Virus record (IMG/VR): IMGVR_UViG_3300017991_000002
Span: 124,001 to 188,000 of that record
Length of the DNA: 64,000 nucleotides
Direction: 5' to 3' (one strand)
The notes beneath the pieces are model-generated. The model saw only the letters and a program-made list of their open reading frames with translations. It searched no databases and was not told the DNA's origin. The position numbers were made by a program, and so were the translations under genes. Numbering within the stretch: position 1 is the first letter of the stretch; every line of letters begins with the position of its first letter. Positions 1 to 64,000 of this stretch are shown here, one piece after another.

Positions 1-8
1 CACAGGAG

Positions 9-251
9 GTGGAGATATTTGCTCACGTTTTCCTTAATGATCGGCCTCTTCTTGGAAGAATAAAAAATGCCATAAAATATATCTTCGGGTATAAGTGCCG
101 GTATGGTCATTGGGACGAATTTATCACAAATGATCCCGAGGAGGTAAAAAGATTACGGGATATGTGCAATAAGTTTCTTGAGCTAAGTGATGAAACACTT
201 CCCAAGGAACTGAACAAAAATAGAAAAATAAGACTTGGAGGAGAAGAATGA
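9..251 (+). CDS. Hypothetical phage protein (may start upstream of the window)
   Basis: 80-aa ORF. The GTG start directly abuts AGGAG at the window edge; the stop overlaps the next start (ATGA). Confidence 0.6.
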   Translation: MEIFAHVFLNDRPLLGRIKNAIKYIFGYKCRYGHWDEFITNDPEEVKRLRDMCNKFLELSDETLPKELNKNRKIRLGGEE

Positions 252-709
252 GGAAGAAGACAATAACAACCAAATACCACAAGATTACCAGAGAGTGGTG
301 GTTTGATGTAGTTCCCCTCACGAAAGTGGGAGGGTTTATGGACTATTGTTTGGAGGCTATTTCTGATATCTACCCCCTCCCTGATGAGAAGATTGTTGTC
401 GAAATAGGGTTTAAAGAAGGGAATTATGTCGAGAATGGAGGCTACATGATAAAAATAGCCAATAATTTTGGAGAGAAGCTATCCTCATACTCATGCTTTG
501 CAGCAGCAGTGAGAATGGGCGATGCGTTCGAAGATGTATTTCCTCACGATTTTATTGACAGCCTTATTCATAAGATACAGAAAGATATGAGATCTGAAGG
601 GATCAGGGGATGGCTGAGGGAGTTCTTCTGGTTCAGTTCACATTGGTTTCGGTCGGCTCCTTTGAATAGGGGATCAAAGAAGAGGTTGAAAAGGAAGTCA
701 AAGTTATGA
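248..709 (+). CDS. Hypothetical protein
   Basis: 153-aa ORF with GGAGGAG SD, translationally coupled at both ends (ATGA overlaps). Confidence 0.7.
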   Translation: MRKKTITTKYHKITREWWFDVVPLTKVGGFMDYCLEAISDIYPLPDEKIVVEIGFKEGNYVENGGYMIKIANNFGEKLSSYSCFAAAVRMGDAFEDVFPHDFIDSLIHKIQKDMRSEGIRGWLREFFWFSSHWFRSAPLNRGSKKRLKRKSKL

Positions 710-1110
710 GGTTCCTAAAGGCGGTATTGAAGAGACTGACTCTGACGATTCCTGTAAGAAGATTATTTTTGAGGTCGATAAGAAGGGATCATCGGGTTAA
801 GATGTTTGTCGTATCCAGAAGAGACATCCCTCAACACTATCGAACAGTTTGCTACCTTCATGCGGTGTCCCTAATGACCTCCCGCCTGAAGTACACAAAA
901 CGATGTGCTCGATGGGATCCTGATGTCAATATTATCGTTCCTTTGCTTACTGATGATCATCACAGCCTTCGGGAACTGCAGCATTACTTGAAAGGTACCC
1001 TTGGCTGGTCAGTTGCCTCCTGGGAAACTCCGTATGGCGTCGGCGCCTTCGCCTTTATCGCTGGAGATGAAGAGGCTATAACAATAATCGATAATCTTAC
1101 AATTGCCTGA
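706..1110 (+). CDS. Putative PTH2-like (peptidyl-tRNA hydrolase II fold) protein, diverged
   Basis: The pattern KMFVVSRRDI..Y..V..LHAV ... W ... NIIV.L..D...L..L...L ... WE.PYG..AFA ... IDNLTI resembles phage PTH2-like proteins. Recognised by eye only. Confidence 0.4.
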   Translation: MRFLKAVLKRLTLTIPVRRLFLRSIRRDHRVKMFVVSRRDIPQHYRTVCYLHAVSLMTSRLKYTKRCARWDPDVNIIVPLLTDDHHSLRELQHYLKGTLGWSVASWETPYGVGAFAFIAGDEEAITIIDNLTIA

Positions 1111-1134
1111 ATGAGGGTATGAGAGGTTTATTTA

Positions 1135-1422
1135 ATGACCCAACCTATGTGGATAAAGGAAGCTGCTGCCTTAGCTATCAGCAGAGTACGATTTGAAGGG
1201 GCATACTTTAATGAAGGAACTGAAGAGGTGAGAAGAATTACAAAAGGCTTTGTCGAATCTTGGATTGTTCCTATTTTGAGGTCGATAAGAGATAGAGATA
1301 GTGAGACGGCCAGGTGTTATTTAGAGGGGGAGGAGAAGTACATCAATCATGGTATGGAAGACGGGAAGAATCAAAAGTCGTATTATGAAAGTCCCCGTAT
1401 TATATCATCCACCCCTTTGTAG
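1135..1422 (+). CDS. Hypothetical protein
   Basis: 95-aa ORF with GAGG SD, followed by a terminator. Confidence 0.65.
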   Translation: MTQPMWIKEAAALAISRVRFEGAYFNEGTEEVRRITKGFVESWIVPILRSIRDRDSETARCYLEGEEKYINHGMEDGKNQKSYYESPRIISSTPL

Positions 1423-1437
1423 TATAACAAAAAACGG

Positions 1438-1491
1438 AGCCCTTGGAAGGCCAGTAGTTTCAACCCTATCCGCCTTCTGGGGGCTTTTTTT
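1438..1491 (+). terminator. Intrinsic terminator between convergent genes, possibly bidirectional
   Basis: 14-bp stem AGCCCTTGGAAGGC/GCCTTCTGGGGGCT (three G-U pairs), 20-nt loop, T7 tract; an A-run lies upstream. Confidence 0.75.
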
Positions 1492-2914
1492 ATGCCTTCT
1501 GGGTAAGCTTGGAGAATATCGGATACCAGTTATGCTGCTCAACAAGACCATACTTGAGGTGCCATAGCATACACTGAACGTTTCTCAGGTTTATGTATCC
1601 CTTCATCTTCGTCCAACGACTTGGAATAACCAGGGTTGGCAAACACCTGAACAGGATTCCTTGTCTGTCTTCAACCAACTGATGATGGAAGTGGCCCGTG
1701 TGCCATTCGTGAAACTGAGTTTGGGCCCAAGCCTCCTTCATTTCGTTTGTCATGAGGCTATACAGGCGTTCCTTCTTTTCCTGGTCCCCGTGGCAGAAAC
1801 CGATGAGATTATTACCAAAATGATAATACTTCCTCATCATGGGTCTGTTTTCCACGGTAACATTATCATCGCTTCTGTACCAACAATGAAGCGCATCCCC
1901 GAGGTGGAACATTCTGTCCGGTGCGTGGTTGTCGAGAACTACAATGACCTTTACGGGGCCCAATTGACGGCACATGTCTATTATCTTAACCCACATCTCC
2001 CGACATTTTCGAAAGATCTTTGGCTCTCTTCCTTCCTCGTCTTGCGGTGTACCCCTAGCCGTTGTTTTATCCTGTGTATTGACATTGAATAAATCGTTCC
2101 CTGTCGGCAGTATGATCTCGTGGAGATCAAGATGACTGATCCTGGCAAGCTGGTGTTCCACTGACTTAATAGCCAACTTCTCTGCTATTTTTATGTCATA
2201 GTTTTCGCCGGTCTCTTCCCACCAGGACAGAAGTCCATAATGAATATCGACGAGTGGAACCTCGTAGACATATTCGCCGTCATCTCCTAAGATAAGATTG
2301 AAGTCTTCATATACCTTTGGAGAGTGTTTCTGCATGTCATCAACTTGATCGCTGATTATCTTAGACAGCTTTACCTCTTCAACCTTATACCTGAACTTTG
2401 CTTTAATGTGGGTAACAACTTTGGTTATCAATTCAGGCTTTCTGACGCTAAACCCTGTCATCTTACCATCTTCCCAAGAGAGATCCTGATCGCGGTAGTT
2501 TGTGTATATCGTCTGACGGGATATTGTCTTGTCGACAAGTTCCCACTTATCCATATCTATCTTGTACTTCTCAACAAGCTCGTCTACACTATGGATTTCA
2601 GTTGATTCACTCTCAAGATGGATCTCCTTCTCTCCTTTCGTATTAATGGTTTCCCTGATCGTGGAGTCGTCCTTGTCTAGACATGTCTTTGGATCCTTTT
2701 TCATCTCTCTTCTGAGAGTACTTTGACCATTATCCAAGACAGGCTTAACGTATCGATAGAGAACCCCATGAATGGATCCTGGGGTACAGTTAATATTGAA
2801 CTCTTTGTTCAATTCCCTTGCTATAACCTTGGATTTTCTAATCCCCTTGGCATATAGCTCCCTGACCTTATCGACATATTCTGGATGCTCTTTCCAATAT
2901 GACGATGCCATCAA
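1490..2914 (-). CDS. Calcineurin-like metallophosphoesterase with N-terminal HTH-like domain
   Basis: Metal-ligand motifs DIHYG, GNDLFN, DNH, HGD and HTGHFHH in canonical order; helical N-terminus (VRELYAKG...VIARELN). Confidence 0.75.
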   Translation of the reverse strand: MMASSYWKEHPEYVDKVRELYAKGIRKSKVIARELNKEFNINCTPGSIHGVLYRYVKPVLDNGQSTLRREMKKDPKTCLDKDDSTIRETINTKGEKEIHLESESTEIHSVDELVEKYKIDMDKWELVDKTISRQTIYTNYRDQDLSWEDGKMTGFSVRKPELITKVVTHIKAKFRYKVEEVKLSKIISDQVDDMQKHSPKVYEDFNLILGDDGEYVYEVPLVDIHYGLLSWWEETGENYDIKIAEKLAIKSVEHQLARISHLDLHEIILPTGNDLFNVNTQDKTTARGTPQDEEGREPKIFRKCREMWVKIIDMCRQLGPVKVIVVLDNHAPDRMFHLGDALHCWYRSDDNVTVENRPMMRKYYHFGNNLIGFCHGDQEKKERLYSLMTNEMKEAWAQTQFHEWHTGHFHHQLVEDRQGILFRCLPTLVIPSRWTKMKGYINLRNVQCMLWHLKYGLVEQHNWYPIFSKLTQKA

Positions 2915-2930
2915 AACCTCCTTGATAGGG

Positions 2931-3164
2931 TTAATACAGGTCTACTTCATACTCATTAAGGATGGCAATAAACCAATCCCTGATCCTTCCTACCAACTCC
3001 TCAGGGGTCAGATTTATCATATCCTTGGGTAGACCATGCTTGTCCCAAGACTTAAGCTGGGACTCTGTAGCCTGTAAAGCAGAAAGATATGTTCCAGCAT
3101 TCATGGCTATTTTAAGCTCTTCAGCCTCTTCCGGTAAGTTAAACGTCACACTCCACTCTGGCAT
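2931..3164 (-). CDS. Hypothetical protein
   Basis: 77-aa ORF with AAGGAAGGAG SD and an upstream sigma70-type promoter. Confidence 0.7.
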   Translation of the reverse strand: MPEWSVTFNLPEEAEELKIAMNAGTYLSALQATESQLKSWDKHGLPKDMINLTPEELVGRIRDWFIAILNEYEVDLY

Positions 3165-3186
3165 TGGATTCTCCTTCCTTTATAGG

Positions 3187-3215
3187 AAGATAGCATATCC
3201 GATCGAATTTGTCAA
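3187..3215 (-). promoter_or_regulatory. Sigma70-type promoter, leftward
   Basis: TTGACA (3215-3210), 17-nt spacer, TATCTT (3192-3187); the SD and ATG of 2931..3164 follow. Confidence 0.7.
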
Positions 3216-3222
3216 ATATTTG

Positions 3223-3251
3223 TTGACAAAATCATCCATTGGTTCTATATT
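3223..3251 (+). promoter_or_regulatory. Sigma70-type promoter, rightward
   Basis: TTGACA (3223-3228), 17-nt spacer, TATATT (3246-3251). Confidence 0.75.
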
Positions 3252-3428
3252 TTTAGTATGGAAGAGAGACACGAGGTTATACCGGAGGTGAAAACACCAA
3301 TAATAGAAGGCGAAATTTTGGTATGTGTCAAAAACGCAAAATAATACGAAAAAATTTTTCTTTTTTCTGTTCAGAAACGTATAAGTATAGTAGAGACCTT
3401 TAACCTCAGTCCACGAAAGGAGACATCC

Positions 3429-3704
3429 ATGGACAAAAAAGATTTGATTGAGGGCATTGTTTTTGAAAACGAGAACGTGTCCAAAGCACAGGCTGGTCGT
3501 ATTGTGGATGCCATCACAGACATGATGGTAGAGGCTATTTCCGATGGAGAAGAGGTGAAGCTCGGAACATTCTGCAGGCTCTCTCCTTATATAAGGTCGG
3601 CCAGAACGGCAAGAAATCCACAGACCGGTGAAACTATCCAGTGCCCGGCAAAAAGATCCGTCAGGTTTAAGCCTTTGAAGCAATTGAAGGAAGCACTGGC
3701 ATAG
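3429..3704 (+). CDS. hup: HU/IHF-family histone-like DNA-binding protein
   Basis: 91 aa: MDKKDLI...SKAQAGRIVD...GEEVKLGTF...RSARTARNPQTGETIQCPAKRSVRFKP..LKEAL. AAAGGAG SD. Confidence 0.95.
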   Translation: MDKKDLIEGIVFENENVSKAQAGRIVDAITDMMVEAISDGEEVKLGTFCRLSPYIRSARTARNPQTGETIQCPAKRSVRFKPLKQLKEALA

Positions 3705-3707
3705 GAG

Positions 3708-3736
3708 AAGGGGCGGGAGACCGCCCCTTTATTTTT
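3708..3736 (+). terminator. Intrinsic terminator after HU
   Basis: AAGGGGCGG-GAGA-CCGCCCCTT followed by TATTTTT. Confidence 0.85.
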
Positions 3737-3762
3737 AATACCTTGACGTATTTGGAGGTCTC

Positions 3763-3999
3763 ATGGCAACCATTAAGTCAGAATACAGAAGAAAGACCAG
3801 TTCATTAAGAATATTGAGAGCCCTTAGAAGACAGGGGGCATCAAAGGTATCCCTCCTGAAAAACTATCTAAACATAGACTCATCACTGTCAAGGATACTT
3901 AAGACACTACTCAAGAGGGGCTATGTGGAGAAGGTTGAGCGAGGGGTATATCGAATCACAGAAGATGGAATAAAAAAGCTTGAAGAAGAAAACTTTTAG
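3763..3999 (+). CDS. Winged-helix DNA-binding protein
   Basis: 78 aa: SLSRILKTLLKRGYVEKVERGVYRITEDG is a wHTH recognition helix plus wing. GGAGG SD. Confidence 0.75.
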   Translation: MATIKSEYRRKTSSLRILRALRRQGASKVSLLKNYLNIDSSLSRILKTLLKRGYVEKVERGVYRITEDGIKKLEEENF

Positions 4000-4102
4000 G
4001 ACCCGGTATCTAGTCGTGGGAGAGTCCTATGTTGACACCAAAAACAAGAAAACTTTCATTATGCGATATCTGTTGTGGTAGCAGATTACCGGGTCCTTTT
4101 TT
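3999..4102 (+). ncRNA. Candidate structured RNA or attenuator
   Basis: 10-bp perfect inverted repeat GGACCCGGTA/TACCGGGTCC encloses two G-U-containing hairpins and an A-rich linker, then T6. Confidence 0.45.
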
Positions 4103-4116
4103 CCGAGGAGAGATAG

Positions 4117-4779
4117 GTGATGGATAAAAACGAACTCGCGGATAAACATGAGGAGGTCGATCAACTCCGGGCTTATAGGGTAGAAGAAGATTTACCTGTG
4201 GATGATTATAGAGTCCAGTTACGTGTAAAAAATAACTATTTCCTGACGGCCATGGATCGGGCTGGTATAGCATCGATTGCCGAGCTTTCCAGAATGACGG
4301 GAATTGATCAAGGCGCTATCGGAAAGTTTGTAAATCTCAAGATGTCGCCGTATAAGTCAAGAACGGGCGAGCTTCGTACAAATATCCGTAAACTATGCGA
4401 CGTAATGGGGGCCTCTGTTGAAGACCTGTTTCCTCCGCAGCACTTGTATTCTCCACTACCAAGAAACACGGCGACTATGACCTTGCCTCTGCACAGTATT
4501 AAGAGTCTTATCCACTACAGTGACCAAGAGGTCCTACAGTTGATCAGTCGTAAAGAGGAGATAGATGCCGTACGGCAGGCCTTACAGACGGAGATAGACC
4601 CTCGTCAGGCGACGGTGGTCATGATGTATCACGGAATAGGGGAGTATGAAGGTAGGAATTATACCTATGACCAAATCGCACAACATCTTAATATCTCAGG
4701 AAGCCGTGTCGGGCAGATACTGGACAAAGCATACCGTAAACTTAGACAGTGCCCACTGTTCACAGAATACAGGAGATAA
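4117..4779 (+). CDS. XRE-type HTH plus sigma-70 region 4 domain protein
   Basis: N-terminal SIAELSRMTGIDQGAIGKFVNL; C-terminal DPRQATVVMMYHGI...TYDQIAQHLNISGSRVGQILDKAYRKLR. Confidence 0.8.
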   Translation: MMDKNELADKHEEVDQLRAYRVEEDLPVDDYRVQLRVKNNYFLTAMDRAGIASIAELSRMTGIDQGAIGKFVNLKMSPYKSRTGELRTNIRKLCDVMGASVEDLFPPQHLYSPLPRNTATMTLPLHSIKSLIHYSDQEVLQLISRKEEIDAVRQALQTEIDPRQATVVMMYHGIGEYEGRNYTYDQIAQHLNISGSRVGQILDKAYRKLRQCPLFTEYRR

Positions 4780-4837
4780 CGATATTCCGGACTATGCACG
4801 GAACGACATCAAACATTTATCGAGAAGGAGGTTTAAC

Positions 4838-5116
4838 GTGTTCTTGAAAATAAGCAATAGACTAATCAATACCGAGGGTATATCGGATATATATTTGGAA
4901 GTAGCCCCGGGTATAATGGAGATGATACTGATCGAAGGGGGCAGAATTATGCTCATCAGTAATGATGTTGATAAGGATTCCCTAAAGCTTGATGACTATG
5001 ACGGGGAGGTTTTGTTCCTCAGTCCCGGGGAGTATGAGGGAGTCTCCAACCATTTTAACAGCATAGCTTTGAACCTCTCACCGCACAAGGATGAGGACAA
5101 AAAGGATGGCGAGTAG
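4838..5116 (+). CDS. Hypothetical protein (start revised to GTG 4838)
   Basis: AAGGAGG SD upstream of GTG TTC TTG AAA, in frame with track ORF 4646..5116. Confidence 0.65.
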   Translation: MFLKISNRLINTEGISDIYLEVAPGIMEMILIEGGRIMLISNDVDKDSLKLDDYDGEVLFLSPGEYEGVSNHFNSIALNLSPHKDEDKKDGE

Positions 5117-5372
5117 ACGAGAAACTCGTATAACTGGTGATCAGGATGTTGTAGTCGTCTTTAACTGTAAAGACTTTTTCATTAATGACAAATGCATAGA
5201 AGATATAATCCTGGATACTATCAGGAAAAGATTAAAGACGATAGACCTAGAGAGCAATCGTGCCGTGTCCAGTAAACTGATTACATCCATTATCGAGAGC
5301 TTGGAGACCGATTCTGGGAAAAATAAGTCTACAATAAGAAGATTACGTGTAAAGGGAAAATCATGCTCGTAA
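5091..5372 (+). CDS. Hypothetical protein
   Basis: 93-aa ORF coupled to its neighbours; start uncertain. Confidence 0.6.
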   Translation: MRTKRMASRRETRITGDQDVVVVFNCKDFFINDKCIEDIILDTIRKRLKTIDLESNRAVSSKLITSIIESLETDSGKNKSTIRRLRVKGKSCS

Positions 5373-5767
5373 AGAAGATAGAGGTACCTATCTATAAACA
5401 CTTTTTGGTCTTTATAACCGACTGTGACTATTCAGGCTTGAGGACTTACCTGTCTGAGGAATATGAGATCGATTGGCTGCCTGAAAATGGAAGCTGTGGG
5501 CGCTCGTTCAAATTAGAGGCCACAACAGGGGCAATGATGTACTTTATTTGGATGAGAAAGTATGATAACCTTGTAGAGGATCATGTCACATTGTCCCATG
5601 AAATATCACATCATGTTTTCTGGATGTTCAACGATCTTGGAATGACCAGAACCAAAGATTCCGATGAAGCCTATGCCTACTATGATGGGTGGGTTACAGA
5701 GGAGATACTAAAAGCCCTGAATGAGTATAGGTTAAATAAAGGATCCGGGGAAGAGGGGAAAGAATGA
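5363..5767 (+). CDS. HExxH-motif protein (possible zinc metallopeptidase fold)
   Basis: TLSHEISHHVF followed by SDEAYAYY. Confidence 0.55.
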   Translation: MLVKKIEVPIYKHFLVFITDCDYSGLRTYLSEEYEIDWLPENGSCGRSFKLEATTGAMMYFIWMRKYDNLVEDHVTLSHEISHHVFWMFNDLGMTRTKDSDEAYAYYDGWVTEEILKALNEYRLNKGSGEEGKE

Positions 5768-5931
5768 ACAGAGATAAGAAGATAATAGTGGCTCTTGCTG
5801 CTTCCACAATAACACTACCCATAATCTATCGGTATCACCAAGAAATCGGGGTATCAATACTCGGGGTGGCGGCAAGAGTGGCCCATAAAATGGAAGAACG
5901 TTTAAGAAGGTATGCAGGAGGCATAACATAG
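5764..5931 (+). CDS. Small hypothetical protein (55 aa, below the ORF-track cutoff)
   Basis: The ATG overlaps the previous stop (ATGA); GAGGGG SD; fills the gap to the next gene. Confidence 0.5.
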   Translation: MNRDKKIIVALAASTITLPIIYRYHQEIGVSILGVAARVAHKMEERLRRYAGGIT

Positions 5932-5961
5932 AAACCAGTCCAACCATAGAAGGAGATTTTT

Positions 5962-6384
5962 ATGGAGTATGAAGAGTTTAAAGCAAAAATGGATGAGCTC
6001 CTGGTAGACTATAAAGAGTTTATTTTATGGCTCAAGGATAACATCCACAGTCTAAAAGATCTCATCTCTCACTTTGCAGAGGTTATACCGAAGGTCGTTC
6101 TCATCTGGGCAGCCACCAAGGCAGTGGCCGAACAGATGCATGATCTGCCTTCCTCTATCCAGAGACATTACTTTGCCCTGTACCTGGATGATCTGTTCGA
6201 ATTCCAGAACGTTATTCTGGAAGGTATCGATCGATACGTCTTTGAGGTTATCTTTTACTTCTGTGAGTACTTCGGTGACTACCTGTTCCCGGGCAAGAAA
6301 TCGGTCGAGTTTAAGGATATGGCACAGAAAATTTTGTCAACCCCGACGAAAAAGAAGGTCAAGTTCAAAGTCGTCGCCAAATAG
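5962..6384 (+). CDS. Hypothetical helical protein
   Basis: 140-aa ORF with AAGGAG SD and a terminator downstream. Confidence 0.75.
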   Translation: MEYEEFKAKMDELLVDYKEFILWLKDNIHSLKDLISHFAEVIPKVVLIWAATKAVAEQMHDLPSSIQRHYFALYLDDLFEFQNVILEGIDRYVFEVIFYFCEYFGDYLFPGKKSVEFKDMAQKILSTPTKKKVKFKVVAK

Positions 6385-6394
6385 AACCCCATCC

Positions 6395-6433
6395 GGTAGC
6401 GGCCGTAAGCCTCCTGCTGCCGCTACCTTTTTT
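6395..6433 (+). terminator. Intrinsic terminator with 15-nt loop
   Basis: GGTAGCGGC/GCCGCTACC 9-bp stem followed by T6. Confidence 0.8.
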
Positions 6434-6444
6434 AGGAGACTGGA

Positions 6445-6606
6445 ATGGCCAAAATAACAAAATGCGTAAGGACCATAGATTATACGTATCAGGAGCTGGA
6501 AGAGGAACTCACCAAGTTATTTGCTGAGGGGTGGAAGATAGAAACATCGACCGCCGCCACTATTATTCTCACAAGAGATAAAACTCCTCAGGAATTGTTG
6601 GACTAA
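6445..6606 (+). CDS. Small hypothetical protein (53 aa)
   Basis: AGGAG SD; MAKITKCVRTIDYTYQELEEELTKLFAEGWKIET...; the stop overlaps the next ATG. Confidence 0.6.
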   Translation: MAKITKCVRTIDYTYQELEEELTKLFAEGWKIETSTAATIILTRDKTPQELLD

Positions 6607-7019
6607 TGATAATAGATAAGGTAATAGATATGCAGCTCAGTATGCTTCTTCAGGATATGGACATATGTGCCAGGAAGTATGAGGTCGAGGAGTACGAAAA
6701 ACTTGCATTAATGAGACACGTTATCTTACGGGAGATGCAGTACGGAGAAGAGATGTTTACCTGGATATTTGCTCTGGAGAACGGCCTCCTCTCCAAGAAA
6801 ATCCAGGAAGACTGGGCAGACAGTATAGAAGCAGAGCTTGATAAACATGGCTTAACTGCCGTATATCATGATTGGGATGAGGAGAAGGACAGCAAGGCTG
6901 TTGATAGGATAAACGAACTTCTAAAAGAAGGATGGAGCATAAAATCGCACAGGTATTGGACCACGTTATTAACCAAAAAACCTGTAAGCATAAAAAACAT
7001 AGAAACATCGGTTCAGTAA
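6606..7019 (+). CDS. Hypothetical protein
   Basis: 137-aa ORF coupled to the upstream small ORF. Confidence 0.7.
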   Translation: MIIDKVIDMQLSMLLQDMDICARKYEVEEYEKLALMRHVILREMQYGEEMFTWIFALENGLLSKKIQEDWADSIEAELDKHGLTAVYHDWDEEKDSKAVDRINELLKEGWSIKSHRYWTTLLTKKPVSIKNIETSVQ

Positions 7020-7087
7020 ACAAATGTCCCGCACGGACACTTTCTACGGTAGACATTATATGACGCTATCAGAAAGGAGATTTTACG

Positions 7088-7840
7088 ATGTATATAAATG
7101 GCTTCTCCGTAAGGATACCACAGGGTTTCGAGCAAAATGGCTACATTCTCATGAAGCATGAGACTGTCTACACAATCCGACTCAGAAATACTCGAGAGGA
7201 ATTGTGTGATGCTTATGTTGAAATAGACGGCCAATATGTTGGAACCTGGCAAATAGAACCAAAAAGCTCCCTGGAACTAGAACACCCGGCCAATGACGAC
7301 GGTCGATTTACGTTCTATACAGTGAGCTCGAAGGCAGGAAAGCAAGCCAACCTTCCCACAAGAGATCCCAATCTTGGGCTCATCAGGGTAACATTTACCC
7401 CAGAATTAGCATCGTTCCAGGGTTTATCCGAGGGTGTAAAGTTTCCCACATCCGATGCTGTGAGAACTTACTGGTATGGAAGAGATCCTACTCCGGGTCG
7501 GATTATTGATCCCGCTATTACTTGAACATATTCTGGCAGCAGTGCAGTTATGTATTGCAGTTCCGGGGGACCCCAGTCATGTAACCTCTCCCCGGAATCC
7601 CAAGCAGGGGGAACAGGATTGTCCGGTAAAAGTGAGCAGGAGTATGATGCTCAAGATCCTGTATCGAATCCAGATACCGAGCAGCAGACAGTTATACAGG
7701 TAAGACTCGTTGAGAAGGAAATGTCCAAAGGTCCGAGGCAACTTATCGCCTCAAATTCTACCCCTTATCCTCCCCCATTGCCTGTTGGCAGAGGAGGGAG
7801 AACAGTAACCACCAGAAAATTGAATCTGGACAGTGATTAA
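7088..7840 (+). pseudogene. Single hypothetical gene interrupted by an in-frame TGA (7523-7525): nonsense allele or readthrough
   Basis: ORFs 7088..7525 and 7550..7840 share a frame and only one TGA separates them. The first ATG has an AAAGGAG SD; ATG 7550 has none. Confidence 0.6.
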
Positions 7841-7882
7841 ACCTCGGTCCGTGCGGGGCCCTTTTTACAGAGGAGAAAATAT

Positions 7883-8050
7883 ATGGAACATATCTCACGA
7901 GCAATTTGTGGCTCCGTAGCATTTGCTGCCGCAGCCGCTCTCATTATTATTAAGGGGAGTATTGCGTGGCCTATTGTCTTTATTTTCGTTGGCTTAGCTG
8001 TTATGTCTTCATCTTTGGGAGGAGAGGAAGAGGAGAAGAAGGATGGTTAA
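7883..8050 (+). CDS. Small membrane protein (55 aa, two hydrophobic segments)
   Basis: AGAGGAG SD; AICGSVAFAAAAALIII-K-GSIAWPIVFIFVGLAVM followed by an acidic tail. Confidence 0.65.
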   Translation: MEHISRAICGSVAFAAAAALIIIKGSIAWPIVFIFVGLAVMSSSLGGEEEEKKDG

Positions 8051-8321
8051 GACAAGAAGACCAGTCTTTTATACCATAAAAAAGAGTGAATTCTTGTTTG
8101 AAGAGATGAATCGTATAGGGCTGAAGTTGAAGAATATGAGGGATATGGTTACATCGGACAGAAGAATATCGAAAAGAGAATGGGAGGAGTTTATACTGAA
8201 TTCTGCAGAGTCTCAGAAGATGATAAAGGATTGGACAAAATGTGTGGCTGTTTTGAAAGAGACCATAAATGATCAGAGAATAAAACCAAATAAAGAGGAG
8301 ATTGAGAGTGATGATATTTGA
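8043..8321 (+). CDS. Hypothetical protein
   Basis: 92-aa ORF with GAGGAG SD, overlapping both neighbours. Confidence 0.7.
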   Translation: MVKTRRPVFYTIKKSEFLFEEMNRIGLKLKNMRDMVTSDRRISKREWEEFILNSAESQKMIKDWTKCVAVLKETINDQRIKPNKEEIESDDI

Positions 8322-8547
8322 CCTGGAAAGACTTGAAGATAAGTGGTGTCCATACATCAGAATCACTGTGCTCGAGGATGGGAGATTTTTGTCTAATAGG
8401 GGAGAGATAGCACACCCTGAGGAGTCAAAAACACTCTGCCAATGCATAGGACCAAAATGTATACTCTGGGAATGGGATGTAGTGAATAAATCCGGGTACT
8501 GTTCAGGGTGTAAGGATGATGAAATGATTTCAAGGGATTACTCATGA
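8311..8547 (+). CDS. Cys-rich hypothetical protein
   Basis: WCPY...CQCIGPKCILWEW...GYCSGC; ATG 8311 follows GAGGAG. Confidence 0.6.
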   Translation: MIFDLERLEDKWCPYIRITVLEDGRFLSNRGEIAHPEESKTLCQCIGPKCILWEWDVVNKSGYCSGCKDDEMISRDYS

Positions 8548-8740
8548 ATTCCGATCACGAAGCCAACACCAATATTTGTATTGTAGAGCTATCCTTCATC
8601 GATGGGTTATTTTTTGATTTATTGTCCTTCTGCATCGGGGGAATGTTCTATTCTATGCTTTGTGTTTCACTAACACTACACAGTATTTATTTGGAGGTCT
8701 TTGGAGTTACTTTGATAGACCTCTAAGAAAGGAAATAGGA

Positions 8741-9460
8741 ATGAAAATCTTAAAGAACGGAACAATCGTTACTGATCATCGACTTGACCGCATCCCAAGC
8801 TTCGATAGAGAGAGTAGGAAGTTCTGTATTACTTCCCGCCTCGAGACATCAGCTCCTATTCAAACAAAGATGTGGGAATTGGAACACTACCTGGATCAGG
8901 GACAGGAGGGGGCATGTGTAGGATTTGGTATTTCCCATGAGCTATTGGCCACGCCTAAAGACGCCCCTTATCCTTATGTCAATAACGAGTATGCAAAGGA
9001 ACAGATCTACTGGGAAGCACAGAAGATCGATCCTTGGCCAGGCGGTGCATACCCTGGAGCCAGCCCTTTTTATGAAGGCACTTCAGTCCTGGCTGGTGTT
9101 AAAATAGCCAAGAGCATTGGCTGGTTCGACTCATATTACTGGGCATTCTCCCTGAATGATCTGATGAAGGGAGTATCACAGGAAGGTCCAGCTGTCTTGG
9201 GAGTTAATTGGTATGAAGGTATGATGGATACCGATGCAGCCGGGTATATAAGGCCTACGGGCTCTTGCATAGGTGGTCACTGTATCTGTGCAATAGGGAT
9301 CAATAAAGAAGATGAATACTTTACCCTTCACAATTCCTGGGGGGACTGTTGGGGAGATGATGGTCGATGTCGTATATCCTTTGCTGATATGAGGAGACTC
9401 CTGAACGAGAATGGCGAGGCCTGCTTTTTTGTCGGCCGGCATGTAAAATTACCGAGGTGA
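8741..9460 (+). CDS. Papain-family (C1) cysteine peptidase
   Basis: DQGQEGACVGF (oxyanion Gln and catalytic Cys), GGHCI (His), HNSWG (Asn). Start at ATG 8741 after AAAGGA. Confidence 0.9.
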   Translation: MKILKNGTIVTDHRLDRIPSFDRESRKFCITSRLETSAPIQTKMWELEHYLDQGQEGACVGFGISHELLATPKDAPYPYVNNEYAKEQIYWEAQKIDPWPGGAYPGASPFYEGTSVLAGVKIAKSIGWFDSYYWAFSLNDLMKGVSQEGPAVLGVNWYEGMMDTDAAGYIRPTGSCIGGHCICAIGINKEDEYFTLHNSWGDCWGDDGRCRISFADMRRLLNENGEACFFVGRHVKLPR

Positions 9461-9463
9461 TAC

Positions 9464-9937
9464 ATGTCTGAGTATAAGAGACCTGGCACTTTAGCGGGAG
9501 AAACGGATAAATTGACCACAGGATGCGGCAATCTCTACGTTACCCTAAACAAAGACAAGGGAGGAATAAAAGAATGTTTCTGCGTCTTGGGGAGATCAGG
9601 AGGTTGCCCAGCAGCACAGACTGAAGCAATAGGCCGTCTTATATCCCTTATGCTAAAAGAAGGGGTTTCCAGAAAAGAAATTGCCCAACAGTTAAGAGGG
9701 ATACGTTGCCACAGTCCCCATACTGAGGAGGGTACTGAAGTTCTATCCTGTGCGGATGCTATAGGAATTGCTATGGCCAGAAGATCTGGAATGGCTGTTC
9801 AGGTCGAAAAGGAAATGACATCCGAGAAAAAAGATATCGAGCCATCTAGGGGGGCTTGTCCTGACTGTGGCTCCGCCGTGGTGTATCAGGAAGGTTGTTT
9901 AAAGTGTATGTGTTGTGGCTATAGTGAGTGCGGATAG
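9464..9937 (+). CDS. Stand-alone TSCPD-domain protein (NrdJb-like C-terminal part of class II ribonucleotide reductase)
   Basis: TGCGNLYVTLN, GRSGGC..AQTEAIGRLISL.L, QLRGIRC, LSCADAIG, and a C-terminal Zn ribbon CPDCG...EGCLKCMCCGYSEC. Confidence 0.85.
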   Translation: MSEYKRPGTLAGETDKLTTGCGNLYVTLNKDKGGIKECFCVLGRSGGCPAAQTEAIGRLISLMLKEGVSRKEIAQQLRGIRCHSPHTEEGTEVLSCADAIGIAMARRSGMAVQVEKEMTSEKKDIEPSRGACPDCGSAVVYQEGCLKCMCCGYSECG

Positions 9938-9950
9938 GAAGGGGTATGTT

Positions 9951-10178
9951 ATGAGAATTGAAAGGGAGAAAGGGTCTAATTGCAAAGGTATAATGGGATT
10001 ATTATTCGGCCATAACTTTGTCCCCTGCTATAACAGAACAATAATTCCTCCATCTCTTCACGGAGCCCGTCTTGAAGGGAGTATCAAGGAAATGATTAAA
10101 GCTCTCTCTAAAGTGGAGGAGAGATATGTTCACAGTATTTGCAGAAGGTGCGGGAAGGTAATTAATGAGAAGGGTTAA
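9951..10178 (+). CDS. Hypothetical protein with C..GH / CRRCG motifs
   Basis: In frame with track ORF 9915..10178; start revised using the GGAAGGGG SD. Confidence 0.55.
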   Translation: MRIEREKGSNCKGIMGLLFGHNFVPCYNRTIIPPSLHGARLEGSIKEMIKALSKVEERYVHSICRRCGKVINEKG

Positions 10179-10179
10179 G

Positions 10180-10401
10180 ATGAAGACTTCTACATTATTA
10201 TGTGATAGCGTAAACCCTTACGATCCAGATATCCATTGCGATAGACCTCTCGGTCATGATGGATTTCATAGAAGCGGGTTTGCACGATGGGGAAGTAGAG
10301 GATCGGGGGATAACCATATACCGAGCATATGTGACTACAATCATTATAGAGATTACGATCACTCAGTGTTAGGAGGCATGCATGAGATCAAGAAGAACTG
10401 A
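10180..10401 (+). CDS. Small His/Cys-rich hypothetical protein
   Basis: In frame with track ORF 10165..10401; contains HCDRPLGHDGFH. Confidence 0.5.
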   Translation: MKTSTLLCDSVNPYDPDIHCDRPLGHDGFHRSGFARWGSRGSGDNHIPSICDYNHYRDYDHSVLGGMHEIKKN

Positions 10402-10732
10402 TTTGGATCTTTCAACGGTTCAGTTTAAGACGAGTATCAACCTTAGTATCATTAAGGAAACTGAGGAGGCGTGCAGGGGCATTACTACTGACCACGAAAA
10501 GGAGGAAAGGCTGAGCAAGCCTGAGTGCCGTACGTGCCACTACATCAGGAGATCCAGGATAGGCGGAGCTGCAATGACCCAGGCATTATGTTCCTTCTGT
10601 GGAACAGAAATGATGTTTAGTAATACCTGTGTTGATGTCCTTTGTCCAGACTGTGCAAAGAAGCACGAATTGTGTAAACATTGTGGAGGCGACCTGAGGG
10701 ATAGAATGAGAAGGAAGCTGGAAAGAAGGTAA
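10382..10732 (+). CDS. Multi-CxxC zinc-finger protein
   Basis: CRTC, CSFC, CPDC and CKHC motifs; AGGAGG SD. Confidence 0.7.
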   Translation: MRSRRTDLDLSTVQFKTSINLSIIKETEEACRGITTDHEKEERLSKPECRTCHYIRRSRIGGAAMTQALCSFCGTEMMFSNTCVDVLCPDCAKKHELCKHCGGDLRDRMRRKLERR

Positions 10733-10737
10733 TCATC

Positions 10738-11736
10738 ATGCAAGACCCTGCATTCAATTATGAAATAATGATCAATGATCCTGTACGATTGCTTATACTT
10801 GAAAGTATTAAGAAGATTACCAGTGATCCTGTAGAGGTTAGAAGAAATTCGGCAGTTATTCATTACAGCAGGATACCCGAAATAGTGTCAGTTATCTGCC
10901 CTTTCGGTGAAGATCAATTTCAGATAGCCTCTGCCGCTCATGCTTTTCCAGCCATCTCCACAAGAATGGGTACGATTCCAGTACATTATGACACATATCA
11001 CAACCGGGCTATTCACGATATGAGCTTTGACTCCCTGGCAAAGGAAATTGCCTTTCAGATCGATAAGAGGTGTTTGGATCTTATGGAGGATTCTGCATGT
11101 TTTAGAAGGCACTGTCCTATGGAAATAATCCTTGATAACGATACCAATCGCCGATATTTTCTTGAGGGGTATCTTGAGGACACTTTATTTGAGGTCATCA
11201 GTCGTGTAATACAGCAAAGCAGTTATCCCTCAACATTCATGGTTACTGGAGATGCCATAGCAAGGATGTTGAGACATTCTAACCACTTCATGGATTCCAG
11301 TATAACTGAAGGCCCGCCCTCTAGGTCAGAGGGGTATATTCGACACTTCGGGAATTTAGGGAATTGTACTGTATATTCAAGCCCCTTGAGGACGAATGGA
11401 ACTACTTTGATCGGGTCTTTAAGTCCACATAGTTGTCGCCAAGGAGACAGATCATTTGACTGCGGTTTCGTTTATGCTCCATATCTTCCGTTGTCATCGG
11501 TACCAGTATCCATTCCGGCCAATGCTTGGATGGAAATATCGTCACTACGACCCAGAGGGATAGAAAGTCGATACGGAGCGGTTGTTGTTAACCCAAACTT
11601 CTATGCTACCCTTCACTTCGATGTCCGTAACTCAGAAGAGCTTTTATCTGTACCGTCTACAAAACCACCTTACTATCCTAAACCAACCAAGATAGAGTAT
11701 AAAAGAAAGTTAAAGGTGATAAGAAGCAATGGTTAA
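10738..11736 (+). CDS. Diverged T4 gp23/gp24-like capsid-fold paralogue
   Basis: EIAFQIDKRCLDLM and GFVYAPYLPL...GIESRYGAVVVNPNFY align by eye with EELKFEIDREIIRDL and GYIYAPYIPL...ALGTQYGKKVVWDKFY in this window's major capsid protein. Confidence 0.75.
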   Translation: MQDPAFNYEIMINDPVRLLILESIKKITSDPVEVRRNSAVIHYSRIPEIVSVICPFGEDQFQIASAAHAFPAISTRMGTIPVHYDTYHNRAIHDMSFDSLAKEIAFQIDKRCLDLMEDSACFRRHCPMEIILDNDTNRRYFLEGYLEDTLFEVISRVIQQSSYPSTFMVTGDAIARMLRHSNHFMDSSITEGPPSRSEGYIRHFGNLGNCTVYSSPLRTNGTTLIGSLSPHSCRQGDRSFDCGFVYAPYLPLSSVPVSIPANAWMEISSLRPRGIESRYGAVVVNPNFYATLHFDVRNSEELLSVPSTKPPYYPKPTKIEYKRKLKVIRSNG

Positions 11737-12187
11737 TGAACATCGTCCCATAAGGATTCTTGTTGAGGAATGGAACGGCTTCTTATCAGTACTGACTCTT
11801 GAGCACTTGAGCACTGATCAATTTGAGGGGAGAGCTGTCGAGATAATAGATGGATCCGAGCTTTGCCATCGGGGAGGGTGTGAGTGGTGCGACAGGCTTA
11901 GGTATCTTTCTGAAGATAGATTTACATTAGTGTGCAGGGGATGCGGAAAGGTTCTTGATCAGGATAATGACGATTATATAGCCTTCAAAGGAAATGTTAC
12001 AAGAGGATGGACAGGTGGTATCATAGGTCCCAACCTTACCCAACAAAACAGACTGAAGAACGTATCTGTATGGTGCATGGACTGTCGCCTTGTTCTCCTG
12101 AACTACCTTGGCGATATGTTCGAATTGAACGCCCCTCCTCTTAAAAAACCATCCTATCAGTTTAAAAGAAAATTGAGGATTGTATGA
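11729..12187 (+). CDS. Zinc-ribbon hypothetical protein
   Basis: CEWC, CRGC and CMDC motifs; coupled to its neighbours. Confidence 0.65.
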   Translation: MVNEHRPIRILVEEWNGFLSVLTLEHLSTDQFEGRAVEIIDGSELCHRGGCEWCDRLRYLSEDRFTLVCRGCGKVLDQDNDDYIAFKGNVTRGWTGGIIGPNLTQQNRLKNVSVWCMDCRLVLLNYLGDMFELNAPPLKKPSYQFKRKLRIV

Positions 12188-12495
12188 GTCTCGAAGAACT
12201 AAAGTGTCCTGATCTCTTGCCCTGCCCATTCTGTGGGGGTGAGGCTTTTCTGTTAAAAGGACACGTAATTGTAATTCCAGGAATAAGCTATATGCTGTGG
12301 GGAGTCGGGTGTAATAATGGTACCGAACTTTGCTACTGTCTCCCCGATAAGAACCTCTTAATGTGGGGAACTCAAGAAGAAGCAATAAGCGCATGGAATA
12401 AGAGAAGTATCATAGGCAACGAAAAGTCCGACACTGCCTCCAGAAAGCTAATCCCTGATAAAGACAGGAAGAGAAAGATCAGGATTCCTTCCTAA
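12184..12495 (+). CDS. Lar-family restriction alleviation-like protein
   Basis: LLPCPFCGGEA ... GC...C ... EEAISAWNKR signature. Confidence 0.75.
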   Translation: MSLEELKCPDLLPCPFCGGEAFLLKGHVIVIPGISYMLWGVGCNNGTELCYCLPDKNLLMWGTQEEAISAWNKRSIIGNEKSDTASRKLIPDKDRKRKIRIPS

Positions 12496-14033
12496 TACTT
12501 ATATCTCACCGAAAACTGGTCTCCAAGCTCTATATCAACCCCTGCCGTTAGGTTAATGTTCGTCCCCGCTACTGTATAGTCGTAGGATGCTCCCTTTGTC
12601 AGTGTAACCCCGTTCAGAATAACATATTCAGTCGTATTGATCGGTGTATTTGACAATGTCAATGTTCTGGAACTGATGATCCCTGCATTAACAATAAATA
12701 TCTCCGTACCTATCGTATCCAATCCTGGATCGGTCTGATATTTGGCGTGGATCTTTGCTCCGAGGATCAAACTTACCCCGGATTCGAACCTTACGCGGTA
12801 AGCAGGATCCCCGCCGCCACCAACAGCATAATCATACAAGAATGCTCCGTCATTTTTGGTCAAGCATACACCGTTCATGTAGATGAACTCAGAGCTCAGG
12901 ACTGGAGTGCTTGACAGATCGAAATACCCATTTGTTATGAGGGTGGAATCGACGATGAAAACATCCTCCGCCATCGGCGTTGTGAATAAGCCCTCAATTA
13001 TATCATATTGGGATCCTGTTGAGTCAACATACATCAAATGATCAGTCGCTGTTTTGACATAAATCTGGGGTCTTTCAGAGGGAGAGTACACCTCATCGGT
13101 CTGCGGGACAAACCCGTACATTTTTGAGTCAAGGACACTGTCCGGACTGATTTTATTTGCCGAAACATCCCCCAATGAAGACACTATGAACACGTCAGCG
13201 CTCGTCGAGTCCTTCACAACGAAAGAGTTGGCCCCCGCTGCATCCCCAAGGGTAGCCCGGACATCCTGTGCAGATGTAGCCAATATATGCCCAGACGATA
13301 ACGTTTGCAGCTCTAGGTTACCGGACTCCGATGCAATGACCCTTGTCCCTCCTGTCAATTTTATTGAGGGGTCCGCCGCCACCGCCGAATTGTAAACTGT
13401 CAAAGGAATACCACTCGTAAACTCTTGAGAGATCAACAGAATATCCCGAGCACTTGGGGAAGCTGGAGCTCTGAACGTGATTTCCTTCCCGGCATCAACA
13501 GTGATTATATTACCGGCCGGGGGGCCTGCTTTGTCATAGGCACCTTGAAGATTATTACCACCTGCCGTGGGAGGGACTGCATGAGCTGCCTGATTGACCG
13601 CATCGATGGCATCGGCAATTTTTGTTGTTGCCGTGATGACGCCATGAGCAGTGACCCCGTCGTCCCAATTTTCATCAGAAGGTAATCCAACCTCCGACTG
13701 GGCAGGATATACCCAGCCGGAGAACCCGAACATAACTTTAATCGCTCCCGATTGCGGGGAGGAAAAATTGACCGTAATCTGGTTCGCACTGTCTATGGTC
13801 ATGGAGGTTGGATAGATCTGAGTAGGAGGCGTTCCATTGTCAACACAGAGGTAGGTGAAAATCTCGGTATTGAGACCATGATTCACCACCCACGTCGCTT
13901 GACTTGTGAAGGACTCCTCATATCCTGAATTAATCGATTCACTAACCAACGTCCGCAGCCAGTTATCGTTATAGTTTGACTTGTCCGCCCCATCTTTCAG
14001 GAAATCGAGCTCTTCTATCAATCTTATACTCAT
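12492..14033 (-). CDS. Tail fibre/appendage protein
   Basis: 513 aa. TWVVNHGLN...ITVNFSSPQSG domain and two C-terminal Ig-like repeats (NGV.LTK...YDY.V); last gene of the baseplate block. Confidence 0.6.
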   Translation of the reverse strand: MSIRLIEELDFLKDGADKSNYNDNWLRTLVSESINSGYEESFTSQATWVVNHGLNTEIFTYLCVDNGTPPTQIYPTSMTIDSANQITVNFSSPQSGAIKVMFGFSGWVYPAQSEVGLPSDENWDDGVTAHGVITATTKIADAIDAVNQAAHAVPPTAGGNNLQGAYDKAGPPAGNIITVDAGKEITFRAPASPSARDILLISQEFTSGIPLTVYNSAVAADPSIKLTGGTRVIASESGNLELQTLSSGHILATSAQDVRATLGDAAGANSFVVKDSTSADVFIVSSLGDVSANKISPDSVLDSKMYGFVPQTDEVYSPSERPQIYVKTATDHLMYVDSTGSQYDIIEGLFTTPMAEDVFIVDSTLITNGYFDLSSTPVLSSEFIYMNGVCLTKNDGAFLYDYAVGGGGDPAYRVRFESGVSLILGAKIHAKYQTDPGLDTIGTEIFIVNAGIISSRTLTLSNTPINTTEYVILNGVTLTKGASYDYTVAGTNINLTAGVDIELGDQFSVRYKY

Positions 14034-14044
14034 TATATCGCCTC

Positions 14045-14335
14045 CTACAGATTCAGAAATTCCAGCGTCTCTTCAGATAAGGAAGCTTTTCCTTTCTTGG
14101 TTAATGCCTCGGCAATATCCTTTAAGGCAGATATAGCAGAAGCCACATCACTTTCCAAGGCATTAATCTTTTTTTCCAGAGCAGCCATATTTCCTGCTAC
14201 TTGTCCAGCATCTTTAGGCGCCGCTGTTCCTTTAAGTCTAGAGATCTCCCGCTGGATTTTCACCATCTCCCGTCTCACTTGTTTTTTGATACTGCCTTCC
14301 TTCGGCTTTGAAAAAATCTTCAACCCTGTCCTCAT
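14045..14335 (-). CDS. Small coiled-coil protein
   Basis: 96 aa with heptad-like helices; AGGAG SD. Confidence 0.65.
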   Translation of the reverse strand: MRTGLKIFSKPKEGSIKKQVRREMVKIQREISRLKGTAAPKDAGQVAGNMAALEKKINALESDVASAISALKDIAEALTKKGKASLSEETLEFLNL

Positions 14336-14347
14336 AATCTATCTCCT

Positions 14348-17300
14348 TTATATCGACTTAAAGGCATTGGTAAACTCTTTGACATATGGGGTGTTATACT
14401 CGTAGCCTAGGCTATTTGCCAGCCTGATTCGTGCCCTGAAGTAATCAACGTCGTAAAGAGCTGTGTTGACTGACGGCGGAGTCTCTGCTGCGATATACGA
14501 CCCATCGATAACATGCTGGGCAGGCAGTCCGGTTTCATAGTCCGAAAGAGCCACCCACGTGGCAGTCTTGGCTAATGCCCAACTGGTTCCTTGTGCTCCG
14601 TAGATACGATAACCGGTTGTCTTCGCTCTTGGGTTCCATGTAGACCCCGTCAAGTTCTTATCAAAGGTAAGGACAATGGTTCTATTGGAGACATCGAGTG
14701 TAATAGGACCAATAGCCTCATCCCCCGTTAAGCCACCCTCAACCGTTGTCTCTCCATCCTCGTTGGTCGCGACCACACGAATATACCAAGGAGCAGTCAA
14801 GTAATCAAGTGTTCCACCAGCACTGATCGCAAAGTCGATCGACCCTGGATACTTCCTCTTATCGGTAACCGGGGTAGCTACTGTGCTTATCTCCCCTGCT
14901 GCCATTTCGAGGGTGCCAGCTCCCCATGCCGTTCCTGACCCGCCAAAATTTCGAAGCCTGATAGAACTGGCTGTCCCGCCATCAAGATTCCATCCCGTTG
15001 TTGGACTCAGAATCAATATCTTCGTTGTCGAGTAAGCATAAGCAACAGTTATGCCGAGCTGGGTATTGATTTCCGCGGCCAGTAGTGCAGTAGTAGCATA
15101 GGTTCCAGCCGTCATAGTCCCGGTATACTGAACACCGTCGACAAATACATCTAGGGTATCATTCACTCCGAGGGAGATTGTCACCGGGAATGCCGGGATG
15201 TCCCCCCCAAGCCTAAATGCAGCAGTTCCAATATCTGGCTCGTCAATATCAATATTGTAGTTGTATTCATACAGGTAATAGCCACTCGAAAGCTCTCTCT
15301 GATTTTCCAGGATATTTTCTACCCAATCGCCTCCCTCTTCCTGCTGGAAGAATACTCTTACTGAGGTTCCTGAAGGAGTATTTATCTTCGCCGTCTGTCG
15401 GACATTGTTATACTCAATACTTGTTACCGGCTGAGAGATGTAGTCTCCTTCTGTATCGAGGATCCTCGTATGGGCAAATACAGAGTCTACAGATATCAGA
15501 GGGCTTATTCGTGGATTATCCGTATAGATCTTCGCTCGTATTTGGAGTTGTGTCCTGTACCGGGGGGTTCCTCCCGACGTCGGACCTCCTGCATCTATCA
15601 CAACGAACGGAAAACACGGAAACCATGTTGTTCCGGCATCATATGAATACTCCCATTCGATCCTACCGCCCACCGGCGTCAGCCAATCAACGGCCAGCAC
15701 GAATCTGGTGTAGCTAACGGCCAGATTGTTCCAAAGGACAATTCCCGAAGGGGTACTTGTTCCTTGAGCATCAAATTGGGCACCGTAGATTTTGAACTTG
15801 AGGTCTGACTTCTGCTCTGTTGTCCAGGAGGAATTATTGCTTGATGTGAAAAGGACTCCAACCGAATAAGGCTGATTTGCTACGAGTTCTCCGGAGACGA
15901 GATCGAGTTCTCCTAATGTACCGATGGTCATATTATACTCATTCGTATCTGACATCAGGACAATGCAGTATTCAGTAAAAGCTTCCAGGTATACGGGGGA
16001 GTTAAAATAGGCTTTGAATTCTATATCCCCGTAAACAGGGTCAACATCCGTTCCTATATCGGAAGGCTTAACTATAATCTCACCGAATGACTGAGGACCA
16101 GGAAAGCCATTGATAACTTCCCTGATCTGTATGGTTACCGGATCAGAATCGGAGGCAGCTACCGTAGCAAAGTAAAGACCTATTCCTGTCATAACAACGT
16201 CATAGTCGAACGAGAAAGTCTGGGCAAGGGGATCCTGACCTCTTAGGACAATTCCACCTCGGTAGATTGTATCGATAATGGTTCTCTTCGTTCCAGAAGC
16301 TGTGAAGTTAACGTTCCCAATCGGTTGCCCGGGACTATCACCATCCCATGCTTCAACCGTCCTTGTTCCCGTCCTAACCGCAAATTTTGTCGGGGGTGAA
16401 GGGATCAGAAACTGAGCAGTCCATTCTCCATTAGCGTCTGCCATTACCCGGGTACCGCCCGGTGCCGGCCAAGCTCCGCCGTGGGGACCGCCGCCTACCT
16501 GGTTATAAAGATCAACTTCTTGACCGTCGAACGTGATATAGATATTGTCCATTAAAGGCTGAAACGACTTCCCTTCAATATTGATCTCTATTTCCCTCAT
16601 GTAGGTAATAGCCTCATCGATAATTTCTCTGGAGGTAGAGTATGTTACCCTTTCAGTAACAGCCTGATCCTGACCTTCCCAAAAATTATTGTTCTCCTCC
16701 CAACCGGTTCTCCACAACTCTTGCAGAATCTGAATCTCCTCCTCGGTCACCCAAGCAGGTATATCATGCCAGACATTTATCCAGCGTGTCTCCATGGGAA
16801 GTTCTTGTATCTGGCTTATTTGGGTTATATCGATCCAATTATCCGACTGTGGGTCCAAAAATAATCGTGCATCCCTGTCATAAACAGCATAGGGATTGAT
16901 ATTTAAAAACCCAGTTCCGTATCTCTGTTGCAGTAGGATAACCTCAGGCTCGGCCCCGTCAAGTGGAGCAGAGATGAGATGGCCACCATTAATGAGATCA
17001 TATGTCGAACTTCCATCAATACCGACAGTCATTAAGTCATTCTCTGTTTCCGTATAAGGTAACAGCAGTTCTCTGGTTAGGTGATCCATACAGGCCGAGA
17101 ATTGAAAACCTCCAGAGTTATAGGTCAGATCGGCCAATTGGAAACCGAGAAATGCATCAGACAAGATTCCCGCCAATTCATCCGGATTTGTTCCGGAAGC
17201 TGCTTGCTCATCCATCAGCGCCAGGGCCGTATTATACTCGAGCTCATTTACCCTGTCCCTCATTTTATTTATCTGGGACATAGTAAGCCGCTGGTTCCTA

Positions 17301-19438
17301 AAATTCGTCATCTCGGCATTGAGACCCTCCGGAGGTAAGTAGACCTGAGCCAATGTTAATGAATTTAAAGGACCTGTCGGAGCCTCTACCAACTCCACAG
17401 TATCGGACTTCCCTTCTACTCGAGTAACACCACCTTCCTGATCCAGGATCAATATATCTCTCCTGGCAAGATACCAATCGTAATCTACCTGTGGCTGAGC
17501 TGTTATACCCAGGGGATTCGCAGGAATGGGTTGATCACCGTTCCCTACTCCCGATCTATTTCCCGGCCTGAAGCTTGGACTGAAGTCAACATAATAAGTC
17601 CCGCCGAGTTTTAAGAATTGCCAGTCGCCCGAACCTGATCCAGGGTTCCCTTCATCAGTAAAGGTCTTGATGTAGGCATACATTACCTTGTAAGTTGATG
17701 AAGCTGGCGGGCCAAATCCTGAACCCTTCCAAACGATGTCGTTTCCGGACACATCAAAGTCAACACCTTCGTACCATTGAGTAGCCGATGGCTGATAATA
17801 TCCCGGCCATCCGTTCGTGGAGTCAGTATTTTTAGTGTCTTCAACCCATGTCCACGATCCTGTATTATCGACCACAGCAATAACACGGCTCACTGGGTTT
17901 GGTGTTAATGTCTGAGTATTTCCCACTCTAACCAATGATGATTCAATCATCGTAGTGCCGGCAACGCCCTCACCACCGCCAGTATAGACTTCTTTGACCG
18001 GCTGCTCAAAGAACTCATGAAGAATTCCACCCTCGAGCGGCGATCCTCCTACTGCAAAGACTGTAAAATTATCAGCATTCGTCCATAGTCCGCAATAAGG
18101 ATCATCATCTTCATGCCCGGTGTCTGAGTCCGTATAGAACTCAATTACTGTCGGTCCTGGGTTGGCCACGGGTAACGCACTGTTATAGCTACTAACTGCT
18201 TTAATCTGCCGCCCACTTGAGGTGTTGTAATTATACACCCAAGCATCAATCGGCGAAGCAGCATATTGGTCCGACCAAAATCCTATATCCTCATTGTCGT
18301 CGGTAGTACTCACTCGAACACTACTGGTCGAGGTACAAGTAGGCGATCGAAGGATAAGAATATCTGATGGAGACAGAGCAAAACAGACATCAAAAGATGT
18401 TCCAGAGGCTGTATAATATGCTGAGTTTATTGCACCGGCTACTGTGGCTGAGTCAACCGATCCAGACAGTCCAGAGACAGCCACCTCAACCCCGTCGATA
18501 TAGATGGTTAATGTGTCGTCCGCTACAGCAATTGTCCCTCCTCCAAAGGACACTGACCCATACACCAAGGGATTAAAACCGTACGTATCGTTAATAGCTG
18601 TACAGGTTATTGAGTCTGTGCTGCTCGGTGAATCTTCAACCGTTCCACTCCTTGGTCGAGGCCAGTAATATGAGAAAGGTTCATTCAACGATCTGCTCGT
18701 CTCGAGGGATCGGGGTACTTCCAACCACGTCGCCACTGGCTTCGTAACTTCATAACCTCTGACGATGGCCTTTCCGGGATCAACCGAGACATCGATCATA
18801 TCGGGGTCTGTGCTTGACTGTCCGTGATCTTCGACCTTCAATCCCTTAACCGCATAATGACCACACTCGTCATATGTCCTACGGGCCATAATGTCTATTA
18901 AATCGGAATACTGTCCCCTTGTTGGGACACTGATTGGAATACCGTCCTCTAACCTGAAGATAGTAATCTCTATTTCCGATTGATTAATTGTCCACTCGGG
19001 TGTAGACTGCAGTCTATGACAACCCGGCTGATTGAAGTTATCATAACCAAGTGCGGGATCCTTGAGGGTATTGTCTTCCACTTCAGTTACAATAACCTCG
19101 TTGAATTTAAGACCGATGACCTTCTCTCCTGTCATAATGGAAGTTATGTCTGTCGGTCCCCACTCATCCAACTCCCAAATATCTCCCCTGGCATATAAAC
19201 TTCCTGCACTAATCCGAGCATTTGTTCCAGAGATCGTTAGGACAATACCTTCAACGATGTCACCGTCATCGAAGATAGCATTGGCAACTCTCTTCTGGCG
19301 TTCTCTTATAATTGTTTGGAGCTGGGTGGCCTCACGGGCCTGAAAAACTCTCCCCGGGATAGCCAGAAATTCTATGTAATTCTCGGCTATCGCATGCTCC
19401 CAATCATTGTAATAAGGTGATCCGCTTGTATCTACCAT
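14348..19438 (-). CDS. Large baseplate/tail structural protein (DUF4815-like)
   Basis: 1696 aa: PYYNDW...PGRVFQAREATQLQ, ARRTYDECGHYAV, PGKAIVRGYEV, DPLAQTF. Confidence 0.8.
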   Translation of the reverse strand: MVDTSGSPYYNDWEHAIAENYIEFLAIPGRVFQAREATQLQTIIRERQKRVANAIFDDGDIVEGIVLTISGTNARISAGSLYARGDIWELDEWGPTDITSIMTGEKVIGLKFNEVIVTEVEDNTLKDPALGYDNFNQPGCHRLQSTPEWTINQSEIEITIFRLEDGIPISVPTRGQYSDLIDIMARRTYDECGHYAVKGLKVEDHGQSSTDPDMIDVSVDPGKAIVRGYEVTKPVATWLEVPRSLETSRSLNEPFSYYWPRPRSGTVEDSPSSTDSITCTAINDTYGFNPLVYGSVSFGGGTIAVADDTLTIYIDGVEVAVSGLSGSVDSATVAGAINSAYYTASGTSFDVCFALSPSDILILRSPTCTSTSSVRVSTTDDNEDIGFWSDQYAASPIDAWVYNYNTSSGRQIKAVSSYNSALPVANPGPTVIEFYTDSDTGHEDDDPYCGLWTNADNFTVFAVGGSPLEGGILHEFFEQPVKEVYTGGGEGVAGTTMIESSLVRVGNTQTLTPNPVSRVIAVVDNTGSWTWVEDTKNTDSTNGWPGYYQPSATQWYEGVDFDVSGNDIVWKGSGFGPPASSTYKVMYAYIKTFTDEGNPGSGSGDWQFLKLGGTYYVDFSPSFRPGNRSGVGNGDQPIPANPLGITAQPQVDYDWYLARRDILILDQEGGVTRVEGKSDTVELVEAPTGPLNSLTLAQVYLPPEGLNAEMTNFRNQRLTMSQINKMRDRVNELEYNTALALMDEQAASGTNPDELAGILSDAFLGFQLADLTYNSGGFQFSACMDHLTRELLLPYTETENDLMTVGIDGSSTYDLINGGHLISAPLDGAEPEVILLQQRYGTGFLNINPYAVYDRDARLFLDPQSDNWIDITQISQIQELPMETRWINVWHDIPAWVTEEEIQILQELWRTGWEENNNFWEGQDQAVTERVTYSTSREIIDEAITYMREIEINIEGKSFQPLMDNIYITFDGQEVDLYNQVGGGPHGGAWPAPGGTRVMADANGEWTAQFLIPSPPTKFAVRTGTRTVEAWDGDSPGQPIGNVNFTASGTKRTIIDTIYRGGIVLRGQDPLAQTFSFDYDVVMTGIGLYFATVAASDSDPVTIQIREVINGFPGPQSFGEIIVKPSDIGTDVDPVYGDIEFKAYFNSPVYLEAFTEYCIVLMSDTNEYNMTIGTLGELDLVSGELVANQPYSVGVLFTSSNNSSWTTEQKSDLKFKIYGAQFDAQGTSTPSGIVLWNNLAVSYTRFVLAVDWLTPVGGRIEWEYSYDAGTTWFPCFPFVVIDAGGPTSGGTPRYRTQLQIRAKIYTDNPRISPLISVDSVFAHTRILDTEGDYISQPVTSIEYNNVRQTAKINTPSGTSVRVFFQQEEGGDWVENILENQRELSSGYYLYEYNYNIDIDEPDIGTAAFRLGGDIPAFPVTISLGVNDTLDVFVDGVQYTGTMTAGTYATTALLAAEINTQLGITVAYAYSTTKILILSPTTGWNLDGGTASSIRLRNFGGSGTAWGAGTLEMAAGEISTVATPVTDKRKYPGSIDFAISAGGTLDYLTAPWYIRVVATNEDGETTVEGGLTGDEAIGPITLDVSNRTIVLTFDKNLTGSTWNPRAKTTGYRIYGAQGTSWALAKTATWVALSDYETGLPAQHVIDGSYIAAETPPSVNTALYDVDYFRARIRLANSLGYEYNTPYVKEFTNAFKSI

Positions 19439-19450
19439 CTTTCTTCTCCA

Positions 19451-20707
19451 TTAAAATTCGATGACGATTTTTATTACTTCGTATTCATCAGATGCCCTGT
19501 TAACAACTCTCCGGTTATCCACTACTTCCAGGATACCGGTCGTTGTGTCCCTTCCTTCTACTTCCAACGGATCGTGACCGACATAGGCCGGTAAAGCATC
19601 AAGATCACTATACCATCCAAACTGTCTGACATCTTCCAATGGAAAATCATCATAATTCAGATTAGCTTCAAGATAAACCCAACGAGCTCCTTCATCATAA
19701 GCATTTACTGACGATACTATTCTCCATTGGGTATCACGATATGTAATCGATCCTCCAGCATGACCTGTCGAAGATGACAATGCAGTGAACCCTAAAGCGG
19801 TACTACCATCCGCTCCTACCTCCACCTTGCTCGTTCCTCCAGGATTAGGGCTGGTTAACTTCACATAATGATCCAGTCCGTCCAAGAAATCCGAGGCAAC
19901 AGTATCAGCAGTGGCATATCCCTTCACGGCAAGAAACTGTGCCTGGTATGCCCCGTTGATATCATTAATAATCGTTGCTATAGGGACTGTTGCCCCCGGG
20001 GTAAGATTTACCACGAAAGAGCCCAGATCGTCAACCTCTAAATCAAAGGTATAATCAGTTGGTGGGCCATTCGTATCAAAACCGGCCCCTTCCGCAACGG
20101 TCCCAGTCAATTCTGCTGCAGTATCAGCGTCGGGTACTACCAGCTCGTTAACATCATATCTCTTATATCCTACAATCTCCTCAACTTCCTCTGTCGAAGG
20201 GGCTGAGGGAGGGGGATCAAGATCATATCCATATTGAACAGTGTCGGCAGCAAATCCGATATCCGCATTGTCATCGACACTGTCCACCATAACCATAGCA
20301 TACTGTCCAGTTGTCGGTGTTTTAATCTTGATGAAAGTATCACTGCCCACTACCTCACTGTAAGCCAACGTTCCAGACCCACCGACTGCAGTCCATCGAG
20401 CATTTATCGTGCTAAGGATAGTCGATATTGTCTGGGATCCTGACGGAAGCGTTACGTCTACTGTATACTCAGGAAGACCGGTCGATGAATTGATATCGAT
20501 CAAGAAAGTGACCGAAGTATCTGTTATCGTAAAGTTTCCTGCCACAGCAGCAACGGTTCCGATCAACTGCGCCTCGTCCCACGGAGTCGTACGACCGACG
20601 CCAAGCCATATGTCTGTCCGCGCTTGAAAAGCGACAGCCCTAAAAACATGTCCGTTTATTGTTGTCGTTGCAACCATGCTACCTCCCGTGTATGTAAAAT
20701 GTGTCAT
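19451..20707 (-). CDS. Baseplate wedge protein (gp8-like) with two inserted domains
   Basis: WLGVGRTTPWDE ... EEIVGYKR ... WVYLEANL...RQFG...NRRVVNRASDEYEVIKIVIEF. Confidence 0.65.
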   Translation of the reverse strand: MTHFTYTGGSMVATTTINGHVFRAVAFQARTDIWLGVGRTTPWDEAQLIGTVAAVAGNFTITDTSVTFLIDINSSTGLPEYTVDVTLPSGSQTISTILSTINARWTAVGGSGTLAYSEVVGSDTFIKIKTPTTGQYAMVMVDSVDDNADIGFAADTVQYGYDLDPPPSAPSTEEVEEIVGYKRYDVNELVVPDADTAAELTGTVAEGAGFDTNGPPTDYTFDLEVDDLGSFVVNLTPGATVPIATIINDINGAYQAQFLAVKGYATADTVASDFLDGLDHYVKLTSPNPGGTSKVEVGADGSTALGFTALSSSTGHAGGSITYRDTQWRIVSSVNAYDEGARWVYLEANLNYDDFPLEDVRQFGWYSDLDALPAYVGHDPLEVEGRDTTTGILEVVDNRRVVNRASDEYEVIKIVIEF

Positions 20708-20723
20708 TTACTTATCCTTTAAG

Positions 20724-21053
20724 CTAAGTAACAGCACTCCAATTCGTTATGTCCGAATTTGTATCTGTAAATCTCATCCTGACATAATATATTTCATAAG
20801 GAGTCATTTCATAACCATTATACTGTATTTCTTCGCTCCTGTCACCATCTGGTACATTATTTATTGGAACCCAATCGGAGTCCCACATCATTCTTCCAGA
20901 GAATCCAGAGTCAGTATTGACCTGTATCTGGCACTCAACCGCTTCATGACCTGCAGTATCATTAAATTGAGCACTGAATGTTATCGGATTTGGTACTTCA
21001 AAACCTGTACCATTTCCGCTTACTTCAACTTCTGTCGGTGCAAGAGATGTCAT
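20724..21053 (-). CDS. Fibronectin type III-like small structural protein
   Basis: P..ITFSAQF...QIQV...WDS...YNG..MTPYEIYYVRMRF.D...WS. Confidence 0.6.
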   Translation of the reverse strand: MTSLAPTEVEVSGNGTGFEVPNPITFSAQFNDTAGHEAVECQIQVNTDSGFSGRMMWDSDWVPINNVPDGDRSEEIQYNGYEMTPYEIYYVRMRFTDTNSDITNWSAVT

Positions 21054-21056
21054 TTT

Positions 21057-23420
21057 TTATCCTTTCAAAGTATAAGCCATATCATATGTCGTGGCCGTTA
21101 CCGGTTCGCTCCCTCCAGGGCTCCAGTCAATATAGAATTTGTGCGGGTACACTGTATCATCAATAACCAACTCCCAATCGGTATGTTCCAGGTAAGAAGT
21201 CCCGCCGGTAAACGTATGAGTTGTCTTATTCCACGTACCACCTTGATTCACTTCAAGAACTGCAGTCACCAGCTTGTCCTGATGAGGCACAAATTCGTCC
21301 TGACCCCCTGCAGCTCCTTTCGTTATTGAGGGGTTCGTAGAACTTCCAGATACCGTAAATATTAAGAGGTTTATATCATCCGGACCTTGAGCATCAAGAT
21401 AAGGAGGTTCACTGTCATAACGATACCCATCGGTCACCCAACAGTCAGTATAGGGATCAGGACTATCACTCCCGCACAAGTATCCGATTGTTCCATTAAG
21501 GTCCGGGTACTGAAGAGTAGCCGACCAGCCTGGTGTTCTTCTCATCAAAGCTGGCAAACCTTCGATGCTCCCCATGTCGATATAAATTCCTATCTCCTCA
21601 AGAACCTCAATACATCCAGATAAGGTAGCACCACTCCCGGAGAGAGGAGGTCCAACGCTTGGGACTATCCCGCATAGTTGATACTTAACCTCAGGCTCTA
21701 CAACAATACCGAGCTCAGCAGCAGGGATATGACCAAAATAAGCCTTGCAGTCTATGTAAATAATGGTGTATTCTTCCCCTAATGAAGGTGCAGAACCTCC
21801 AACAGACCAATCAATGTAATACCTCATCGTCGGGAAGGATGAGTCGTCGGCAACAAACTCCCAATCGGTGCCTCTTACATATTCAGTTCCGCCTTCAAAC
21901 GACAACGTTTCGACATTCCATACTCCTCCGACATTAATAGAGAGGGCCGTTTTGATTTTTCTGAAATAGGGTTCCGTTATCTCATCCTGATCACCCGATC
22001 CTCGTTCCACTGTCGTTGCACTCAGCATCCAATCGTCCCAAACAATGTCATCGACATCCACGTCGTCCTCGCACAAAAATGAAGTAAGCAAGAATGCAAA
22101 ATATACTCGAGTACCGGCCGGGTGGACATTATCAAGAAGCTCGTCCTTGAACTCCGATGGATTGAGTGTTGTTCTGACTTCATAAACTCCATGGTGCCAG
22201 TACTTCCAATCAGTAAAATGGTGACTCTCCGGCTCCGGGACGTAAAGAAAATATCTTATATTGGTTATATCCGTTTTGCCTCTGTGAACTGGATCGTTCC
22301 ATACAAGGGAGGCTTGGGGTATTTCTACGTGATTATTATCAATAACTTTTGCGATCTTAAAGCCCTTTCTGCTTCCTCCTTCATCCGGCATGAGTATTAC
22401 GTGACCCTCCTTAGCCGTTGAGAATATAGGACTGCTCAAATCTTCTAGGATAGTCGGGTCGGTCGAGTGAAGAGTTCCTGAGGAGGAGAAGGTTCTATTT
22501 CCTGGATTCGAAAATACTTCGGTTCCGGACAATGCAGAATGTGAATACTTGGCTATATGAACATATGGCTCGTAGACTTCATCCAAAGTCTCACCTGTCG
22601 TTATCCCAAGCTCTCTTCTTTTCTGCTTTAATGTTCTAAGGATGGAAGGTATTGTTGTTTTTATTTTTAAGACATCTACCCGTTTCTTAAACTCATCCAC
22701 CTGCTCCTCAATATCTTTTGCGGGATTTATAAGACTTCTCAGGAAGTGAAACAGATAAGGTAAAACTTTTTCCGGTGCAATAGAGAGGTTGATCATCTCC
22801 CCAAGCTGACGAATCTTATTTCTCATTTCATCAAGAGTATATGACTTATCAAGCATTTCAGGATCGTAATAAGCAGATGTCTGCTCTGGGGGATAAATCG
22901 TGTCGTAGTCGGGGTCTGTTCCATCATCGATATAAGTGGCCGGAATACTCGTTACAATATACCGCAGAGGGGTCTCGATGTCTCCATAAGGGGTAGGAAG
23001 ATCTCCTACAGGAGGTGTCGGCACCGGATCGCTCCTGTAGATCTTAAACCCCGTAGCCCTTGTACTGATGTAGTTCTGAATTGTCCACTCTACTGAGGAT
23101 GAAGGATTACTTACCTCCACGACCACATAGTCCCCAGAGATACTCTCCCCAGTCAGAGACCCATCATCATACTCTGTTGCTGCCGTAAACCGATAAACAT
23201 ATGTTCCAGCTGACAGGGATCCCGTTCCGGATGACACAGAATACTGCACTATAGAGGGTGCGGGGCATATAGGTCGGCCGGTAAACACCTGAATGAAGCT
23301 TCTTAAATCCTCAGCAGTCAGAGGATTGATAGTTTCAGGGGTTATAGATTTGACACCTATCTTAAGAGTCTCGGGGAGAAGTTCCCATATTACGTCTTCC
23401 AGATTCCACTTTTGTTCCAT
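21057..23420 (-). CDS. Baseplate wedge protein (gp7/P2 gpI-like) with accessory domains
   Basis: NLSIAPEKVLPYL and VHPAGTRVY motifs; lies directly downstream of baseplate J. Confidence 0.6.
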   Translation of the reverse strand: MEQKWNLEDVIWELLPETLKIGVKSITPETINPLTAEDLRSFIQVFTGRPICPAPSIVQYSVSSGTGSLSAGTYVYRFTAATEYDDGSLTGESISGDYVVVEVSNPSSSVEWTIQNYISTRATGFKIYRSDPVPTPPVGDLPTPYGDIETPLRYIVTSIPATYIDDGTDPDYDTIYPPEQTSAYYDPEMLDKSYTLDEMRNKIRQLGEMINLSIAPEKVLPYLFHFLRSLINPAKDIEEQVDEFKKRVDVLKIKTTIPSILRTLKQKRRELGITTGETLDEVYEPYVHIAKYSHSALSGTEVFSNPGNRTFSSSGTLHSTDPTILEDLSSPIFSTAKEGHVILMPDEGGSRKGFKIAKVIDNNHVEIPQASLVWNDPVHRGKTDITNIRYFLYVPEPESHHFTDWKYWHHGVYEVRTTLNPSEFKDELLDNVHPAGTRVYFAFLLTSFLCEDDVDVDDIVWDDWMLSATTVERGSGDQDEITEPYFRKIKTALSINVGGVWNVETLSFEGGTEYVRGTDWEFVADDSSFPTMRYYIDWSVGGSAPSLGEEYTIIYIDCKAYFGHIPAAELGIVVEPEVKYQLCGIVPSVGPPLSGSGATLSGCIEVLEEIGIYIDMGSIEGLPALMRRTPGWSATLQYPDLNGTIGYLCGSDSPDPYTDCWVTDGYRYDSEPPYLDAQGPDDINLLIFTVSGSSTNPSITKGAAGGQDEFVPHQDKLVTAVLEVNQGGTWNKTTHTFTGGTSYLEHTDWELVIDDTVYPHKFYIDWSPGGSEPVTATTYDMAYTLKG

Positions 23421-23432
23421 TATATATTTCCT

Positions 23433-24935
23433 TTATACTTCGCCCGTTACCGTAATAAGGACATTACCGATGAGCGCTATTTCGGTATCTTCGATCGGCA
23501 CATCAGATACGGTTTGTCCTGTTCCATAATCTATGCCATTTGCAGTCATAACAAGTGAATCCAAAGTACTAACTTGAGACAAGTTTACCAGAGCGGCAAC
23601 AAGCTGCTCGAATTCTATATCTTGACCAAAGACAAGCCCATCAACTGAACCCGTTAACCTTTCTTCCTCGGCCGGCGACTCAGCGACCCTAAAAAACTCC
23701 TGGATAGCTTCAGTGACTGATTGGATAACTTCATAGTCCTCATAATCCCGGTATTTTACACAATTAACAGTTATATCTGTAACCACATACTCTGGATCCA
23801 GTATCTCCAGATCGGCCGTTACATACTTCTTTTGATTAACAAGATAATTGTAAACTGCTTCTTTTAGAGCCTGACCTGGGTATCCTTCATTGTCTGGAAT
23901 AACAGCAATTCTTATTTCATAATAACTTATCTCGAAAGAATACAGAGGATAGTCGTTAATATCAAGGACCTTACATTGCTTAATTCCAGGGTATCCCTCA
24001 ACCAGGGCCCGTATATCGAGTCTTGTTATTGCCCTACTATTTGCCTGCACCTCTGCGGGTATTTGTTTTTTGGCGTGGTACAACGATTCTCTATAATTAC
24101 CTCCAGCCAACTCAGATGGATTGGTAACCGATATATTTACTGTCTCTCCCGAGGAGTCGAATATCGTATCAAGAATAGACGTGACTGTCCCTGCTCCTCT
24201 ATTTCCATCAGGGCCATCGGTTAGGATGTATATTATTTCTACTGTCCCGTCCGGTTCTTTTCCTTCAAACCCGTCTCCAAAGAATACGGTAGTCGTATCA
24301 TCAGGATTTAATTGTGTTGTGTAAATTTCCGACTCGCTGCTGTAATTGATGAAGTTATCAACATTCACCCAATTCCTCCCATTTACTTTAACTACGATGG
24401 ATCCTTCAGCAATTTCAGTATCTGATAAAACGTAAGGAGGAGGGTCGATACCTGTATTAAAAGTCAGAGAAGGATCAATTACCGATCCTTGCCATGCCTC
24501 TATATCAACAGATAACTGACCGGCCGGAATGATAGCATCCTCGACAGTCACCAGTGGGATAGGTGATACCGCCGGGGATGAACATCTCGTATACTTCGGG
24601 ATGATAACATTGGCCGTTATCGTCCTGGGGATAGAAAACCTGAGCATTGTTCTTGCTGCTACCCTTGAATTGAATTTGTATCCGACTGACTCGGCAAAAT
24701 AAATACCATGTTTTCTCTCTCGCATCGTCGGTAGATACACTTCATTCAGTCTCCTATCCAACATATAATTCAACATAGCTCCGACGCCACAGAAAGTTTC
24801 CAGAAGGGCAATACCAATATCCGACTCATTAAAGTCTGTCCACCGATCAGTGATTAGGGGGATCTTGGCAATAAGAGCGTCTCTGAGCTCTTCATAGTCT
24901 GTATTTGTGTATGCAACCTTGGCCTTCAGAGCCAT
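23433..24935 (-). CDS. Baseplate J / gp6-like wedge protein
   Basis: DYEELRDALI...WTDFNESDIG.ALLE, FFGDGFEGK.P, RAIT..D..AL. Confidence 0.9.
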   Translation of the reverse strand: MALKAKVAYTNTDYEELRDALIAKIPLITDRWTDFNESDIGIALLETFCGVGAMLNYMLDRRLNEVYLPTMRERKHGIYFAESVGYKFNSRVAARTMLRFSIPRTITANVIIPKYTRCSSPAVSPIPLVTVEDAIIPAGQLSVDIEAWQGSVIDPSLTFNTGIDPPPYVLSDTEIAEGSIVVKVNGRNWVNVDNFINYSSESEIYTTQLNPDDTTTVFFGDGFEGKEPDGTVEIIYILTDGPDGNRGAGTVTSILDTIFDSSGETVNISVTNPSELAGGNYRESLYHAKKQIPAEVQANSRAITRLDIRALVEGYPGIKQCKVLDINDYPLYSFEISYYEIRIAVIPDNEGYPGQALKEAVYNYLVNQKKYVTADLEILDPEYVVTDITVNCVKYRDYEDYEVIQSVTEAIQEFFRVAESPAEEERLTGSVDGLVFGQDIEFEQLVAALVNLSQVSTLDSLVMTANGIDYGTGQTVSDVPIEDTEIALIGNVLITVTGEV

Positions 24936-24948
24936 GACTTTGTCTCCT

Positions 24949-25521
24949 TTATGTTACAGGCTCACCACGCATCTGATACGGGTAAACGTAATTGCTCCTT
25001 ATGTTCGAATTCTTAATAACATAATCAATGCTTATTCCTATCTGTCCATTTTCCCAGAAGTTTTCATCATCCATTATATCCACCCCGACAACTGTTATTC
25101 TTGGCTCCCATCGCTCAAGTGCCCCCCTAACCTCGAGATCAAGCTCGGTCCGTAGGGCATCGTCATAAGGTTCAAATACCAGCAATGGTAACCTGGACCC
25201 GAACGTGGGGACAAAGAATCGTTCTCCGGGCCTGGTGGATAATATCAAGAAAATCGACTGGTTGATCTTATTCTTCCCCCAAGATGCAGAGAGTCCGGAA
25301 ACACCTTGGGCATCTGATGAAAATTCGAAAGGGTAGGCAATACCTTTTCCTATTAAATCAAGAAGCTCTTCATCCAACCGTTTTGGTTTCTCATAATAAT
25401 CCTCCCGATTGTCGTCGATACCTCTTGTTCTGACACCGGGTCGTATCCCACCACTGAGATTAACCCTTCCAATCGTTCTTGTAGGGGGAACTCTTGTGCC
25501 TCTTGTGATCCTTTTTGTCAT
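24949..25521 (-). CDS. GPW/gp25-family baseplate protein
   Basis: INQSIFLILSTRPGERFFVPTFGSRL...LERWEPRI. Confidence 0.92.
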   Translation of the reverse strand: MTKRITRGTRVPPTRTIGRVNLSGGIRPGVRTRGIDDNREDYYEKPKRLDEELLDLIGKGIAYPFEFSSDAQGVSGLSASWGKNKINQSIFLILSTRPGERFFVPTFGSRLPLLVFEPYDDALRTELDLEVRGALERWEPRITVVGVDIMDDENFWENGQIGISIDYVIKNSNIRSNYVYPYQMRGEPVT

Positions 25522-25533
25522 TTTTATTCCTTA

Positions 25534-26031
25534 TTAGGGAGGAGGTGTCCAACTGTCACAAATAAAATCATCCTCAGCTATCTTTAAACCGTCGGGTAAT
25601 CCTGGGATGTAGTCACTCCACTCAACGAGTTTCAACAGGACCTCTATAAGCTTGCTAATGTTCAAGCAACCTGCATCTACGTTAATGGATACTGTCCCCC
25701 CCAAGATCATTATACCGATGTCCCCGATCAGGATCGATATTGCATTTGACGGAATGCTGATGATAATTCTCAACGCTCCAGCCTCGATTCTTATTTGATT
25801 GCCTGAAATATTAACACATATCTTGAGACTTCCATCCTCACTCTGCATACAAATGGTGTTACCCAGGCCATCTATCAGCATTGCCGCAATACCGGCTGAT
25901 GCTGCAAATTGGGCTCCCACTCCTTCGATGTTCAGCTCCACATCTCCTGACGATGCGGATATTGTCTGATTATCCTCGTTAACCGAGAACTGTGCTGCTG
26001 CACTGCCCTCGAATACTTTATGTGTTCCCAT
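25534..26031 (-). CDS. Hypothetical beta-repeat protein between spike genes and gp25
   Basis: 165 aa with alternating hydrophobic beta-strand repeats. Confidence 0.55.
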   Translation of the reverse strand: MGTHKVFEGSAAAQFSVNEDNQTISASSGDVELNIEGVGAQFAASAGIAAMLIDGLGNTICMQSEDGSLKICVNISGNQIRIEAGALRIIISIPSNAISILIGDIGIMILGGTVSINVDAGCLNISKLIEVLLKLVEWSDYIPGLPDGLKIAEDDFICDSWTPPP

Positions 26032-26041
26032 ATGCTAACTC

Positions 26042-29000
26042 CTAAGGTACTGGCTCCTCTGGTGCATCAGGACTATCCGGTGTATCCGGTGCCGTTGGAA
26101 CTGGCGGGGATGTCCCACTGGTCTGACTGTATGAAGGGGCCAGGTCAGTTATCGCCAACGCCGATCTCGTCTGTGCTATTGTAGCCAGCAAAGAAATACT
26201 CAAGAAAATGTTTGCGGTCAAGCTTCCTATCATACTGGAAATAGAGATATCAAAGTTTGTCTCCAAGGCAAAGTCCTGTAAGGTGTTAAGTGTCATGGTG
26301 CTGCCCGAGAAAATATCCATCGCTCCGCCAGTATGAAGTTCCATGTCATCACTTGATATTAAGGAAGCATCTTTACCGACGTCGAGTTCGTACTTTCCGG
26401 AAATCCTTTGATAGCTGTCCTCTTCAACATTGACCTTTTTGCTCTTCGTTATTCTCTCCTCAAGATTCTCGTCGAACCACCGTTTCACATTTTTGTCAAA
26501 TACTTCATACAGCTTATCGGTCCCCACACGAGCAACCATCCCCGGTACACAAGCAGGCAGGGTTTTATGACCAACCGTGATAGCGCCTGAACTCATACTG
26601 ATAAGCTCAAGGGCCCCGCTGCCGGAGACAGATCCACACGTTCCACCTTTACCGGTGAACGCAGCGCTTGAAAGGGTAACTGACCCAGCAGTTCCTCCTT
26701 GCTGTATAAGACCACTACTTGTCAGACTGACCGTAGCCACGGTTCCTCCCAAGAGAGCAAACCCTCCATTGGTGATATCGACTGCAGCGGCTGTTCCCCC
26801 TTGGTTAATATATCCACCATTGGTTACGGACACTGTCCCGAGAATACCACCATACTGAGAAACACTTCCAGTTGTCATAATGACAGCACCGGCTGTTGCT
26901 GCATGGTGCTCGTATGTACTTGTTGACCCGGTCACGGCACCGGCCGTTCCTGACCGCTGAAATAAAGAACTATTTGTAAGCGTTACGGATCCGGTCTCGC
27001 CACCCTTCATCTCTCCAGAAGAGTCGTTTAGCGTTATGTCAGCAGATATAGTCGATAATTGTTTGTATGCTGATCCTGACTTCCCGTCAATACTGGCCAC
27101 TTGAGAGGCTCCATAAGTAACTTGTGAGGAGGTGAAGTCAGTGATCTCCCCCACGGTCGTATTTTCGCCTATCAAAGTGCAACTACTCAGCTTTATCTGC
27201 CCTGATATATTTGAGCCTTTCAACTTTGTGGTACAATTAGTGTGATCAATGCTCCCTGACAGTGTATAATCGGAGAAGTGATTCTCTGAGTCCTGATCTT
27301 CAAAACTACCGCCGACCTCTGCCTTCTCCACCTTACCAGTGCATCGTAGGCATTCATGTTTTCCGATTACTTCCACTTCCTTCCACCTATAAATGGTATC
27401 CGTAAAGTCTATCCTATCCATTATTTTAACCCGAAGCCACTCATGTTTGCAATCATTTAATGACTCAAATTTTCCATCAATAGTAACATTCTCCAGGTAA
27501 GTCTCACAATCCTCCGCTGTTTTCGCATCTTTTATCTTAAAATGAACGTCTTTGGCGAATAGCCTGGATGAGTTATTCATGAATAAAGATAGCGGGTTGG
27601 CCCCTGCGATGTCAGATCTGAACACTCTGATGTCCGATTGATTAACCTCATAAAGACCGTAGCTGGCTCCATATCCATCAGGGACAGTCTCCACGGTTCC
27701 CACACAGGTCTCGAGGTAAAGACATTTGTCCCCATCTCCATGAAGAACATCGACAAAATAAACATCGACATTGCAGTGATCGGCATGTATACCGTCTCTT
27801 CCTTCCCCTCTAATCTCTTGGGTTCTCTGGACATTAATCAGCTTGCCGTCCTCCATGTAGATACCATCCCTACCTTCTCCAAGAATTTTCTCTCCTCGTT
27901 TTGATGTGGCTTCGCATGAATCCTCCCCATGGATTCCGTCCCGTCCCATCCCTCTAATAAGAGTGTCATTAATAGATATACTTCTGCATGAATTCTCCAT
28001 TGAGATACCATCCCTGGCCTCTCCTACAATCTCCTCACAATACCGTGATTGGCACCTGCAGTCATTTTTCATATAGATACCGTCTTTTCCGACTCCTCTT
28101 ACCTTGGCTATTTGATAAAGAACTGCTTGGCAACTGTCCTCCATATGAATTCCGTCAGTTGCAAGACCGACAACCTCTTCTGTATAATTTTTAATTACTA
28201 TCTGGCAGTTGTCCTTCGCTTCAACACCGTTGTCTCCTTTCCCCATAATATATTCGCCATTAACAGCAATGAGACGACTGTGGTCTTCAAGATAAACACC
28301 ATCCTCACCATCCCCGATACATGCAACAACACCGTCCAATTTGGCGTTAGAGTACACAGTAGCTAGGATGCCATAATCGACCAACCCTTCCATCTTGTCC
28401 GTAATGTTAACCCCTATGAAGTCGCAATATTGAGACATATCAACGGCATCACCAACAGGTGCATAAATAAGAGGAACATCATACACCTCAACCCTGGAAT
28501 GATCCCTTATCCAGATAGCATCGACAGCATCCGATTGAATTTTATCGGTCAGCCCGAATATCCTTACTTTACTGTGATCGTCACAATAAATGGCCTCTTT
28601 TGTTGCACAGGTGACATGAAGATAATTGGTGACTGATACGGATGACTCCCTCGACGATCGAATACAGGGCTCATCGCCCCCCTCCAATCGAACAGCACTG
28701 TTCCCTATAGCCTCAACAACAGAATTCTCATCGGCCCATATTCCATAGTCGCTCCAATTTCCGGGAGACCCAACAATATGTGAATCTTTCACCCGAACAT
28801 AACTCCCATTAGAAGCCTTGACTACCCACTGCCCGGAAAATAATCCCTTATCAGCCGGACAATATCCATCACCTTGAGTAATTATTCCCACCGAATTATC
28901 AGCAACAGTAACTGCCGGGCAGTCAAAGTATCCTTCGATGTGACTGTCGGTTATCTGGAGATATGAATGATCTTCCACTTTTACCGCGTAACCTGTCTGT

Positions 29001-29995
29001 TGCTCAAAATGTGCTCCTGAAATAATAAGGTTCGTTTGCTTTCCGTGAATACCGGCCTTTGGAACAGTAGCAGTCGGACGGAGCATCTTTACCGATGAGC
29101 ATGCCGAATTCATAACCTTGTTGGGATCAATGTGAACAGTATCAATCAGTTCTATATTTGACTGTTCATAGACATTAATCGGTTCTTGAAATTCAGTGTC
29201 TTTGATGGTTCCGTCACTTCCCCATATTTCCGATTTTATAATAAAATCTGGACCTTCTATCCAGAAATCGCACCCGGTCCCTATATAGAGCTGGTCAATA
29301 CTTCCCCCTTTTATAAAGAAAGAATTATCTCCCCCAAATTCAATCGACCCAAGGATGCAGTCGTAAAATTGGACATTTACTCCCGGAGGAACATAAGCAT
29401 CCCCGGACATGCCTTCCATTTTAATAACGGACATAGGCAGGGTCTCATTAGTAAGTCTGCCATCAATGAAATCCTGAATAGGTCCGGATGGTCTTGTTGT
29501 AGGGTCAGCCCCTCCCCCACCGCCGCTGGGGCTATCACCAAACCCAAGCCATAAGCCATCAATAATAGGTCGACTATCAGGAGAAGAGGGGGCAAATTGA
29601 AAACATATCTTCTGCAAAGACTGGGTCAATGTAATCTGCTGCTTATAAGCTTTACAGAGTTTACTTAGGGGATCTTCGTCAATAATAACCTGTCCATTGT
29701 CATCATTGACCCTGACAGTTAGCAGCACCTCCTCATTACTGTGCTTCCGGGATTGAAAACCGATCGTGAAAGTCGTCCCGGCCGGAATAGATGCCTTTCC
29801 TTCCAGCTCTACAGTATAGCTACACATAACACTGCTGTTCGTGGTCATTTCAATTGACCATCTCCCTTCACACCCAGCAGGTATAGAATTTACTGCTCCC
29901 GGGCCGGTGAGTATACTCCACCCTCGAATGGAATTGGACTCACTGCCATACTGTGTATGTGTTGCTGCATTGAAGTTTGGAATTACACTTGTCAT
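26042..29995 (-). CDS. Spike-associated parallel beta-helix protein (CBM-like N-terminus, gp5-like C-terminal repeats)
   Basis: 1317 aa with approximately 24-aa G.G.DGI.M...C repeats; C-terminal VNVEEDSYQRISGKYELDVGKDASL repeats. Confidence 0.7.
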   Translation of the reverse strand: MTSVIPNFNAATHTQYGSESNSIRGWSILTGPGAVNSIPAGCEGRWSIEMTTNSSVMCSYTVELEGKASIPAGTTFTIGFQSRKHSNEEVLLTVRVNDDNGQVIIDEDPLSKLCKAYKQQITLTQSLQKICFQFAPSSPDSRPIIDGLWLGFGDSPSGGGGGADPTTRPSGPIQDFIDGRLTNETLPMSVIKMEGMSGDAYVPPGVNVQFYDCILGSIEFGGDNSFFIKGGSIDQLYIGTGCDFWIEGPDFIIKSEIWGSDGTIKDTEFQEPINVYEQSNIELIDTVHIDPNKVMNSACSSVKMLRPTATVPKAGIHGKQTNLIISGAHFEQQTGYAVKVEDHSYLQITDSHIEGYFDCPAVTVADNSVGIITQGDGYCPADKGLFSGQWVVKASNGSYVRVKDSHIVGSPGNWSDYGIWADENSVVEAIGNSAVRLEGGDEPCIRSSRESSVSVTNYLHVTCATKEAIYCDDHSKVRIFGLTDKIQSDAVDAIWIRDHSRVEVYDVPLIYAPVGDAVDMSQYCDFIGVNITDKMEGLVDYGILATVYSNAKLDGVVACIGDGEDGVYLEDHSRLIAVNGEYIMGKGDNGVEAKDNCQIVIKNYTEEVVGLATDGIHMEDSCQAVLYQIAKVRGVGKDGIYMKNDCRCQSRYCEEIVGEARDGISMENSCRSISINDTLIRGMGRDGIHGEDSCEATSKRGEKILGEGRDGIYMEDGKLINVQRTQEIRGEGRDGIHADHCNVDVYFVDVLHGDGDKCLYLETCVGTVETVPDGYGASYGLYEVNQSDIRVFRSDIAGANPLSLFMNNSSRLFAKDVHFKIKDAKTAEDCETYLENVTIDGKFESLNDCKHEWLRVKIMDRIDFTDTIYRWKEVEVIGKHECLRCTGKVEKAEVGGSFEDQDSENHFSDYTLSGSIDHTNCTTKLKGSNISGQIKLSSCTLIGENTTVGEITDFTSSQVTYGASQVASIDGKSGSAYKQLSTISADITLNDSSGEMKGGETGSVTLTNSSLFQRSGTAGAVTGSTSTYEHHAATAGAVIMTTGSVSQYGGILGTVSVTNGGYINQGGTAAAVDITNGGFALLGGTVATVSLTSSGLIQQGGTAGSVTLSSAAFTGKGGTCGSVSGSGALELISMSSGAITVGHKTLPACVPGMVARVGTDKLYEVFDKNVKRWFDENLEERITKSKKVNVEEDSYQRISGKYELDVGKDASLISSDDMELHTGGAMDIFSGSTMTLNTLQDFALETNFDISISSMIGSLTANIFLSISLLATIAQTRSALAITDLAPSYSQTSGTSPPVPTAPDTPDSPDAPEEPVP

Positions 29996-31209
29996 CTGTA
30001 GTTTTCCGATCCTTCTTCGATAAGTTCACCCTCTACTATATTCCCTGTAACGAGCAAATTTCCGTCTATCATAACATCACCATTGAATTGCATATCTCCC
30101 TCCATTACGATGGTGTTTGCTCCGACTGTAAACCTGTTCCCGTTAACAACAATAGTAGACCCCTCCCCGGTGGCCTCAATCTCGATAATTGGTCTGTTTG
30201 TATCATATCTTGCTTTTATTTTTACTTCGCCTTCTCGTAATCCTTCATAGGCAGTTATTCCGTGACCGGCATTGAGTTCAAAAGTCTGTCTTTCATCCCC
30301 AACATCAAAAACTCTTATCTCTTTCTTTGCACATTCATCATGCTCGAACGAGGGCTGCTTTGACTGCAATCTTACCCTCTCTTCCCCTCGTTTTCCTTTT
30401 ATCCTCAAACCCTGGGAAGTAGCATCCTGGATCCGAACCGTTGTATCAGCATCCTGCATTGTATCATTATAAGTAGCCTGATTACCAGAAAAAGTCGTCC
30501 TCCGTCCTCGCTGCTCGGCATTTCCTTCGCTCTTTTCTCCTAGGACTCTTCCCTTGATAATCATTCCCTGTCCGGCGCGGTCAACAACGGAGAGGCTTTC
30601 CGTCTCTTTCCCCTCATCAATAATCATGGACGCGCCTTTCGGTGTTTTGAAGATAACTCTCCGGCCTGGTTCAGATTCCCTCATCATCTGAGACTCTTTT
30701 GGTGTCTCCGGCCGGTTCTTGCCCCACCACTCTCCCATGGCACTATTACCGTCTAAGGGAACTCCCCTCTCGTTTTCCGCATTTGGCGAGACACCATACT
30801 GCGTTGTATCCTGCCTCGAGTCGTTGTCTGAGGCTTCCTCAGTGGATGGAACCCCTTGATATGTCCCAAGAACAATGGGATGGTCCCGTTGCCCCATATG
30901 GAATATTAGGACGACATCGGTTCCTATAATTGGAGGGTTAAATGAACCACAATCCCATCCGGAAGCCCCACCATATACAACAAATGCCCATGGCAAGGTC
31001 TCGGTCGGTATTCCTTCCTCTTTAGATTCCCCGTGTATTACTGGTATTCTTACTTGGACTCTCCCTATCTGAAGAGGGTCGCAGTCGTTTTCTACCTTCC
31101 CTAAATAATATCCATACAGGATATCTCTCATTGAATAATCACGACGAAATCTTTTTTCGCTTAAGTCTTGCATACTAACCCCAATTCGCTTGATCCCCTG
31201 TGGCTTCAT
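29992..31209 (-). CDS. Central spike gp5/gpV N-terminal OB-fold protein
   Basis: GKVENDCDPLQIGRVQVRIP...LPWA...PIIGTDVVLIF..GQRDHPIVLG. Confidence 0.88.
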   Translation of the reverse strand: MKPQGIKRIGVSMQDLSEKRFRRDYSMRDILYGYYLGKVENDCDPLQIGRVQVRIPVIHGESKEEGIPTETLPWAFVVYGGASGWDCGSFNPPIIGTDVVLIFHMGQRDHPIVLGTYQGVPSTEEASDNDSRQDTTQYGVSPNAENERGVPLDGNSAMGEWWGKNRPETPKESQMMRESEPGRRVIFKTPKGASMIIDEGKETESLSVVDRAGQGMIIKGRVLGEKSEGNAEQRGRRTTFSGNQATYNDTMQDADTTVRIQDATSQGLRIKGKRGEERVRLQSKQPSFEHDECAKKEIRVFDVGDERQTFELNAGHGITAYEGLREGEVKIKARYDTNRPIIEIEATGEGSTIVVNGNRFTVGANTIVMEGDMQFNGDVMIDGNLLVTGNIVEGELIEEGSENYR

Positions 31210-32530
31210 AGCCCTTTGCTGACGTTCCCCTTAGTAGCTTCAGAGTCGTTATCCATGCTCCTGGAGATATTTTGTGAACAACTTCTGATACCAGATAACC
31301 TCCAGAAGTGTAATGCATACGACCGTCAGGAAGAATAAGGAACACTCTAACCATTTGCATGGGCTTTATCCTCGGATCCCCTACAATCTCTAGGGTAGCC
31401 TGATAGTTCCTTATCCACTCACTATAAAACCATCCTTGGGCCAAATTCTCGGCCTCTTTAAAGTTCCTTGATGGTCGATGTAATACTTTTGCTGATTGCC
31501 CTGGTTTCGTATTAATGTGGTCATGAGACTTCGGGTTGTAAAGGGTCTTCTCTGGCGTATTATCGTCATCGACAGAGATTCTTTTCACTCTCTTTGTTGA
31601 CATTTCATGAGCGACAATAGCAACTTCATTACTTCCTTTCATGGAAGCATACGGTTCCGCAATAATGTCGGGCGAAAAAGAAATGACTTCTGTATTTTTA
31701 TCATCCCTGATATATCTGAACGTTCTTATTCCTTCCGACCCCTCCTGCCGGTGGGCCTCCCCAGGACCTACATTCTCTACCTGGTAGTGAACCCTCGTCT
31801 TCCCTTTTCCAATAGGCTCCATATAAAGAACATATCCGGATTTTCCAGATACAGCAGAAGTTGACCTTGGGATTAATTTTTCTTTTATGAATTGAAGGTG
31901 ATCCATCTCTTCATTGTTGAAGTAGACCTGGTCCTCCCTGCTTAAGGCAAAGCTTGAGGTATCAAGAATCTCTTTTGTCGGCTCAACGTACCCCGTTTCC
32001 CAGTCATCTCGTATGCTAATAATCCAATGTATTATTTCATGTATCTTTTTTCCCTTTAAATAATCCAATGTTTCATATGACTCTGTCTTCTTCCTTGAAC
32101 GAGCGTTCATCCAGTTTTCAAAACCCTCAATGGTCAAGCTAACCCCATGTGCTGTAAATGTAGGCGAACATCTTTGAATAATACCGCTGTACCGTATAGA
32201 TCGAAGACCTTTCCTTGATCCAGGATCAGCTCCTCCGCCGCCAAGGTAATAATACTGAAACTCTATCATTTTATCCTCATCACCTTCGCTTGTCCTGCCC
32301 ACGGCATCGAAAACTTTCTCTTCAATTTCTAGCCAGTCACGATCGAATAAATCTATTCTCCATTCGGACGCACCGCCACCTGCTGCTCCTGCAGTCCGTA
32401 TAGTGTGCTCAAAAGACAGTAATCTGGCAGGCTTTCCTTGAACCTTTGTCAATGAGTCGCCACCCTGAATCCAAAAATCTACCCACGCCACGTATGGCTG
32501 GGATACATATCCATCTTCACCTAAACTCAT
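31175..32530 (-). CDS. Baseplate hub protein (gp27/gpD-like)
   Basis: C-terminal ATLEIVGDPRIKP...SGGYLVSEVVHKISPGAWITTLKL; lies between the gp53-like gene and gp5. Confidence 0.75.
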   Translation of the reverse strand: MSLGEDGYVSQPYVAWVDFWIQGGDSLTKVQGKPARLLSFEHTIRTAGAAGGGASEWRIDLFDRDWLEIEEKVFDAVGRTSEGDEDKMIEFQYYYLGGGGADPGSRKGLRSIRYSGIIQRCSPTFTAHGVSLTIEGFENWMNARSRKKTESYETLDYLKGKKIHEIIHWIISIRDDWETGYVEPTKEILDTSSFALSREDQVYFNNEEMDHLQFIKEKLIPRSTSAVSGKSGYVLYMEPIGKGKTRVHYQVENVGPGEAHRQEGSEGIRTFRYIRDDKNTEVISFSPDIIAEPYASMKGSNEVAIVAHEMSTKRVKRISVDDDNTPEKTLYNPKSHDHINTKPGQSAKVLHRPSRNFKEAENLAQGWFYSEWIRNYQATLEIVGDPRIKPMQMVRVFLILPDGRMHYTSGGYLVSEVVHKISPGAWITTLKLLRGTSAKGYEATGDQANWG

Positions 32531-32886
32531 ACGTCAATAGCATTCCCGTAAATGCTCGCCTTCGCCGGTATTTTAATAACACGGCCTAACGGCATCTCAA
32601 AAGGATCCGATATATCGTTGGACTCCAAAAATATCCACCACAACTTCACTGTTCGATAAAATCGGAAAGAAAGACTTTCCAATCTCCCATATAAGTTTTC
32701 CATATTAAGGGCCCTGACCTGATCCTCGGGTGAGGTTGGGAGGGAGACAGGATCCCGTGAACCATAGAAAACTTCTCCGTCTGTCTCTTGGAGAATATCC
32801 TGCCGCTTATTGTAAGATAGCTGATCCCTCGAAAGCTCTATATCCAAGGGCTCCAGTTCTTTATACTCATCAAAGTTTACTGTCAT
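32527..32886 (-). CDS. gp53-like / LysM-type baseplate protein
   Basis: RLESLSFRFY..VKLWWIFLESNDISDPF....GRVIKIP. Confidence 0.8.
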   Translation of the reverse strand: MTVNFDEYKELEPLDIELSRDQLSYNKRQDILQETDGEVFYGSRDPVSLPTSPEDQVRALNMENLYGRLESLSFRFYRTVKLWWIFLESNDISDPFEMPLGRVIKIPAKASIYGNAIDV

Positions 32887-32895
32887 CTTATTTTC

Positions 32896-33393
32896 CTAAA
32901 TACTCACCTGTTGATCGAGACCCTTCCACACATCCATATATGACCAGGGAGTCTCATTCGTCTCTGAAAACGTTACCGATATTTCAACATACATTGGTTT
33001 TTTCTCTTTCACATCCCAGGGATGCTTATGGGTAATCTCGCATTGCATGAGAACACCCTTTATTCTTACCTCACCTACTTGAACCAAGCATACCGGGGGC
33101 GGGCCGGTATCCCCTCCTTGATAATTTGCATACTCCAATGATCTTATCTTATTGGCCACTTCATACGGATCAAATGTGTCTGTTCTATAAAACTGGAGGG
33201 AAAATGAGAGCTGCCTCGCAGAAGAGCTGGCATACCCCATTAGCGGCATGGATCTGGACAATATTTCTGTTTCATTATAATTTGCTGCTTTGCTGTCGGA
33301 GATATCTTCCGGAAGAAATTGAAAACGAATTGTCTCCCCACCAAGTGGTTTAATAAAGCCCCAATTATAAGCTAATGGACAATGATCTGGCAT
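32896..33393 (-). CDS. Tail tube initiator (CIS tube-like) protein
   Basis: IRFQFLPEDISDSKAANY...ILSRSMP...PPPVCLV...GV...WD...PMYVEISVTFSE. Confidence 0.75.
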   Translation of the reverse strand: MPDHCPLAYNWGFIKPLGGETIRFQFLPEDISDSKAANYNETEILSRSMPLMGYASSSARQLSFSLQFYRTDTFDPYEVANKIRSLEYANYQGGDTGPPPVCLVQVGEVRIKGVLMQCEITHKHPWDVKEKKPMYVEISVTFSETNETPWSYMDVWKGLDQQVSI

Positions 33394-33404
33394 TCTTTAC
33401 TCCC

Positions 33405-36400
33405 TTACCCTTCGAAGGCTCCGATAATCTTTGTTAGGCTGCTCAAGGCATTCGGTGCTCCTGTAAGCGGGACTGCAAGCCTTAATAATGTCTCCTGAAG
33501 CTTACTGTTCGTCTCAGGATTTCCTCCATCTCCTCGATCCTTCAGAACTGCCAATATCTCCTTGAGAACAGCAATAATTTCATCCTGTCCCGACTCCAGA
33601 CCTTCAAGGCCGGGAAGGGGACCCTCACCTGGCTTACTCGGCAGTCGTGCGTTAGAGGGTTTCACATTTGATGCTCCGCCAGCCGCCACAACTTCAACAC
33701 GGTCACCGGAAAATAACCTGGTTATTGCCTTCAGCGGGGCAGTTATTAATTTCCATGGTCCCTTGAACAGGTCAACAATCATACCGACAAAAGATTTGAA
33801 TAACTCGTAAACAGTACTTATCCAACCTTTAAAGTCCCAAACGGTATTACCGAACAAGAACTTCCATGCCCATGTAAACATATCTATGAGATACCGTATA
33901 GGGGCAAGAAGATACTTCTTGAACATCTTAAAGGGCCATATAAGCGCATCCAAAAACGCACTCCCGAATCCTTTCATCCCTGCTAATATCTTTCCTCCCG
34001 CCCATCCCCATAGTTTCGGTAGTAGCTTTAAAATAGCCCATACGGCTCTCAAAGTAATCTTCACCAACAGTACGATCAGACCTCCTAAAAGTTTTACCTG
34101 GGCTATAAAAATGGCTCTGCCAAGCTTAGGTAATTGGAAAATCAATATCTTCCAATATGTTTTCATTACCTTCATCAACATCCATGCTATTGCTGGACCT
34201 TTTTGTTGAAGTATGGTGGGTATCCTCTTTATAAGATCAATAAGTTTGTCCCCAGCTTGTTCCATAAAGACAAATACTTTATCCGGTAATTTCGTCATAT
34301 AGTCAATAGCATCGTCAAGGCGGGAGGAGAAGTTCTCCATCCACAATAGAACCTTCTGCAATATCTGTGGACCATATTTGAATGCCACCCACACAGCAGC
34401 AATAGCAGCGGCAACAGCTAAGACTGGCCACAGAAAAGACCACACTGCAACAACAGCTGCCCAGATTGCTGAGGTAAATCCCATAGCCCCGATAGTGGCT
34501 ATAGACTCCCCGGTAGCATACATGACAAGATACTTCCATCCGTCAACGATCGCAATCTTATAAGCCTTCTGAGCGAACGTCTTGGCCCATGTAGATTTAA
34601 CAGAAAGCCAGTCCCAAGCAGCACTCATCTTTGTAGCAGCAATATTTCTCTTATCCGCCATAGTGGCTGCATTCGTGACCGCGGTTTCGACTTTCTGAAC
34701 TTTGATCAGTGACTTTAATCTACCGATGGAGGCTGCATATATTTTATTTCCGAAGGCTCTTACCCCATTGTATATTTTTTCCAGGATAGTTGATCTTTTT
34801 ATCACCTTACCAAAGAGGGTTTGGAGCCCTACCATTACCTTCGTGAGAGCTATCCTCTTCAACTGAAATATAATCAAACCTCCCCACAGTGTCATGAGAA
34901 GCATAAGAATTGATATAACTGCTCTGATGGGAGCCGGGAGCGCCAGAAATCCTTTAGCCAAGGCATTAAGAGCCCACAGGAAGGGCCAAACAGTGACTTT
35001 CAACAGGATGAGAATCGGTGCCCCTAGGGTCATTAAGACTGATTTAAAGACCTTTCCAACATTCATGAACATGTCAACAAATGTCTTATGCATCATTTTC
35101 CACGTTTCCATGAGTTCTTTGCTTCTCTTCGACTTTTCCATTGCCTCCTTTGTCATCTTCCCGATATCTTTGATGTTTTCATCAGACATTCTTCTGATCT
35201 TCAATATCATATCAACCGGCATGCCAAGAACATCGGCAAAGAATTGACGATATTCAGCCACCATCGGCGCAGGCATTTCTCTAATGGATTGTATTACCCC
35301 TTGAAATACGTCTTCTACTGTCCCTGGTCCCCCTACATGAAGAATTTGACGCTGTAACTCTGGACCAGTCTTTCCTAGGGAAGTTGCTACAATATTCAAC
35401 AATCTCATTCCTTGTTCGTCAGCAATATTGGTCATGGCTGAAAAGGACTTCATGATCGGGGCAGGATCTATCCAGAAGCTTTCCATGGCCCCCGACCATG
35501 CTGCCATCATGGGTATGGTGTCTTCCATAACATTCTGGGGCATAAGAAGGAGAGCCTCCTCAGCTTCGTTAACATGAGCGAGTAATCGATCCATGGAAGC
35601 AGCACTATTATCGGCCACATACTTCATCGCTCCTGCTACCTCAAAGATTTTATCTGTTTTTATTTTATACAAACCTTCCAGCTTGAATACGAATTCTGAC
35701 ATCTCACCGACTGCGACACCTGTTGCTTCCGATAATTTAATAGTAGTTGAAACGAATTTCTCCAATCCCCTTCGTGCCCTATAGCCCCAGTTAATTGCAT
35801 CTTGCATAACCTCGGAAACTTTATCAAAAGACGCATACGTCTGCCCGGCGATCAGGCCTAATGAATCCATGTATTTATACACCTCGGTTGTGCTCATATT
35901 CACATGACGCATCATCTCTGTTACCCTGTCCTCCACTTTTGCAGCTATGAGCACGCCGACGCCAATAGTGACTCTGGAAATCCACTCTTCCCAGTTGTTG
36001 GCCACATGCTCTATCCCCCTGGCCACAATATTTTTCAGCGTGTTACCGAGATGTGTCATTTTGTAGGATAAGGTAGACGTATCCTTTATTGCCTGCCCAG
36101 TAGCCCTTGCATAGACACCCCGAAGCAGACCAACATACTGAACCATAGGATCGAAGGGAAGAGACTTACCAACCAGCCGTGCTGCAGACGACATTTGGTG
36201 CATTGTTCCAGTCACTTTATTGAGGAGGGAGTCTTGATCAAGTAGCTGATGATTAAGACCCTCAGCTGCAGATGATGCAATACCAGAGGCAACAGCTGCC
36301 GCCTGGGGTGCCGCCTGCTGGGCAAGTCCCATAGCTACGCCCCCTAGCTGCGGGGCTGCTGCTCCCCATAAGCCTTTGTCGTCCTTGACGCCCAGGGTTC

Positions 36401-36704
36401 TCCTTTCGACTCTTATCTTCTTTATTCCCTTCTCAATATCATCTAGAGTATCCTTACTCTTTTTCCCAAAAATCCTCCAACCTTTGTTCATCTCCTTCAT
36501 ACGATCATTGCCCAGTTTTATCTTATCCCATACGCCTTTAAGAGAGTGATTGACTTTGGACATGGAGGGAGGAACCAGGGCCTTCGTTGCCTTGGCTACT
36601 TTCTGAAGACCGAGAAGTCCACCCTTTGCTTTATCAAGCGCACTTGTCTCCGTCTTAAAACTTAAATTAAAATTAAGAGCTTGGAAGGAGGGAGATTCAG
36701 GCAT
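33405..36704 (-). CDS. Tape measure protein
   Basis: 1099 aa, helical and Ala/Lys/Leu-rich with hydrophobic C-terminal segments; follows the tail chaperones. Confidence 0.85.
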   Translation of the reverse strand: MPESPSFQALNFNLSFKTETSALDKAKGGLLGLQKVAKATKALVPPSMSKVNHSLKGVWDKIKLGNDRMKEMNKGWRIFGKKSKDTLDDIEKGIKKIRVERRTLGVKDDKGLWGAAAPQLGGVAMGLAQQAAPQAAAVASGIASSAAEGLNHQLLDQDSLLNKVTGTMHQMSSAARLVGKSLPFDPMVQYVGLLRGVYARATGQAIKDTSTLSYKMTHLGNTLKNIVARGIEHVANNWEEWISRVTIGVGVLIAAKVEDRVTEMMRHVNMSTTEVYKYMDSLGLIAGQTYASFDKVSEVMQDAINWGYRARRGLEKFVSTTIKLSEATGVAVGEMSEFVFKLEGLYKIKTDKIFEVAGAMKYVADNSAASMDRLLAHVNEAEEALLLMPQNVMEDTIPMMAAWSGAMESFWIDPAPIMKSFSAMTNIADEQGMRLLNIVATSLGKTGPELQRQILHVGGPGTVEDVFQGVIQSIREMPAPMVAEYRQFFADVLGMPVDMILKIRRMSDENIKDIGKMTKEAMEKSKRSKELMETWKMMHKTFVDMFMNVGKVFKSVLMTLGAPILILLKVTVWPFLWALNALAKGFLALPAPIRAVISILMLLMTLWGGLIIFQLKRIALTKVMVGLQTLFGKVIKRSTILEKIYNGVRAFGNKIYAASIGRLKSLIKVQKVETAVTNAATMADKRNIAATKMSAAWDWLSVKSTWAKTFAQKAYKIAIVDGWKYLVMYATGESIATIGAMGFTSAIWAAVVAVWSFLWPVLAVAAAIAAVWVAFKYGPQILQKVLLWMENFSSRLDDAIDYMTKLPDKVFVFMEQAGDKLIDLIKRIPTILQQKGPAIAWMLMKVMKTYWKILIFQLPKLGRAIFIAQVKLLGGLIVLLVKITLRAVWAILKLLPKLWGWAGGKILAGMKGFGSAFLDALIWPFKMFKKYLLAPIRYLIDMFTWAWKFLFGNTVWDFKGWISTVYELFKSFVGMIVDLFKGPWKLITAPLKAITRLFSGDRVEVVAAGGASNVKPSNARLPSKPGEGPLPGLEGLESGQDEIIAVLKEILAVLKDRGDGGNPETNSKLQETLLRLAVPLTGAPNALSSLTKIIGAFEG

Positions 36705-36763
36705 TCACTTTCCTCCAAGAACGTTAAGGTCCAAAATAAAAAGAGATTACAGTAGCGTGTTCG

Positions 36764-37600
36764 TTACCTTTTCGGAGCGTCGTGTATATGACGTTTCCAA
36801 TACGCAACGTCCGATGCCGAGACCGGTTCACCTACATTCTTTCTTTCTACTGCTCCTCGTTCATTGTAAATGTATTCTCCCGGTCGTGCCCAATAAATAT
36901 TCGGATCTTTTTTCTCGCCTGCTCTCGGTCTTCCCCGGCCTCTCGATAGCATCACCCAGTCAGGGTTTGCCGGGTGGGGTTGAAACTTTGGAGGATCGGT
37001 TCTTTGCTCCTCTGGATGCTTCCGTCTTTCTGCCGCCTCGAGCTCCCTATTCTTCATTTGATAATAACCTGACAAGGGCACTCTTTTCCTTATTATCGGT
37101 TTCGATGTAAGAGTTGATCCGGTAAATGTCCTGTCCCTTACATCTACATCGCCCGTTTTCAGAAACATAGGGGGCATTTTCATCCCAAGGATATTGTAAT
37201 CAGGAGTCTTAAAACCGACATGAAAAGCATCGCCAGCTATCTCATACTCAACCTCACTGGCCCGAGGAGCTTGGGTAGCAAACTTCTGCTCTATTGACCA
37301 TCTAACGCTCCCGTCTCGAAGTGTCTTTATAGTCAGCTCCATCTGAAATCTAATATCTCGAAACGGGCCAAATGGCGGACGATAAACAAAATAAGTCTTA
37401 AATTGTCCACGCTTCCCACCCATAACAGTTCTCAGGATCTTCGTCGGGACAATACCCATCTTTTTTAATTTCCTGATGAGATGGAGACCAGTGCTCCCCA
37501 CCGTTTCCGGATTACCATGTCCCTGATTCTCGGCATATTTTAATACATTCTTATAGAACTGATTTTCGAGCTGTCCATGCGGAGGTACTTGTCTTGTCAT
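36764..37600 (-). CDS. Hypothetical protein in the tail operon
   Basis: 278-aa basic ORF; start overlaps the upstream stop. Confidence 0.7.
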   Translation of the reverse strand: MTRQVPPHGQLENQFYKNVLKYAENQGHGNPETVGSTGLHLIRKLKKMGIVPTKILRTVMGGKRGQFKTYFVYRPPFGPFRDIRFQMELTIKTLRDGSVRWSIEQKFATQAPRASEVEYEIAGDAFHVGFKTPDYNILGMKMPPMFLKTGDVDVRDRTFTGSTLTSKPIIRKRVPLSGYYQMKNRELEAAERRKHPEEQRTDPPKFQPHPANPDWVMLSRGRGRPRAGEKKDPNIYWARPGEYIYNERGAVERKNVGEPVSASDVAYWKRHIHDAPKR

Positions 37601-37785
37601 CGTTTAAAACTCCCAGCATTTGGCCTTTTGAAGGACCGTTTGCTTTTGTTTGCTTCCCTTTCCTCTTCTTTCTTTGTCTCAACCAATTGGCGATACAAAT
37701 AATTCCTCTCTTCCGAGGGCATAAACTCCGTCGCAGAGTAATCTATTCCAGCATGGTATGCCAGCTGGAATTGCTGTTTCAGCAC
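37597..37785 (-). CDS. Tail/hub assembly protein (gp51-like), possibly the frameshifted extension of the upstream gene
   Basis: QFQLAYH.G......FMP.EERNYLYRQL.E.KKEE pattern. Confidence 0.7.
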   Translation of the reverse strand: MLKQQFQLAYHAGIDYSATEFMPSEERNYLYRQLVETKKEEEREANKSKRSFKRPNAGSFKR

Positions 37786-37786
37786 A

Positions 37787-38737
37787 TCACTCGCCCCTTC
37801 CTGGGGCAGGACGAAAAAACTCGGCTGTAAAAGGCATTATAAACTCATTGATCTTGTTACATCTCGGACATCTTTCCAACATCTCCGTATCAATCCCGCA
37901 ATCATTATCGCGTATGGCAGCTTGCAGGGCCATGGAATCCCCGCCAATTAACTTTTCAACAAACTCAATCTTATCCTTCATCAGTTGGGTATCGGAGACA
38001 TCAATATTGTCCAGTGTCTCGATCAGCAAAGCAGTCCTGTATATATACGCAGGATCTCCTTGCTTTTTAGCTACTGTCCTCTTCTTACCTCTGCCTCCAA
38101 GCATTCTCTCAGAATACTTGGCAATCATGACCTCATCGCTTCCTCGAGGCAGTCTAAAGCCTACTTTCTTCCCACTCATAGGAAGAACAACTTCAAATGG
38201 TTCCTGTACGTCATCCTCTAGATATATGGTTTCAAAATCGTCTGGAATATTAACCGTTTTAGTGAAATCAAATCCACAGGCATCACAGGTAACCGAAAAT
38301 GTGTAGTCCTGACCATAAGAGGTAGCTCTTAACATCAAGAGGGTATAAAACCTATCACTCGACAGAAACATCGAGGGTTTGAGGTCTGGACCCATAACTA
38401 CACACCTCTGGAAAATGGTATCGATAACCTCCGTCAGATCACCAGAGGCCCCAGCCAACAATTTTTCCTCTCTCGCCGTCATCGGTATTACATTAAGCTT
38501 ACCATCCGGTAACAGCCCATCATATAACAAACCCCTCGAAGGGAGTCTAATAAACTGTACCGGAGCCTCCTTATAGGAAAAGGCAGCAGCCAGATCTGAC
38601 GAGACATTGGATCTCTTTATCCTTCGCTGCTCCATTGGTGGAGGCTTTGACACTTCCGATGACGTCTCAATATTTTTCTCTACATCTTTTGGCAGTTCAT
38701 GCTTACCTTCAGGAAAACCTTTTGTTTCCTCTGACAT
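37787..38737 (-). CDS. Tail assembly chaperone (gp26-like)
   Basis: LPSRGLLY...PMTAREEKLL...DRFYTLLMLRATSYG..Y...CDAC ... CPRC...MPFTAEFFRP. Confidence 0.85.
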   Translation of the reverse strand: MSEETKGFPEGKHELPKDVEKNIETSSEVSKPPPMEQRRIKRSNVSSDLAAAFSYKEAPVQFIRLPSRGLLYDGLLPDGKLNVIPMTAREEKLLAGASGDLTEVIDTIFQRCVVMGPDLKPSMFLSSDRFYTLLMLRATSYGQDYTFSVTCDACGFDFTKTVNIPDDFETIYLEDDVQEPFEVVLPMSGKKVGFRLPRGSDEVMIAKYSERMLGGRGKKRTVAKKQGDPAYIYRTALLIETLDNIDVSDTQLMKDKIEFVEKLIGGDSMALQAAIRDNDCGIDTEMLERCPRCNKINEFIMPFTAEFFRPAPGRGE

Positions 38738-38807
38738 ATTATCCTCCTTGGATATTGCTTACGAAAATAACCACAAAACGCTAACTTTTGTTACTCTATT
38801 TTTTATT

Positions 38808-39359
38808 TTACAGGCCACCTGTTCCGCCGGCTCCGCCTTTCCACTCAACATGCTCATAACGCAAAGTCACTTCGATCTTCACGATATCGTTGGCAGTATA
38901 GTCAAGGGTTCCGAAGTTAACAGCAGTTGGCCACACTCCTGCTAAAAACCAATGACCGGCTTCGTCTCCCCCATCGTGTCCGACAGAGTACGCAATAACA
39001 TCGGCCGTGGCTTTATAGTCAGACTGTCTTCCAATCGTTCCACCGGAAGCTCCACCAAACGACCCGGCATCATATACTTTCTGATACCAATTCCAGATTG
39101 TTGCAGCAGTTCCAGCATCCACAAAATCACGTAGTGTTAATGTTCCAGTTTCATAGGAAGCCTTACCGGCGACCCAAATCCTTGAATTCCAATATGGAAG
39201 TTCTATCTCTTCATTGGTAACATTCGGCAAGAAAGCAGACTCCACAGAGATCTTAATACTTTCACCGCCTGGAGATCCTCCGGGCAGCGCTATATCGATC
39301 TCAAAGTCAAACTGCCGAACCGGCTCATAACTCTGAAGTCTGGTTGCAAGTTCTACCAT
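38808..39359 (-). CDS. Tail tube protein (gp19-like)
   Basis: LPNVTNEEIELPYWN...AGKASYETGTLTLRD...W...VY...GVWPTAV..G.LDY. Confidence 0.92.
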   Translation of the reverse strand: MVELATRLQSYEPVRQFDFEIDIALPGGSPGGESIKISVESAFLPNVTNEEIELPYWNSRIWVAGKASYETGTLTLRDFVDAGTAATIWNWYQKVYDAGSFGGASGGTIGRQSDYKATADVIAYSVGHDGGDEAGHWFLAGVWPTAVNFGTLDYTANDIVKIEVTLRYEHVEWKGGAGGTGGL

Positions 39360-39382
39360 TAGCCCTCTCCTGTTTTAAAGAG

Positions 39383-39404
39383 GGCGGGGACGTGAATCCC
39401 CGCC
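39383..39404 (-). other. GC-rich hairpin between the sheath and tube genes
   Basis: GGCGGGGA-TTCACG-TCCCCGCC with no strong U-tract. Confidence 0.5.
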
Positions 39405-39410
39405 GCTTCA

Positions 39411-42400
39411 TTAATATTCTAATTCCTCAAACGAGGCACCGGTTGACAGGATGACAAAATCAACGGTAATAATTTCCGCAGCCTTCGTGGGCTTCAGATA
39501 AATACGACCATTCATCTCATTTCTGTCAATCTGGTCCGGAGGATTGGTTGATTCATCACAAATAACTCGAAACTCGTAAACACCCCGACGGTTCTGGATA
39601 TTGGTAAAGATCGGGGTAACGAGATTCACAAACCGTCTCCACGTAACCGGATCATTCGGTTCAAACACCAAGTATTTCACCACAGTAGCAACGATTTTCC
39701 GTGCATACAGCAGTAAACGTCTGACGTTCACTCGATCCAGTGCAGTAGGTGCCCGCTGTGCAGTTCTCTGGCCCCAAATCGTAATACCGTCCGGATAGAA
39801 GTTGACAATCGGGTTCACAACATTTGGATAGCCATACATTAAATCCCGATCGCCTTGGTTTGGAGACATCTCGAGATCTATAGCAGCAATGATGTGTGCT
39901 CTATTGTATCCAGCGGGTGCATACCATGGTTCAGACACATAGTCAGTATATGCATACACTGCAGCTACATGCCCGCTCGGGGGCGTCCACACTTCAACCG
40001 CATTGTACGAATCATATACCTTGACCCACGGCCAATAGATGGCTGCATAGGACGAGTTGATTGCCTGCCCGGGTGAATAAGATCCTTGACGATTGGACCA
40101 ATCAACCACCGACTGAGGACCCGTAAGACCGAACGGGGGATCCAGAATGCACATACAATCAGCCCTGTTCTCACACATCGAAATCATATACGTATGAACT
40201 GCCGTTGCCGAAACTCCAGGAACGATAACAAGGTTCACATCCAAGGTTTCAGCATTAGCATAGATATGGAGACCCGTAGGATCACCGGAAGGATCAGCTG
40301 CGACACCGATGTAATCGGCCTCAGAAAGAGCTCCAGTTCCATTTGACCCCTGCAGGGCAACCGTAGCACCGAATGCATAGGTTCCATAGGCCGGAGGCAA
40401 CCCAATGCCACCATCCTCAGCAACCATATATTTCGATGGATTATAATCTGACGCTTCTGTCCCAAGCTGTGTTTCGATGAAACTATCAGCATCAGTATCG
40501 TTGACAGTCAAGTTGTCAAAAGACGCAACTCGTGTCCCGCTGTAATACAGATCGATCTTGAAAGCATCACGAAACTCGTAGTAGGGAGAATCCTCCACTG
40601 GTTCAGCTGGGTTGTCAGTCACCCATTGATCATGCTGTGTCTTCTGGTAACCCTCATCGACAATAGCGGACAAGTTATTACCGTCCGTTCCGGGGGTCTG
40701 GGCGATCAACGTAAACGTCGCCTGCTCAGTTCCCGTTCCCCAGTGAACTGAATTATCAAGCCCGAGAGGGGTGTCTGCAGTACTTGCTGCATCCACAAGC
40801 AGAGAAGCCGCCGGGCCTTCAAGAGTCGTTGTGATCCTAACATAATTCTTGTAATTCGAAGCTGTTGCTCCAGTCAGCCCGCTAAGATCGGCAATGACTG
40901 CATCAGTCGTAACCGTTCCGGACGTCAGAGTAAACGATTGAGAGGCAGACCCGGCTACAGCACCTGGCCCCGCTTCAACGTAACCGGCCTGGAAGACATT
41001 CGTCCCAACCGTTCCTGCAGCAACTGCAATCGTCGAAGAGGTTCCTAACGTCGGTGTCGTTTCATCATTACTGATGAAATAAAAATAACCGTTGCTCCAC
41101 TCAACTTTGATGTTCTGGTTTCCGGGCCATGCGAGTCCATTAATTGCGGACTCCATTACTTGTGCCACGTCAGACATATCAGCAGCAGACGTAAAGTCCA
41201 TACTGGAAGCTTCCAGGGCCCCAGCACCATCCAAATTGACCTGAATCGAACCATTCGAGATTGCTTGAAAGTTCGAAAGGTTGGCAGTGCTGTCACCAGA
41301 TCTATAGTAACCAAAAGGGTTAACCCATACGGTTAATGCAACATCCCCATCAGTGCCTACCTCAGATGCAGGTATTGATATACCAGAACCAAAGACATCC
41401 GTATATCCTTCAATCGTAGAGGGGACCGTCTTGAACTCTATCTCCCCCGAAGACCCGATCGTATTGGTTCTGACGTAGACATAGGTATTAGCGCCGATCG
41501 TTTCCGGCCAAGCGGTAATACCAGTCGTCCCCGCATTTATATCATCACACATGTGCTGGGCAGTAGTATTGGTATCCCTGAACCTGACTTCTTGGTCGGC
41601 TCCTCCATCGACAGCGAGGATGATAACATCATTTCCATCCGAACCTGCTGTAGGAGTTACCGTAGCCATTACCATATAGCTGGCACCATGAACGTCCGTC
41701 CCCGTCCCACCCGGAACAGAGGTGAATGTGGCATTGACATTACTTCCAGTCTCATTGACGTCTGACTCGAAGGAGAAATGATTTCCTCCGACATAGGTGA
41801 AATTCTCATTCCTGCTCGTAGCCGCCCGAATACCAGCCTGGATTGTGGCAGCAACATCATTCAGATCAAGATCGGATGTAAAATCAAGACCGGTTATATC
41901 GATGTTCGATGAAGATCCAGCCCTGTCAGTGTAAACCATCCTGAACTCACCGTCAGAAACCAACTGGAAAGCAGCCAGGTTTCCGGAAGAAGTTCCACCA
42001 ATACACTTGAACGTCGTTGATTCAGTAATGGAATACGTTTGGGCCTCTTCACCTTCAATTGTTCCATAGGTTGCGGCGCTTAAGGTAAAGGAACCTTCAT
42101 TAGCGCCGGTAATAAGTGCCGGTCCTTCCTCGGCCGGAATTTCGGCCTTTGCCTTCGTTTCTGATCCATCAGTAATTCTAACAAAGTAACTCTGGTTACC
42201 TTTGGACATAAACTGAAGGTGGGCCAACGTAGCAAGGTGATCACTGCTCGGGTTACCAAACTCACGGATGAATTGGGTATGACTCGAGATATAAATCGCC
42301 TCGTTGACCGGTCCCTTTGTTGCAGTCCCCAAATTACCAAGAATACTGGTCGATATCTGGGGAGCATACAACGAAAGGTCTATTTCTCTTATGTATACTC

Positions 42401-42422
42401 CTGGAGATACATAAACTGGCAT
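39411..42422 (-). CDS. Tail sheath protein (gp18-like) with large inserted domains
   Basis: YVSPGVYIREID, YWPWVKV, PPSGHVAA, WYAPAG.NR, RVNVRRLL, VFEPND, KPTKAAEII. Confidence 0.97.
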   Translation of the reverse strand: MPVYVSPGVYIREIDLSLYAPQISTSILGNLGTATKGPVNEAIYISSHTQFIREFGNPSSDHLATLAHLQFMSKGNQSYFVRITDGSETKAKAEIPAEEGPALITGANEGSFTLSAATYGTIEGEEAQTYSITESTTFKCIGGTSSGNLAAFQLVSDGEFRMVYTDRAGSSSNIDITGLDFTSDLDLNDVAATIQAGIRAATSRNENFTYVGGNHFSFESDVNETGSNVNATFTSVPGGTGTDVHGASYMVMATVTPTAGSDGNDVIILAVDGGADQEVRFRDTNTTAQHMCDDINAGTTGITAWPETIGANTYVYVRTNTIGSSGEIEFKTVPSTIEGYTDVFGSGISIPASEVGTDGDVALTVWVNPFGYYRSGDSTANLSNFQAISNGSIQVNLDGAGALEASSMDFTSAADMSDVAQVMESAINGLAWPGNQNIKVEWSNGYFYFISNDETTPTLGTSSTIAVAAGTVGTNVFQAGYVEAGPGAVAGSASQSFTLTSGTVTTDAVIADLSGLTGATASNYKNYVRITTTLEGPAASLLVDAASTADTPLGLDNSVHWGTGTEQATFTLIAQTPGTDGNNLSAIVDEGYQKTQHDQWVTDNPAEPVEDSPYYEFRDAFKIDLYYSGTRVASFDNLTVNDTDADSFIETQLGTEASDYNPSKYMVAEDGGIGLPPAYGTYAFGATVALQGSNGTGALSEADYIGVAADPSGDPTGLHIYANAETLDVNLVIVPGVSATAVHTYMISMCENRADCMCILDPPFGLTGPQSVVDWSNRQGSYSPGQAINSSYAAIYWPWVKVYDSYNAVEVWTPPSGHVAAVYAYTDYVSEPWYAPAGYNRAHIIAAIDLEMSPNQGDRDLMYGYPNVVNPIVNFYPDGITIWGQRTAQRAPTALDRVNVRRLLLYARKIVATVVKYLVFEPNDPVTWRRFVNLVTPIFTNIQNRRGVYEFRVICDESTNPPDQIDRNEMNGRIYLKPTKAAEIITVDFVILSTGASFEELEY

Positions 42423-42434
42423 AGCATACCTCCC

Positions 42435-42767
42435 TTATTTACCCTTCTTCCGGGTCTTTTTTCGTTTTGTCGATGACCTTCTATTCCGAGACGTGTTCTT
42501 TTCAACCTTCGGGCTCTCTGGGACAGGAATCTCTTCCTTCTTTATACCAGATTTTACCTCTTTTGGCCACTCAATATCGACACGATCACGCTCGTAAAGA
42601 TCCTGACAATGACCGCTCAGCTCCTCTTCCTTTATCAACGCAAAACCTTTCTTCTTAATCCATATCTGCCGGAGATTCTTCGGATCTGACGGATTTTTAA
42701 GAAGGACTGGAAGGGCCTGTGCCATTCGATTGATTAATTTTACTTTACTCATGCTTAACCTCCACAA
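42435..42767 (-). CDS. Hypothetical protein
   Basis: 110-aa ORF with a basic tail, in the neck/tail operon. Confidence 0.65.
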   Translation of the reverse strand: MWRLSMSKVKLINRMAQALPVLLKNPSDPKNLRQIWIKKKGFALIKEEELSGHCQDLYERDRVDIEWPKEVKSGIKKEEIPVPESPKVEKNTSRNRRSSTKRKKTRKKGK

Positions 42768-42770
42768 AGT

Positions 42771-43448
42771 TTATTCCGAATACTCAAGACTTTCCAAAGT
42801 CTGAATTGTTCCATCTGCTCTTTCTTCTATAAAACAAACAATTTCCTTCCTTACCGTTGGGACATTAAATGTATCTTCAAAAGCCCATCCTTCTATCAAC
42901 ATCTGTATCTGATGCTTCAACATCCTATCAGCATCCTCACCTGGTTCAAGATCAGACAAATCATCAGTCGTTACAATAGATGCATGACAGGGGACTGAGT
43001 GATAAGGAGGGCCATAATTAACATCTATTTTATACATAGGCCAATACCTGCTTAAATAATTTTCAGCCACCTCTTGGAGGCTGTATCTTTTTTTGTCCCA
43101 AACTGTTATCTGGTAATTAACATTAAAAGGAGTAGCTCTTCGCAGCTGGCTTACAGCATTTCTATCATCGGAGTATTCAACTTTCCGATGAAAGACTCTG
43201 GCATACCTCATTTGATCAAGCTCCGGGATCAACCGCTGAACACTGACATACGGGAGTGGAATATTGGCATGGTTTTTAATTTTTAATACTTTCATAAGAA
43301 CAGACAATGCTCTTCTTGGCGTTGACAAAACTGTTGGAACATACTTACCCTCATACTTCAGAGTGGCCACGTCATTAGCTACGGCCACATCAATCGGCCG
43401 AAATAGATTAGACCTTTCGGGATACTGCATCGTTCTGGTTGTTGTCAT
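42771..43448 (-). CDS. Tail terminator/completion protein (gp15-like)
   Basis: LPYVSVQR....D..R...PFNVNYQITVW...LEPGEDADR; canonical position upstream of the sheath. Confidence 0.7.
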   Translation of the reverse strand: MTTTRTMQYPERSNLFRPIDVAVANDVATLKYEGKYVPTVLSTPRRALSVLMKVLKIKNHANIPLPYVSVQRLIPELDQMRYARVFHRKVEYSDDRNAVSQLRRATPFNVNYQITVWDKKRYSLQEVAENYLSRYWPMYKIDVNYGPPYHSVPCHASIVTTDDLSDLEPGEDADRMLKHQIQMLIEGWAFEDTFNVPTVRKEIVCFIEERADGTIQTLESLEYSE

Positions 43449-43900
43449 TCAAGCGCCTCTTTGAATAATTCCAAATGTTCTTTTAGTATTTTCTGTCCTA
43501 TTTCCTGCTTCCTATTCCGTAGCTTATCTACAGCTTCTTTAATATGAGGTGACCTTCTTTCCCTTTCTCCGGCAACCACCTGATATGTCCTTCCGGTTTC
43601 CGTATGCCTCCCTTTTCTGAACTTGACAACTGCCCCATCCTCTGTCGGCTCAACAACTATCGAGTCAGCGAGATCAGAGGACGCTTTAGCTTTATCGACC
43701 TTATTACCCCACGGGGTGTCGTCACGTCGTATGGCTTTTTTCACCTCTTCCCCGACAACCTGGGCCTCTTTCAGGAGGACACGTCTCGAATTATTGAATC
43801 CTTTACTTTTCATGATCTGGGTCATGGTATCAAAAAATGAGGGATTCAGCGATGTAATCTTAACCTCAGTCATATCAATTTTCCGGATAAAGGGGATCAT
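43445..43900 (-). CDS. Hypothetical neck/tail component
   Basis: 151-aa ORF coupled between the neck and terminator genes. Confidence 0.6.
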   Translation of the reverse strand: MIPFIRKIDMTEVKITSLNPSFFDTMTQIMKSKGFNNSRRVLLKEAQVVGEEVKKAIRRDDTPWGNKVDKAKASSDLADSIVVEPTEDGAVVKFRKGRHTETGRTYQVVAGERERRSPHIKEAVDKLRNRKQEIGQKILKEHLELFKEALE

Positions 43901-44450
43901 ACCTCATCGGCTCTTCCCCTAACTCACCTTCCTGATCATCGGGCTTGTTAACATAAGGATCAACTCGATCGTCAACAATCGAAGACCCTCTTCTCATCTT
44001 CGTTGAATAACCTCTCTCCAGATACAGGTTCTCATTCATTATATGGGACTCAAGGCTTTCGTCCATAACCTCAAATTCCTTATCATCGACGATAAAGACA
44101 TCTCCTGACTTTATTATCACATCCTCACCCGTCATGACTTCTGTAGAACACCAGATAATCAGATCCCTCTCTTCATCCTTTCCAAATAACGTCAATAACC
44201 GTGATCGTTCGACATTATAATCAACAAACGCCGGGAGCTCCACCGGTCTTACATCAAAGACCGCATCTTTTGATTCCCCATAAAGCAAATCAGTTTCTTC
44301 GTCGTCAATCATCCTGGGGTAATATTTAATCTCAGGAAAAAACAGTCGATGCGTCTCCTCATTAACTCCTTTGAGGAAAGTAATATCCTTCGGTCCTGGG
44401 AGTAGTACCACAATATTATCCCCATGTTGGCGGTAAGTCTCCTCGACCAC
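43875..44450 (-). CDS. Neck protein (gp14-like)
   Basis: DLLYGE...FD...ELPAFV...FG.DEERDL.I...GD.F......EV. Confidence 0.75.
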   Translation of the reverse strand: MVEETYRQHGDNIVVLLPGPKDITFLKGVNEETHRLFFPEIKYYPRMIDDEETDLLYGESKDAVFDVRPVELPAFVDYNVERSRLLTLFGKDEERDLIIWCSTEVMTGEDVIIKSGDVFIVDDKEFEVMDESLESHIMNENLYLERGYSTKMRRGSSIVDDRVDPYVNKPDDQEGELGEEPMRYDPLYPEN

Positions 44451-45117
44451 CTTCTAATTCAACCATTAACCGCTCTTTTTCGGCAGTAGCCTCACCTTTC
44501 AGCTGTGCACCATTGAGTTGGACCCCTCCGCCAGCGGTAGGAACATTACCGAACTTCTCCCTAACTTCCCCAAGCGTTTCTCTTGCCTCCGCCAGGGCCC
44601 ACCTCTTTACCCATTCCTGCCACGTTACCGGAACAGTCATCAATTTATGGTCAATGTTATACATGTAGAAGATGTGGGTTGCTGTAGACGGAACATTGGT
44701 TACATGAAGGTACGGAGGATCAAATCTCCAATCAAAAGCGGCGGAGTAGATATTATTAGCCGTCTCCTGCCACATAAGATATGCTTCATACTTCTCCATC
44801 TCCAGACCCGGAATTCTGTACTCATAAGGAATAGGGAATCCAAAACCGTGCGAAAGGTCAAGAACATTCCTGGATCCAACACTCACTGCATAAATACCTC
44901 GGCTACCAAAGTCACATAACTGATAGCGTTCCCTTTCCGGAACAACCGGTATAGCATTCATCATCTTCAACGGTTTGAATTTGCTGAAAATAGACAAAGC
45001 AGACTGCAGGGCATCAGTAAAGTCCTCAGTAGTAATCTCTATATCTATCGAAGACCCACCAAGCTTCCTTCTTGTCCAAGCAACAATTTCTTCTTCTGTA
45101 AATTCCTTCAGCGCCAT
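44416..45117 (-). CDS. Neck protein (gp13-like)
   Basis: RKLGGSSIDIEIT.E...DA ... WVKRWALAEARETLGEVREKF...P..GGGVQLNG..LK.EA..E.E.L. Confidence 0.9.
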   Translation of the reverse strand: MALKEFTEEEIVAWTRRKLGGSSIDIEITTEDFTDALQSALSIFSKFKPLKMMNAIPVVPERERYQLCDFGSRGIYAVSVGSRNVLDLSHGFGFPIPYEYRIPGLEMEKYEAYLMWQETANNIYSAAFDWRFDPPYLHVTNVPSTATHIFYMYNIDHKLMTVPVTWQEWVKRWALAEARETLGEVREKFGNVPTAGGGVQLNGAQLKGEATAEKERLMVELEGGRGDLPPTWG

Positions 45118-45584
45118 TAAACTTTCTCGAGAATGAAGTCAATGATTTCCGACTTCTTTGCATCAGCCGGGACATCTCCTAAATCATGCTCCTCAATCAT
45201 ACGCCTCAGTTCACGTACCGTATGACCTTCCAAGTCTTCCCGAGTCAGTGTTCCATCCTCTTCTGCCTCGGCAGATTCTTCAACAGGCTCGGCAACCTCT
45301 ACAGGGGCCTCTTCCACTACTTCTTTCACGGGCTCCTCAGCAACCTCTTTCTTCTTCGGTGCTGCCGTCTTGTAGCCTATGCTCTTCAGGTACACTCCTC
45401 GATAGTACTCGACTTTCTCATCAGTCCATTCAGCCAAGAGTCCTCTCTCGACCAGAGGTAGATAGTAGTCACCGCTCACAGTCTCCGGTTTCTTCCCAGG
45501 AACCACAGGATTAAGAGCCATCCTACCACCGTTCTCGGACGTGAAAAAAATCTTAAAAGGTTTTGCATTGTAATACTCGGCCAT
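45117..45584 (-). CDS. Protein with C-terminal Rho-N/HeH-like helical domain
   Basis: LEGHTVRELRRMIEEHDL......KKSEIIDFIL after an acidic linker. Confidence 0.65.
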   Translation of the reverse strand: MAEYYNAKPFKIFFTSENGGRMALNPVVPGKKPETVSGDYYLPLVERGLLAEWTDEKVEYYRGVYLKSIGYKTAAPKKKEVAEEPVKEVVEEAPVEVAEPVEESAEAEEDGTLTREDLEGHTVRELRRMIEEHDLGDVPADAKKSEIIDFILEKV

Positions 45585-45614
45585 AACTTAAATCTCCTTC
45601 TCAGGTTAAGGGAA

Positions 45615-45637
45615 GTGGGCCGCCAAAAGCGGCCCAC
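45615..45637 (-). terminator. Hairpin or terminator after the major capsid gene
   Basis: GTGGGCCGC-TTTTG-GCGGCCCAC followed by TTCCCTT (weak U-tract). Confidence 0.6.
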
Positions 45638-45646
45638 ACAGCTTCC

Positions 45647-48387
45647 TTACGGTGAAGTAAACACGTTACCGCTGCAGTAGAACTTGTCCCAAACGACTTT
45701 CTTGCCGTACTGAGTCCCCAACGCTTTACGAACGACGAAATCGTCGAGGGTAATGGTCGGAGTTTCATACAGCGGGATATACGGTGCATAAATGTAACCG
45801 GTTTCCAGGAATGAAACACCCTTATACCCGACGAGGAAATCCGTCGCCGTCATATAAGGATCTTTGTAACAATCCCATTTCCCTTGAAGAGTCCCAATCT
45901 TCATGACACCCATACCGCCGGTAGCACCAGACGGAACAAAACCAGGCAGAGTTTCGATGATGTTACAAACCTCAACACCAGCGACAACCCAGTTGCCCGT
46001 TGCACGTCTGGTCTGCTGAAAGATCAGGTTAGAGGCTTCAACAAGGGTATCGAGGAATGCCTGTTTGTGCTCTGTCCAGGAAACACCCGTCGGGAGCTTC
46101 CGGTCAAAAGACACGGTACCTGCAGCAGCGATATTGGTCAAATCGCGGATTATTTCGCGGTCAATTTCAAATTTGCACTTTTGTTACTACCATCATTTGA
46201 TGGCGGGCAGGTCATCTCTGCCTGCCTCTCTACGTCACCGTAGAGGTCTGACTATATCTTCACCCACCGCTTCCTGAAGCGGGGAGGGGGCTGCCGTAGC
46301 CTCTGCAGTTTCCCACAGAGACGTAGTCGATGAACTAGAGAAAAGGAAATCTTCAGTCAAAACCAGAAAGTAAGCACTGTTTTTGGAGCACCAAGCTCGA
46401 GCGGCCTCAAACTTCTCCTCACAATAGCTCAAGAAACTTTCAGGTTTGATCTCAACCAGGAACTTTCGCCCGTCAACGAGAGTTACCAGGTAGTCCGGCA
46501 CATAGTGCTGAAACGATCCATAAGGTATTACTACCTCTTCGTACTGAATATTTGCCACGATCAGGTCGGTATCGATCAATTCCAGGAACTTCAATTCATA
46601 CGAAGACCTGTAATAAAATCTTCCCAATCTGCCGCTAAGGTAACCAGTTTTATACTGATTATTATTTCGCCTGCCCTCTGCAATCATCTTGGCCATACCC
46701 AACGAGACCTTCTTCCGATTTTCAGGATCCTTATACCTCTCCACCTGAGCCTCAGAAATCTTCTTTCTCCATTCCGGGGTTATGACCTTACCAAGAGCAC
46801 CCTGACTCATACTTTCCCTAGCCTCTTCTGAGGTATCAGTTCCAAGACGATTTCTTGTCCGTCTTGCAGCATCAGCACATTTCGGATTGTCTTTATTGGC
46901 CTTGGATATACTATCTCGATGAGACTGACTCAATTTAACTCCTTTATGAGACAGGCTCATTTGCTTTTTAGCATATCTTGAGACTATGGCATGATCTTTC
47001 TTATATACGTCAAGATCGATCTCCGGATGTGCATGCCTCAAATGACTAAGCAAATTATGAGCTTTATACTCTTTGCAGATTTGGCAAGTTATTTTTTCCA
47101 TCTTTTCTCCAGCTGCTGATTGTCTCACAGCTCGTGAGAGGTTCCAGCAATTAAGCAGCTTGTAACGCCCAGCATCTCTGCTGAGGGAGCCCAGTTTCGT
47201 TAAGCTCTTCCGCGAGGACCGCAACCAATTCTGCCTCTGCTTCAATCCCGTGAACATTCCGCAGGTTAGCAGCAGCTTCCATTGACCATCGGCTTCTCAG
47301 CTTACGGGTCCGTGCGATGACGGGCGAGCTGGTAAGCACCAAGTCAACCTCAGGCAGATTCGGGTTTCCTTCCATGTTGTAATCATACGTGGAAGTGACC
47401 AGGGTTGTATTATCAATAGTGTTACTAAAAGTCACACTGACTGAACCAGACGAGTAGTCAATGGTTCCTGTTCCATCACCGGTAAATCCCCCTGCTCCAT
47501 CATCCGTAACGGTCAGATCAGAGGCAGCGGCAGTACTGTAACCGGTGACTGTAATCGTACCAGGACGGATTGGGATAAAAGACAGAGAGCCGGTATAAGG
47601 ACCAGTAGTACCATTGGCCGTAGCAACCGTCTCAGACTCGACCTTCTCTGAGCTGTAGTAATCAGCCGCAGCAGTGTAGCCCTGAGTATCTTCAATTACC
47701 TGGCCTTTGCTGATGGCGCCTTTATTGGTACCATAAACAAACTGCAGATAGAAGACGATACTGGCAGGTCCCAGCATAGGCTGAACACTGACCAGATCAG
47801 TAGCGATCAGGTTCGGGAATATAGCTCGAATCAACGGGACTTAATTCTGCTATATTTGTTATTTACAGGGCTCTTTATCCCTGTGCTCCGATTTCTCGGA
47901 GGATCGGATCATATCATCTTCCTGGGTACTATCTTTCAGGAAGCCAGGCGCTCGTGCCTCTGTTACTGCTTTCGCTCGAGAGGTGATCTCTGAACCTTCT
48001 TCAGCCCTGGAGATATTCATCGTTACGTCTGAAGCTTGGCTGCTGATTGTCTTAGATGTAAATATGTCTGACATATGAAGATTTCCAGCAATTCACCTGG
48101 TTATTCGACAGCCATTACTGACTGAAGGCGCTCCCATTTAATCCATAAGTTTTACAGAGTGGCAACGCGAATTTTTCGAAGTTTGCTATTCCCGGAGAAG
48201 TCGTAGTCGTTGTTTCATACAGAGGATCTTTATTGGCGAAAAATCGATGCTGGCTTTCCAGCAAGAAAGCTGTCACCGTTCGCTTATAATCGTCCTCAAT
48301 AGATTCGCAAAGAGGTGACCATTTTGGGGAATTAGCAAGGCTCTCCCCTTTCTGGGTCATCTCTTCAACTAACATTTGCCGTTCCAT
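45647..48387 (-). CDS. Major capsid protein (T4 gp23-like) in three exons: complement(join(45647..46175,47203..47839,48165..48387)), 462 aa
   Basis: Splicing gives ...FEKFA/FPLIRAIFPNLIATDLVSVQPM... and ...LAEEL/KFEIDREII...; gp23 motifs TRKLRSRWSMEAA.NL and YAPYIPL. Joined length 223+637+529=1389 nt. Confidence 0.92.
46176..47202 (-). mobile_element. Group I intron (1027 nt) carrying a putative homing endonuclease
   Basis: The 5' exon ends GAGCU; the intron starts UAACGAAAC and ends G. IGS GGCUC; P AAUUGCUGGAA (47152-47142), Q AAUCAGCAG (47121-47113), R GUUCAUCGACUA (46335-46324), S AAGAUAUAGUC (46260-46250). Confidence 0.92.
46235..47101 (-). CDS. Intron-encoded endonuclease: Zn finger, NUMOD3-like repeats and TnsA-N-like PD-(D/E)XK domain (288 aa)
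   Basis: CQIC...HLRHAH; HKGVKLSQSHRDSISKA and GKVITPEWRKKISEA; YRSSYEL.F...YVPDYLV...LVEIKP. GGAG SD upstream of ATG 47101. Confidence 0.85.
   Translation of the reverse strand: MEKITCQICKEYKAHNLLSHLRHAHPEIDLDVYKKDHAIVSRYAKKQMSLSHKGVKLSQSHRDSISKANKDNPKCADAARRTRNRLGTDTSEEARESMSQGALGKVITPEWRKKISEAQVERYKDPENRKKVSLGMAKMIAEGRRNNNQYKTGYLSGRLGRFYYRSSYELKFLELIDTDLIVANIQYEEVVIPYGSFQHYVPDYLVTLVDGRKFLVEIKPESFLSYCEEKFEAARAWCSKNSAYFLVLTEDFLFSSSSTTSLWETAEATAAPSPLQEAVGEDIVRPLR
47840..48164 (-). ncRNA. Group I intron (325 nt) without an endonuclease ORF
   Basis: The 5' exon ends GCGU and the intron ends G. IGS AAUGGGA-G-CGC (48138-48128) pairs with both exons; P AAUUGCUGGAAA, Q AAUCAGCAG, R GUUCAGAGAUCA, S GAUAUGAUCC. 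Confidence 0.92.
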
Positions 48388-48415
48388 TATTTCCTCCTAA
48401 AAGTAGAGTTAATTC

Positions 48416-50005
48416 TTATCTCCAACCGTGTTTCTTGATAACTTTTCTTGCCAGGACCGCTGAAGAATTGTCCTGGACATCCTCCATGAGCCAACTTTCA
48501 TCATCCTCGTTAAAGTCCAAGGAATCCCCATCACCTTCTTGTCCTTCATACAAGTATCGAGATCCGCCTGTCGGCAGGGGCTCCAAGTCCATTCCTCTCC
48601 CGGAAACTACTGGTGATCCCAATGCTTCCCGGTAACCTTCCAACAAGTTAAGTGTCTGCACCATCTCCTCTTGGCTCTGGCACTGCTCCAGGATAGGTTT
48701 CAGAAACTCGGCATGCGGGTGGTCTTCGAGGATCCCCTCAAGATACGATGTGATCTGGGCCTCGTTCCCTTTTTCGAGCACGGATTCTAAGACATCTACA
48801 GATGCATTGTACTTCTCGGTTATGTCTTCGAGAGCTCCTTCCAACTGCTCTGCATACTCTGACAAAGACTCGATCTGCTTTTCTTGTTCTTCCAATCCTT
48901 CTGCCACTTCAGCAGAGCCCTCTTCGACTCTCTCTTCAAGCCTAGTCGTCAGCTCTTCGATGATTGCTTCAGATGCACCCAATTCCTCTTCCAAGGCGTT
49001 ATATGATTCAGCCATTTCACGGAATCGGTTCTTCATTTCATCGATGACGGCGACAGAGGCATTATACTTCCCCTGGATCTCGTTGAGAGTGCTTTTATCT
49101 TCTACGATAGCAGCCATCTGCTCTTGAAGAAGTTCAACATTCTCATTGATTACTTTATTATCCAGAGTACCATTTTCTTTCTCTTTCGGCATGGTATTTC
49201 CTCCTTCGGATATATTTTTACACTCTTCAGTCCCGTATGGTATCTTGGGTTGAATCAGTTCGTTTGCTTGTGATATCTCCTCTCGCAAAATGGAAACGAC
49301 GTCCTTCGTGCCTTCGGCATCCAGTCCATCGGTGTTCTCTATACTCATAAGGGCACATCTGTGCTCCTCTAATTTCAACGACATCTCAACCAGCTCGGCA
49401 GTTTCCTTTTCTTCCAAATCCTCGAGGTCAAGCCCTTTAAGATAATTGCTTATCTCCTCGAGCTTTGACACTGCCTCTACCGGGGAGAACTCAATACTTT
49501 CTGACAAAACTGCTGGAAAGGCGCCGGCAGTTGAAGGGTTGGCCACGAAGTCCCACGTCTCCAATTTATAATCGTCTTGAACGATCGGTTTGTCCCTCCC
49601 AAGGCTGCCAGTTCCTCGTGAAGAGATACCGACTCGAGTTCCGCCTTTAAACAGTTCTTGGAGTATTTTCCCGTTCGGGGTATCGAGAATTTCTGCCTCC
49701 CCGATTATAGTTCCATCGTCCTGAATATCGACTCCGGTAATTATGTGGGAGACCCTTTGAAGAGATGTTTTACCAGAACTCGGATGGTCCAACTCCCCGA
49801 ACATCCCTCGATTATCAAGCCTATCCCTAACTTTTTGCTCTTTGAGCTTTTTTCCGAACAGACCGTTCGGATAGATCCTACCGTTCTCGTTCTGAACACC
49901 TTCACGTTGGAAGACGCCTTTGACCTTCATCCGCTTCGATCCGTCGCCTTCCTCCAATATCTGGTATTGGAACGGTATCACATCAATAAGTAGTTGCTCT
50001 GTCAT
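48416..50005 (-). CDS. Prohead protease (gp21-like) fused to a coiled-coil scaffold (gp22-like)
   Basis: GVFQREGVQNENGRIYP, GELDHP, RVSHII, ILDTPNGKIL, GISSRGTGS, WDFVANPS; then about 300 aa of acidic coiled coil. Confidence 0.93.
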   Translation of the reverse strand: MTEQLLIDVIPFQYQILEEGDGSKRMKVKGVFQREGVQNENGRIYPNGLFGKKLKEQKVRDRLDNRGMFGELDHPSSGKTSLQRVSHIITGVDIQDDGTIIGEAEILDTPNGKILQELFKGGTRVGISSRGTGSLGRDKPIVQDDYKLETWDFVANPSTAGAFPAVLSESIEFSPVEAVSKLEEISNYLKGLDLEDLEEKETAELVEMSLKLEEHRCALMSIENTDGLDAEGTKDVVSILREEISQANELIQPKIPYGTEECKNISEGGNTMPKEKENGTLDNKVINENVELLQEQMAAIVEDKSTLNEIQGKYNASVAVIDEMKNRFREMAESYNALEEELGASEAIIEELTTRLEERVEEGSAEVAEGLEEQEKQIESLSEYAEQLEGALEDITEKYNASVDVLESVLEKGNEAQITSYLEGILEDHPHAEFLKPILEQCQSQEEMVQTLNLLEGYREALGSPVVSGRGMDLEPLPTGGSRYLYEGQEGDGDSLDFNEDDESWLMEDVQDNSSAVLARKVIKKHGWR

Positions 50006-50016
50006 CGCGTCTCCTT

Positions 50017-50268
50017 CTACTGGATATCTATCTTTCCTTCCGGGAATCCCGGATACTCAGGATAGAAATGAATCTCATTAAAGTTATACAGTGCATCCCA
50101 GGCCAATTCTGGTATTTTTAATTTATGTATAGCGGTGAATACATCCTTTTTCTCCCACTCCACTTCAAAAAGCCTTCCACTCCGTAGAACGACCGTAATC
50201 GTCTCCATATCAAACGGCTCTCTTTTCAGTGTTATGTATGGCTTTTGTATCGGCTGAAAGCCTGTCAT
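50017..50268 (-). CDS. Hypothetical protein
   Basis: 83-aa ORF coupled to the upstream gene. Confidence 0.55.
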   Translation of the reverse strand: MTGFQPIQKPYITLKREPFDMETITVVLRSGRLFEVEWEKKDVFTAIHKLKIPELAWDALYNFNEIHFYPEYPGFPEGKIDIQ

Positions 50269-51266
50269 AGCTCAAACTTCTCCTTAACTATCCTGAATTC
50301 CTCGTCGGTTTTGATATACCCCTGTTTAAGAAGATTTGACTTCCTCCCCCACACTCTCGGATCCAGCCTTATTAACACTTCCACTATCTCTGGTTCATAA
50401 CCGCGGGGCTTACTTACTGCCATCTTCGAGTACCTATTAAATGCTGGCCTATTCTTATCCTCCAACACTTCGAACGCCTCGACCAAAGAATCGCACTCTT
50501 GTCTGAAGTCGCCAAATGCGACCACATACGTATTATCTTCCTCGGATATATAGGACTCAGTCGTTTTATCCTTCTGAATAAGCTGCAGGCTAGATCCTGA
50601 CGTCCACTCCTTCTCATTAGGATTACTCAGATACCTTACCTCATATCCCATATCTTTGGATCCTATAACTATCCCTTCTTTATTTGTTCCCCTATTCCTG
50701 ACACGATCACCCGGAATAAACTTTCTATTTGGGTCTGGTGACTCTTCATTAAGCATTTTTATGGGGCATAGAAGACCTTTACATAAAGGGACAGTTATCG
50801 CCTTATTGAACTCATCAGTGAATGTGACGAAGCCTCTCCTCGCTGGGATTATGGTATACTTTATACCTTTCTTTGACCCCTCTGGGAGAGTTCCAAGAAA
50901 GACAAATTGATCCCCAGGCCTGAGGTACGACAATGTATAATGGGGAATTGGGTTAGAGGAGCTCTTAGCTACCTCCTCGTATGACGCTGTCTGGACAACC
51001 GGGTTGTCAGAATCTGGATGACCATAAGCAGTCATTGACGCCCCTATAATGGTGGATCCACATTTTGGACAAGTGGAAAACCCTCCTTCAGGATCTTCTC
51101 CCTTCATCTCAAACCCACATTCAGCGTTTGTACACCGAACAACCTTTTCAGCTACTACCTTATCACCATCCCGCTTCTTAACGAACCTCTCTACGGCGGC
51201 GCTGGCCTCTAACTCTCCCTTCGCTACCTTGTCAATCATCGATCGTATTTTGGTCTTATTAGACAT
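50265..51266 (-). CDS. Multi-domain hypothetical protein (Zn ribbon, SH3/KOW-like segments)
   Basis: CTNAEC...CPKCG; FIPGDRVRNRGTNKEGIVIG. Confidence 0.7.
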   Translation of the reverse strand: MSNKTKIRSMIDKVAKGELEASAAVERFVKKRDGDKVVAEKVVRCTNAECGFEMKGEDPEGGFSTCPKCGSTIIGASMTAYGHPDSDNPVVQTASYEEVAKSSSNPIPHYTLSYLRPGDQFVFLGTLPEGSKKGIKYTIIPARRGFVTFTDEFNKAITVPLCKGLLCPIKMLNEESPDPNRKFIPGDRVRNRGTNKEGIVIGSKDMGYEVRYLSNPNEKEWTSGSSLQLIQKDKTTESYISEEDNTYVVAFGDFRQECDSLVEAFEVLEDKNRPAFNRYSKMAVSKPRGYEPEIVEVLIRLDPRVWGRKSNLLKQGYIKTDEEFRIVKEKFEL

Positions 51267-51268
51267 GA

Positions 51269-51613
51269 CTAATTTTCCAAAAGACGAGAAGCAATCTCCT
51301 TCGGAGTAGCCTTACCGTCACGAATCTCCTGTATCGACTCATGCAGTAATTTCTTCAGGTCCTTTTTATCTCCCCCTCCACCTGTAATAGGGGACTTCGG
51401 GGAGGAAATGATACGTCCCTTCTTTCTTTGGGATTTATTCTTGCTCATTCTATACAAAGGACTACTCTCCAAAAAACTCTTTGCCTCTTCTTTTTTACCC
51501 TTCGGTGCCTGTACTGCCCCCAAGGAAGATCCCTCCCCTTTTTTGGCAGTAGACTCACTATAACCTTGTAGAAGGCCGCCGAATTCATTTTCATCTATAT
51601 TATGAACTGTCAT
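51269..51613 (-). CDS. Hypothetical head-region protein
   Basis: 114-aa ORF with AGGAGAGG SD. Confidence 0.65.
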   Translation of the reverse strand: MTVHNIDENEFGGLLQGYSESTAKKGEGSSLGAVQAPKGKKEEAKSFLESSPLYRMSKNKSQRKKGRIISSPKSPITGGGGDKKDLKKLLHESIQEIRDGKATPKEIASRLLEN

Positions 51614-51915
51614 ACTAACCCTCTCCTAAAATGCTTACTTACTGTTGTTAAAGATACAGAACCTGCCCCGGGAGAAGCTTTGTCGGAAATTGTGGACCAT
51701 TTGGATTTACTATCGTCCTCCCCAGGCCTTATTCCATGAATCTTCACATACTCAGCTAACAATTGTGGACTCCCATTCACAATACTGTAAAATATTCCTG
51801 CGATTTTTCCATACGGAGTCCCCTCTTTTTTATCTCGGCCTTTACCGGCCAGTAAATGTGACCGACGCCATGCTTTCCGTAACAACTTACTTCCTTTTGT
51901 GTACGTATTCTCCAT
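51610..51915 (-). CDS. Hypothetical head-region protein
   Basis: Likely starts at MENTY (ATG 51915), just after a hairpin; contains PYGKIAGIFYSIV. Confidence 0.6.
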   Translation of the reverse strand: MENTYTKGSKLLRKAWRRSHLLAGKGRDKKEGTPYGKIAGIFYSIVNGSPQLLAEYVKIHGIRPGEDDSKSKWSTISDKASPGAGSVSLTTVSKHFRRGLV

Positions 51916-51926
51916 TGCGGAAAAAT

Positions 51927-51946
51927 GGGGGCCCACAAGGGCCCCC
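51927..51946 (-). terminator. Hairpin with short U-tract
   Basis: GGGGGCCC-TTGT-GGGCCCCC followed by ATTTTT. Confidence 0.65.
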
Positions 51947-51953
51947 TTCCTTA

Positions 51954-52223
51954 TTACGCTGTTGGACTCTTCAATAATGCCACCAGGGCATTAACTTTCT
52001 CGACCGCTGTGTCCAGAGCAGTTTCCAGCTCACCTTTCAATGTATTGAAGGTAGAAACGTCAGCCGAAGCAACCGTCTCCGGCGTGGGCCATTCATTGGT
52101 CACCAGGTCTGCTTTGAACTCGTTGAGATACTTCATACCATTAACATAAATGTTGGCATAAATGTCCCTGATCCCAACATGATCAACGTCTCGAGGTGCT
52201 TGGTTCGGATTTGTAAAAGGCAT
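51954..52223 (-). CDS. Small putative virion protein
   Basis: 89 aa with AAGGAGG SD; C-terminal coiled helix. Confidence 0.7.
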   Translation of the reverse strand: MPFTNPNQAPRDVDHVGIRDIYANIYVNGMKYLNEFKADLVTNEWPTPETVASADVSTFNTLKGELETALDTAVEKVNALVALLKSPTA

Positions 52224-52273
52224 CTTAATCCTCCTTGTTTTCGTTGGCAGGAATACTTACAGTGTTAAAATTC

Positions 52274-52969
52274 CTACTCGAGCATTTTTTTAATACTTTG
52301 AATGTGGATTTCATATCTTGGGTCCTTAAAGCGACGAAGAGTGTACATAAGGTCCTCTAAACGATCGCCAAATAGCTTCAAGTTCGAAAATGGATCAGAT
52401 TGGGAAATCGAAGCAACCAATCGATACAGAGCCGGCCTATGATCTGGATGAGCATCCATCAATAAACGATGCATGCTTGTTTTCAGGGCCCTTTTAAACC
52501 TTGACTTGTCTATGGCACTTCCTATAGTCTGAAATATCCCAAGGGTACCGAGGACAGTGGCTGCCCCTTCCGCCGCAAGAGCCGGCACCAGCAGCTTCTT
52601 TCTTTTTATCTGCGATTTCATCGTCCTATCCATTTTGGACATGTAATCTAGCCTTTTCTTGTTTGCCTCGGGGTCAGAGGAAGTAAAAAGATCATACCCT
52701 CCTTTTTGCCGTTCAAGCTCGGGTGCCATACGGAGTCTTTCAACTTCCAGACCCCTGACATCCTGCATCGTCTTGATTATCTGCGTTGCCACAGCCGCCA
52801 TTGCACCGCCAATCTTAACGATCTCGTCAAGTTTACGGCCGATTCTGGTCCATTTCGTTATCCCGCTTCTCTCATAGAGATCGAACACATACCTCGGTGA
52901 TCGATCCTCATAGAGAATCATATCAACATATGTAGAAACATCAGTCACGTCAAAACCTTTTACGGGCAT
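52274..52969 (-). CDS. Helical protein with hydrophobic segments
   Basis: LLVPALAAEGAATVLGTLGIFQTIG flanked by basic residues. Confidence 0.7.
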   Translation of the reverse strand: MPVKGFDVTDVSTYVDMILYEDRSPRYVFDLYERSGITKWTRIGRKLDEIVKIGGAMAAVATQIIKTMQDVRGLEVERLRMAPELERQKGGYDLFTSSDPEANKKRLDYMSKMDRTMKSQIKRKKLLVPALAAEGAATVLGTLGIFQTIGSAIDKSRFKRALKTSMHRLLMDAHPDHRPALYRLVASISQSDPFSNLKLFGDRLEDLMYTLRRFKDPRYEIHIQSIKKMLE

Positions 52970-53334
52970 GGCTCACCGCTTGGTAACGGCTCCCCTCCGA
53001 TAAAAATAGTTACTGTCGCCTGGTTTCCACTACTATTAGAAAGCAATAGCTGATCAATGTCCGTACCCATCACTATAAAACAAACAGAGAAGGCAATACT
53101 CGATCCCGCAAGTGATGTCTTTAGGCTGATATCCTGATCAGTAAAGATAGCAACGAACTGGGCATCATCAAACGGAATACCTACATCAAAATCTGTCGTC
53201 CCCGTGTCTATGGGAAATATGTAGGTAGCTTCCTCCGGAGTACCGATGGCGCGGGTAAAGTCATACAGCGATCGCTTTCGTTCTGTGTCTGTGGTTTTCC
53301 ACAAAGTTCCTTCTAATGTCCACGTAATTGACAT
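52960..53334 (-). CDS. Hypothetical beta-rich protein
   Basis: 124-aa ORF with GAGGA SD. Confidence 0.65.
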   Translation of the reverse strand: MSITWTLEGTLWKTTDTERKRSLYDFTRAIGTPEEATYIFPIDTGTTDFDVGIPFDDAQFVAIFTDQDISLKTSLAGSSIAFSVCFIVMGTDIDQLLLSNSSGNQATVTIFIGGEPLPSGEPCP

Positions 53335-53346
53335 ATTAATATCCTC

Positions 53347-53886
53347 TTATTTACGGGATTGCCTTACAAAGCTGAGAAAGTCTACAGCAAGATCCTGAAA
53401 CTTTTTAGGCATTTGATAAAACAAATCTTCAGCCTCGTTCTCATCTTTGGCTTTCCTAAAAATAGCCTCCAGCCACTTCATCATTAAAGCTATATCTTTA
53501 TTCTTGGCCCGAGCGTAATCAGGATCATATTTCTTCATGTACTCACGATGAGCAATAGCTCCTGCACCAGCGGTAGCAGCAAGCAAAGGAATAATCCAAC
53601 TATTTTTCTTTAACCAATTCTTGGCCCGGTTCCACAGGCTTGGCTTATACCCGTAGTAAGGGTCTGGATGGTGTCCTCCATAACGTGGCTCATAGGCCGA
53701 AAATGGATCATGCCCTACTCTTGCTTCCCATAAGACAAATTCAAACTGATTATCTTCGTGTAAATCCTCAAAAGACTCCCAGACCTGCCGACGTGGATTG
53801 AAGAATTGAAGAGAAAGCATGCCAGCAGTCTTACCGCTTAAATGCTTTCCATACATGACTTGTTCCATTAACTCGGCAGCAATCAT
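53347..53886 (-). CDS. Hypothetical protein with a hydrophobic helix
   Basis: KKNSWIIPLLAATAGAGAIAHR. Confidence 0.7.
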   Translation of the reverse strand: MIAAELMEQVMYGKHLSGKTAGMLSLQFFNPRRQVWESFEDLHEDNQFEFVLWEARVGHDPFSAYEPRYGGHHPDPYYGYKPSLWNRAKNWLKKNSWIIPLLAATAGAGAIAHREYMKKYDPDYARAKNKDIALMMKWLEAIFRKAKDENEAEDLFYQMPKKFQDLAVDFLSFVRQSRK

Positions 53887-53887
53887 C

Positions 53888-54199
53888 TTACTTTCCCTTC
53901 TTTAGCTTCCGCATATAGGCCTTGATTTTCTTAAGGTTGATCACGGAATACTCTAGCAGCTGGGCCTTTTCAACGAACTCATCTTCTTCGAGATTGGACT
54001 CCCTGAAATCCCAGTTTTCAACATCATCAAAATATTCCTCATCAATCTCATCAACTGTCTGCCAGACCCTTTCGTAAGGGTTGAAGAACTCGACATCAAG
54101 AGCCTCCATGACCATACTTTCCGGGTCAACAAAGTCAGCAGCATCGGCCGCACTGCCTTCAGTTAATACTATATTAATAAGCTCTCTTGCATTCATCAC
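53888..54199 (-). CDS. Small acidic head-region protein
   Basis: 103 aa with AAGGAG SD. Its EFFNPYERVWQT echoes QFFNPRRQVWES in the adjacent downstream gene. Confidence 0.7.
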   Translation of the reverse strand: MMNARELINIVLTEGSAADAADFVDPESMVMEALDVEFFNPYERVWQTVDEIDEEYFDDVENWDFRESNLEEDEFVEKAQLLEYSVINLKKIKAYMRKLKKGK

Positions 54200-54206
54200 C
54201 TGCTCC

Positions 54207-54590
54207 TTATGCAGTTTTGCCGCCTATCTTGACAAGGTAATCAACAACTTTGTCGGCAGCCTTTGAAGACCCGGATACCTTGGAATCTCTCCTGACAACG
54301 ATCAGCTTCTTTCTCGACTCGGGCACAACCTCTACCATTTTCCTTTTGGATATACTCAATGCCCTTCTGACAGCTTTTTGTGCCGCCCCTGTTACTGTAT
54401 TCCCTTTGATACCCTTGGCATCTACAATGGCATGGTTAACAAACTTGCTCCCAATCCTAATCCCCAATGCTGCAAGAAGCCAGCGAACAACATCCCACAC
54501 ATCTTCGTCCATCTCAGACCGCTCCACAGCATGCTCAATCAACTTAAGTTCACGTTTACTTGTATTGAGGATGTACGGGTTGTTACTCAC
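54207..54590 (-). CDS. Basic protein with an amphipathic segment
   Basis: WDVVRWLLAALGIRIGSKF. Confidence 0.65.
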   Translation of the reverse strand: MSNNPYILNTSKRELKLIEHAVERSEMDEDVWDVVRWLLAALGIRIGSKFVNHAIVDAKGIKGNTVTGAAQKAVRRALSISKRKMVEVVPESRKKLIVVRRDSKVSGSSKAADKVVDYLVKIGGKTA

Positions 54591-55050
54591 TTCCCTGGCC
54601 TACTCCGCCCCAAGAAATATCATCGAGAGCAAATCTTATTTTTACTGCGCCATCGTCGCCATTATCGTCCGCCTTGACAGCAAGTCGAATTGCATCCTCT
54701 CTCGGCAACGAGGGCATAAGTATTCTATACTTACCAGTTGCCGTGAACCTCCACGGCATAGCTCGAACACCAACATAGGTAGCAACGCCTGCAGCCATAT
54801 TCCCTTCAGCCGGCCAAAAGCCGTCAGCGGAGAGAGCAAACCAGTTCTCCTCCTCCAACTGTTCCCGATTCGAGTTATCGAAATAGAGCTGAAGTTCAAT
54901 ATAGTCCTCAGTGCCCTTGGTGTAGTCCACAAATATAGATAGCCAGCCGTTCCTGACTCCATAGGCTTCAATATGATTGTCATCGAAATCGTCGGTCAGC
55001 TCACCGCTTGCAACCACCCATTCAATCTCGTCGTTACTCCATCTCGCCAT
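54583..55050 (-). CDS. Beta-sandwich hypothetical protein
   Basis: 155-aa ORF with GGAG SD. Confidence 0.7.
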   Translation of the reverse strand: MARWSNDEIEWVVASGELTDDFDDNHIEAYGVRNGWLSIFVDYTKGTEDYIELQLYFDNSNREQLEEENWFALSADGFWPAEGNMAAGVATYVGVRAMPWRFTATGKYRILMPSLPREDAIRLAVKADDNGDDGAVKIRFALDDISWGGVGQGSE

Positions 55051-55116
55051 TAAATGTCTCCAAGGTACGGGTTATAGTTTTTAGATACCCTGAAATATAT
55101 GGAAATGTCAACCCTT

Positions 55117-55521
55117 TTATCCATACATCAGGGACTTTATCACTTCATAATTCACATCACTCCCAAACTTACCAATAACATTACCGAGATCCTCCATCAC
55201 AATAAGCAAATCCCTCGGCTTAACTTTCAGATCCTCGTTGAGGTACCCTTTAATAAAGTCGATAGATTTCCCTTCATCCCAATAAAGTCTGATTGATTCA
55301 TCAAGAGCTCTTCGTCTTAAATCACGTCTCCCGACAGCTTTTGATACTTCTTCCCTTATCTCCGCTTCCGGGGGATCTTCTACCAAGTCCTCAAAAGGAA
55401 TGACAGACTCACACAGAGGACAGACCAAGAAATCCTCACCGTTATCATCTTCGAAGAAAAATGATTTTTCAGCATCAAAGCTATCGTCACAAAATGGACA
55501 ATTAACTACAGTTTCACTCAT
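55117..55521 (-). CDS. Zn ribbon plus LYWDEG-domain protein
   Basis: CPFC...CPLC; the C-terminal domain is paralogous to 55534..55776. Confidence 0.7.
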   Translation of the reverse strand: MSETVVNCPFCDDSFDAEKSFFFEDDNGEDFLVCPLCESVIPFEDLVEDPPEAEIREEVSKAVGRRDLRRRALDESIRLYWDEGKSIDFIKGYLNEDLKVKPRDLLIVMEDLGNVIGKFGSDVNYEVIKSLMYG

Positions 55522-55533
55522 AATTTTATCCCC

Positions 55534-55776
55534 TTAAGTTGAGATCCTTCTATCAATATAATCAGATCCAACATCGCTTCCAAATCGAGCAATCGCCTCA
55601 CCGAGATACTGCATTATTTTTTTGATACTGGAAATTGATTGACCGCACTCCTCAAACAGATAATCGTCGATGAGCTCTAGATCACATCCTTCATCCCAAT
55701 AAAGCCTAAGTGCCTCCCGTAATGCCTCTCTCTCAGTCATAGCATTTTCCTTAATACAGACCCATCCGTGCTCCAC
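55534..55776 (-). CDS. LYWDEG-domain protein
   Basis: ALRLYWDEG...LGEAIARFGSDV. Confidence 0.65.
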   Translation of the reverse strand: MEHGWVCIKENAMTEREALREALRLYWDEGCDLELIDDYLFEECGQSISSIKKIMQYLGEAIARFGSDVGSDYIDRRIST

Positions 55777-56647
55777 GCTTTCTGGACTTGACAGCTTTAC
55801 GCCTCGAGGACGATTTTATTCGGGATCGAGCCTTCTTTAAAGCGGCCCGCATCGCAGGACTTGACCGAAACCTTTTGGAAGCCATCTTGCTGGCCTGTTT
55901 TGTTGGTGCATATTGAACTCGTCCGCCCCGGACTCTCTTCTTCCGCTCGACAAGATCCTGGATGAAGCCAACCTCTTCATCGGTTAACTCTTCAATAAAC
56001 TCATCCAACTCATCTTCATCAAGAGAATCGATGTAATCCATAAACGAGTCCTCGTTAAAATCATCCTCTTCCTGATATTCGTCCTCTTCAGAAAACCTCC
56101 GAAGAATTTTCAGCGATTTAGCTCTTCCTTTTTTGGCTTTCGTGCTCCACGCTTTTCTGCGAGCTTTCTTCAAAGCAGCCTTCTGTTTCGATGTTCTCCG
56201 TTTTCTCTTTTTCTTCTTTTTCCGCATAAGTTTCCCTTTGCGGACCATCCAAGCCTCCTCAATATTATCTTCCTCATCAGCAGCCTCTTCTTCCAGTCTC
56301 ATCTGCCGAAGAATATTGATAATATTGGTCTGAGGATCTGCGCCTTCTTCAATGTTATAGACATCATATTCCTCATCGACCTGACTCTCTTTGGAGCCGA
56401 CCAGCTCCTCCGGAAGGTAAAACAGTTCTCCACATGCTGAACACTCAGAAAACAGATCCCCTTCTTCATCCTCTGCAATAACCAGACTATCTGTTGTCAG
56501 CATAGCCTCACACGAAGGGCACACAAGATCTCCTTCCTGCGGCTCCGTCGGTTCCACAGTAGGAGACTCCTCTTCAAAGAGCTGCTCCCTATGAGTAATA
56601 AGTTCAAGACTTTCGCAGAAATCTTTTTTTACTTTACTCACTGTCAT
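55751..56647 (-). CDS. Prohead core-like protein (gp67/gp68-like acidic and basic tracts, Zn ribbon)
   Basis: CPSC...CSAC; D/E tracts alternate with two K/R tracts that each contain AALKKAR. Confidence 0.6.
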   Translation of the reverse strand: MTVSKVKKDFCESLELITHREQLFEEESPTVEPTEPQEGDLVCPSCEAMLTTDSLVIAEDEEGDLFSECSACGELFYLPEELVGSKESQVDEEYDVYNIEEGADPQTNIINILRQMRLEEEAADEEDNIEEAWMVRKGKLMRKKKKKRKRRTSKQKAALKKARRKAWSTKAKKGRAKSLKILRRFSEEDEYQEEDDFNEDSFMDYIDSLDEDELDEFIEELTDEEVGFIQDLVERKKRVRGGRVQYAPTKQASKMASKRFRSSPAMRAALKKARSRIKSSSRRKAVKSRKRGARMGLY

Positions 56648-56670
56648 AATAGTTCTCCTCTTTCTATCGG

Positions 56671-57210
56671 TTAAAACTCAGACATTCCAGACTGTGTCAT
56701 TCTCCTAATAACTTCTTTCACATAAACCTCTTTCTTCTCCTCCAAAGCCTCCCGAACCGCCTCATGAACATCCCCTCTGATCTCCGATCCAAGCTCCTTA
56801 AATATCTTTGGAAGATGACGATCTATCACTCTATTTATTTTATTCCTTTCCTTGTGCATCATCTCTTCTACACTGACTACCCTTCCCGTCACTCCGGCAG
56901 TGAGTAATTTTGCAAAACTCGGCTTTAACTCATTCATTACCTCGCTCACCATTTTCGGGTAGGCATCCTCTATCACCTTATACTGACTATTCTTATTTCT
57001 CATAGAGGATAATTTACTGACTATGATCCCCACTAAGGACATAAAGGCCGTAGCAAGCACCACGACAATAGCACTACTGACAGCTCTTGACGTCTCCTTC
57101 TTCAGTTCCTTAGCAGTGCCTTTAATAAACTTGGTCAGCCCCTCGTTTAGGGATTCTTCAGCACTTTTCTGCTCAAACAAAATATTATCAACTACTTTTT
57201 TTATATCCAT
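56671..57210 (-). CDS. Helical protein with a predicted transmembrane segment
   Basis: AVSSAIVVVLATAFMSLVGIIV. Confidence 0.7.
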   Translation of the reverse strand: MDIKKVVDNILFEQKSAEESLNEGLTKFIKGTAKELKKETSRAVSSAIVVVLATAFMSLVGIIVSKLSSMRNKNSQYKVIEDAYPKMVSEVMNELKPSFAKLLTAGVTGRVVSVEEMMHKERNKINRVIDRHLPKIFKELGSEIRGDVHEAVREALEEKKEVYVKEVIRRMTQSGMSEF

Positions 57211-57686
57211 TATCGTATAATCCCCTCGCTGAATAAGAAGACGATAAACTCATCCCTCAAGTCGGACAAAATATGCTCCCTGATTTTCGGAACAATTTTA
57301 GACAGTTCCTGATCGATAACCCTTGATGATTCCCTGAACTTCTTATTTATTAATGACTCTATGAATTTTTCGATCTGGGCATCAGACATGTTATCAAAAG
57401 ATCCGGACGAGTGGGCCCTTTGTAGCTCATTGACCAAAGGTCGTATCTCTGGTCCAAGCACAATGCTTATATCAATAAGAGCATCGCTCATGATCCTGGC
57501 AATAGCATCCCTGTTATCGGTCTTGCGCAGATAGACAGCAAAAAACCTGGATATCAACTTCTTTAGCTTATTCCACAACAGAAGTGACCCAGCAACAGTC
57601 GCCGCTGCCATATACCACACATGGGCCGGTCGTTTCTCCCATCCTTTAGGAACAATTCTTCCGGGAATATCCTTTATTTTTGCCAA
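57210..57686 (-). CDS. Helical protein with a predicted transmembrane segment
   Basis: VWYMAAATVAGSLLLW followed by basic NKLKK. Confidence 0.7.
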   Translation of the reverse strand: MAKIKDIPGRIVPKGWEKRPAHVWYMAAATVAGSLLLWNKLKKLISRFFAVYLRKTDNRDAIARIMSDALIDISIVLGPEIRPLVNELQRAHSSGSFDNMSDAQIEKFIESLINKKFRESSRVIDQELSKIVPKIREHILSDLRDEFIVFLFSEGIIR

Positions 57687-57938
57687 TTATTTCCCCTCTT
57701 GGTCACTTGGATCAAGCAATGATCCACACTCTGGACATTTCTTCGGATACCTCCCAGGGTATTTTGGGATCGGGAAGCCACACCAGGGGCACGTATACTT
57801 CGGGGAAATTGTTCTGCAGATAACATTCCTCATTCCTGGAGATAACTGTTCCGCTATTATATCATCAACAATATCCCCCACGGATAACCCCTCCGAAATA
57901 TTCTTTGATATTACTGCATCCGTGCTATCGAATTTCAT
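57687..57938 (-). CDS. Small double-CxxC zinc-ribbon protein
   Basis: YTCPWCGFPIPKYPGRYPKKCPECG. Confidence 0.7.
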   Translation of the reverse strand: MKFDSTDAVISKNISEGLSVGDIVDDIIAEQLSPGMRNVICRTISPKYTCPWCGFPIPKYPGRYPKKCPECGSLLDPSDQEGK

Positions 57939-58435
57939 TTCCGTCTTTTCCTTTTTGATGTAATTGGGTCTATGTATGAAACATGGGTACGTGACATACC
58001 GATCGATGGGGTAGCAATATTTGTACTCATGGTAGATTCATTCTCCACAAGACCAAGATCCCTCAGAGTATTGGACACGAGGGCATCAGGAAGAACACCC
58101 AAATATCTTAAAATAAGTTTTCTTATGTGAACATCAGTCCATGTATCCAGTGTCCCCAAATACACTGTCCTGCCAGCTTGGGATACCCAGGCCTCTTTTG
58201 TGGTCGGGTTGATTTGAAGCCTACGTCCACGGTTCCTTACCGTAACAGACTCTGATGCTATACCGTCAGTAAAAGATTTATTAACGGAAAACTTCCTACC
58301 CATGGGTATGATACCCATCACCCCGGCATCGAAGTCATCTTTCACAAATGGAGCAAGGACACGACTCATTGAAGGCGATATTGATAGAGTTGTTACCGTC
58401 TCATCTATTCCTATGTCTTCTTTTCTTCGTCTCAT
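57935..58435 (-). CDS. Hypothetical protein
   Basis: 166-aa ORF with AAGGAG SD. Confidence 0.7.
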   Translation of the reverse strand: MRRRKEDIGIDETVTTLSISPSMSRVLAPFVKDDFDAGVMGIIPMGRKFSVNKSFTDGIASESVTVRNRGRRLQINPTTKEAWVSQAGRTVYLGTLDTWTDVHIRKLILRYLGVLPDALVSNTLRDLGLVENESTMSTNIATPSIGMSRTHVSYIDPITSKRKRRK

Positions 58436-58487
58436 ATTTAATCTCCTTACGATCTAATGATACCGTAAATTTCAATTATTAGCAAGC

Positions 58488-61400
58488 TTAAACATACACA
58501 CCAGTGCGTCCCATACTATATGAAAAATCCCTTGACCTTCTTTTTGGATCCATAAAAATACCTTTAAAGAGCTTATAAAATATAAATGGGAGAGTTATTA
58601 AGTGGGCAATTGTATGAACAATCATCCTAATATTTTTCTTGCTTTTAATAAAATCAGGATCGTCCTTCAACATTAATTTGATGGAATCGATCTTAAGTCT
58701 GGCCGCTGGGGTCTCAAGTCTTTTCTCCACTTCCCTTACTATCATTGCCTGCTGCTGGGAGGTCAACATATTAACATTAATACCTGACTGTGCCAATGAA
58801 TCAATTATCTGACGCTGAATCATATTTCCGACCTCCCTCTTAGCTCTTTGGTCAAGAGATACACCCTCGGCTATTTTTGTTACTGCGACTGCAGCTATCT
58901 TAGACACCATAAACTTAATGGACCCGCCGAGGAGTATTTTTCGTGCCTCTGGGGATGAAATCGGCCTATACTTCGTCTTCTCTTCCTCGGTCATCTTCTT
59001 CTTAAAGGACCGCTTAATAGGATGATGGAGCAGGGTGTAAATAGCACTACCGATAAGAATCCCGAACAATGCTCCAGCAACTCTGGCAGGATTATGCTCT
59101 ATTCTGTACCTCAACTTATCGGCCAATGCTTTATCATGACGTAACTTGTCCCATATTTCAATGGCCAGAAGTTCCTTTGCCTCCTCCTGGCTGACATTCC
59201 GGGCCTTCATTATCTCCGGTATCCTGTGCATGTAACGTTTCCTAAGCTCCAAATAGGCCTTTCTTAATTCTTGGCGGGTTACATAGTCAGTGGCAAGCCC
59301 TACCCCCAAATCAATTCCGCTCCCCGGACTGATTATCAGCTCCCACAAATGGTCAAAGGGATCATCCCTTTTATTCCCCATGGGAGTCAATGATTCTTGC
59401 ATCATTTCCCTTTCAAGAGGGTAATTAATTTTATCAAAAAACGCCTCCGCAGACGCCTTATCTTTGAAATCATCAGGAATTTCATTGCTCTCCCTTGCTT
59501 GTTCTACTGAAGCTATAAATTCCTTAGGTGGCTCTTTACCGAACGCGGCAAGAAACAGACGTCCTATGTCCTCATTATTGTACCCAGCAACCTCCATCTC
59601 CGCCCGGGCAATCCTTCTACCGGAACTTCCTTCTTCCGACTCAGGATCAGCATAATACTCCCATGATGATCCAGCAGCCTTTGGTCCTCCTATAATCACT
59701 GGATGACTTATGGCATATTCATGAACCATACCATCAAGGATAGCATTTCTTACGGTCTCGGTATAAACTTTCTCCAACTCATTGTCACTAATTTTTGGAT
59801 CTATCTTCTTTTTATTCCTCATAAAATCGGTTTTCTTGTTGGAGATAACCCAATAGTCCGCCATAACCCCCTTCATTGGATCAACAGACTTAATGGACTG
59901 ATAAATAGCCTGATCAACCGGTTCCTCTTCCCCCTCCCCGGGAACTCTGTAATTATGCCAGGCATCAGACAGCAGACCGACAACTTCAGGAGGAGGCTTC
60001 GTCCCTGCTGCCAATCTATATGCACTTGTAACTGATTTCAAAGCATTCTTCAGGCCATCTTTACCTCCGAACTCTTCTCTGAATCTCCTTGCCAACATTT
60101 TCAGTAATGTTCCATTGGTGAGACTTTCTATGACCACATGACAGTAATAATCGGCAAACCTCTCCCGTAAGTCATCTTCCATATCTCCCCACTTTGATTC
60201 AACAACGTCATCCATATCTTTGTCGTATTGAATAAGCCTTTGAGCAAACTCCTCATCAGTCTCATAAGGATCTCTGGTAGGCTTCGGATATTTATTACGG
60301 AATTGGCGCTCCAAGAGCCTCTTCACAGACGCTCTAGCATTCTCCATCTGATCGTCGACATATTCCTCTGCCGTCATGCTCAACAACTGCCGGAGTCTCT
60401 TCTCTTTTCCAACACCTTCTGGAGGAGGGACAACTCTTTCAAGCTCATGGGGTACCAATTTCCAGCCAAAGTCTGGCCGGCCTACGTGCCGTCCTTCGTT
60501 ATCCAGGAGGATAGGAAGACCTTCCTTATCCATACCTACAACGGCTCTTTGTCTTTCTATAATGGTCTTCCCTCGAGCAGCTTCTTTCGTTTGTATCCTC
60601 TCCATGACATCTCCGACCTCCATCCTGAAACCCTCTCCATGGCGGCCGTCCATGATATATCTCTTATATGCATTTTTAGCCTCTGCAGCCTTCTTCTCAT
60701 TTTTCCCTTTAAATTCATTAAATCTTCTCAAGGCAAGTTCAGCTTTTATTGCTTTTTTCTCTTCCTTCTCACCCGGGGACAAATTGCTCTCGAGCCCCTT
60801 TGTCAGCTCCTTCTGTTTTTCCTTTCCAGCTTCTGTCCCAGCTTCCTTTTCCGATACCTTCTGATCTGTATAGGAATAAAAAATACTATATATTCTCTTC
60901 AACTCGCTATCTGGCACCAATTTCAATGCCCCCAGATCATCAAAATGAATACCGGGGCTGGCATCAATTCTAAACTCCCGAGATTTCCGATACTTCTGTC
61001 TATCCTTATAATACTTATCTTCTTTAACGAGATCGAAGGCCTTAGCGAGCTTCGCATTGTTTCCAATAAAACCTTTATAGTTCCTGACACCTTCAAATTC
61101 AGGAGAGTTTATGACTATATTCATCCCGCCAGAATGTCCCGGTCTTGTGTTGGCATAGTTAATGAATTCCCCAGCCGAACTTAATGGTGCCATCTCTTTT
61201 CTCAACTGGACCAGCTCCCTGTTGCCGGGATTCATTAAGAGGGATATTCTTCTATCGTCCTCCTGCTTTTTGGTCAGTTCAGCGGTTCCGAAATGGGACT
61301 CTGCTGCTCGAGACAGTTTCCTCAGCTTCGTAAGTGCGGGAAGAGCAGCACCTTTAACAAAACTTCCACCATCAAGAGCATCGTAAGTGATATCTCGGAT

Positions 61401-62705
61401 ACGTTCTCCTGATATCACAAGTGGGACTACCTTGAATTGCTCTGGATAAGGACCTGAAGAAGATATCATTTCAACATTTCGCCTGTAATCCTTCAGCACC
61501 TTCCTTGCCTCGTCTCTGATACCGGTAGCATACTCTATGGAGTTATTTATTATTGCGTCTCTTGCTGACGAAGAAAGCTTCCTCTTGGAGATGGCCTCTT
61601 TGGATTTCTTTTCCTCCTTAGCTACAAGCATCATTATACGTTCGAATAATTTCCCTATCCTCTCATTCCATTCATTTTTTATTTCATTTATCTTTGCCAA
61701 ATGCTCGCCCGACACAGACACTCTTCTCTTTTCTGCAGGGGTAAGAACCTTATATTCACGTCGAAGTTTGCCCATAGTCTTCTTCATGTAGTCACTAACA
61801 CCTTCAGACTCCACTTCACTCTTTACCCCTAAACGGTCAATCTCACTGGCAGATATTTCTCCCTCTAGGGAACGATTCACCAGATCAGATAACGCAAAGA
61901 CCAAAGCACCTGATTTCTCAGCCTTATTCACCCTTGCCGTAATACTCTTGGCAGGACCTGATAACGACCGGCTTATTTTCTCTATTTTTTCGTATGCCTT
62001 CTGTATATCCTGAATAACCGGATATAACTGCCTGTAGTCTGCTCTTTCCAGCTCACCTCTCATACTTTCAAAGTCATTGATAACTTTTTCCTTGACCTCA
62101 CGAGCAGCCTTCTCAAGAGAAGATATCTTATCCCTCGCATCCAATAATTCACTCCTATGCTCCACGGGATCACGGAGACGTACCCCTCTGAATGCCAGGG
62201 TTTCATCTTCCCTCTCTTCCACCTCAATATTTTTAAGGTCACCAATATGAGTCCTGATCTGAAACATGAGAATAATTGTATGGGCTAATGCACGAAGAGA
62301 CCGTTCAATTGATCTGACATCTCCTTCAAATCGTCCTTCCATTTTGGCTGCACTTATCTGGGCCTTGATGGCCGTTTTTACTTTCGGGTCGCGGAGTCTT
62401 TTCCGAGCAAAATGACCAATTTTCAAGAGGAATTCTTCCTCGGTCATTCCATAGGACCTGGCATACTTTCTGGCGTTGAATGCCAACTCCATTTCCATCT
62501 GCCGCCGGAACATTTTCTTGATTCTAGAATTAACTATAAATTTCCGAATGACAGGACCGAGGACAAAAGGCCCCAATATAAACGTTGCCGCCTGCAGGGC
62601 AACAAGGTGCATTTCCTTTGTAAGGCTTACCCTTTTAAAGAAGGATGCTGCCCTCCTGGCCACTCCCATTCCTTTTTGAATCGATTTTTGTTTTTGTTCC
62701 ACCAT
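58488..62705 (-). CDS. Very large helical protein, putative internal virion/ejection protein (start uncertain)
   Basis: 1405 aa, charged and helical, with hydrophobic segments near both termini. Confidence 0.7.
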   Translation of the reverse strand: MVEQKQKSIQKGMGVARRAASFFKRVSLTKEMHLVALQAATFILGPFVLGPVIRKFIVNSRIKKMFRRQMEMELAFNARKYARSYGMTEEEFLLKIGHFARKRLRDPKVKTAIKAQISAAKMEGRFEGDVRSIERSLRALAHTIILMFQIRTHIGDLKNIEVEEREDETLAFRGVRLRDPVEHRSELLDARDKISSLEKAAREVKEKVINDFESMRGELERADYRQLYPVIQDIQKAYEKIEKISRSLSGPAKSITARVNKAEKSGALVFALSDLVNRSLEGEISASEIDRLGVKSEVESEGVSDYMKKTMGKLRREYKVLTPAEKRRVSVSGEHLAKINEIKNEWNERIGKLFERIMMLVAKEEKKSKEAISKRKLSSSARDAIINNSIEYATGIRDEARKVLKDYRRNVEMISSSGPYPEQFKVVPLVISGERIRDITYDALDGGSFVKGAALPALTKLRKLSRAAESHFGTAELTKKQEDDRRISLLMNPGNRELVQLRKEMAPLSSAGEFINYANTRPGHSGGMNIVINSPEFEGVRNYKGFIGNNAKLAKAFDLVKEDKYYKDRQKYRKSREFRIDASPGIHFDDLGALKLVPDSELKRIYSIFYSYTDQKVSEKEAGTEAGKEKQKELTKGLESNLSPGEKEEKKAIKAELALRRFNEFKGKNEKKAAEAKNAYKRYIMDGRHGEGFRMEVGDVMERIQTKEAARGKTIIERQRAVVGMDKEGLPILLDNEGRHVGRPDFGWKLVPHELERVVPPPEGVGKEKRLRQLLSMTAEEYVDDQMENARASVKRLLERQFRNKYPKPTRDPYETDEEFAQRLIQYDKDMDDVVESKWGDMEDDLRERFADYYCHVVIESLTNGTLLKMLARRFREEFGGKDGLKNALKSVTSAYRLAAGTKPPPEVVGLLSDAWHNYRVPGEGEEEPVDQAIYQSIKSVDPMKGVMADYWVISNKKTDFMRNKKKIDPKISDNELEKVYTETVRNAILDGMVHEYAISHPVIIGGPKAAGSSWEYYADPESEEGSSGRRIARAEMEVAGYNNEDIGRLFLAAFGKEPPKEFIASVEQARESNEIPDDFKDKASAEAFFDKINYPLEREMMQESLTPMGNKRDDPFDHLWELIISPGSGIDLGVGLATDYVTRQELRKAYLELRKRYMHRIPEIMKARNVSQEEAKELLAIEIWDKLRHDKALADKLRYRIEHNPARVAGALFGILIGSAIYTLLHHPIKRSFKKKMTEEEKTKYRPISSPEARKILLGGSIKFMVSKIAAVAVTKIAEGVSLDQRAKREVGNMIQRQIIDSLAQSGINVNMLTSQQQAMIVREVEKRLETPAARLKIDSIKLMLKDDPDFIKSKKNIRMIVHTIAHLITLPFIFYKLFKGIFMDPKRRSRDFSYSMGRTGVYV

Positions 62706-63004
62706 AAGGCTGCCTTTCGCTCGTCAATGATTCTTTTATCAAACCTGATTGCTTGTACTTCCCATTTCTTCCGACCAGCATTATACCCGACAAGATATGA
62801 AACACCAGGAGTCCTCTTGGATTTAATCCTCGTAAACTTCCCAGCAAACTGAGATGGATCCTTCAGCCTCCACCGACCTTCGTTCCTGGTTGAGTTTGGG
62901 TCGAACTTAAAGTCACCAGAGTAGTGGCCGGCACCCTCGAATCTCTTCGAGGATGCCATTTCCACTTCATGCAAAACAACCTTTCTGTAAACTGTCTCAA
63001 CCAT
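62627..63004 (-). CDS. Hypothetical protein with an R(L)xDP...GV...EVQAIRF motif
   Basis: WRLKDPSQF...PGVSYLVG...WEVQAIRFDK; overlaps the longest start of the next gene by 79 nt. Confidence 0.6.
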   Translation of the reverse strand: MVETVYRKVVLHEVEMASSKRFEGAGHYSGDFKFDPNSTRNEGRWRLKDPSQFAGKFTRIKSKRTPGVSYLVGYNAGRKKWEVQAIRFDKRIIDERKAALWWNKNKNRFKKEWEWPGGQHPSLKG

Positions 63005-63019
63005 AGAAAATAAGAGGTT

Positions 63020-63120
63020 GCAGTCCCTAGGAGACTGCTTGTTGCCTCAGGGAATGCGCGCACCCTTTGGCAATCCGGCTAACCCCAGGTAGCCTGCCCA
63101 TACGGATAAGTCCGTATGGG
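63020..63120 (-). ncRNA. Candidate structured intergenic RNA (four consecutive hairpins)
   Basis: CCCAUACGGA/UCCGUAUGGG; GGCUA/UAGCC; UUGCC..AGGG..UGC/GCA..CCCU..GGCAA; GCAGUCUC/GGGACUGC. Confidence 0.5.
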
Positions 63121-63128
63121 GAGTCTTG

Positions 63129-63653
63129 TTAATCTGACAATACGTATTCAACAAAAAGATTGAACTTACCGGCAGTAAGATCCTGAACAGCGATCGTAGC
63201 GGTCAGTTCACGAGCCGCAGTTGTTTTCACCGCATTGGCAACGGTCCCGTCCTCAATACCCTCATGAAGACCGGCATCCCAAGGATTGGTTCCATCGTTA
63301 ATTGCGATCGCAGCAACGATATCATCAGCACCTTCGGCATGAAGGGCAATGGTTGCTGTATCAGCGGCAGATTCACATGTGGTAAGCACATCGACATACG
63401 CCCGCATGATGATAGCATTGTCGGGAATTGTAACTCCCAATCCAATCGCCCCGATAGTACCACCAAGCTCAGCGAAGTCATACTGCGCTTTGACCGTAAA
63501 TGGCATTTTGGTGTACAGGAACTGAGTTTTGTCCAGCAGCTCCTGAGCAATAATATCTACCTTATCCAAGGTAAGATCAGACCCATCATCCTGAGCCAGC
63601 TCACGGAGGGTCTCATCCCATTCATAGGCAGTATTTGCAGTTAATTCAGACAT
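63129..63653 (-). CDS. Putative virion decoration protein (beta-sandwich)
   Basis: IPDNAIIMRAYVDVLTT...AAR.LTATIAVQDLTAGKFNLFVEY; GGAGG SD. Confidence 0.55.
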   Translation of the reverse strand: MSELTANTAYEWDETLRELAQDDGSDLTLDKVDIIAQELLDKTQFLYTKMPFTVKAQYDFAELGGTIGAIGLGVTIPDNAIIMRAYVDVLTTCESAADTATIALHAEGADDIVAAIAINDGTNPWDAGLHEGIEDGTVANAVKTTAARELTATIAVQDLTAGKFNLFVEYVLSD

Positions 63654-63684
63654 TTTATTTCCTCCTTATATAAGGAATAGGTTA

Positions 63685-63984
63685 CTAGACGTCCAATGCT
63701 CCGTCAAAATCGTCTAATGTTTTCAGGTATTCATATCCCTGTGTAAGCAGATTATCATCCGCCACAGTTTCCGTCGATTCGATATCATATACAAACTGAT
63801 AACTCCTCGACATAAGTGGCGGTTTTCCATCCGTTCTAGATGCTGCATCGAAATACGTCAATACATTACAGCCAGCTACAAATGAGCCGTCAGGCTTTTT
63901 CCTTGTCCTAACATTACCTATCCTATGATAGGCATTCGGGCACGAGACACCATGAACTGTTGTATATGCCTTCTCTAATGCCAC
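63685..63984 (-). CDS. Small hypothetical protein
   Basis: 99 aa with CAGGAGG SD. Confidence 0.7.
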   Translation of the reverse strand: MALEKAYTTVHGVSCPNAYHRIGNVRTRKKPDGSFVAGCNVLTYFDAASRTDGKPPLMSRSYQFVYDIESTETVADDNLLTQGYEYLKTLDDFDGALDV

Positions 63985-64000
63985 GACCTTTTACCTCCTG

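What the first reader, a model, noticed from the sequence alone, without database searches (positions are those of the whole stretch)
46176..47202. Intron-borne TnsA-like PD-(D/E)XK nuclease whose ORF runs through the ribozyme core
Seen: the ORF begins just after Q and encodes a C2H2-type finger, NUMOD3-like repeats and RSSYE...PDYLV...VEIKP. Its last ~35 codons are read from the R, P8 and S elements, and it stops at the UGA inside the P9 tetraloop (CUCUACG-GUGA-CGUAGAG). Known: intron endonucleases are mostly LAGLIDADG, GIY-YIG or HNH; PD-(D/E)XK examples such as I-Ssp6803I are few; ORF overlap with the core has been described as core creep. Inference: a little-studied homing endonuclease type that targets intron-less capsid genes near GAGCT/CAAATTT.
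Basis: partly seen in the sequence, partly recalled or inferred. Interest (0 to 1): 0.7.

Follow-up and report, generated by a model that had tools for sequence, protein, structure and literature searches.

The report
Capsid-gene intron with gp4/TnsA-type homing nuclease

Summary
Window 46176..47202 (minus strand) is a 1027-nt group I intron between exons 2 and 3 of a gp23-type capsid gene. Intron-less relatives are colinear across the predicted junction (...AEEL|KFEIDREII). All helices P1-P9.2 are present and 40 of 71 predicted pairs show compensatory changes in six related loci.

The ORF 46235..47101 (288 aa) starts right after P6-5' (which holds its GGAG) and closes with TGA in the GUGA loop of P9. 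It has a Cys2His2-like finger, NUMOD3-like helices and a PD-(D/E)XK domain (E169, D203, E217, K219). That domain scores 41 bits against Pfam PF08722 (cut-off 26.5), its best solved fold match is TnsA, and it is 30% identical to a T4-type gp4 head-completion nuclease.

The ORF body is under purifying selection (dN/dS 0.12-0.23). The 35-residue tail is not (about 1, with low dS), so it is constrained as RNA. Relatives stop in J8/7, in P7-3', just after it, or in L9, as "core creep" predicts.

The family is large (1957 clusters) and no paper describing it as an intron endonuclease was found. Cleavage, homing and splicing remain untested.

The parts
48165..48387 (-). Exon 1 of the gp23-type major capsid gene
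   Evidence: ORF list. The junction was fixed against the intron-1-less allele L002 (...KFAF|PLIRAIF). The spliced 462-aa product is colinear with relatives.
47840..48164 (-). Intron 1: ORF-less group I intron, same IA-like type with a P7.1 hairpin
   Evidence: Rfam RF00028 scores 64.2 bits against a gathering score of 50, at 47885..48165. Ends were set by comparison with L002.
47203..47839 (-). Exon 2. Its last bases GAGCU (47203-47207) form P1 with the internal guide sequence, with a U.G pair at the splice site
   Evidence: Pfam Gp23 8.7e-28. P1 has compensatory changes in L008/L009.
46176..47202 (-). Intron 2: 1027-nt group I intron carrying the ORF in P6
   Evidence: Partial RF00028 hits of 29.6 and 24 bits on the two halves. 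The junction is proven by intron-less L012-L015. 24/41 and 16/30 pairs are compensatory.
47187..47193 (-). Internal guide sequence UGGGCUC (P1 3' strand)
47168..47186 (-). P2 hairpin
   Evidence: The sequence is entirely different in each lineage, but a hairpin is kept everywhere; its loop is a GNRA tetraloop in the five related loci and the hexaloop AGAGAU in the window itself.
47154..47159 (-). P3 5' strand GCUGCU
   Evidence: Pairs with GGCAGC at 46290-46295. Six pairs are kept in six loci through G-C to A-U and U-A to C-G changes.
47151..47153 (-). UAA in J3/4 that ends the exon-2 reading frame 17 codons into the intron
   Evidence: ORF 47151..47834.
47114..47149 (-). P4 5' strand (47144-47149, the P element), P5 hairpin (47123-47139), P4 3' strand (47114-47119, the Q element)
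   Evidence: compensatory pairs in P4 and P5.
47102..47112 (-). P6 5' strand CUGGAGAAAAG, containing the ORF's Shine-Dalgarno GGAG 5 nt before the AUG
   Evidence: An 11-bp duplex with 46335-46345 (-14.9 kcal/mol). An equivalent long-range helix of different sequence is present in L006, L008 and L009.
46235..47101 (-). Homing-endonuclease ORF, 288 aa plus TGA
   Evidence: dN/dS over the whole ORF is 0.12-0.19.
47024..47101 (-). Residues 1-26: Cys2His2-like (Ros/MucR-like spacing) zinc finger
   Evidence: C6, C9 and H25 are conserved. The model shows beta-beta-alpha with pLDDT 93-96. ROS_MUCR hits occur in 7 relatives.
46679..46978 (-). Residues 42-141: NUMOD3-like helical DNA-binding region
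   Evidence: NUMOD3 E 0.11 here, strong in 31/74 relatives. PHROG 314/655 homing endonuclease. BLASTP to NUMOD3 repeats, E 3e-5.
46343..46666 (-). Residues 146-253: PD-(D/E)XK nuclease domain of the TnsA/gp4 type. E169 = 46595-46597, D203 = 46493-46495, E217 = 46451-46453, K219 = 46445-46447
   Evidence: PF08722 41.2 bits (cut-off 26.5). PHROG 218 4.6e-18. Foldseek TnsA 1t0f/1f1z E 5e-5. gp4 of phage MIZ2 30% identity, E 6e-13.
46235..46342 (-). Residues 254-288 plus stop: peptide tail read from the ribozyme core
   Evidence: dN/dS 0.92-1.15 with dS 0.07-0.37. pLDDT falls to 50-55 at the end.
46335..46345 (-). P6 3' strand CUUUUCUCUAG (codons 253-256)
46324..46334 (-). J6/7 plus P7 5' strand, UUCAUCGACUA (the R element)
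   Evidence: P7 is kept in 6/6 loci with A-U to G-C compensation.
46301..46320 (-). P7.1 hairpin with a GAAA loop
   Evidence: 10 pairs, 5 with compensatory changes.
46290..46295 (-). P3 3' strand GGCAGC (read as the Ala-Thr-Ala-Ala stretch)
46263..46284 (-). P8 hairpin
46248..46262 (-). J8/7 plus P7 3' strand, UGAAGAUAUAGUCAG (the S element)
46228..46245 (-). P9 hairpin CUCUACG-GUGA-CGUAGAG. The ORF's TGA is 46235-46237, inside the loop
   Evidence: 7 pairs, 6 with compensatory changes.
46190..46226 (-). P9.1 (46206-46226) and P9.2 (46190-46203) hairpins
46176..46176 (-). Terminal G of the intron (omega-G)
45647..46175 (-). Exon 3 of the capsid gene (with stop)
   Evidence: Pfam Gp23 5.5e-27. 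Colinear with intron-less relatives.

Best explanation
Window 46176..47202 (minus strand) is a mobile group I intron of the IA-like type (it has P7.1, P9.1 and P9.2). It sits in phase 2 of a Leu codon inside the conserved motif E-L|K-F-E-I-D-R-E of a T4-type (gp23) major capsid gene.

Shown:
- The RNA has every element of a self-splicing group I ribozyme, and these elements are kept by compensatory changes.
- The exons join to give a capsid protein colinear with intron-less relatives.
- The loop of P6 holds a 288-codon gene under purifying selection. It has three parts: a small Cys2His2-like finger, NUMOD3-like helices, and a PD-(D/E)XK nuclease domain (E169, D203, E217-x-K219) of the TnsA/gp4 family.
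- The gene does not stop inside the P6 loop. It reads on through P6-3', P7, P7.1, P3-3', P8 and P7-3' and ends on the UGA of the GUGA tetraloop of P9.
- These 36 codons evolve as RNA, not as protein.

Inferred:
- The protein is a homing endonuclease. Its finger and NUMOD-like helices bind the uninterrupted capsid allele around GAGCT/CAAATTT, the nuclease domain cuts it with Mg2+, and recombinational repair from an intron-bearing co-infecting genome copies the intron in.
- The Shine-Dalgarno sequence lies in the 5' strand of P6, and the last 36 codons are the catalytic core. One RNA molecule therefore can be either translated through the core or folded for splicing, not both at once. This should keep endonuclease synthesis low and separate from capsid mRNA maturation, as shown experimentally for I-TevI in the T4 td intron (Gibb and Edgell 2010, cited in PMC11878797).
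For: Intron:
- Partial RF00028 hits on both halves.
- P1, P2, P4 and P5: 16/30 pairs compensatory.
- P7, P7.1, P8, P9, P9.1 and P9.2: 24/41 compensatory.
- P3 and P6 are kept in six loci with changed sequences.
- U.G at the 5' splice site and omega-G.
- Intron-less alleles L012-L015 have exon 2 and exon 3 exactly one codon apart.
- The spliced 462-aa product aligns in one piece with them.

Protein:
- PF08722 41.2 bits, above the cut-off.
- PHROG 218 (gp4 family) 4.6e-18 and PHROG 15427 endonuclease 1.5e-14.
- AF2 model pLDDT 88.6.
- Best PDB folds are TnsA 1t0f/1f1z, E 5e-5, rmsd 3.1 A.
- gp4 of phage MIZ2: 30% identity, E 6e-13.
- S166, E169, D203 and K230 are invariant, and E217 and K219 are kept in 95% or more of 74 relatives.
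- dN/dS is 0.16-0.23 in the nuclease domain and 0.12-0.19 overall.

Overlap:
- Coordinates.
- Tail dN/dS 0.92-1.15 with low dS.
- The stop falls in J8/7 (L023), in P7-3' (L006, L025), just after P7-3' (L008, L009) or in L9 (window, L002, L007).
- 29 of 159 relatives carry the same ribozyme-derived tail.

Mobility:
- The same intron and ORF occur at the same capsid site in phages whose capsid exons are only 47-70% identical.
- Relatives lack it (L012-L015).
- A related intron and ORF sit 14 codons upstream with a matching change of the guide sequence (L008, L009).
Against: - No experiment or RNA data. No RNA run holds this phage. Relatives' metatranscriptome contigs run uninterrupted over both junctions, but they could come from intron-less alleles.
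- Intron 2 does not reach the Rfam gathering score (29.6 and 24 against 50), because the model cannot span the 867-nt ORF.
- No cleavage site, and no evidence whether the enzyme nicks or cuts both strands. The dimer prediction gave no answer.
- NUMOD3 and zinc-finger Pfam models are below cut-off for this particular protein.
- A P10 pairing is weak by eye.
Confidence: 0.8

Rival explanations
1. The ORF is a decaying or catalytically dead remnant of an endonuclease, or has been turned into a splicing helper (maturase). It no longer cuts DNA.
For: Many intron endonuclease genes degenerate once an intron is fixed. No cleavage data exist. The tail evolves neutrally at the peptide level.
Against: The body of the ORF has dN/dS 0.12-0.23 while synonymous sites are near saturation. 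All four catalytic residues are intact and invariant or nearly so in 74 relatives. The ORF is full length in every lineage seen. Intron-less target alleles still circulate, so homing can still be selected.
Confidence: 0.08
2. The intron-borne nuclease also serves, or only serves, as the phage's gp4-type head-completion nuclease. That would make it a domesticated intron gene rather than a purely selfish one.
For: The nuclease domain is closest to gp4. In the complete 205-kb genome the only gp4-like sequence is this ORF, as found with phrog_218, PF08722, PF05367, PF06356 and tblastn with three stand-alone gp4-like proteins of more distant relatives that do have one. It lies in a late capsid transcript.
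Against: It carries a 145-residue sequence-reading module typical of homing endonucleases, which gp4 lacks. gp2, the usual companion of gp4, is not detectable either, so the whole module may be absent or too diverged to detect. Close relatives with uninterrupted capsid genes exist (L012-L015), though their records are fragments. Search sensitivity for a 150-aa fast-evolving protein is limited.
Confidence: 0.05
3. There is no splicing. A free-standing nuclease gene has split the capsid gene into separately made pieces (a 'fractured gene').
For: Gene callers annotate the three pieces as separate genes in all related contigs.
Against: A complete ribozyme fold with 40 compensatory pairs flanks the ORF. 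The split falls inside a codon. Exon 3 has no start codon or ribosome site at its beginning. The same gene holds a second intron that passes the Rfam gathering score.
Confidence: 0.02

Closest known systems
I-TevI / T4 td group I intron (GIY-YIG plus NUMOD homing endonuclease in the P6 loop of an IA2 intron)
   Same: A phage IA-type intron with P7.1 and the ORF looped out of P6. The protein is a modular nuclease plus a tethered DNA-binding region. The ribosome site is hidden in intron structure, and translation and splicing are in conflict (established knowledge; Gibb and Edgell 2010 as cited in PMC11878797; PMC2988022).
   Different: The catalytic domain is PD-(D/E)XK of the TnsA/gp4 type, not GIY-YIG. 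The host gene is the major capsid gene. The ORF reads through the whole 3' half of the catalytic core (36 codons). No internal late promoter was seen.
I-Ssp6803I (PD-(D/E)XK homing endonuclease, Pfam PF11645, tRNA-fMet intron of Synechocystis)
   Same: An intron-encoded endonuclease with the restriction-enzyme fold and an E/D...D...(E)xK active site.
   Different: A different family. There is no PF11645 hit at E<=1, and 2ost is not among the top 50 fold matches. I-Ssp6803I is a compact single-domain protein without NUMOD or finger modules (PMC3943268).
I-Bth0305I (EDxHD / Vsr-like homing endonuclease, recA intron of Bacillus phage 0305phi8-36)
   Same: A phage group I intron endonuclease with a restriction-fold-related nuclease joined to an extended NUMOD-type DNA-binding region. 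It was discovered from metagenomes (PMC3239194, PMC3943268).
   Different: The Vsr-type EDxHD active site is absent here. No Vsr or DUF559 Pfam hit. 3r3p is not among the fold matches. Domain order also differs: here the nuclease is C-terminal.
Phage T4 gp4 head-completion nuclease (PHROG 218)
   Same: The closest sequence relative of the catalytic domain: 30% identity over the whole gp4, sharing the YRSS(W/Y)EL...IPY...D...E(V/I)KP...K motifs. gp4 is a TnsA-like nuclease with DNase activity (PMC1189080; PMC7824862 citing Benler 2020).
   Different: gp4 is a 150-aa single-domain, non-specific, stand-alone morphogenesis protein. The window protein has an added finger plus NUMOD3-like module and sits in an intron.
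Tn7 TnsA (PDB 1f1z, 1t0f)
   Same: The best solved structural match and the name-giving member of Pfam PF08722, with the same catalytic constellation.
   Different: Only 17% identity. The TnsA C-terminal winged-helix domain is absent, and there is no transposon context.

Membership tests
Group I intron (Rfam RF00028) | Score at or above the curated gathering score (50 bits) | tested here: not met
   29.6 bits (3' half) and 24 bits (5' half). The model cannot bridge the 867-nt ORF in P6. Intron 1 of the same gene scores 64.2.
Group I intron (Rfam RF00028) | P1 with a U.G pair at the 5' splice site, terminal G, and paired elements P3-P9 including the P3/P7 pseudoknot and the conserved P/Q/R/S elements | tested here: met
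   All elements are located. 40 of 71 predicted pairs have compensatory changes. P3 and P6 are kept in six loci.
Group I intron (Rfam RF00028) | Exons join to give an uninterrupted host gene | tested here: met
   Intron-less relatives L012-L015 are colinear to the codon.
Group I intron (Rfam RF00028) | Self-splicing with guanosine | not testable with these tools
   No RNA run holds this phage.
Pfam PF08722 Tn7_TnsA-like_N (PD-(D/E)XK) | Score above the curated cut-off (26.5 bits) | tested here: met
   41.2 bits, E 2.4e-10, residues 182-250. 73 of 74 relatives also match.
Pfam PF08722 Tn7_TnsA-like_N (PD-(D/E)XK) | Catalytic E...D...(E/D)xK residues on the restriction-enzyme fold | tested here: met
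   E169 and D203 are invariant; E217 is kept in 73/74 and K219 in 70/74. Fold match to TnsA: E 5e-5, rmsd 3.1 A.
Tn7 TnsA transposase proper | C-terminal TnsA domain | tested here: not met
   The Pfam scan at E<=1 shows no TnsA C-terminal domain. The protein ends in the ribozyme-derived tail.
Tn7 TnsA transposase proper | TnsB/TnsC partners in a transposon | not tested
   TnsB and TnsC were not searched for. The ORF lies in a capsid-gene intron, which is not a transposon setting.
T4 gp4 head-completion nuclease (PHROG 218) | Profile match over the nuclease core | tested here: met
   E 4.6e-18. BLASTP to gp4 of phage MIZ2: E 6e-13, covering 3-146 of 157.
T4 gp4 head-completion nuclease (PHROG 218) | Single-domain ~150-aa protein encoded as a stand-alone morphogenesis gene | tested here: not met
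   288 aa with a 145-aa N-terminal DNA-binding module, and located inside an intron.
I-Ssp6803I family (PF11645) | Sequence or fold match to the family | tested here: not met
   Absent from the Pfam hits at E<=1 and from the top 50 PDB fold matches.
EDxHD / Vsr-like homing endonucleases (I-Bth0305I) | Vsr-type domain with the EDxHD motif | tested here: not met
   No Vsr or DUF559 hit. 3r3p is not among the fold matches.
Homing endonuclease (functional class) | Nuclease gene inside a self-splicing element, with presence/absence polymorphism at one site of a conserved host gene | tested here: met
Homing endonuclease (functional class) | Site-specific cleavage of the intron-less allele and gene conversion | not testable with these tools
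   Needs expression and a cleavage assay.

The most novel reading that the evidence does not exclude
The intron gene is not only selfish. This complete genome has no other gp4-like gene, and the intron nuclease is a gp4-type domain expressed from the late capsid transcript. It may therefore supply the head-completion nuclease activity that T4-type phages need. That would make the intron indispensable to its host, and it would point to gp4 as the source from which this endonuclease family arose.
Probability: 0.05. Interest if true: 0.85.

Novelty: new variant of a known kind. Interest (0 to 1): 0.6.

Why it matters
Reviews list six catalytic families of group I intron homing endonucleases (PMC3943268). 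The TnsA/gp4-type PD-(D/E)XK domain joined to NUMOD3-like modules is not one of them. No paper in the searchable library treats it as an intron endonuclease, yet about 2000 sequence clusters exist in metagenomes and some cultured phages.

If the enzyme cuts as predicted, three things follow:
- It adds a further, abundant lineage of site-specific nucleases.
- It links that lineage to a phage morphogenesis nuclease (gp4).
- It offers a clean natural system for studying how a protein gene and a ribozyme share the same nucleotides. Here 36 codons span nearly the whole 3' half of the catalytic core, are conserved in frame across a deep clade, and their stop codon has wandered among four positions.

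It also has a practical use. The peptide tail 'SSTT...ATAA/ATVA' in database proteins flags unannotated group I introns and split capsid genes.

Tried and rejected
- Megablast of the region against 50,697 phage records found nothing. tblastn found no full-length relative there. It gave only gp4 genes and, separately, the NUMOD repeats of neighbouring HNH endonuclease genes.
- A sequence search of PDB chains gave only chance hits.
- Rfam at gathering threshold misses intron 2. The permissive scan was needed.
- RNA evidence for splicing: no RNA run holds this phage. Four sediment metatranscriptomes laid at 80% likeness gave only short contigs of relatives. Two of these run uninterrupted across the exon 1/2 and exon 2/3 junctions. 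That agrees with the junctions but does not tell spliced RNA from intron-less DNA or RNA.
- The homodimer prediction gave no answer (score 0.00). It is not evidence either way on nicking versus double-strand cutting.
- The promoter scan found no minus-strand promoter inside the intron, so there is no evidence for separate transcription of the ORF.
- A tree of the nuclease domain (117 columns, 77 rows) is poorly resolved. Tail-bearing (intron-borne) members cluster (8 changes against 20 expected), and gp4 sequences nest among stand-alone members. No direction of descent can be claimed.
- The idea that the ORF could be made as a fusion with exon 2 was rejected. The exon frame stops at UAA 47151-47153, and the ORF is in another frame with its own GGAG.
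Full report
**What is there.** The window is bases 124,001-188,000 of a 205,367-bp virus record with direct terminal repeats, assembled from a sediment metagenome. On the minus strand between 45,647 and 48,387 lies a T4-type major capsid gene. Pfam Gp23 matches two of its pieces at 9e-28 and 6e-27. The gene is cut into three exons.

Intron 1 (47,840-48,164) has no ORF and passes the Rfam group I gathering score, 64.2 bits against 50. Its ends were fixed against a relative that lacks it.

The finding concerns intron 2. On the minus strand the sequence reads ...GAAGAGCU|UAACGAAACUGGGCUC... at 47,203|47,202 and ...AACAAAAGUG|CAAAUUUGAA... at 46,176|46,175.

**Is the junction real?** Twelve related capsid loci were fetched. 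In four of them (L012-L015) the matches to exon 2 and exon 3 lie exactly one codon apart. They read ...AEE(I/L/M)KFEIDREII..., which is what joining GAGCU to CAAAUUU predicts (CU+C = Leu). The spliced 462-aa product has no stop and aligns in a single piece with these intron-less genes across both junctions.

Metatranscriptome contigs of relatives also run uninterrupted over both junctions. They cannot be told from intron-less alleles, so I do not count them as splicing evidence.

**Is it a ribozyme?** Rfam's model cannot span the 867-nt ORF, so it gives only sub-threshold hits on the two halves, 24 and 29.6 bits. I therefore located the elements by hand and tested them on six lineages: the window, L002, L006, L007, L008 and L009. 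Their intron ORFs are 35-80% identical.

- In the 5' half, RNAalifold recovers P1 (exon GAGCUUA with guide UGGGCUC, U.G at the splice site), P2, P4 and P5. 16 of 30 pairs are kept through changes on both sides.
- In the 3' half it recovers P7, a P7.1 hairpin with a GAAA loop, P8, P9, P9.1 and P9.2. 24 of 41 pairs are compensatory.
- P3 (GCUGCU/GGCAGC) crosses P7, and P6 closes the ORF, so both were checked by duplex folding. P3 is six pairs in all six loci, with G-C to A-U and U-A to C-G exchanges.
- P6 is an 11-bp helix CUGGAGAAAAG/CUUUUCUCUAG in the window. In L006, L008 and L009 it is a helix of different sequence at the same place.

This is a complete IA-like group I intron. Self-splicing itself could not be tested.

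**The ORF.** It runs 47,101-46,235, 288 codons plus TGA. Its AUG comes 5 nt after a GGAG that lies in the 5' strand of P6. The exon-2 frame ends at a UAA in J3/4 (47,151-47,153) and the ORF is in another frame, so it is not made as a fusion.

Sequence and fold evidence:
- Pfam gives Tn7_TnsA-like_N at 41.2 bits, cut-off 26.5, for residues 182-250.
- PHROGs gives family 218, the gp4 'head closure' family, at 4.6e-18, and an 'endonuclease' family at 1.5e-14.
- An exhaustive profile search finds 1957 representative clusters at E<=0.001 and 286 at E<=1e-10.
- In a 74-sequence alignment S166, E169, D203 and K230 are invariant, and E217, K219 and P220 are kept in 90-99% of sequences.
- The AlphaFold model built on that alignment has mean pLDDT 88.6.
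- Its best solved matches are the two TnsA structures: E 5e-5, probability 1.0, rmsd 3.1 A over 130 columns. Other PD-(D/E)XK nucleases follow.

**A refinement: gp4-like rather than TnsA-like.** Identity to TnsA is 17%. Residues 146-253 align with the whole head-completion nuclease gp4 of a T4-type coliphage at 30% identity, E 6e-13, sharing YRSS(W/Y)EL, IPY, D, E(V/I)KP and K. They align with stand-alone gp4-like genes of distant relatives at 34-35%.

gp4 was predicted to be a TnsA/T7 endonuclease I-like nuclease in 2005 (PMC1189080). It was later reported to have DNase activity needed for morphogenesis (PMC7824862 citing Benler 2020). The TnsA C-terminal domain is absent.

**The N-terminal 145 residues.** C6-x2-C9-x10-H20-x4-H25 folds as a small beta-beta-alpha unit with pLDDT above 90. 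C6, C9 and H25 are conserved wherever aligned. The spacing resembles the prokaryotic Ros/MucR finger, which seven relatives match.

Residues 42-141 form helical hairpins. NUMOD3 is sub-threshold here (E 0.11) but strong in 31 of 74 relatives. The region aligns with NUMOD3 repeats of an HNH homing endonuclease at E 3e-5. So 'C2H2-type finger' and 'NUMOD3-like repeats' are reasonable descriptions, but not Pfam-grade calls for this protein.

**The overlap with the ribozyme.** Codon 253 (CUU) begins the 3' strand of P6. From there the ORF reads J6/7 and P7-5' (the residues Ser-Ser-Thr-Thr), P7.1, P3-3' (Ala-Thr-Ala-Ala), P8, J8/7 and P7-3', then the 5' strand of P9. It stops on the UGA of the GUGA tetraloop.

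Three results show that this stretch is RNA first and peptide by accident:
- It is the part of the intron with the compensatory changes.
- Between the window, L007 and L002, dN/dS is 0.16-0.23 in the nuclease domain and 0.12-0.19 overall. In residues 254-288 it is 0.92-1.15 with much lower dS (0.07-0.37), so synonymous and non-synonymous sites are held equally.
- The stop codon wanders among relatives. It is UGA at the start of J8/7 in L023, the UAG of AUAGUC in P7-3' in L006 and L025, UGA just after P7-3' in L008 and L009, and the L9 loop in the window, L002 and L007.

That is what Edgell, Chalamcharla and Belfort predicted when they coined 'core creep' (PMC3073962).

The depth of the overlap goes beyond a textbook case. 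The intron context was confirmed in L008, L009, L023 and L025. Other family members have short tails. The two examined sit between ordinary genes with no group I signal, one of them carrying HTH domains instead of the finger. These look like free-standing relatives.

**How it most likely works.** Shown: the ribozyme architecture, the intact and selected nuclease gene, the overlap, and presence/absence of the intron at one site.

Inferred: during late transcription the capsid pre-mRNA either folds and splices, or a ribosome loads on the GGAG before P6 can form and translates the ORF. That ribosome must then melt P6, P7, P3 and P8, so the same molecule cannot splice meanwhile. This is the conflict shown experimentally for I-TevI and the td intron.

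The protein would then bind an uninterrupted capsid allele through the finger and NUMOD-like helices, cut near the insertion site, and be copied in by repair in a mixed infection. Support for mobility comes from the same intron and ORF at the same codon in phages whose capsid exons are only 47-70% identical, and from relatives that lack it. In L008 and L009 a related intron and ORF lie 14 codons upstream (after AHGI), with the guide sequence changed to match the new exon (GGGAU/GGUCCC, GGGGU/GGCCCC). In L008 the first intron carries a paralogous nuclease of the same family.

Not resolved: whether the enzyme nicks or makes a double-strand break, and where. The dimer prediction gave no answer.

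**Comparison with what is known.** The architecture works like phage intron endonucleases such as I-TevI, I-HmuI or I-Bth0305I: a catalytic domain tethered to NUMOD-type DNA readers. The catalytic domain belongs to none of the six families listed in the 2014 review. It is not the I-Ssp6803I family and not the Vsr-like EDxHD family.

The 2012 census of PD-(D/E)XK proteins lists PF08722 only as a transposase. Searches for TnsA or PF08722 together with homing or intron-encoded endonucleases found nothing relevant. The library holds only open-access papers, so this is absence of evidence.

Predicted structures of cultured-phage proteins do resemble the whole protein. Examples are Bacillus phage Moonbeam 'Endonuclease', Campylobacter phage CP20 'TnsA endonuclease N-terminal domain-containing protein', and several 'NUMOD3' proteins. 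A 2025 survey of Bastillevirinae introns lists intron ORFs with 'no conserved domain detected'. So members have been seen but not recognised or characterised.

**An unexplained point.** The complete genome has no other gp4-like sequence by four profile families and three tblastn queries, while more distant relatives have a stand-alone gp4. gp2 is not detectable either. The simplest reading is that this lineage lacks the gp2/gp4 module or has diverged beyond detection. A dual role of the intron nuclease is not excluded, and I give it about 5%.

**Verdict.** It is a new variant of a known kind: a mobile group I intron whose endonuclease uses a gp4/TnsA-type PD-(D/E)XK domain, with an unusually long, ancient and demonstrably RNA-constrained overlap between the ORF and the catalytic core. 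Cleavage, homing and splicing await experiment.

Noticed in passing
window 47840..48164 (-): A second, ORF-less group I intron in the same capsid gene (Rfam 64.2 bits), between ...KFAF and PLIRAIF. It is present in L006 and absent in L002-L005 and L011. It contains a 71-aa ORF (47859..48074) that I did not examine and take to be spurious.
   Followed up: partly
L008:2324-3184 (+): In a distant relative the first capsid intron carries its own 286-aa nuclease of the same TnsA/gp4-like family (PF08722 9e-5, Phage_endo_I 2e-5) with a Ros/MucR-type finger. Its 3' end also overlaps the Rfam hit of that intron (2992-3269). That capsid gene therefore holds two paralogous intron endonucleases.
   Followed up: partly
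L008:3893-5016 and L009:648-1809: A related intron and ORF are inserted 14 codons upstream of the window's site (after ...MMKAHGI), with the internal guide sequence changed to pair with the new exon. This is evidence of retargeting within the family.
   Followed up: partly
G000 whole genome (window 46343..46666 is the only hit): The complete 205-kb genome has no separate gp4-like head-completion nuclease and no detectable gp2 DNA-end protector. More distant relatives (G003-G005) have a stand-alone gp4-like gene.
   Followed up: partly
The motif can serve to flag unannotated introns and split genes in metagenome protein sets.
   Followed up: partly
L025:515-2256 and L023:110-1452: In two further relatives an ORF-less group I intron (59-63 bits) lies only 100-200 nt upstream of the ORF-bearing intron. 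These capsid genes appear to hold closely spaced introns separated by a very short exon.
   Followed up: no
L038:3001-3879: A family member with HTH domains instead of the zinc finger sits between ordinary genes, overlapping the next ORF by 4 nt, with no group I signal. It is probably a free-standing homing endonuclease of the same nuclease family.
   Followed up: partly
window 45997..46174 and 48164..48270 (runs X6, X5): Sediment metatranscriptome contigs of ~83%-similar relatives continue from exon 3 straight into exon-2 sequence, and from exon 1 into exon 2. They are either spliced mRNA or intron-less alleles.
   Followed up: no

What the first reader, a model, noticed from the sequence alone, without database searches (positions are those of the whole stretch)
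45647..48387. Major capsid gene interrupted by two group I introns
Seen: three exons joined by two introns with complete P/Q/R/S cores, U-ending 5' exons and terminal G. Splicing restores AFPLIRAIFPNL and EELKFEIDREII in a 462-aa frame; unspliced RNA hits stops at 48115 and 47151. The introns share GACAAUCAGCAGC and AAUUGCUGGAA, suggesting kinship. Known: most described phage group I introns lie in DNA-metabolism genes (td, nrdB, nrdD, DNA polymerase). Inference: the most abundant virion protein depends on two splicing events, a possible control point for head assembly. Gene callers will fragment this locus.
Basis: partly seen in the sequence, partly recalled or inferred. Interest (0 to 1): 0.85.

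Follow-up and report, generated by a model that had tools for sequence, protein, structure and literature searches.

The report
Phage capsid gene with two introns
The gene for the main shell protein of an uncultured large tailed phage really is split by two self-splicing-type (group I) introns, one carrying its own DNA-cutting "homing" enzyme; this is a well-supported new example of a known phenomenon, and related phages show that this gene is an intron hot spot.

Summary
Observation confirmed. On the minus strand, 48387..45647 holds a gp23-family major capsid gene in three exons (48387-48165, 47839-47203, 46175-45647; 1389 nt, 462 aa). Intron 1 (48164-47840, 325 nt, no ORF) scores 64.2 bits against Rfam RF00028 (cut-off 50). 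Intron 2 (47202-46176, 1027 nt) carries a 288-aa endonuclease ORF in its P6 loop, so the model only finds its halves below cut-off.

Both junctions are fixed independently. A 71-84% identical relative (L002) lacks intron 1 and reads exactly the predicted ligated sequence. In 108 of 120 full-length homologues exactly one residue separates the exon 2 and exon 3 matches. Both introns recur at the same sites in a 47-64% identical relative (L146). They keep 93-95% of predicted pairs, with 15 and 25 two-sided changes against 0-6 in controls.

The "kinship" strings are generic core elements, found in at least 113 IMG/VR stretches. The "control point" idea has no support. Capsid-gene introns are already known (Tuc2009, mycobacteriophage LittleE), so this is a new member of a known kind. 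New here: the endonuclease is TnsA-like PD-(D/E)XK, and relatives carry up to four or more introns at other sites in this gene.

The parts
48165..48387 (-). MCP exon 1 (74 codons + 1 nt; ATG 48387, AGGAGG Shine-Dalgarno at 48398-48393; ends in U)
   Evidence: Sequence. phrog_138 major head protein, positions 7-60. Aligns to residues 7-72 of intron-less homologue P0003.
47840..48164 (-). Group I intron 1 (325 nt, no endonuclease ORF). Guide sequence UGGGAGCGC 48136-48128; P 48093-48083; Q 48051-48039; R 47995-47984; S 47918-47906; P9 47901-47886; P9.1 47884-47865; terminal G 47840.
   Evidence: Rfam RF00028 64.2 bits vs cut-off 50, E 5.5e-14. Absent from L002, whose DNA reads GCGTTCCCG, the exact predicted ligation. 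Present at the same site in L146 (54.3 bits). 15 two-sided changes, 93% of cells paired. Element coordinates.
47203..47839 (-). MCP exon 2 (637 nt; ends in U)
   Evidence: Pfam Gp23 2.4e-27, profile positions 10-181. phrog_138 positions 66-232.
46176..47202 (-). Group I intron 2 (1027 nt) with the ORF in the P6 loop. Guide sequence GGGCUC 47192-47187; P2 47183-47170; P3 47159-47154 / 46295-46290; P 47152-47142; Q 47124-47112; P6 47110-47102 / 46345-46337; R 46335-46323; extra hairpin 46322-46299; P8 46288-46263; S 46261-46248; P9 46245-46228; P9.1 46226-46206; P9.2 46203-46190; terminal G 46176.
   Evidence: Rfam half-hits 24.0 and 29.6 bits. Core alignment of window/L002/L146: 101 pairs, 94.6% paired, 25 two-sided changes vs 2-6 in slid controls. 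Same site occupied in L002, L146 and L147. Element coordinates.
46235..47101 (-). Intron-encoded homing-endonuclease candidate, 288 aa. N-terminal CxxC...HxxxH zinc-finger-like motif, repeated helical DNA-binding-like modules, C-terminal TnsA-like PD-(D/E)XK nuclease (E169, D203, E217, K219). The stop UGA lies in the GUGA loop of P9.
   Evidence: Pfam PF08722 41.2 bits vs cut-off 26.5. phrog_15427 endonuclease. Invariant SSYE / PD / ExK columns. Foldseek top hits TnsA 1t0f/1f1z, prob 1.00. dN/dS 0.19 vs L002.
45647..46175 (-). MCP exon 3 (529 nt including TAA 45649-45647)
   Evidence: Pfam Gp23 3e-32, profile positions 185-354. dN/dS 0.07 vs L002.

Best explanation
The late transcript of a gp23-family major capsid gene carries two phage-type group I introns, each with an extra hairpin between P7 and P3'.

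Splicing (inferred from the family): each intron folds into the P3-P9 ribozyme core. External guanosine attacks after the exon-terminal U, which sits in a U-G wobble of P1 (GCGU with AGCGC for intron 1; GAGCU with GGCUC for intron 2). The freed exon end then attacks after the terminal G. The two ligations produce a 1389-nt reading frame for a 462-aa capsid protein. Without splicing, translation stops after 90 codons (intron 1) or inside intron 2.

Intron 2 is a mobile element. Its P6 loop encodes a 288-aa TnsA-like PD-(D/E)XK endonuclease. Presumably this enzyme cuts intron-less capsid alleles of co-infecting relatives near the GAAGAGCT|CAAATTTGAA junction, and repair then copies the intron in (homing). 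Its ribosome-binding site (GGAG) is one strand of P6, and its last ~36 codons overlap the catalytic core. Endonuclease translation and ribozyme folding are therefore probably mutually exclusive.

Intron 1 has no ORF. It is a presence/absence polymorphism among close relatives. It must depend on an endonuclease supplied in trans, on co-conversion, or on vertical descent.

Shown here: gene identity, intron boundaries, conserved RNA pairing, nuclease fold and motifs, purifying selection. Inferred: actual self-splicing, cleavage specificity, homing.
For: Intron identity:
- Rfam hit above cut-off for intron 1. Both halves of intron 2 are detected.

Junctions:
- L002 lacks intron 1 and matches the predicted ligated sequence at nucleotide level.
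- L003, L004 and L005 are intron-less at site 2; L003 and L005 align across it without an indel. L149 is intron-less at both sites.
- 108 of 120 full-length homologues leave exactly 1 residue at junction 2. 20 of 26 leave exactly 1 at junction 1.
- In an alignment of 100 homologues, each exon pair is separated by a single column. Both sites lie in the top ~15% most conserved columns.

RNA structure:
- Intron 1: 56 pairs, 93% paired, 15 two-sided changes vs 0-2 in controls.
- Intron 2: 101 pairs, 94.6% paired, 25 two-sided changes vs 2-6 in controls. Covariation is seen in P2, P3, P4, P5, P7, the extra hairpin, P8, P9 and P9.1.

Independent recurrence: the same organisation appears in separate assemblies (IMG/VR, Logan, ENA).

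Selection: exon 3 dN/dS is 0.07 and the endonuclease 0.19. The endonuclease tail that overlaps the ribozyme core has dN about equal to dS, with low dS.

Nuclease: Pfam, invariant motifs and fold.
Against: - There are no RNA data, so splicing itself is unobserved.
- Intron 2 does not reach the Rfam cut-off as one unit, because the ORF splits it.
- P10 is weak for intron 2 (2-3 pairs).
- Subgroup assignment (IA2) was not formally tested.
- The endonuclease's target and activity are untested. TnsA-like enzymes are not an established homing-endonuclease family in the literature I could search.
- How the ORF-less intron 1 spreads is unknown.
Confidence: 0.9

Rival explanations
1. Splicing of the two introns is a regulated checkpoint. 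It would gate or time capsid-protein supply, for example through GTP level, coupling to translation, or competition between endonuclease translation and folding.
For: The capsid protein cannot be made without both splicing events. The endonuclease's ribosome-binding site is sequestered in P6 and its ORF overlaps the core, so some interplay between translation and folding is likely. The review PMC3984707 notes that ORFs extending into the core are tightly controlled.
Against: L002, a close relative, does without intron 1. Many homologues have no introns at all. Insertion sites differ between relatives, which is the signature of selfish colonisation rather than a conserved regulatory device. No regulatory element was found.
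Confidence: 0.06
2. One or both introns are decayed and splicing-dead. The capsid gene would then be a pseudogene in a defective or mis-assembled genome.
For: There is no direct splicing evidence. Intron 2 falls below the Rfam cut-off. A second Gp23-family ORF exists at 10738-11736.
Against: Exon dN/dS is 0.07. Compensatory changes maintain every core helix. The same arrangement appears in at least 4 independent assemblies. The paralogue is only 24% identical and 332 aa, which looks like a gp24-type vertex protein rather than a replacement.
Confidence: 0.03
3. The interruptions are not spliced at RNA level. The gene would be a split gene with free-standing endonuclease insertions, and the capsid protein would be assembled from separate polypeptides, or the inserts would be inteins.
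For: Split phage genes separated by endonuclease genes are known, for example a nucleotide reductase gene (PMC10448857). ORF lists offer TTG starts near the exon 2 and exon 3 beginnings.
Against: The inserts contain in-frame stops, so they are not inteins. They have full group I cores with covariation. Intron 1 has no ORF at all. No Shine-Dalgarno sequence precedes exon 2 or exon 3. The junctions fall within codons (phase 1 and phase 2).
Confidence: 0.01

Closest known systems
Group I intron with endonuclease in the major capsid gene of mycobacteriophage LittleE (Cluster J; PMC3706429), and the capsid-gene intron of lactococcal phage Tuc2009 (cited there)
   Same: A self-splicing-type intron interrupts the most abundant virion protein's gene. 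The 5' exon ends in U and the intron ends in G. An intron-less allele exists in close relatives. The intron carries an endonuclease.
   Different: Those cases are single introns in HK97-type siphovirus capsid genes, with an HNH endonuclease in LittleE. Here there are two introns in a T4 gp23-family gene of a ~205-kb myovirus contig, and the endonuclease is TnsA-like PD-(D/E)XK. LittleE splicing was shown experimentally; splicing here is not.
T4 td / nrdB / nrdD (sunY) introns and the Twort orf142 triple-intron gene (phage-type IA introns; PMC2988022, PMC3984707; Twort reference cited in PMC6669764)
   Same: Same core consensus (AAUUGC.GGAAA ... AAUC.GCAGC; GUUCA.AGA..A; AGAUAU.GUC). An ORF sits in a peripheral loop. 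There are several introns in one gene (Twort). Endonuclease translation is limited by RNA structure.
   Different: The host gene is structural, not DNA metabolism. The endonuclease family differs (GIY-YIG or HNH in T4). No detectable sequence similarity to any isolated phage beyond roughly 50-nt core stretches.
Intron-rich jumbo phages (Jug phages, ~18 group I introns per genome, terL split into 2-3 pieces; PMC12880540) and the PhiPA3 intron endonuclease used in phage-phage competition (PMC11620839)
   Same: Large uncultured phage genomes in which essential late genes are fragmented by group I introns and homing endonucleases. PDDEXK-type endonucleases are reported among the Jug phages.
   Different: Here the two capsid introns are the only group I hits in 64 kb. 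A competitive role is untested.

Membership tests
Group I intron (Rfam RF00028) | Covariance-model score at or above the curated cut-off (50 bits) | tested here: met
   Intron 1: 64.2 bits, E 5.5e-14. Its L146 orthologue: 54.3 bits.
Group I intron (Rfam RF00028) | Same criterion for intron 2 | tested here: inconclusive
   The halves score 24.0 and 29.6 bits, because about 0.8 kb of ORF separates P6 from P6'. The model cannot span that gap. The tools offer no way to score an ORF-deleted version.
Group I intron | 5' exon ends in U, paired with G of an internal guide sequence (P1); the intron ends in G | tested here: met
   Read. Intron 1: GCGU|U pairs with AGCGC, and UCCC of exon 2 pairs with GGGA (P10). 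Intron 2: GAGCU pairs with GGCUC. Terminal G at 47840 and 46176. The same pairings hold in L146 and L002.
Group I intron | Conserved P3-P9 core (P/Q/R/S; P3-P7 pseudoknot) maintained by compensatory change | tested here: met
   Intron 1: 15 two-sided changes in 56 pairs. Intron 2: 25 in 101 pairs. Slid controls give 0-6. Only 2-3 sequences were available per intron.
Group I intron | Excision restores the host reading frame exactly | tested here: met
   L002 DNA equals the predicted ligation at site 1. 108 of 120 homologues leave exactly one residue at site 2. Each junction is a single alignment column.
Group I intron | Guanosine-dependent self-splicing | not testable with these tools
   Needs in-vitro transcription and splicing, or RNA-seq.
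Subgroup IA2 (phage type) | Extra P7.1/P7.2 helices and subgroup-specific features | tested here: inconclusive
   In both introns one covarying hairpin lies between P7 and P3'. A second helix was not resolved, and no subgroup-specific models were available.
T4 gp23-family major capsid protein (Pfam PF07068, phrog_138) | Profile match above cut-off over the whole fold | tested here: met
   Exon 2: 96.7 bits. Exon 3: 112.9 bits (cut-off 24.4). Together they cover contiguous profile positions 10-354. phrog_138 positions 7-406 are covered across the three exons. 1758 library homologues.
PD-(D/E)XK homing endonuclease (TnsA-like, Pfam PF08722) | Nuclease fold with E...PD...ExK catalytic residues | tested here: met
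   PF08722 41.2 bits vs cut-off 26.5. Invariant E169, P202-D203, E217-x-K219. Foldseek best hits are TnsA 1t0f/1f1z, prob 1.00, E about 1e-4; nuclease domain pLDDT is mostly 77-90.
PD-(D/E)XK homing endonuclease (TnsA-like, Pfam PF08722) | Site-specific cleavage of the intron-less allele, and homing | not testable with these tools
   Indirect evidence only. The ORF lies inside the intron, is under purifying selection (dN/dS 0.19), and travels with the intron in L002, L146 and L147.

The most novel reading that the evidence does not exclude
The gp23-family capsid gene of this uncultured large-myovirus clade may be an undescribed hot spot of group I intron traffic.

What supports it:
- At least seven distinct insertion positions are seen among relatives.
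- Up to four or more introns occur in one gene.
- There are tandem introns separated by a ~60-nt micro-exon.
- The same intron lineage sits at different nearby sites.

What it would imply: the traffic is driven in part by a TnsA-like PD-(D/E)XK enzyme that would be a new, uncharacterised family of homing endonucleases. Because it targets the capsid gene of intron-less co-infecting relatives, and such an allele co-occurs in the same sample (L149), it could act as a weapon in phage-phage competition, as shown for the PhiPA3 intron endonuclease.
Probability: 0.35. Interest if true: 0.65.

Novelty: new member of a known kind. Interest (0 to 1): 0.45.

Why it matters
Practical value:
- Automatic annotation breaks this capsid gene into 3-4 "hypothetical" fragments. 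That hampers capsid-based classification of uncultured phages. The exon map given here repairs it.
- The same problem affects many relatives (L065, L143-L148).

Biological value:
- The locus gives a natural series of alleles: no intron, one intron, two introns. The same intron lineage also sits at different sites.
- It offers a candidate new homing-endonuclease type with a TnsA-like fold.
- These are good material for studying how introns colonise highly expressed late genes, and whether their endonucleases mediate competition between related phages.

Tried and rejected
- Near-identity DNA search of the whole locus against 50,697 isolated phage genomes: no match. Distant search with intron 1 gave only ~50-nt core hits. 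No cultured relative was found.
- PDB sequence search with the endonuclease: nothing significant. The fold search was needed.
- Kinship of the two introns: rejected. Only the 14-nt Q and 11-nt P strings are shared, and the same pattern is found in at least 113 other viral stretches.
- Alternative 5' splice site after CACUCU (48154): considered from the sequence and rejected. The intron-less L002 sequence and the AGCGC/GGGA guide pairing fix the site after GCGU.
- A one-nucleotide slide of the intron 1 boundaries (GCGUU|...AAGU|) gives the same ligated product. It was rejected because it would end the intron in U.
- Sites shared with L143, L144, L145, L148 and L065: checked, and found to be different positions, 3 to ~18 codons away. 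Only L002, L146 and L147 share the window's sites.
- Sigma-70 promoter and terminator scan around the gene: nothing above shuffle expectation.
- Other group I introns in the window: none.
- The 71-aa ORF inside intron 1 (47859-48074): no family hit. It is treated as a chance ORF across the ribozyme core.
- I did not feed a spliced protein to any search tool.
Full report
**1. What is there**

The region lies in the late structural module of a myovirus-type genome. That module includes a tail sheath, baseplate wedge, tape measure and a prohead protease fused to a scaffold-like region. The window comes from a 205-kb IMG/VR contig, IMGVR_UViG_3300017991_000002.

On the minus strand an ATG at 48387, preceded by AGGAGG, opens a reading frame that is broken twice. 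The three coding pieces match one family in order:
- Pfam Gp23 (PF07068): exon 2 covers profile positions 10-181 and exon 3 covers 185-354.
- PHROG 138 "major head protein": positions 7-60, 66-232 and 236-406.

An HMMER scan of 1.84 billion representative proteins with exon 3 alone gave 1758 homologues. Most are 450-500 aa, and the best is 56% identical. No isolated phage is close. The best are about 35% identical: an uncultured 595-kb phage, Listeria phage LIS04 and Bacillus phage SP-15.

**2. The introns and their boundaries**

| Feature | Coordinates | Length | Ends in |
|---|---|---|---|
| Exon 1 | 48387-48165 | 223 nt | U |
| Intron 1 | 48164-47840 | 325 nt | G |
| Exon 2 | 47839-47203 | 637 nt | U |
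| Intron 2 | 47202-46176 | 1027 nt | G |
| Exon 3 | 46175-45647 | 529 nt | TAA |

The exons total 1389 nt, which is 462 codons plus the stop. Unspliced reading stops at 48115 and 47151.

Intron 1 scores 64.2 bits against Rfam RF00028 (cut-off 50, E = 5.5e-14). Intron 2 is seen only as two half-matches of 24.0 and 29.6 bits. This is because a 288-codon ORF lies between the two strands of P6.

The junctions are fixed independently of any RNA model:
- L002 is 71-84% identical in the capsid exons. It lacks intron 1, and its DNA reads ...TTTGCGTTCCCGCTGATT..., exactly the predicted ligation.
- L003, L004 and L005 are intron-less at site 2; L003 and L005 align across it without an indel, and L005 is also uninterrupted at site 1. 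L149 is intron-less at both sites, and it comes from the same sample as the window.
- Of 120 full-length homologues, 108 leave exactly one residue between the exon 2 and exon 3 matches. At the exon 1/exon 2 junction, 20 of 26 leave exactly one.
- In a 100-sequence alignment each exon pair is separated by a single column, F at site 1 and I/L at site 2. Both sites lie in conserved blocks, at about the 85th percentile of column conservation.

The guide-sequence pairings fit. For intron 1, GCGU|U pairs with AGCGC, and the first bases of exon 2 (UCCC) pair with the adjacent GGGA (P10). For intron 2, GAGCU pairs with GGCUC, and P10 is weak.

**3. Is the RNA structure real?**

A more distant relative, L146 (capsid 47-64% identical, Logan assembly SRR29850985), carries both introns at the same two positions. 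L147 carries intron 2.

Intron 1, window against L146:
- 56 predicted pairs, 93% of cells are standard pairs.
- 15 pairs are changed on both sides.
- When the 3' partners are slid by 1-3 columns, pairing falls to 30-44% and two-sided changes to 0-2.

Intron 2 core, window, L002 and L146:
- 101 pairs, 94.6% paired, 25 two-sided changes.
- Slid controls give 37-48% paired and 2-6 two-sided changes.

Two-sided changes occur in P2, P3, P4, P5, P7, the extra hairpin between P7 and P3', P8, P9 and P9.1. With only two or three sequences per intron these counts are descriptive, but they are consistent across every helix.

The exons are under strong purifying selection (exon 3 dN/dS 0.07 against L002). 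The arrangement recurs in independent assemblies. A pseudogene or an assembly artefact is therefore very unlikely.

**4. The intron 2 ORF**

The ORF is 47101-46235 (288 aa) and has three parts:
- an N-terminal CxxC...HxxxH motif;
- repeated helical modules;
- a C-terminal nuclease domain.

The nuclease domain matches Pfam Tn7_TnsA-like_N (41.2 bits against a cut-off of 26.5). Eight homologues keep invariant SSYE, PD and ExK columns, corresponding to E169, D203, E217 and K219. An AlphaFold model has pLDDT mostly 77-90 in the nuclease domain. It finds TnsA (1t0f, 1f1z) as the only matches with E below 0.001.

The ORF is under purifying selection (dN/dS 0.19). Its last ~36 codons run through R, the extra hairpin, P3', P8, S and into the GUGA loop of P9. 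In that tail dN is about equal to dS (0.26 and 0.28), and dS is low. This fits constraint on the RNA rather than on the protein.

Its Shine-Dalgarno sequence, within GGAGAAAAG immediately upstream of the AUG, forms the 5' strand of a 9-bp P6 with CUUUUCUCU. Translation of the endonuclease and folding of the ribozyme therefore probably exclude each other. The review PMC3984707 describes this situation for ORFs that reach into the core.

**5.

The two shared strings are simply the P and Q core elements (the two strands of P4) of a very common phage intron class. BLAST finds nothing else shared between the two introns.

Intron 1's nearest relatives in the fetched loci are its L146 orthologue and 3'-core stretches of introns at other capsid-gene sites (L145, L143), rather than intron 2.

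The "control point" idea has no support. Close relatives lack one or both introns, and the insertion positions vary.

**6. Wider picture found on the way**

Relatives show the same gene invaded elsewhere:
- L065 has two tandem Rfam-positive introns (70.3 and 59.3 bits). They are separated by an inferred ~60-nt micro-exon inside the conserved "FPNLIA" block. A GIY-YIG ORF lies near the 3' end.
- L143 has at least four group I hits in 4.9 kb.
- L145 has an intron 6 codons downstream of site 1 and two more further on.
- L144 and L148 carry an intron-2-like core with a homologous TnsA-like ORF, about 14-18 codons upstream of site 2.

The conserved parts of this capsid gene are thus a recurrent landing zone.

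**7. Comparison with known systems and verdict**

Group I introns in capsid genes are documented: Tuc2009, and mycobacteriophage LittleE with RT-PCR and protein sequencing (PMC3706429). Multi-intron genes are known (Twort), as are intron-rich jumbo phages (PMC12880540). This finding is a new member of a known kind.

Two features are unusual:
- The host gene is a gp23-family capsid gene with two introns.
- The endonuclease is TnsA-like. I found no literature describing TnsA-like enzymes as homing endonucleases.

Splicing itself remains inferred.

Noticed in passing
window 10738-11736 (+): A second, uninterrupted Gp23-family ORF of 332 aa (Pfam PF07068, 40 bits; about 24% identical to exon 3). 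It is probably a gp24-like vertex paralogue. It lies on the opposite strand, far from the head module.
   Followed up: partly
window 48416-50005 (-): Immediately upstream of the capsid gene is a 529-aa protein. It combines a prohead serine protease domain (Peptidase_S77, phrog_207) with a long acidic coiled-coil tail. This looks like a protease-scaffold fusion.
   Followed up: partly
L065:9466-10153 (-) and 7579-8262 (-): The capsid gene of another uncultured phage has two tandem group I introns (70.3 and 59.3 bits). They are separated by an inferred ~60-nt micro-exon encoding ...YKRYALDMVTTIIPNLIA. A GIY-YIG endonuclease ORF interrupts the 3' end.
   Followed up: partly
L143:14-2479 (+): A 4.9-kb metagenome contig has at least four Rfam group I hits (42-66 bits), a LAGLIDADG ORF and an ORF fused to the last exon. 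All lie inside one gp23-family gene.
   Followed up: partly
L148:3900-5020 and L144:380-1440: An intron-2-like core with a homologous TnsA-like ORF (33-35% identical) sits about 14-18 codons upstream of the window's site 2. This suggests the same intron lineage has moved between nearby sites.
   Followed up: partly
L149:1182-2345 (+) (IMGVR_UViG_3300017991_000352): A different phage from the same sample as the window carries a completely intron-less capsid gene (44-51% identical). Around the site-2 junction its sequence closely matches the window's ligated sequence. It is a potential natural target for the endonuclease.
   Followed up: partly
window 46235-46345 (-): The last ~36 codons of the endonuclease ORF overlap the ribozyme core, and the stop codon UGA lies in the GUGA loop of P9. 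In this stretch dN is about equal to dS (0.26 and 0.28), against 0.16 and 1.12 in the ORF body.
   Followed up: yes
Pseudomonas phage vB_PsyM_KIL1 NC_030934.1:22890-22940 (hit H38): A ~50-nt match to the intron 1 core (P2-P4 region) falls under the annotated portal protein gene of KIL1-KIL5. It may be an unannotated intron.
   Followed up: no
window 45117-45584 (-): The 155-aa ORF just downstream of the capsid gene has an acidic low-complexity middle. Its C-terminal ~80 residues match phrog_3281 ('endonuclease VII', 1.6e-7). Its function is unclear.
   Followed up: no

What the first reader, a model, noticed from the sequence alone, without database searches (positions are those of the whole stretch)
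50265..57938. Head-cargo cluster with a shared amphipathic motif ending in (L/I)xE
Seen: NARELINIVLTE-G (53888..54199), DIKKVVDNILFE-Q and SLNE-G (56671..57210), SVGDIVDDIIAE-Q (57687..57938), TPKEIASRLLE (51269..51613), with looser IAAELMEQVMYG (53347..53886) and KIRSMIDKVAKGE (50265..51266). Known: T4 internal proteins carry a short capsid-targeting sequence removed by gp21 after Glu. Inference: a new targeting code that loads about a dozen unknown proteins into the head for delivery at infection.
Basis: inference. Interest (0 to 1): 0.6.

Follow-up and report, generated by a model that had tools for sequence, protein, structure and literature searches.

The report
T4-style protease tags on head proteins
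About twenty unknown small genes sit just upstream of a T4-type head-maturation protease in an uncultured 205-kb phage, and most begin with a short helix ending in that protease family's known cut site (Leu/Ile-x-Glu), so they look like T4-style prohead core and internal proteins rather than carriers of a new targeting code.

Summary
All seven quoted peptides are present at the stated coordinates. Six are N-terminal and one is C-terminal.

They do not form one sharply shared motif. An unbiased test of N-terminal similarity gives p=0.09.

The tripeptide they end in is enriched. [LI]xE occurs in the first 35 residues of 12 of 18 cluster proteins, against 67 of 221 elsewhere in the genome (p=0.003). 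Six control tripeptides show no enrichment. In 8 of 16 orthologue families every member has such a site, against 0 of 9 neighbouring neck and tail families.

The gene immediately downstream is a Peptidase_S77 (T4 gp21-like) protease fused to a scaffold, followed by a Gp23-like capsid gene. L/I-x-E is the published gp21 cleavage motif. T4 core and internal proteins carry N-terminal peptides of the same shape, including the capsid targeting sequence.

My reading is therefore the known T4 arrangement in a very distant relative: a block of prohead core and internal proteins with protease-removable N-terminal peptides. It is not a new code. Packaging, cleavage and delivery are all untested.

Two side findings are weaker. 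There is a faint two-helix N-terminal module. A neighbouring 1405-residue membrane protein is depleted in [LI]xE and enriched in [LI]xD.

The parts
48416..50005 (-). Prohead protease (gp21-like, residues ~1-170) fused to a coiled-coil scaffold domain, 529 aa. N-terminus ends ILE18 before E.
   Evidence: Pfam Peptidase_S77 2e-13. phrog_207 head maturation protease 1.7e-44. The only PDB sequence hit is T4 gp21, 5jbl, E 6e-6. The catalytic His (GELDHP) and Ser (SSRG) columns are invariant with T4 gp21. It has 29 [LI]xE against ~13.6 expected, the highest z (+5) in the genome; 11 of the 29 are kept in the L001 orthologue.
48151..48387 (-). First coding piece of the Gp23-like major capsid gene, with LLE44 and LYE57 in the propeptide region.
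   Evidence: tblastn with the intact L001 capsid protein. Alignments A2 and A7 show both LxE sites kept in L001 and L002 and partly in L009 and L010. The experimentally cut T4 site lies in a T4-specific insertion, so positional homology of the cut is not shown.
50017..50268 (-). 83-aa conserved small protein, with no N-terminal site retained in orthologues.
   Evidence: Orthologues in L001 and L002.
50265..51266 (-). 333-aa zinc-ribbon protein. Its N-terminal helix (M10, V14, G17 invariant) is followed by a variable linker. The window copy has ELE20 and AVE26; the orthologues have IEE26 and ISE29.
   Evidence: Alignment A1. No family hit. The atlas search gave no lead.
51269..51613 (-). 114-aa basic protein.
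   Evidence: The C-terminal LLE is not kept in the L002 orthologue.
51610..51936 (-). 108-aa basic protein without an N-terminal site.
   Evidence: Orthologue in L017.
51954..52223 (-). 89-aa acidic protein with no retained site.
   Evidence: Orthologues in L017 and L002 at 44% identity.
52274..52969 (-). 231-aa basic protein. It has an acidic N-terminal peptide with LYE21 and LYE33, then a basic mature part.
   Evidence: Strict 8-mer hit. The orthologues have LTE24 (L002) and IIE21 (L017) just before the conserved W..GRKLD block. Propeptide charge is -4 and mature pI is 10.1.
52960..53334 (-). 124-aa acidic all-beta protein with no [LI]xE at all. Probably not a protease substrate.
   Evidence: AlphaFold model of six strands, pLDDT 61. 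Weak jelly-roll/cupin-like matches, best 6h9c_b E 2e-3. No sites in any of the three orthologues.
53347..53886 (-). 179-aa paralogue of the next gene. N-terminus ends LME8 before Q.
   Evidence: Family alignments A4 and A5. Homologues have LLE8 before Q (P0125) and LNE9 before I (L017), but LLD8 before K in L002.
53888..54199 (-). 103-aa acidic protein. Its N-terminal helix ends LTE14 before G.
   Evidence: Strict 8-mer hit. In the AlphaFold model, residues 1-24 are low-confidence helices (helix 4-14) apart from a confident core at residues 30-90. Homologues have VLE before G, and VLD before G in one, followed by (L/I)DE before D.
54207..54590 (-). 127-aa basic protein with LIE19 (IDE23 in L002).
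54583..55050 (-). 155-aa acidic protein without N-terminal sites in either orthologue.
55117..56647 (-). Three related acidic proteins (134, 80 and 298 aa) with zinc ribbons and a shared LYWDEG...FGSD segment. They are dense in [LI]xE. LFE25 before E is kept in the L017 orthologue of the 298-aa protein.
   Evidence: phrog_1053 (unknown function) 9e-18 for the Lys/Arg-rich part. The pooled acidic helical class has 18 [LI]xE against 9.7 expected beyond residue 40; the class was chosen partly by site density.
56671..57210 (-). 179-aa basic protein with one predicted membrane segment. N-terminal sites are LFE13 before Q and LNE23 before G.
   Evidence: Strict 8-mer hit. The L017 orthologue has LLE16 before G and LSE30 before G. 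There is no homologue among 5.8 billion proteins by word search.
57210..57686 (-). 158-aa basic protein with a hydrophobic segment. The window copy has no N-terminal site.
   Evidence: The L017 orthologue starts with a two-helix-like peptide.
57687..57938 (-). 83-aa zinc-ribbon protein with ISE16 before G and IAE30 before Q.
   Evidence: Strict 8-mer hit. Both sites are column-conserved in the L017 orthologue (IAE before G, LGE) at 40% identity.
57935..58435 (-). 166-aa basic protein with IDE12.
   Evidence: No orthologue was seen.
58488..62705 (-). 1405-aa basic protein with predicted membrane segments near both ends. It is depleted in [LI]xE.
   Evidence: 8 sites against ~20 expected; none of 5000 block shuffles was as low; it has the lowest z of 143 proteins. 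[LI]xD is 20 against 11. Five other control patterns are at expectation. The L017 orthologue (partial) has 6 against 11.2, p=0.047. No family or atlas hit.

Best explanation
The interval is the prohead-core part of a head-morphogenesis operon in a complete 205-kb uncultured phage. The phage is a very distant relative of T4. Roughly half to two thirds of the ~20 small proteins encoded upstream of the gp21-type protease-scaffold fusion carry a short N-terminal helix of 8-33 residues. This helix is often acidic and ends in Leu/Ile-x-Glu.

By analogy with T4 I propose the following. These peptides hold the proteins in the scaffolding core while the prohead assembles. The protease then cuts after the Glu. 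Acidic, site-rich members are degraded and leave, like T4 gp22, gp67 and gp68. Basic or membrane-segment members lose only the tag and stay with the DNA as internal or ejection proteins, like T4 IPI-III and Alt.

Shown here: gene order; protease family and catalytic residues; enrichment, residue specificity and orthologue retention of the N-terminal [LI]xE.

Inferred: the specificity of this protease, actual cleavage, presence in virions, and delivery into the host.
For: - The protease is Peptidase_S77. It aligns with the T4 gp21 catalytic His and Ser and is followed by a Gp23-like capsid gene.
- The published gp21 motif is L/I-x-E. In T4 the first 10 residues of IPIII suffice for packaging: residues 4 and 7 matter for targeting, residues 8 and 10 for cutting, and Asp at position 10 blocks cutting but not targeting (PMC9026906).
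- The T4 core composition and processing are described in PMC9958956.
- T4 N-termini read directly have the same shape.
- N-terminal [LI]xE occurs in 12/18 cluster proteins against 67/221 elsewhere (p=0.0026), with six control tripeptides showing no enrichment.
- In 8/16 orthologue families every member has a site, against 0/9 neck and tail families (p=0.012).
- The scaffold fusion is the most [LI]xE-rich protein in the genome.
- The N-terminal 24 residues of the 103-aa protein model as detached low-confidence helices ahead of a confident core.
- The N-terminal residues are among the few invariant positions in two families.
- Several candidates combine an acidic tag with a very basic mature part, as the T4 internal proteins do.
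Against: - No proteome, no cleavage data and no cultured phage exist.
- The peptides are not significantly similar to each other in an unbiased test (p=0.09).
- Column-strict conservation of N-terminal sites is no higher than for internal sites.
- Some orthologues have Asp or no acidic residue at the expected P1 position.
- [LI]xE is a frequent tripeptide: 30% of all proteins have one in the first 35 residues.
- The excess over the 25 neck and tail genes alone is only p about 0.07.
- The portal gene is not adjacent; it lies on the other strand about 55 kb away.
- No cluster protein resembles any known virion protein.
- The capsid cleavage site cannot be placed by homology with T4.
Confidence: 0.55

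Rival explanations
1. Chance plus composition. Small helical phage proteins often begin with amphipathic, Glu-rich helices. The reader picked look-alikes, and the [LI]xE near the start has no function.
For: - Unbiased N-terminal similarity test: p=0.09.
- The strict pattern was defined after seeing the instances.
- No excess column conservation.
- 30% background rate.
- The two-helix profile recovers only 4 of 7 members when each is left out.
Against: - The motif fixed beforehand from T4 is enriched (p=0.003), with specificity for L/I at P3 and E at P1, while six similar tripeptides show no enrichment.
- L+I is actually lower in these N-termini than elsewhere.
- Retention across orthologues is 8/16 against 0/9.
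- The genes sit next to a protease family with exactly this specificity.
Confidence: 0.15
2. The N-terminal helices are real but serve another purpose, for example membrane association or oligomerisation of assembly, lysis or host-takeover factors. The proteins are not packaged, and the nearby protease is irrelevant to them.
For: - Several members have hydrophobic segments, zinc ribbons or Lys/Arg-rich tails.
- T4 proheads assemble on the inner membrane (PMC9958956).
- Two of the best two-helix peptides belong to genes far from the head operon, next to an exonuclease and a CHAP-domain gene.
- The 50265-51266 family conserves the helix but not a site at its end.
Against: - This does not explain why L/I-x-E specifically, and not related tripeptides, is enriched.
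- It does not explain the acidic-tag, basic-body arrangement typical of T4 internal proteins.
- T4 internal protein genes are themselves scattered outside the head gene block.
Confidence: 0.2
3. One reading: a new capsid-targeting code, distinct from T4's, loads about a dozen proteins for delivery at infection.
For: - The cluster proteins and their tags have no sequence homology to the T4 tag or to any known family.
- A weak two-helix extension (hydrophobic pair, two residues, hydrophobic pair, Gly, a Pro-containing turn, then a second helix ending in [LI]xE) recurs in this lineage and not in T4.
Against:
- The protease is a gp21 homologue.
- Tag length and position match T4.
- The two-helix module has weak statistical support.
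- Delivery is untested.
Confidence: 0.1

Closest known systems
T4 capsid targeting sequence on internal proteins IPI-III and Alt (Mullaney and Black 1996, as reviewed in PMC9026906 and PMC3012670)
   Same: An N-terminal peptide of about 10-20 residues ends in L/I-x-E. It is cut by a Peptidase_S77 protease. The cargo proteins are otherwise unrelated and often basic. Asp at P1 is tolerated for targeting. Some cargo genes lie outside the head gene block.
   Different: There is no sequence homology to the T4 tag. Tags here run from 8 to 33 residues and often hold two candidate sites. Most genes are clustered directly upstream of the protease. Several carry membrane segments or zinc ribbons. Nothing has been shown experimentally.
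T4 prohead core proteins gp22, gp67 and gp68
   Same: They occupy the same genomic position (T4 genes 67 and 68 lie directly upstream of gene 21). They are acidic and helical with many L/I-x-E sites, and are degraded to peptides. Here the scaffold is fused to the protease and is the most site-rich protein. The acidic helical cluster members are also site-rich.
   Different: There is no detectable homology. There are far more genes (about 20 against 2), and they include paralogue families.
Processed head, inner-body and ejection proteins of phiKZ, 201phi2-1 and SPN3US (PMC5694885, PMC9026906)
   Same: Many head proteins, including paralogue families and proteins with membrane helices, carry N-terminal propeptides removed after Glu by a gp21-related protease. 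Extra sites occur inside the propeptides.
   Different: Those proteases prefer S/A-x-E or A-x-E, and the propeptides are often longer than 100 residues. The protease here is much closer to T4 gp21, and the motif has L/I at P3.
Cargo-loading peptides of encapsulins and the coat-binding helix-turn-helix of the P22 scaffolding protein (from my own knowledge, not tested here)
   Same: Short terminal helical peptides address proteins to the inside of an HK97-fold shell.
   Different: Those peptides are C-terminal, bind the shell protein directly, and are not removed by a maturation protease.

Membership tests
Peptidase_S77 (T4 gp21-type prohead protease), for the gene at 48416-50005 | Profile match above the curated threshold | tested here: met
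   PF03420 scores 50.7 bits against a cut-off of 27, E 2e-13. phrog_207 1.7e-44. PDB 5jbl E 6e-6.
Peptidase_S77 (T4 gp21-type prohead protease), for the gene at 48416-50005 | Catalytic His and Ser in place | tested here: met
   The His of GELDHP and the Ser of SSRG are invariant columns with T4 gp21 H85 and S140-141.
Peptidase_S77 (T4 gp21-type prohead protease), for the gene at 48416-50005 | Cleaves after Glu in L/I-x-E | not testable with these tools
   Indirect support only: excess of sites in the scaffold, residue-specific N-terminal enrichment, and depletion in the 1405-aa protein.
T4-type tagged internal or core proteins (capsid targeting sequence) | Short N-terminal peptide ending in L/I-x-E | tested here: met
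   12 of 18 cluster proteins have a site within 35 residues. In 8 of 16 families every orthologue has one. This is not met for 54583-55050, 52960-53334, 51610-51936 and 57210-57686.
T4-type tagged internal or core proteins (capsid targeting sequence) | Sequence homology to the T4 tag or to T4 internal or core proteins | tested here: not met
   No PHROG or Pfam hit. The profile of the N-terminal module finds nothing in T4 head or internal-protein loci. The resemblance is only at pattern level.
T4-type tagged internal or core proteins (capsid targeting sequence) | Tag is removed by the prohead protease | not testable with these tools
   Needs a cleavage assay or proteomics.
T4-type tagged internal or core proteins (capsid targeting sequence) | Tag is sufficient to bring a protein into the prohead core | not testable with these tools
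   The complex prediction of scaffold domain, capsid propeptide and tagged protein gave no answer.
T4-type tagged internal or core proteins (capsid targeting sequence) | Protein present inside mature heads and ejected | not testable with these tools
   The phage is uncultured and no virion data exist.

The most novel reading that the evidence does not exclude
This lineage may have elaborated the T4 tag into a portable two-helix propeptide: helix, Gly/Pro turn, then a second helix ending in (L/I)xE. At least ten unrelated proteins would carry it, including very basic ones encoded far from the head operon.

It would also pack a 1405-residue membrane-spanning protein that has been purged of the protease's motif, with LxE replaced by LxD. 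That would point to a T4-like phage with a large membrane-active ejection apparatus or inner body.

It would also mean that site avoidance could be used to read head-interior residency from sequence alone.
Probability: 0.15. Interest if true: 0.6.

Novelty: new member of a known kind. Interest (0 to 1): 0.4.

Why it matters
If confirmed, the T4 rule that a short N-terminal tag ending in L/I-x-E brings a protein into the head and is then removed would hold in a relative so distant that only the protease, capsid, portal and tail core are recognisable. That would make the rule a general property of gp21-type phages rather than of the T-even group.

It would assign a role to about twenty orphan genes. 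It would also give a cheap sequence test for finding packaged proteins, which often counter host defences, in uncultured phage genomes. The test combines an N-terminal site next to an S77 protease, an acidic tag on a basic body, and site avoidance in long resident proteins.

It is not a new principle.

Tried and rejected
- **Close relatives.** There is no near DNA match in phage records. Only three related metagenomic phages hold the cluster: L002/L003/L005-L007, and L001 plus L017, which are two contigs of one sample. More distant S77 phages (L009, L010) lack the cluster and the tags.
- **Family searches.** All cluster proteins are orphans in PHROGs and Pfam. The 179-aa and 170-aa proteins have no homologues by word search. 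The atlas gave nothing usable.
- **Two-helix module.** I hand-picked 11 N-termini. The profile recovers left-out members at rank 1-2 in only 4 of 7 cases. It finds non-seed cluster N-termini in the second phage only at E 0.5-47. It has no Pfam match, so a resemblance to RIIa or Dpy-30 docking domains recalled from memory was not borne out. It has no match in T4, so a resemblance to the gp67 N-terminus was rejected.
- **Capsid cleavage site.** The cut T4 site lies in a T4-only insertion, so it cannot be transferred by alignment.
- **Late promoter.** The T4 late-promoter box TATAAATA occurs once in the window against 3 expected.
- **Site depletion in small basic cluster proteins.** Absent: 10 against 9.2 expected.
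- **Complex prediction** (scaffold domain, capsid propeptide, 103-aa protein): no answer, score 0.00. This counts neither for nor against binding.
- **Fold searches.** The 103-aa model has no match. The 124-aa model gives only weak jelly-roll or cupin-like rows.
- **Portal.** I expected it next to the cluster, but it is at genome 115966-117267 on the other strand. Terminase_6N was not found.

The capsid gene is interrupted. I compared it piece by piece by reference and did not join the pieces.

Full report
**Setting.** The window is bases 124001-188000 of a single 205,367-base virus record with direct terminal repeats, estimated to be complete. Its own contig is a JGI metagenome contig. No phage record is close at the DNA level.

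From 64 kb down to 12.5 kb the window is one long minus-strand block of structural genes. In it, 48416-50005 encodes a 529-residue protein. Its first ~170 residues match Peptidase_S77 (T4 gp21; PF03420 2e-13; phrog_207; the only PDB sequence hit is gp21 5jbl). The catalytic His and Ser align with T4. The remaining 360 residues are coiled-coil scaffold.

Directly downstream is a Gp23-like capsid gene in three pieces, followed by neck, sheath, tube and baseplate genes. The phage is therefore a very distant member of the T4-like head and tail lineage. The protease domain is at best 45% identical to that of any isolated phage. The portal gene is elsewhere, on the plus strand at genome 115966-117267.

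**The observation.** Six are at N-termini. The seventh (51269-51613) is at the C-terminus, one residue before the stop, and is not kept in the orthologue.

They are not one clean shared sequence. Comparing the best ungapped 9-mer similarity among cluster N-termini with 5000 random protein sets gives p=0.09. A strict amphipathic 8-mer, written after seeing the instances, is found at 4 cluster N-termini against 0.47 expected.

The informative test uses a motif fixed in advance from the literature. T4 gp21 cuts after Glu in L/I-x-E (PMC9026906).
- [LI]xE occurs within the first 35 residues of 12 of 18 cluster proteins, against 67 of 221 other proteins of the genome (p=0.0026).
- The result holds for windows of 15 to 40 residues and when likely spurious ORFs are removed.
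- Six near-identical control tripeptides show no excess: Asp for Glu; Val/Ala, Lys/Arg or Phe/Met/Val for Leu/Ile; reversed order; other spacing. Leu+Ile is lower in these N-termini than elsewhere.
- Against the 25 neck and tail genes alone the excess is only p about 0.07.

**Relatives.** Only three related phages carry the cluster. One is a 20.5-kb JGI/IMG-VR contig (L002 and its copies). The second is a pair of contigs from one sequencing run (L017 ends where L001 begins), which together show the whole cluster in the same order. Protease identity is 39-42%. Sixteen gene families can be compared.

In eight of them every orthologue has an [LI]xE in the first 35 residues. None of the nine neck and tail families next door does (p=0.012). 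Examples:
- ISE then G in the window, against IAE then G.
- LFE then Q, against LLE then G.
- LNE then G, against LSE then G.
- LFE then E in both.
- LYE, LTE and IIE just before a conserved block.
- LME, LLE and LNE at residues 8-9.

The register often shifts by a residue or two, and some orthologues have Asp or nothing at P1. Counted strictly by alignment column, N-terminal sites are no better conserved than internal ones (6/23 against 21/69).

The N-terminal helix itself is under constraint. In the 333-residue family, M10, V14 and G17 are invariant ahead of a variable linker. In the family of 53888-54199 and 53347-53886, four of the ten invariant positions are in the first seven residues. 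An AlphaFold model of the 103-residue protein puts residues 1-24 in low-confidence helices (helix 4-14 ends at the predicted P1 Glu), apart from a confident core.

**Comparison with T4.** I read the T4 genes directly. IPII and IPIII start with a 10-residue peptide ending FIAE. Alt ends LFDE, gp22 LIAE, gp24 LRE, gp67 LIE and gp21 LIE.

The reviews state the following:
- The first ten residues of IPIII suffice for packaging. Residues 4 and 7 matter for targeting and residues 8 and 10 for cutting. Asp at position 10 blocks cutting but not targeting.
- The internal proteins of T-even phages share only this tag.
- gp22, gp67 and gp68 are degraded, while the internal proteins and Alt lose only small N-terminal peptides.
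- T4 genes 67 and 68 occupy the position directly upstream of gene 21.

It is not a new code. There is no sequence homology between these proteins or tags and anything in T4.

**What the cluster holds.** The proteins fall into three descriptive groups.
- **Acidic helical proteins:** 53888-54199, the three related proteins in 55117-56647, and 57687-57938. They are rich in internal [LI]xE (18 against 9.7 expected beyond residue 40), as is the scaffold (29 against 13.6, the highest in the genome). I read them as degradable core proteins. This group was chosen partly by site density, so the figure is descriptive only.
- **Basic proteins,** several with a hydrophobic segment or Lys/Arg-rich tails: 52274-52969, 56671-57210, 54207-54590, 57935-58435 and 51269-51613. 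They have an acidic N-terminal tag and no internal excess. I read them as candidates for proteins that stay in the head.
- **Acidic beta-rich proteins** with no sites in any orthologue: 54583-55050 and 52960-53334. The latter models weakly as a jelly-roll-like sandwich. They are probably not substrates.

Paralogy inside the cluster recalls the processed head-protein families of phiKZ-like phages.

**Two further leads.**

First, many tags look like a longer two-helix unit: a hydrophobic pair, two residues, a hydrophobic pair, Gly, a turn often containing Pro, then a second helix ending in [LI]xE. Its best copies are on small, extremely basic proteins outside the window, at genome 47613-48125 and 45956-46189. 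This recalls the scattered T4 internal-protein genes. Support is weak. Only 4 of 7 members are recovered when left out. In the second phage the profile ranks five cluster N-termini among its top seven hits, but with poor E-values for the non-orthologous ones.

Second, the 1405-residue basic protein just upstream (58488-62705), with hydrophobic segments near both ends, has 8 [LI]xE against about 20 expected. None of 5000 block shuffles is as low, and it has the lowest z of 143 proteins. It has 20 [LI]xD against 11 expected, while five other control patterns are at expectation. Its partial orthologue shows a weaker deficit (6 against 11.2) and no Asp excess. This is what selection against cutting by an L/I-x-E protease would produce in a protein that lives in the prohead. 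With 143 proteins tested it is suggestive, not established.

**Verdict.**
It is weaker than stated as a shared motif.
- The cargo idea is plausible and follows a well-studied precedent.
- The claim of a new code is not supported.
- I put 0.55 on the cluster being prohead core and internal proteins with protease-removable tags.
- Everything beyond sequence statistics and homology of the protease is inferred.

The complex prediction gave no answer. The capsid gene pieces were compared one by one by reference and were not joined.

Noticed in passing
window 45650-48387 (-): The Gp23-like major capsid gene is in three coding pieces: 48387-48151, 47837-47199 and 46183-45650. The first gap holds a group I intron (Rfam RF00028, 47885-48165, 64 bits). 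The second gap, about 1 kb, holds an ORF (46235-47257) with a TnsA-like endonuclease N-terminal domain (PF08722, 3e-10). The relative L002 has a similar endonuclease ORF after a truncated capsid ORF.
   Followed up: partly
L002:5842-8505 (+): The orthologous protease in the relative is 887 aa. It has an insert of about 350 residues immediately after the catalytic-His motif GELDHP. The insert starts with Cys, and the Peptidase_S77 match is split in two around it. It is intein-like by position, but there is no Pfam intein hit.
   Followed up: partly
window 63129-63653 (-); L012:11-1687 and L012:9447-9890 (-): Three proteins (174, 558 and 147 aa) share a nearly identical N-terminal module of about 35 residues. 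These are the top N-terminal similarity scores in the whole genome. The module is probably a common attachment module of fibre or receptor-binding proteins.
   Followed up: no
window 58488-62705 (-): A 1405-aa orphan protein with hydrophobic segments near both ends is the protein most depleted in [LI]xE in the genome (8 against ~20 expected) and is enriched in [LI]xD (20 against 11).
   Followed up: yes
L011:3382-11095 (-), outside the window: Four adjacent orphan proteins (300, 278, 716 and 542 aa) at the start of the same long minus-strand block are strongly enriched in [LI]xE (z 2.9-4.2). Neighbours start MASIQE..., MASIRE... and MNLQE.... This may be a second set of protease substrates.
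   Followed up: partly
L013:1957-2190 and L013:3614-4126 (-), outside the window: Two small proteins are very basic after an acidic N-terminal two-helix peptide ending ILE or LLE (mature pI 11.6 and 11.0). They lie next to an RNase_T-type exonuclease and a CHAP-domain gene. They resemble internal proteins but are encoded far from the head genes.
   Followed up: partly
window 52960-53334 (-): This 124-aa acidic protein models as an all-beta sandwich. It gives weak matches to single jelly-roll virus proteins and cupins (best E 2e-3, model pLDDT 61).
   Followed up: partly
L012:2752-3138 (-), outside the window: A 128-aa protein has an N-terminus that looks like a CheY-type response-regulator receiver domain, set among fibre-like genes.
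   Followed up: no
window 62627-63004 (-): A 125-aa basic ORF overlaps the start of the 1405-aa gene. It has a borderline BRX-domain hit (24.1 bits against a cut-off of 24.5), which is probably spurious.
   Followed up: no
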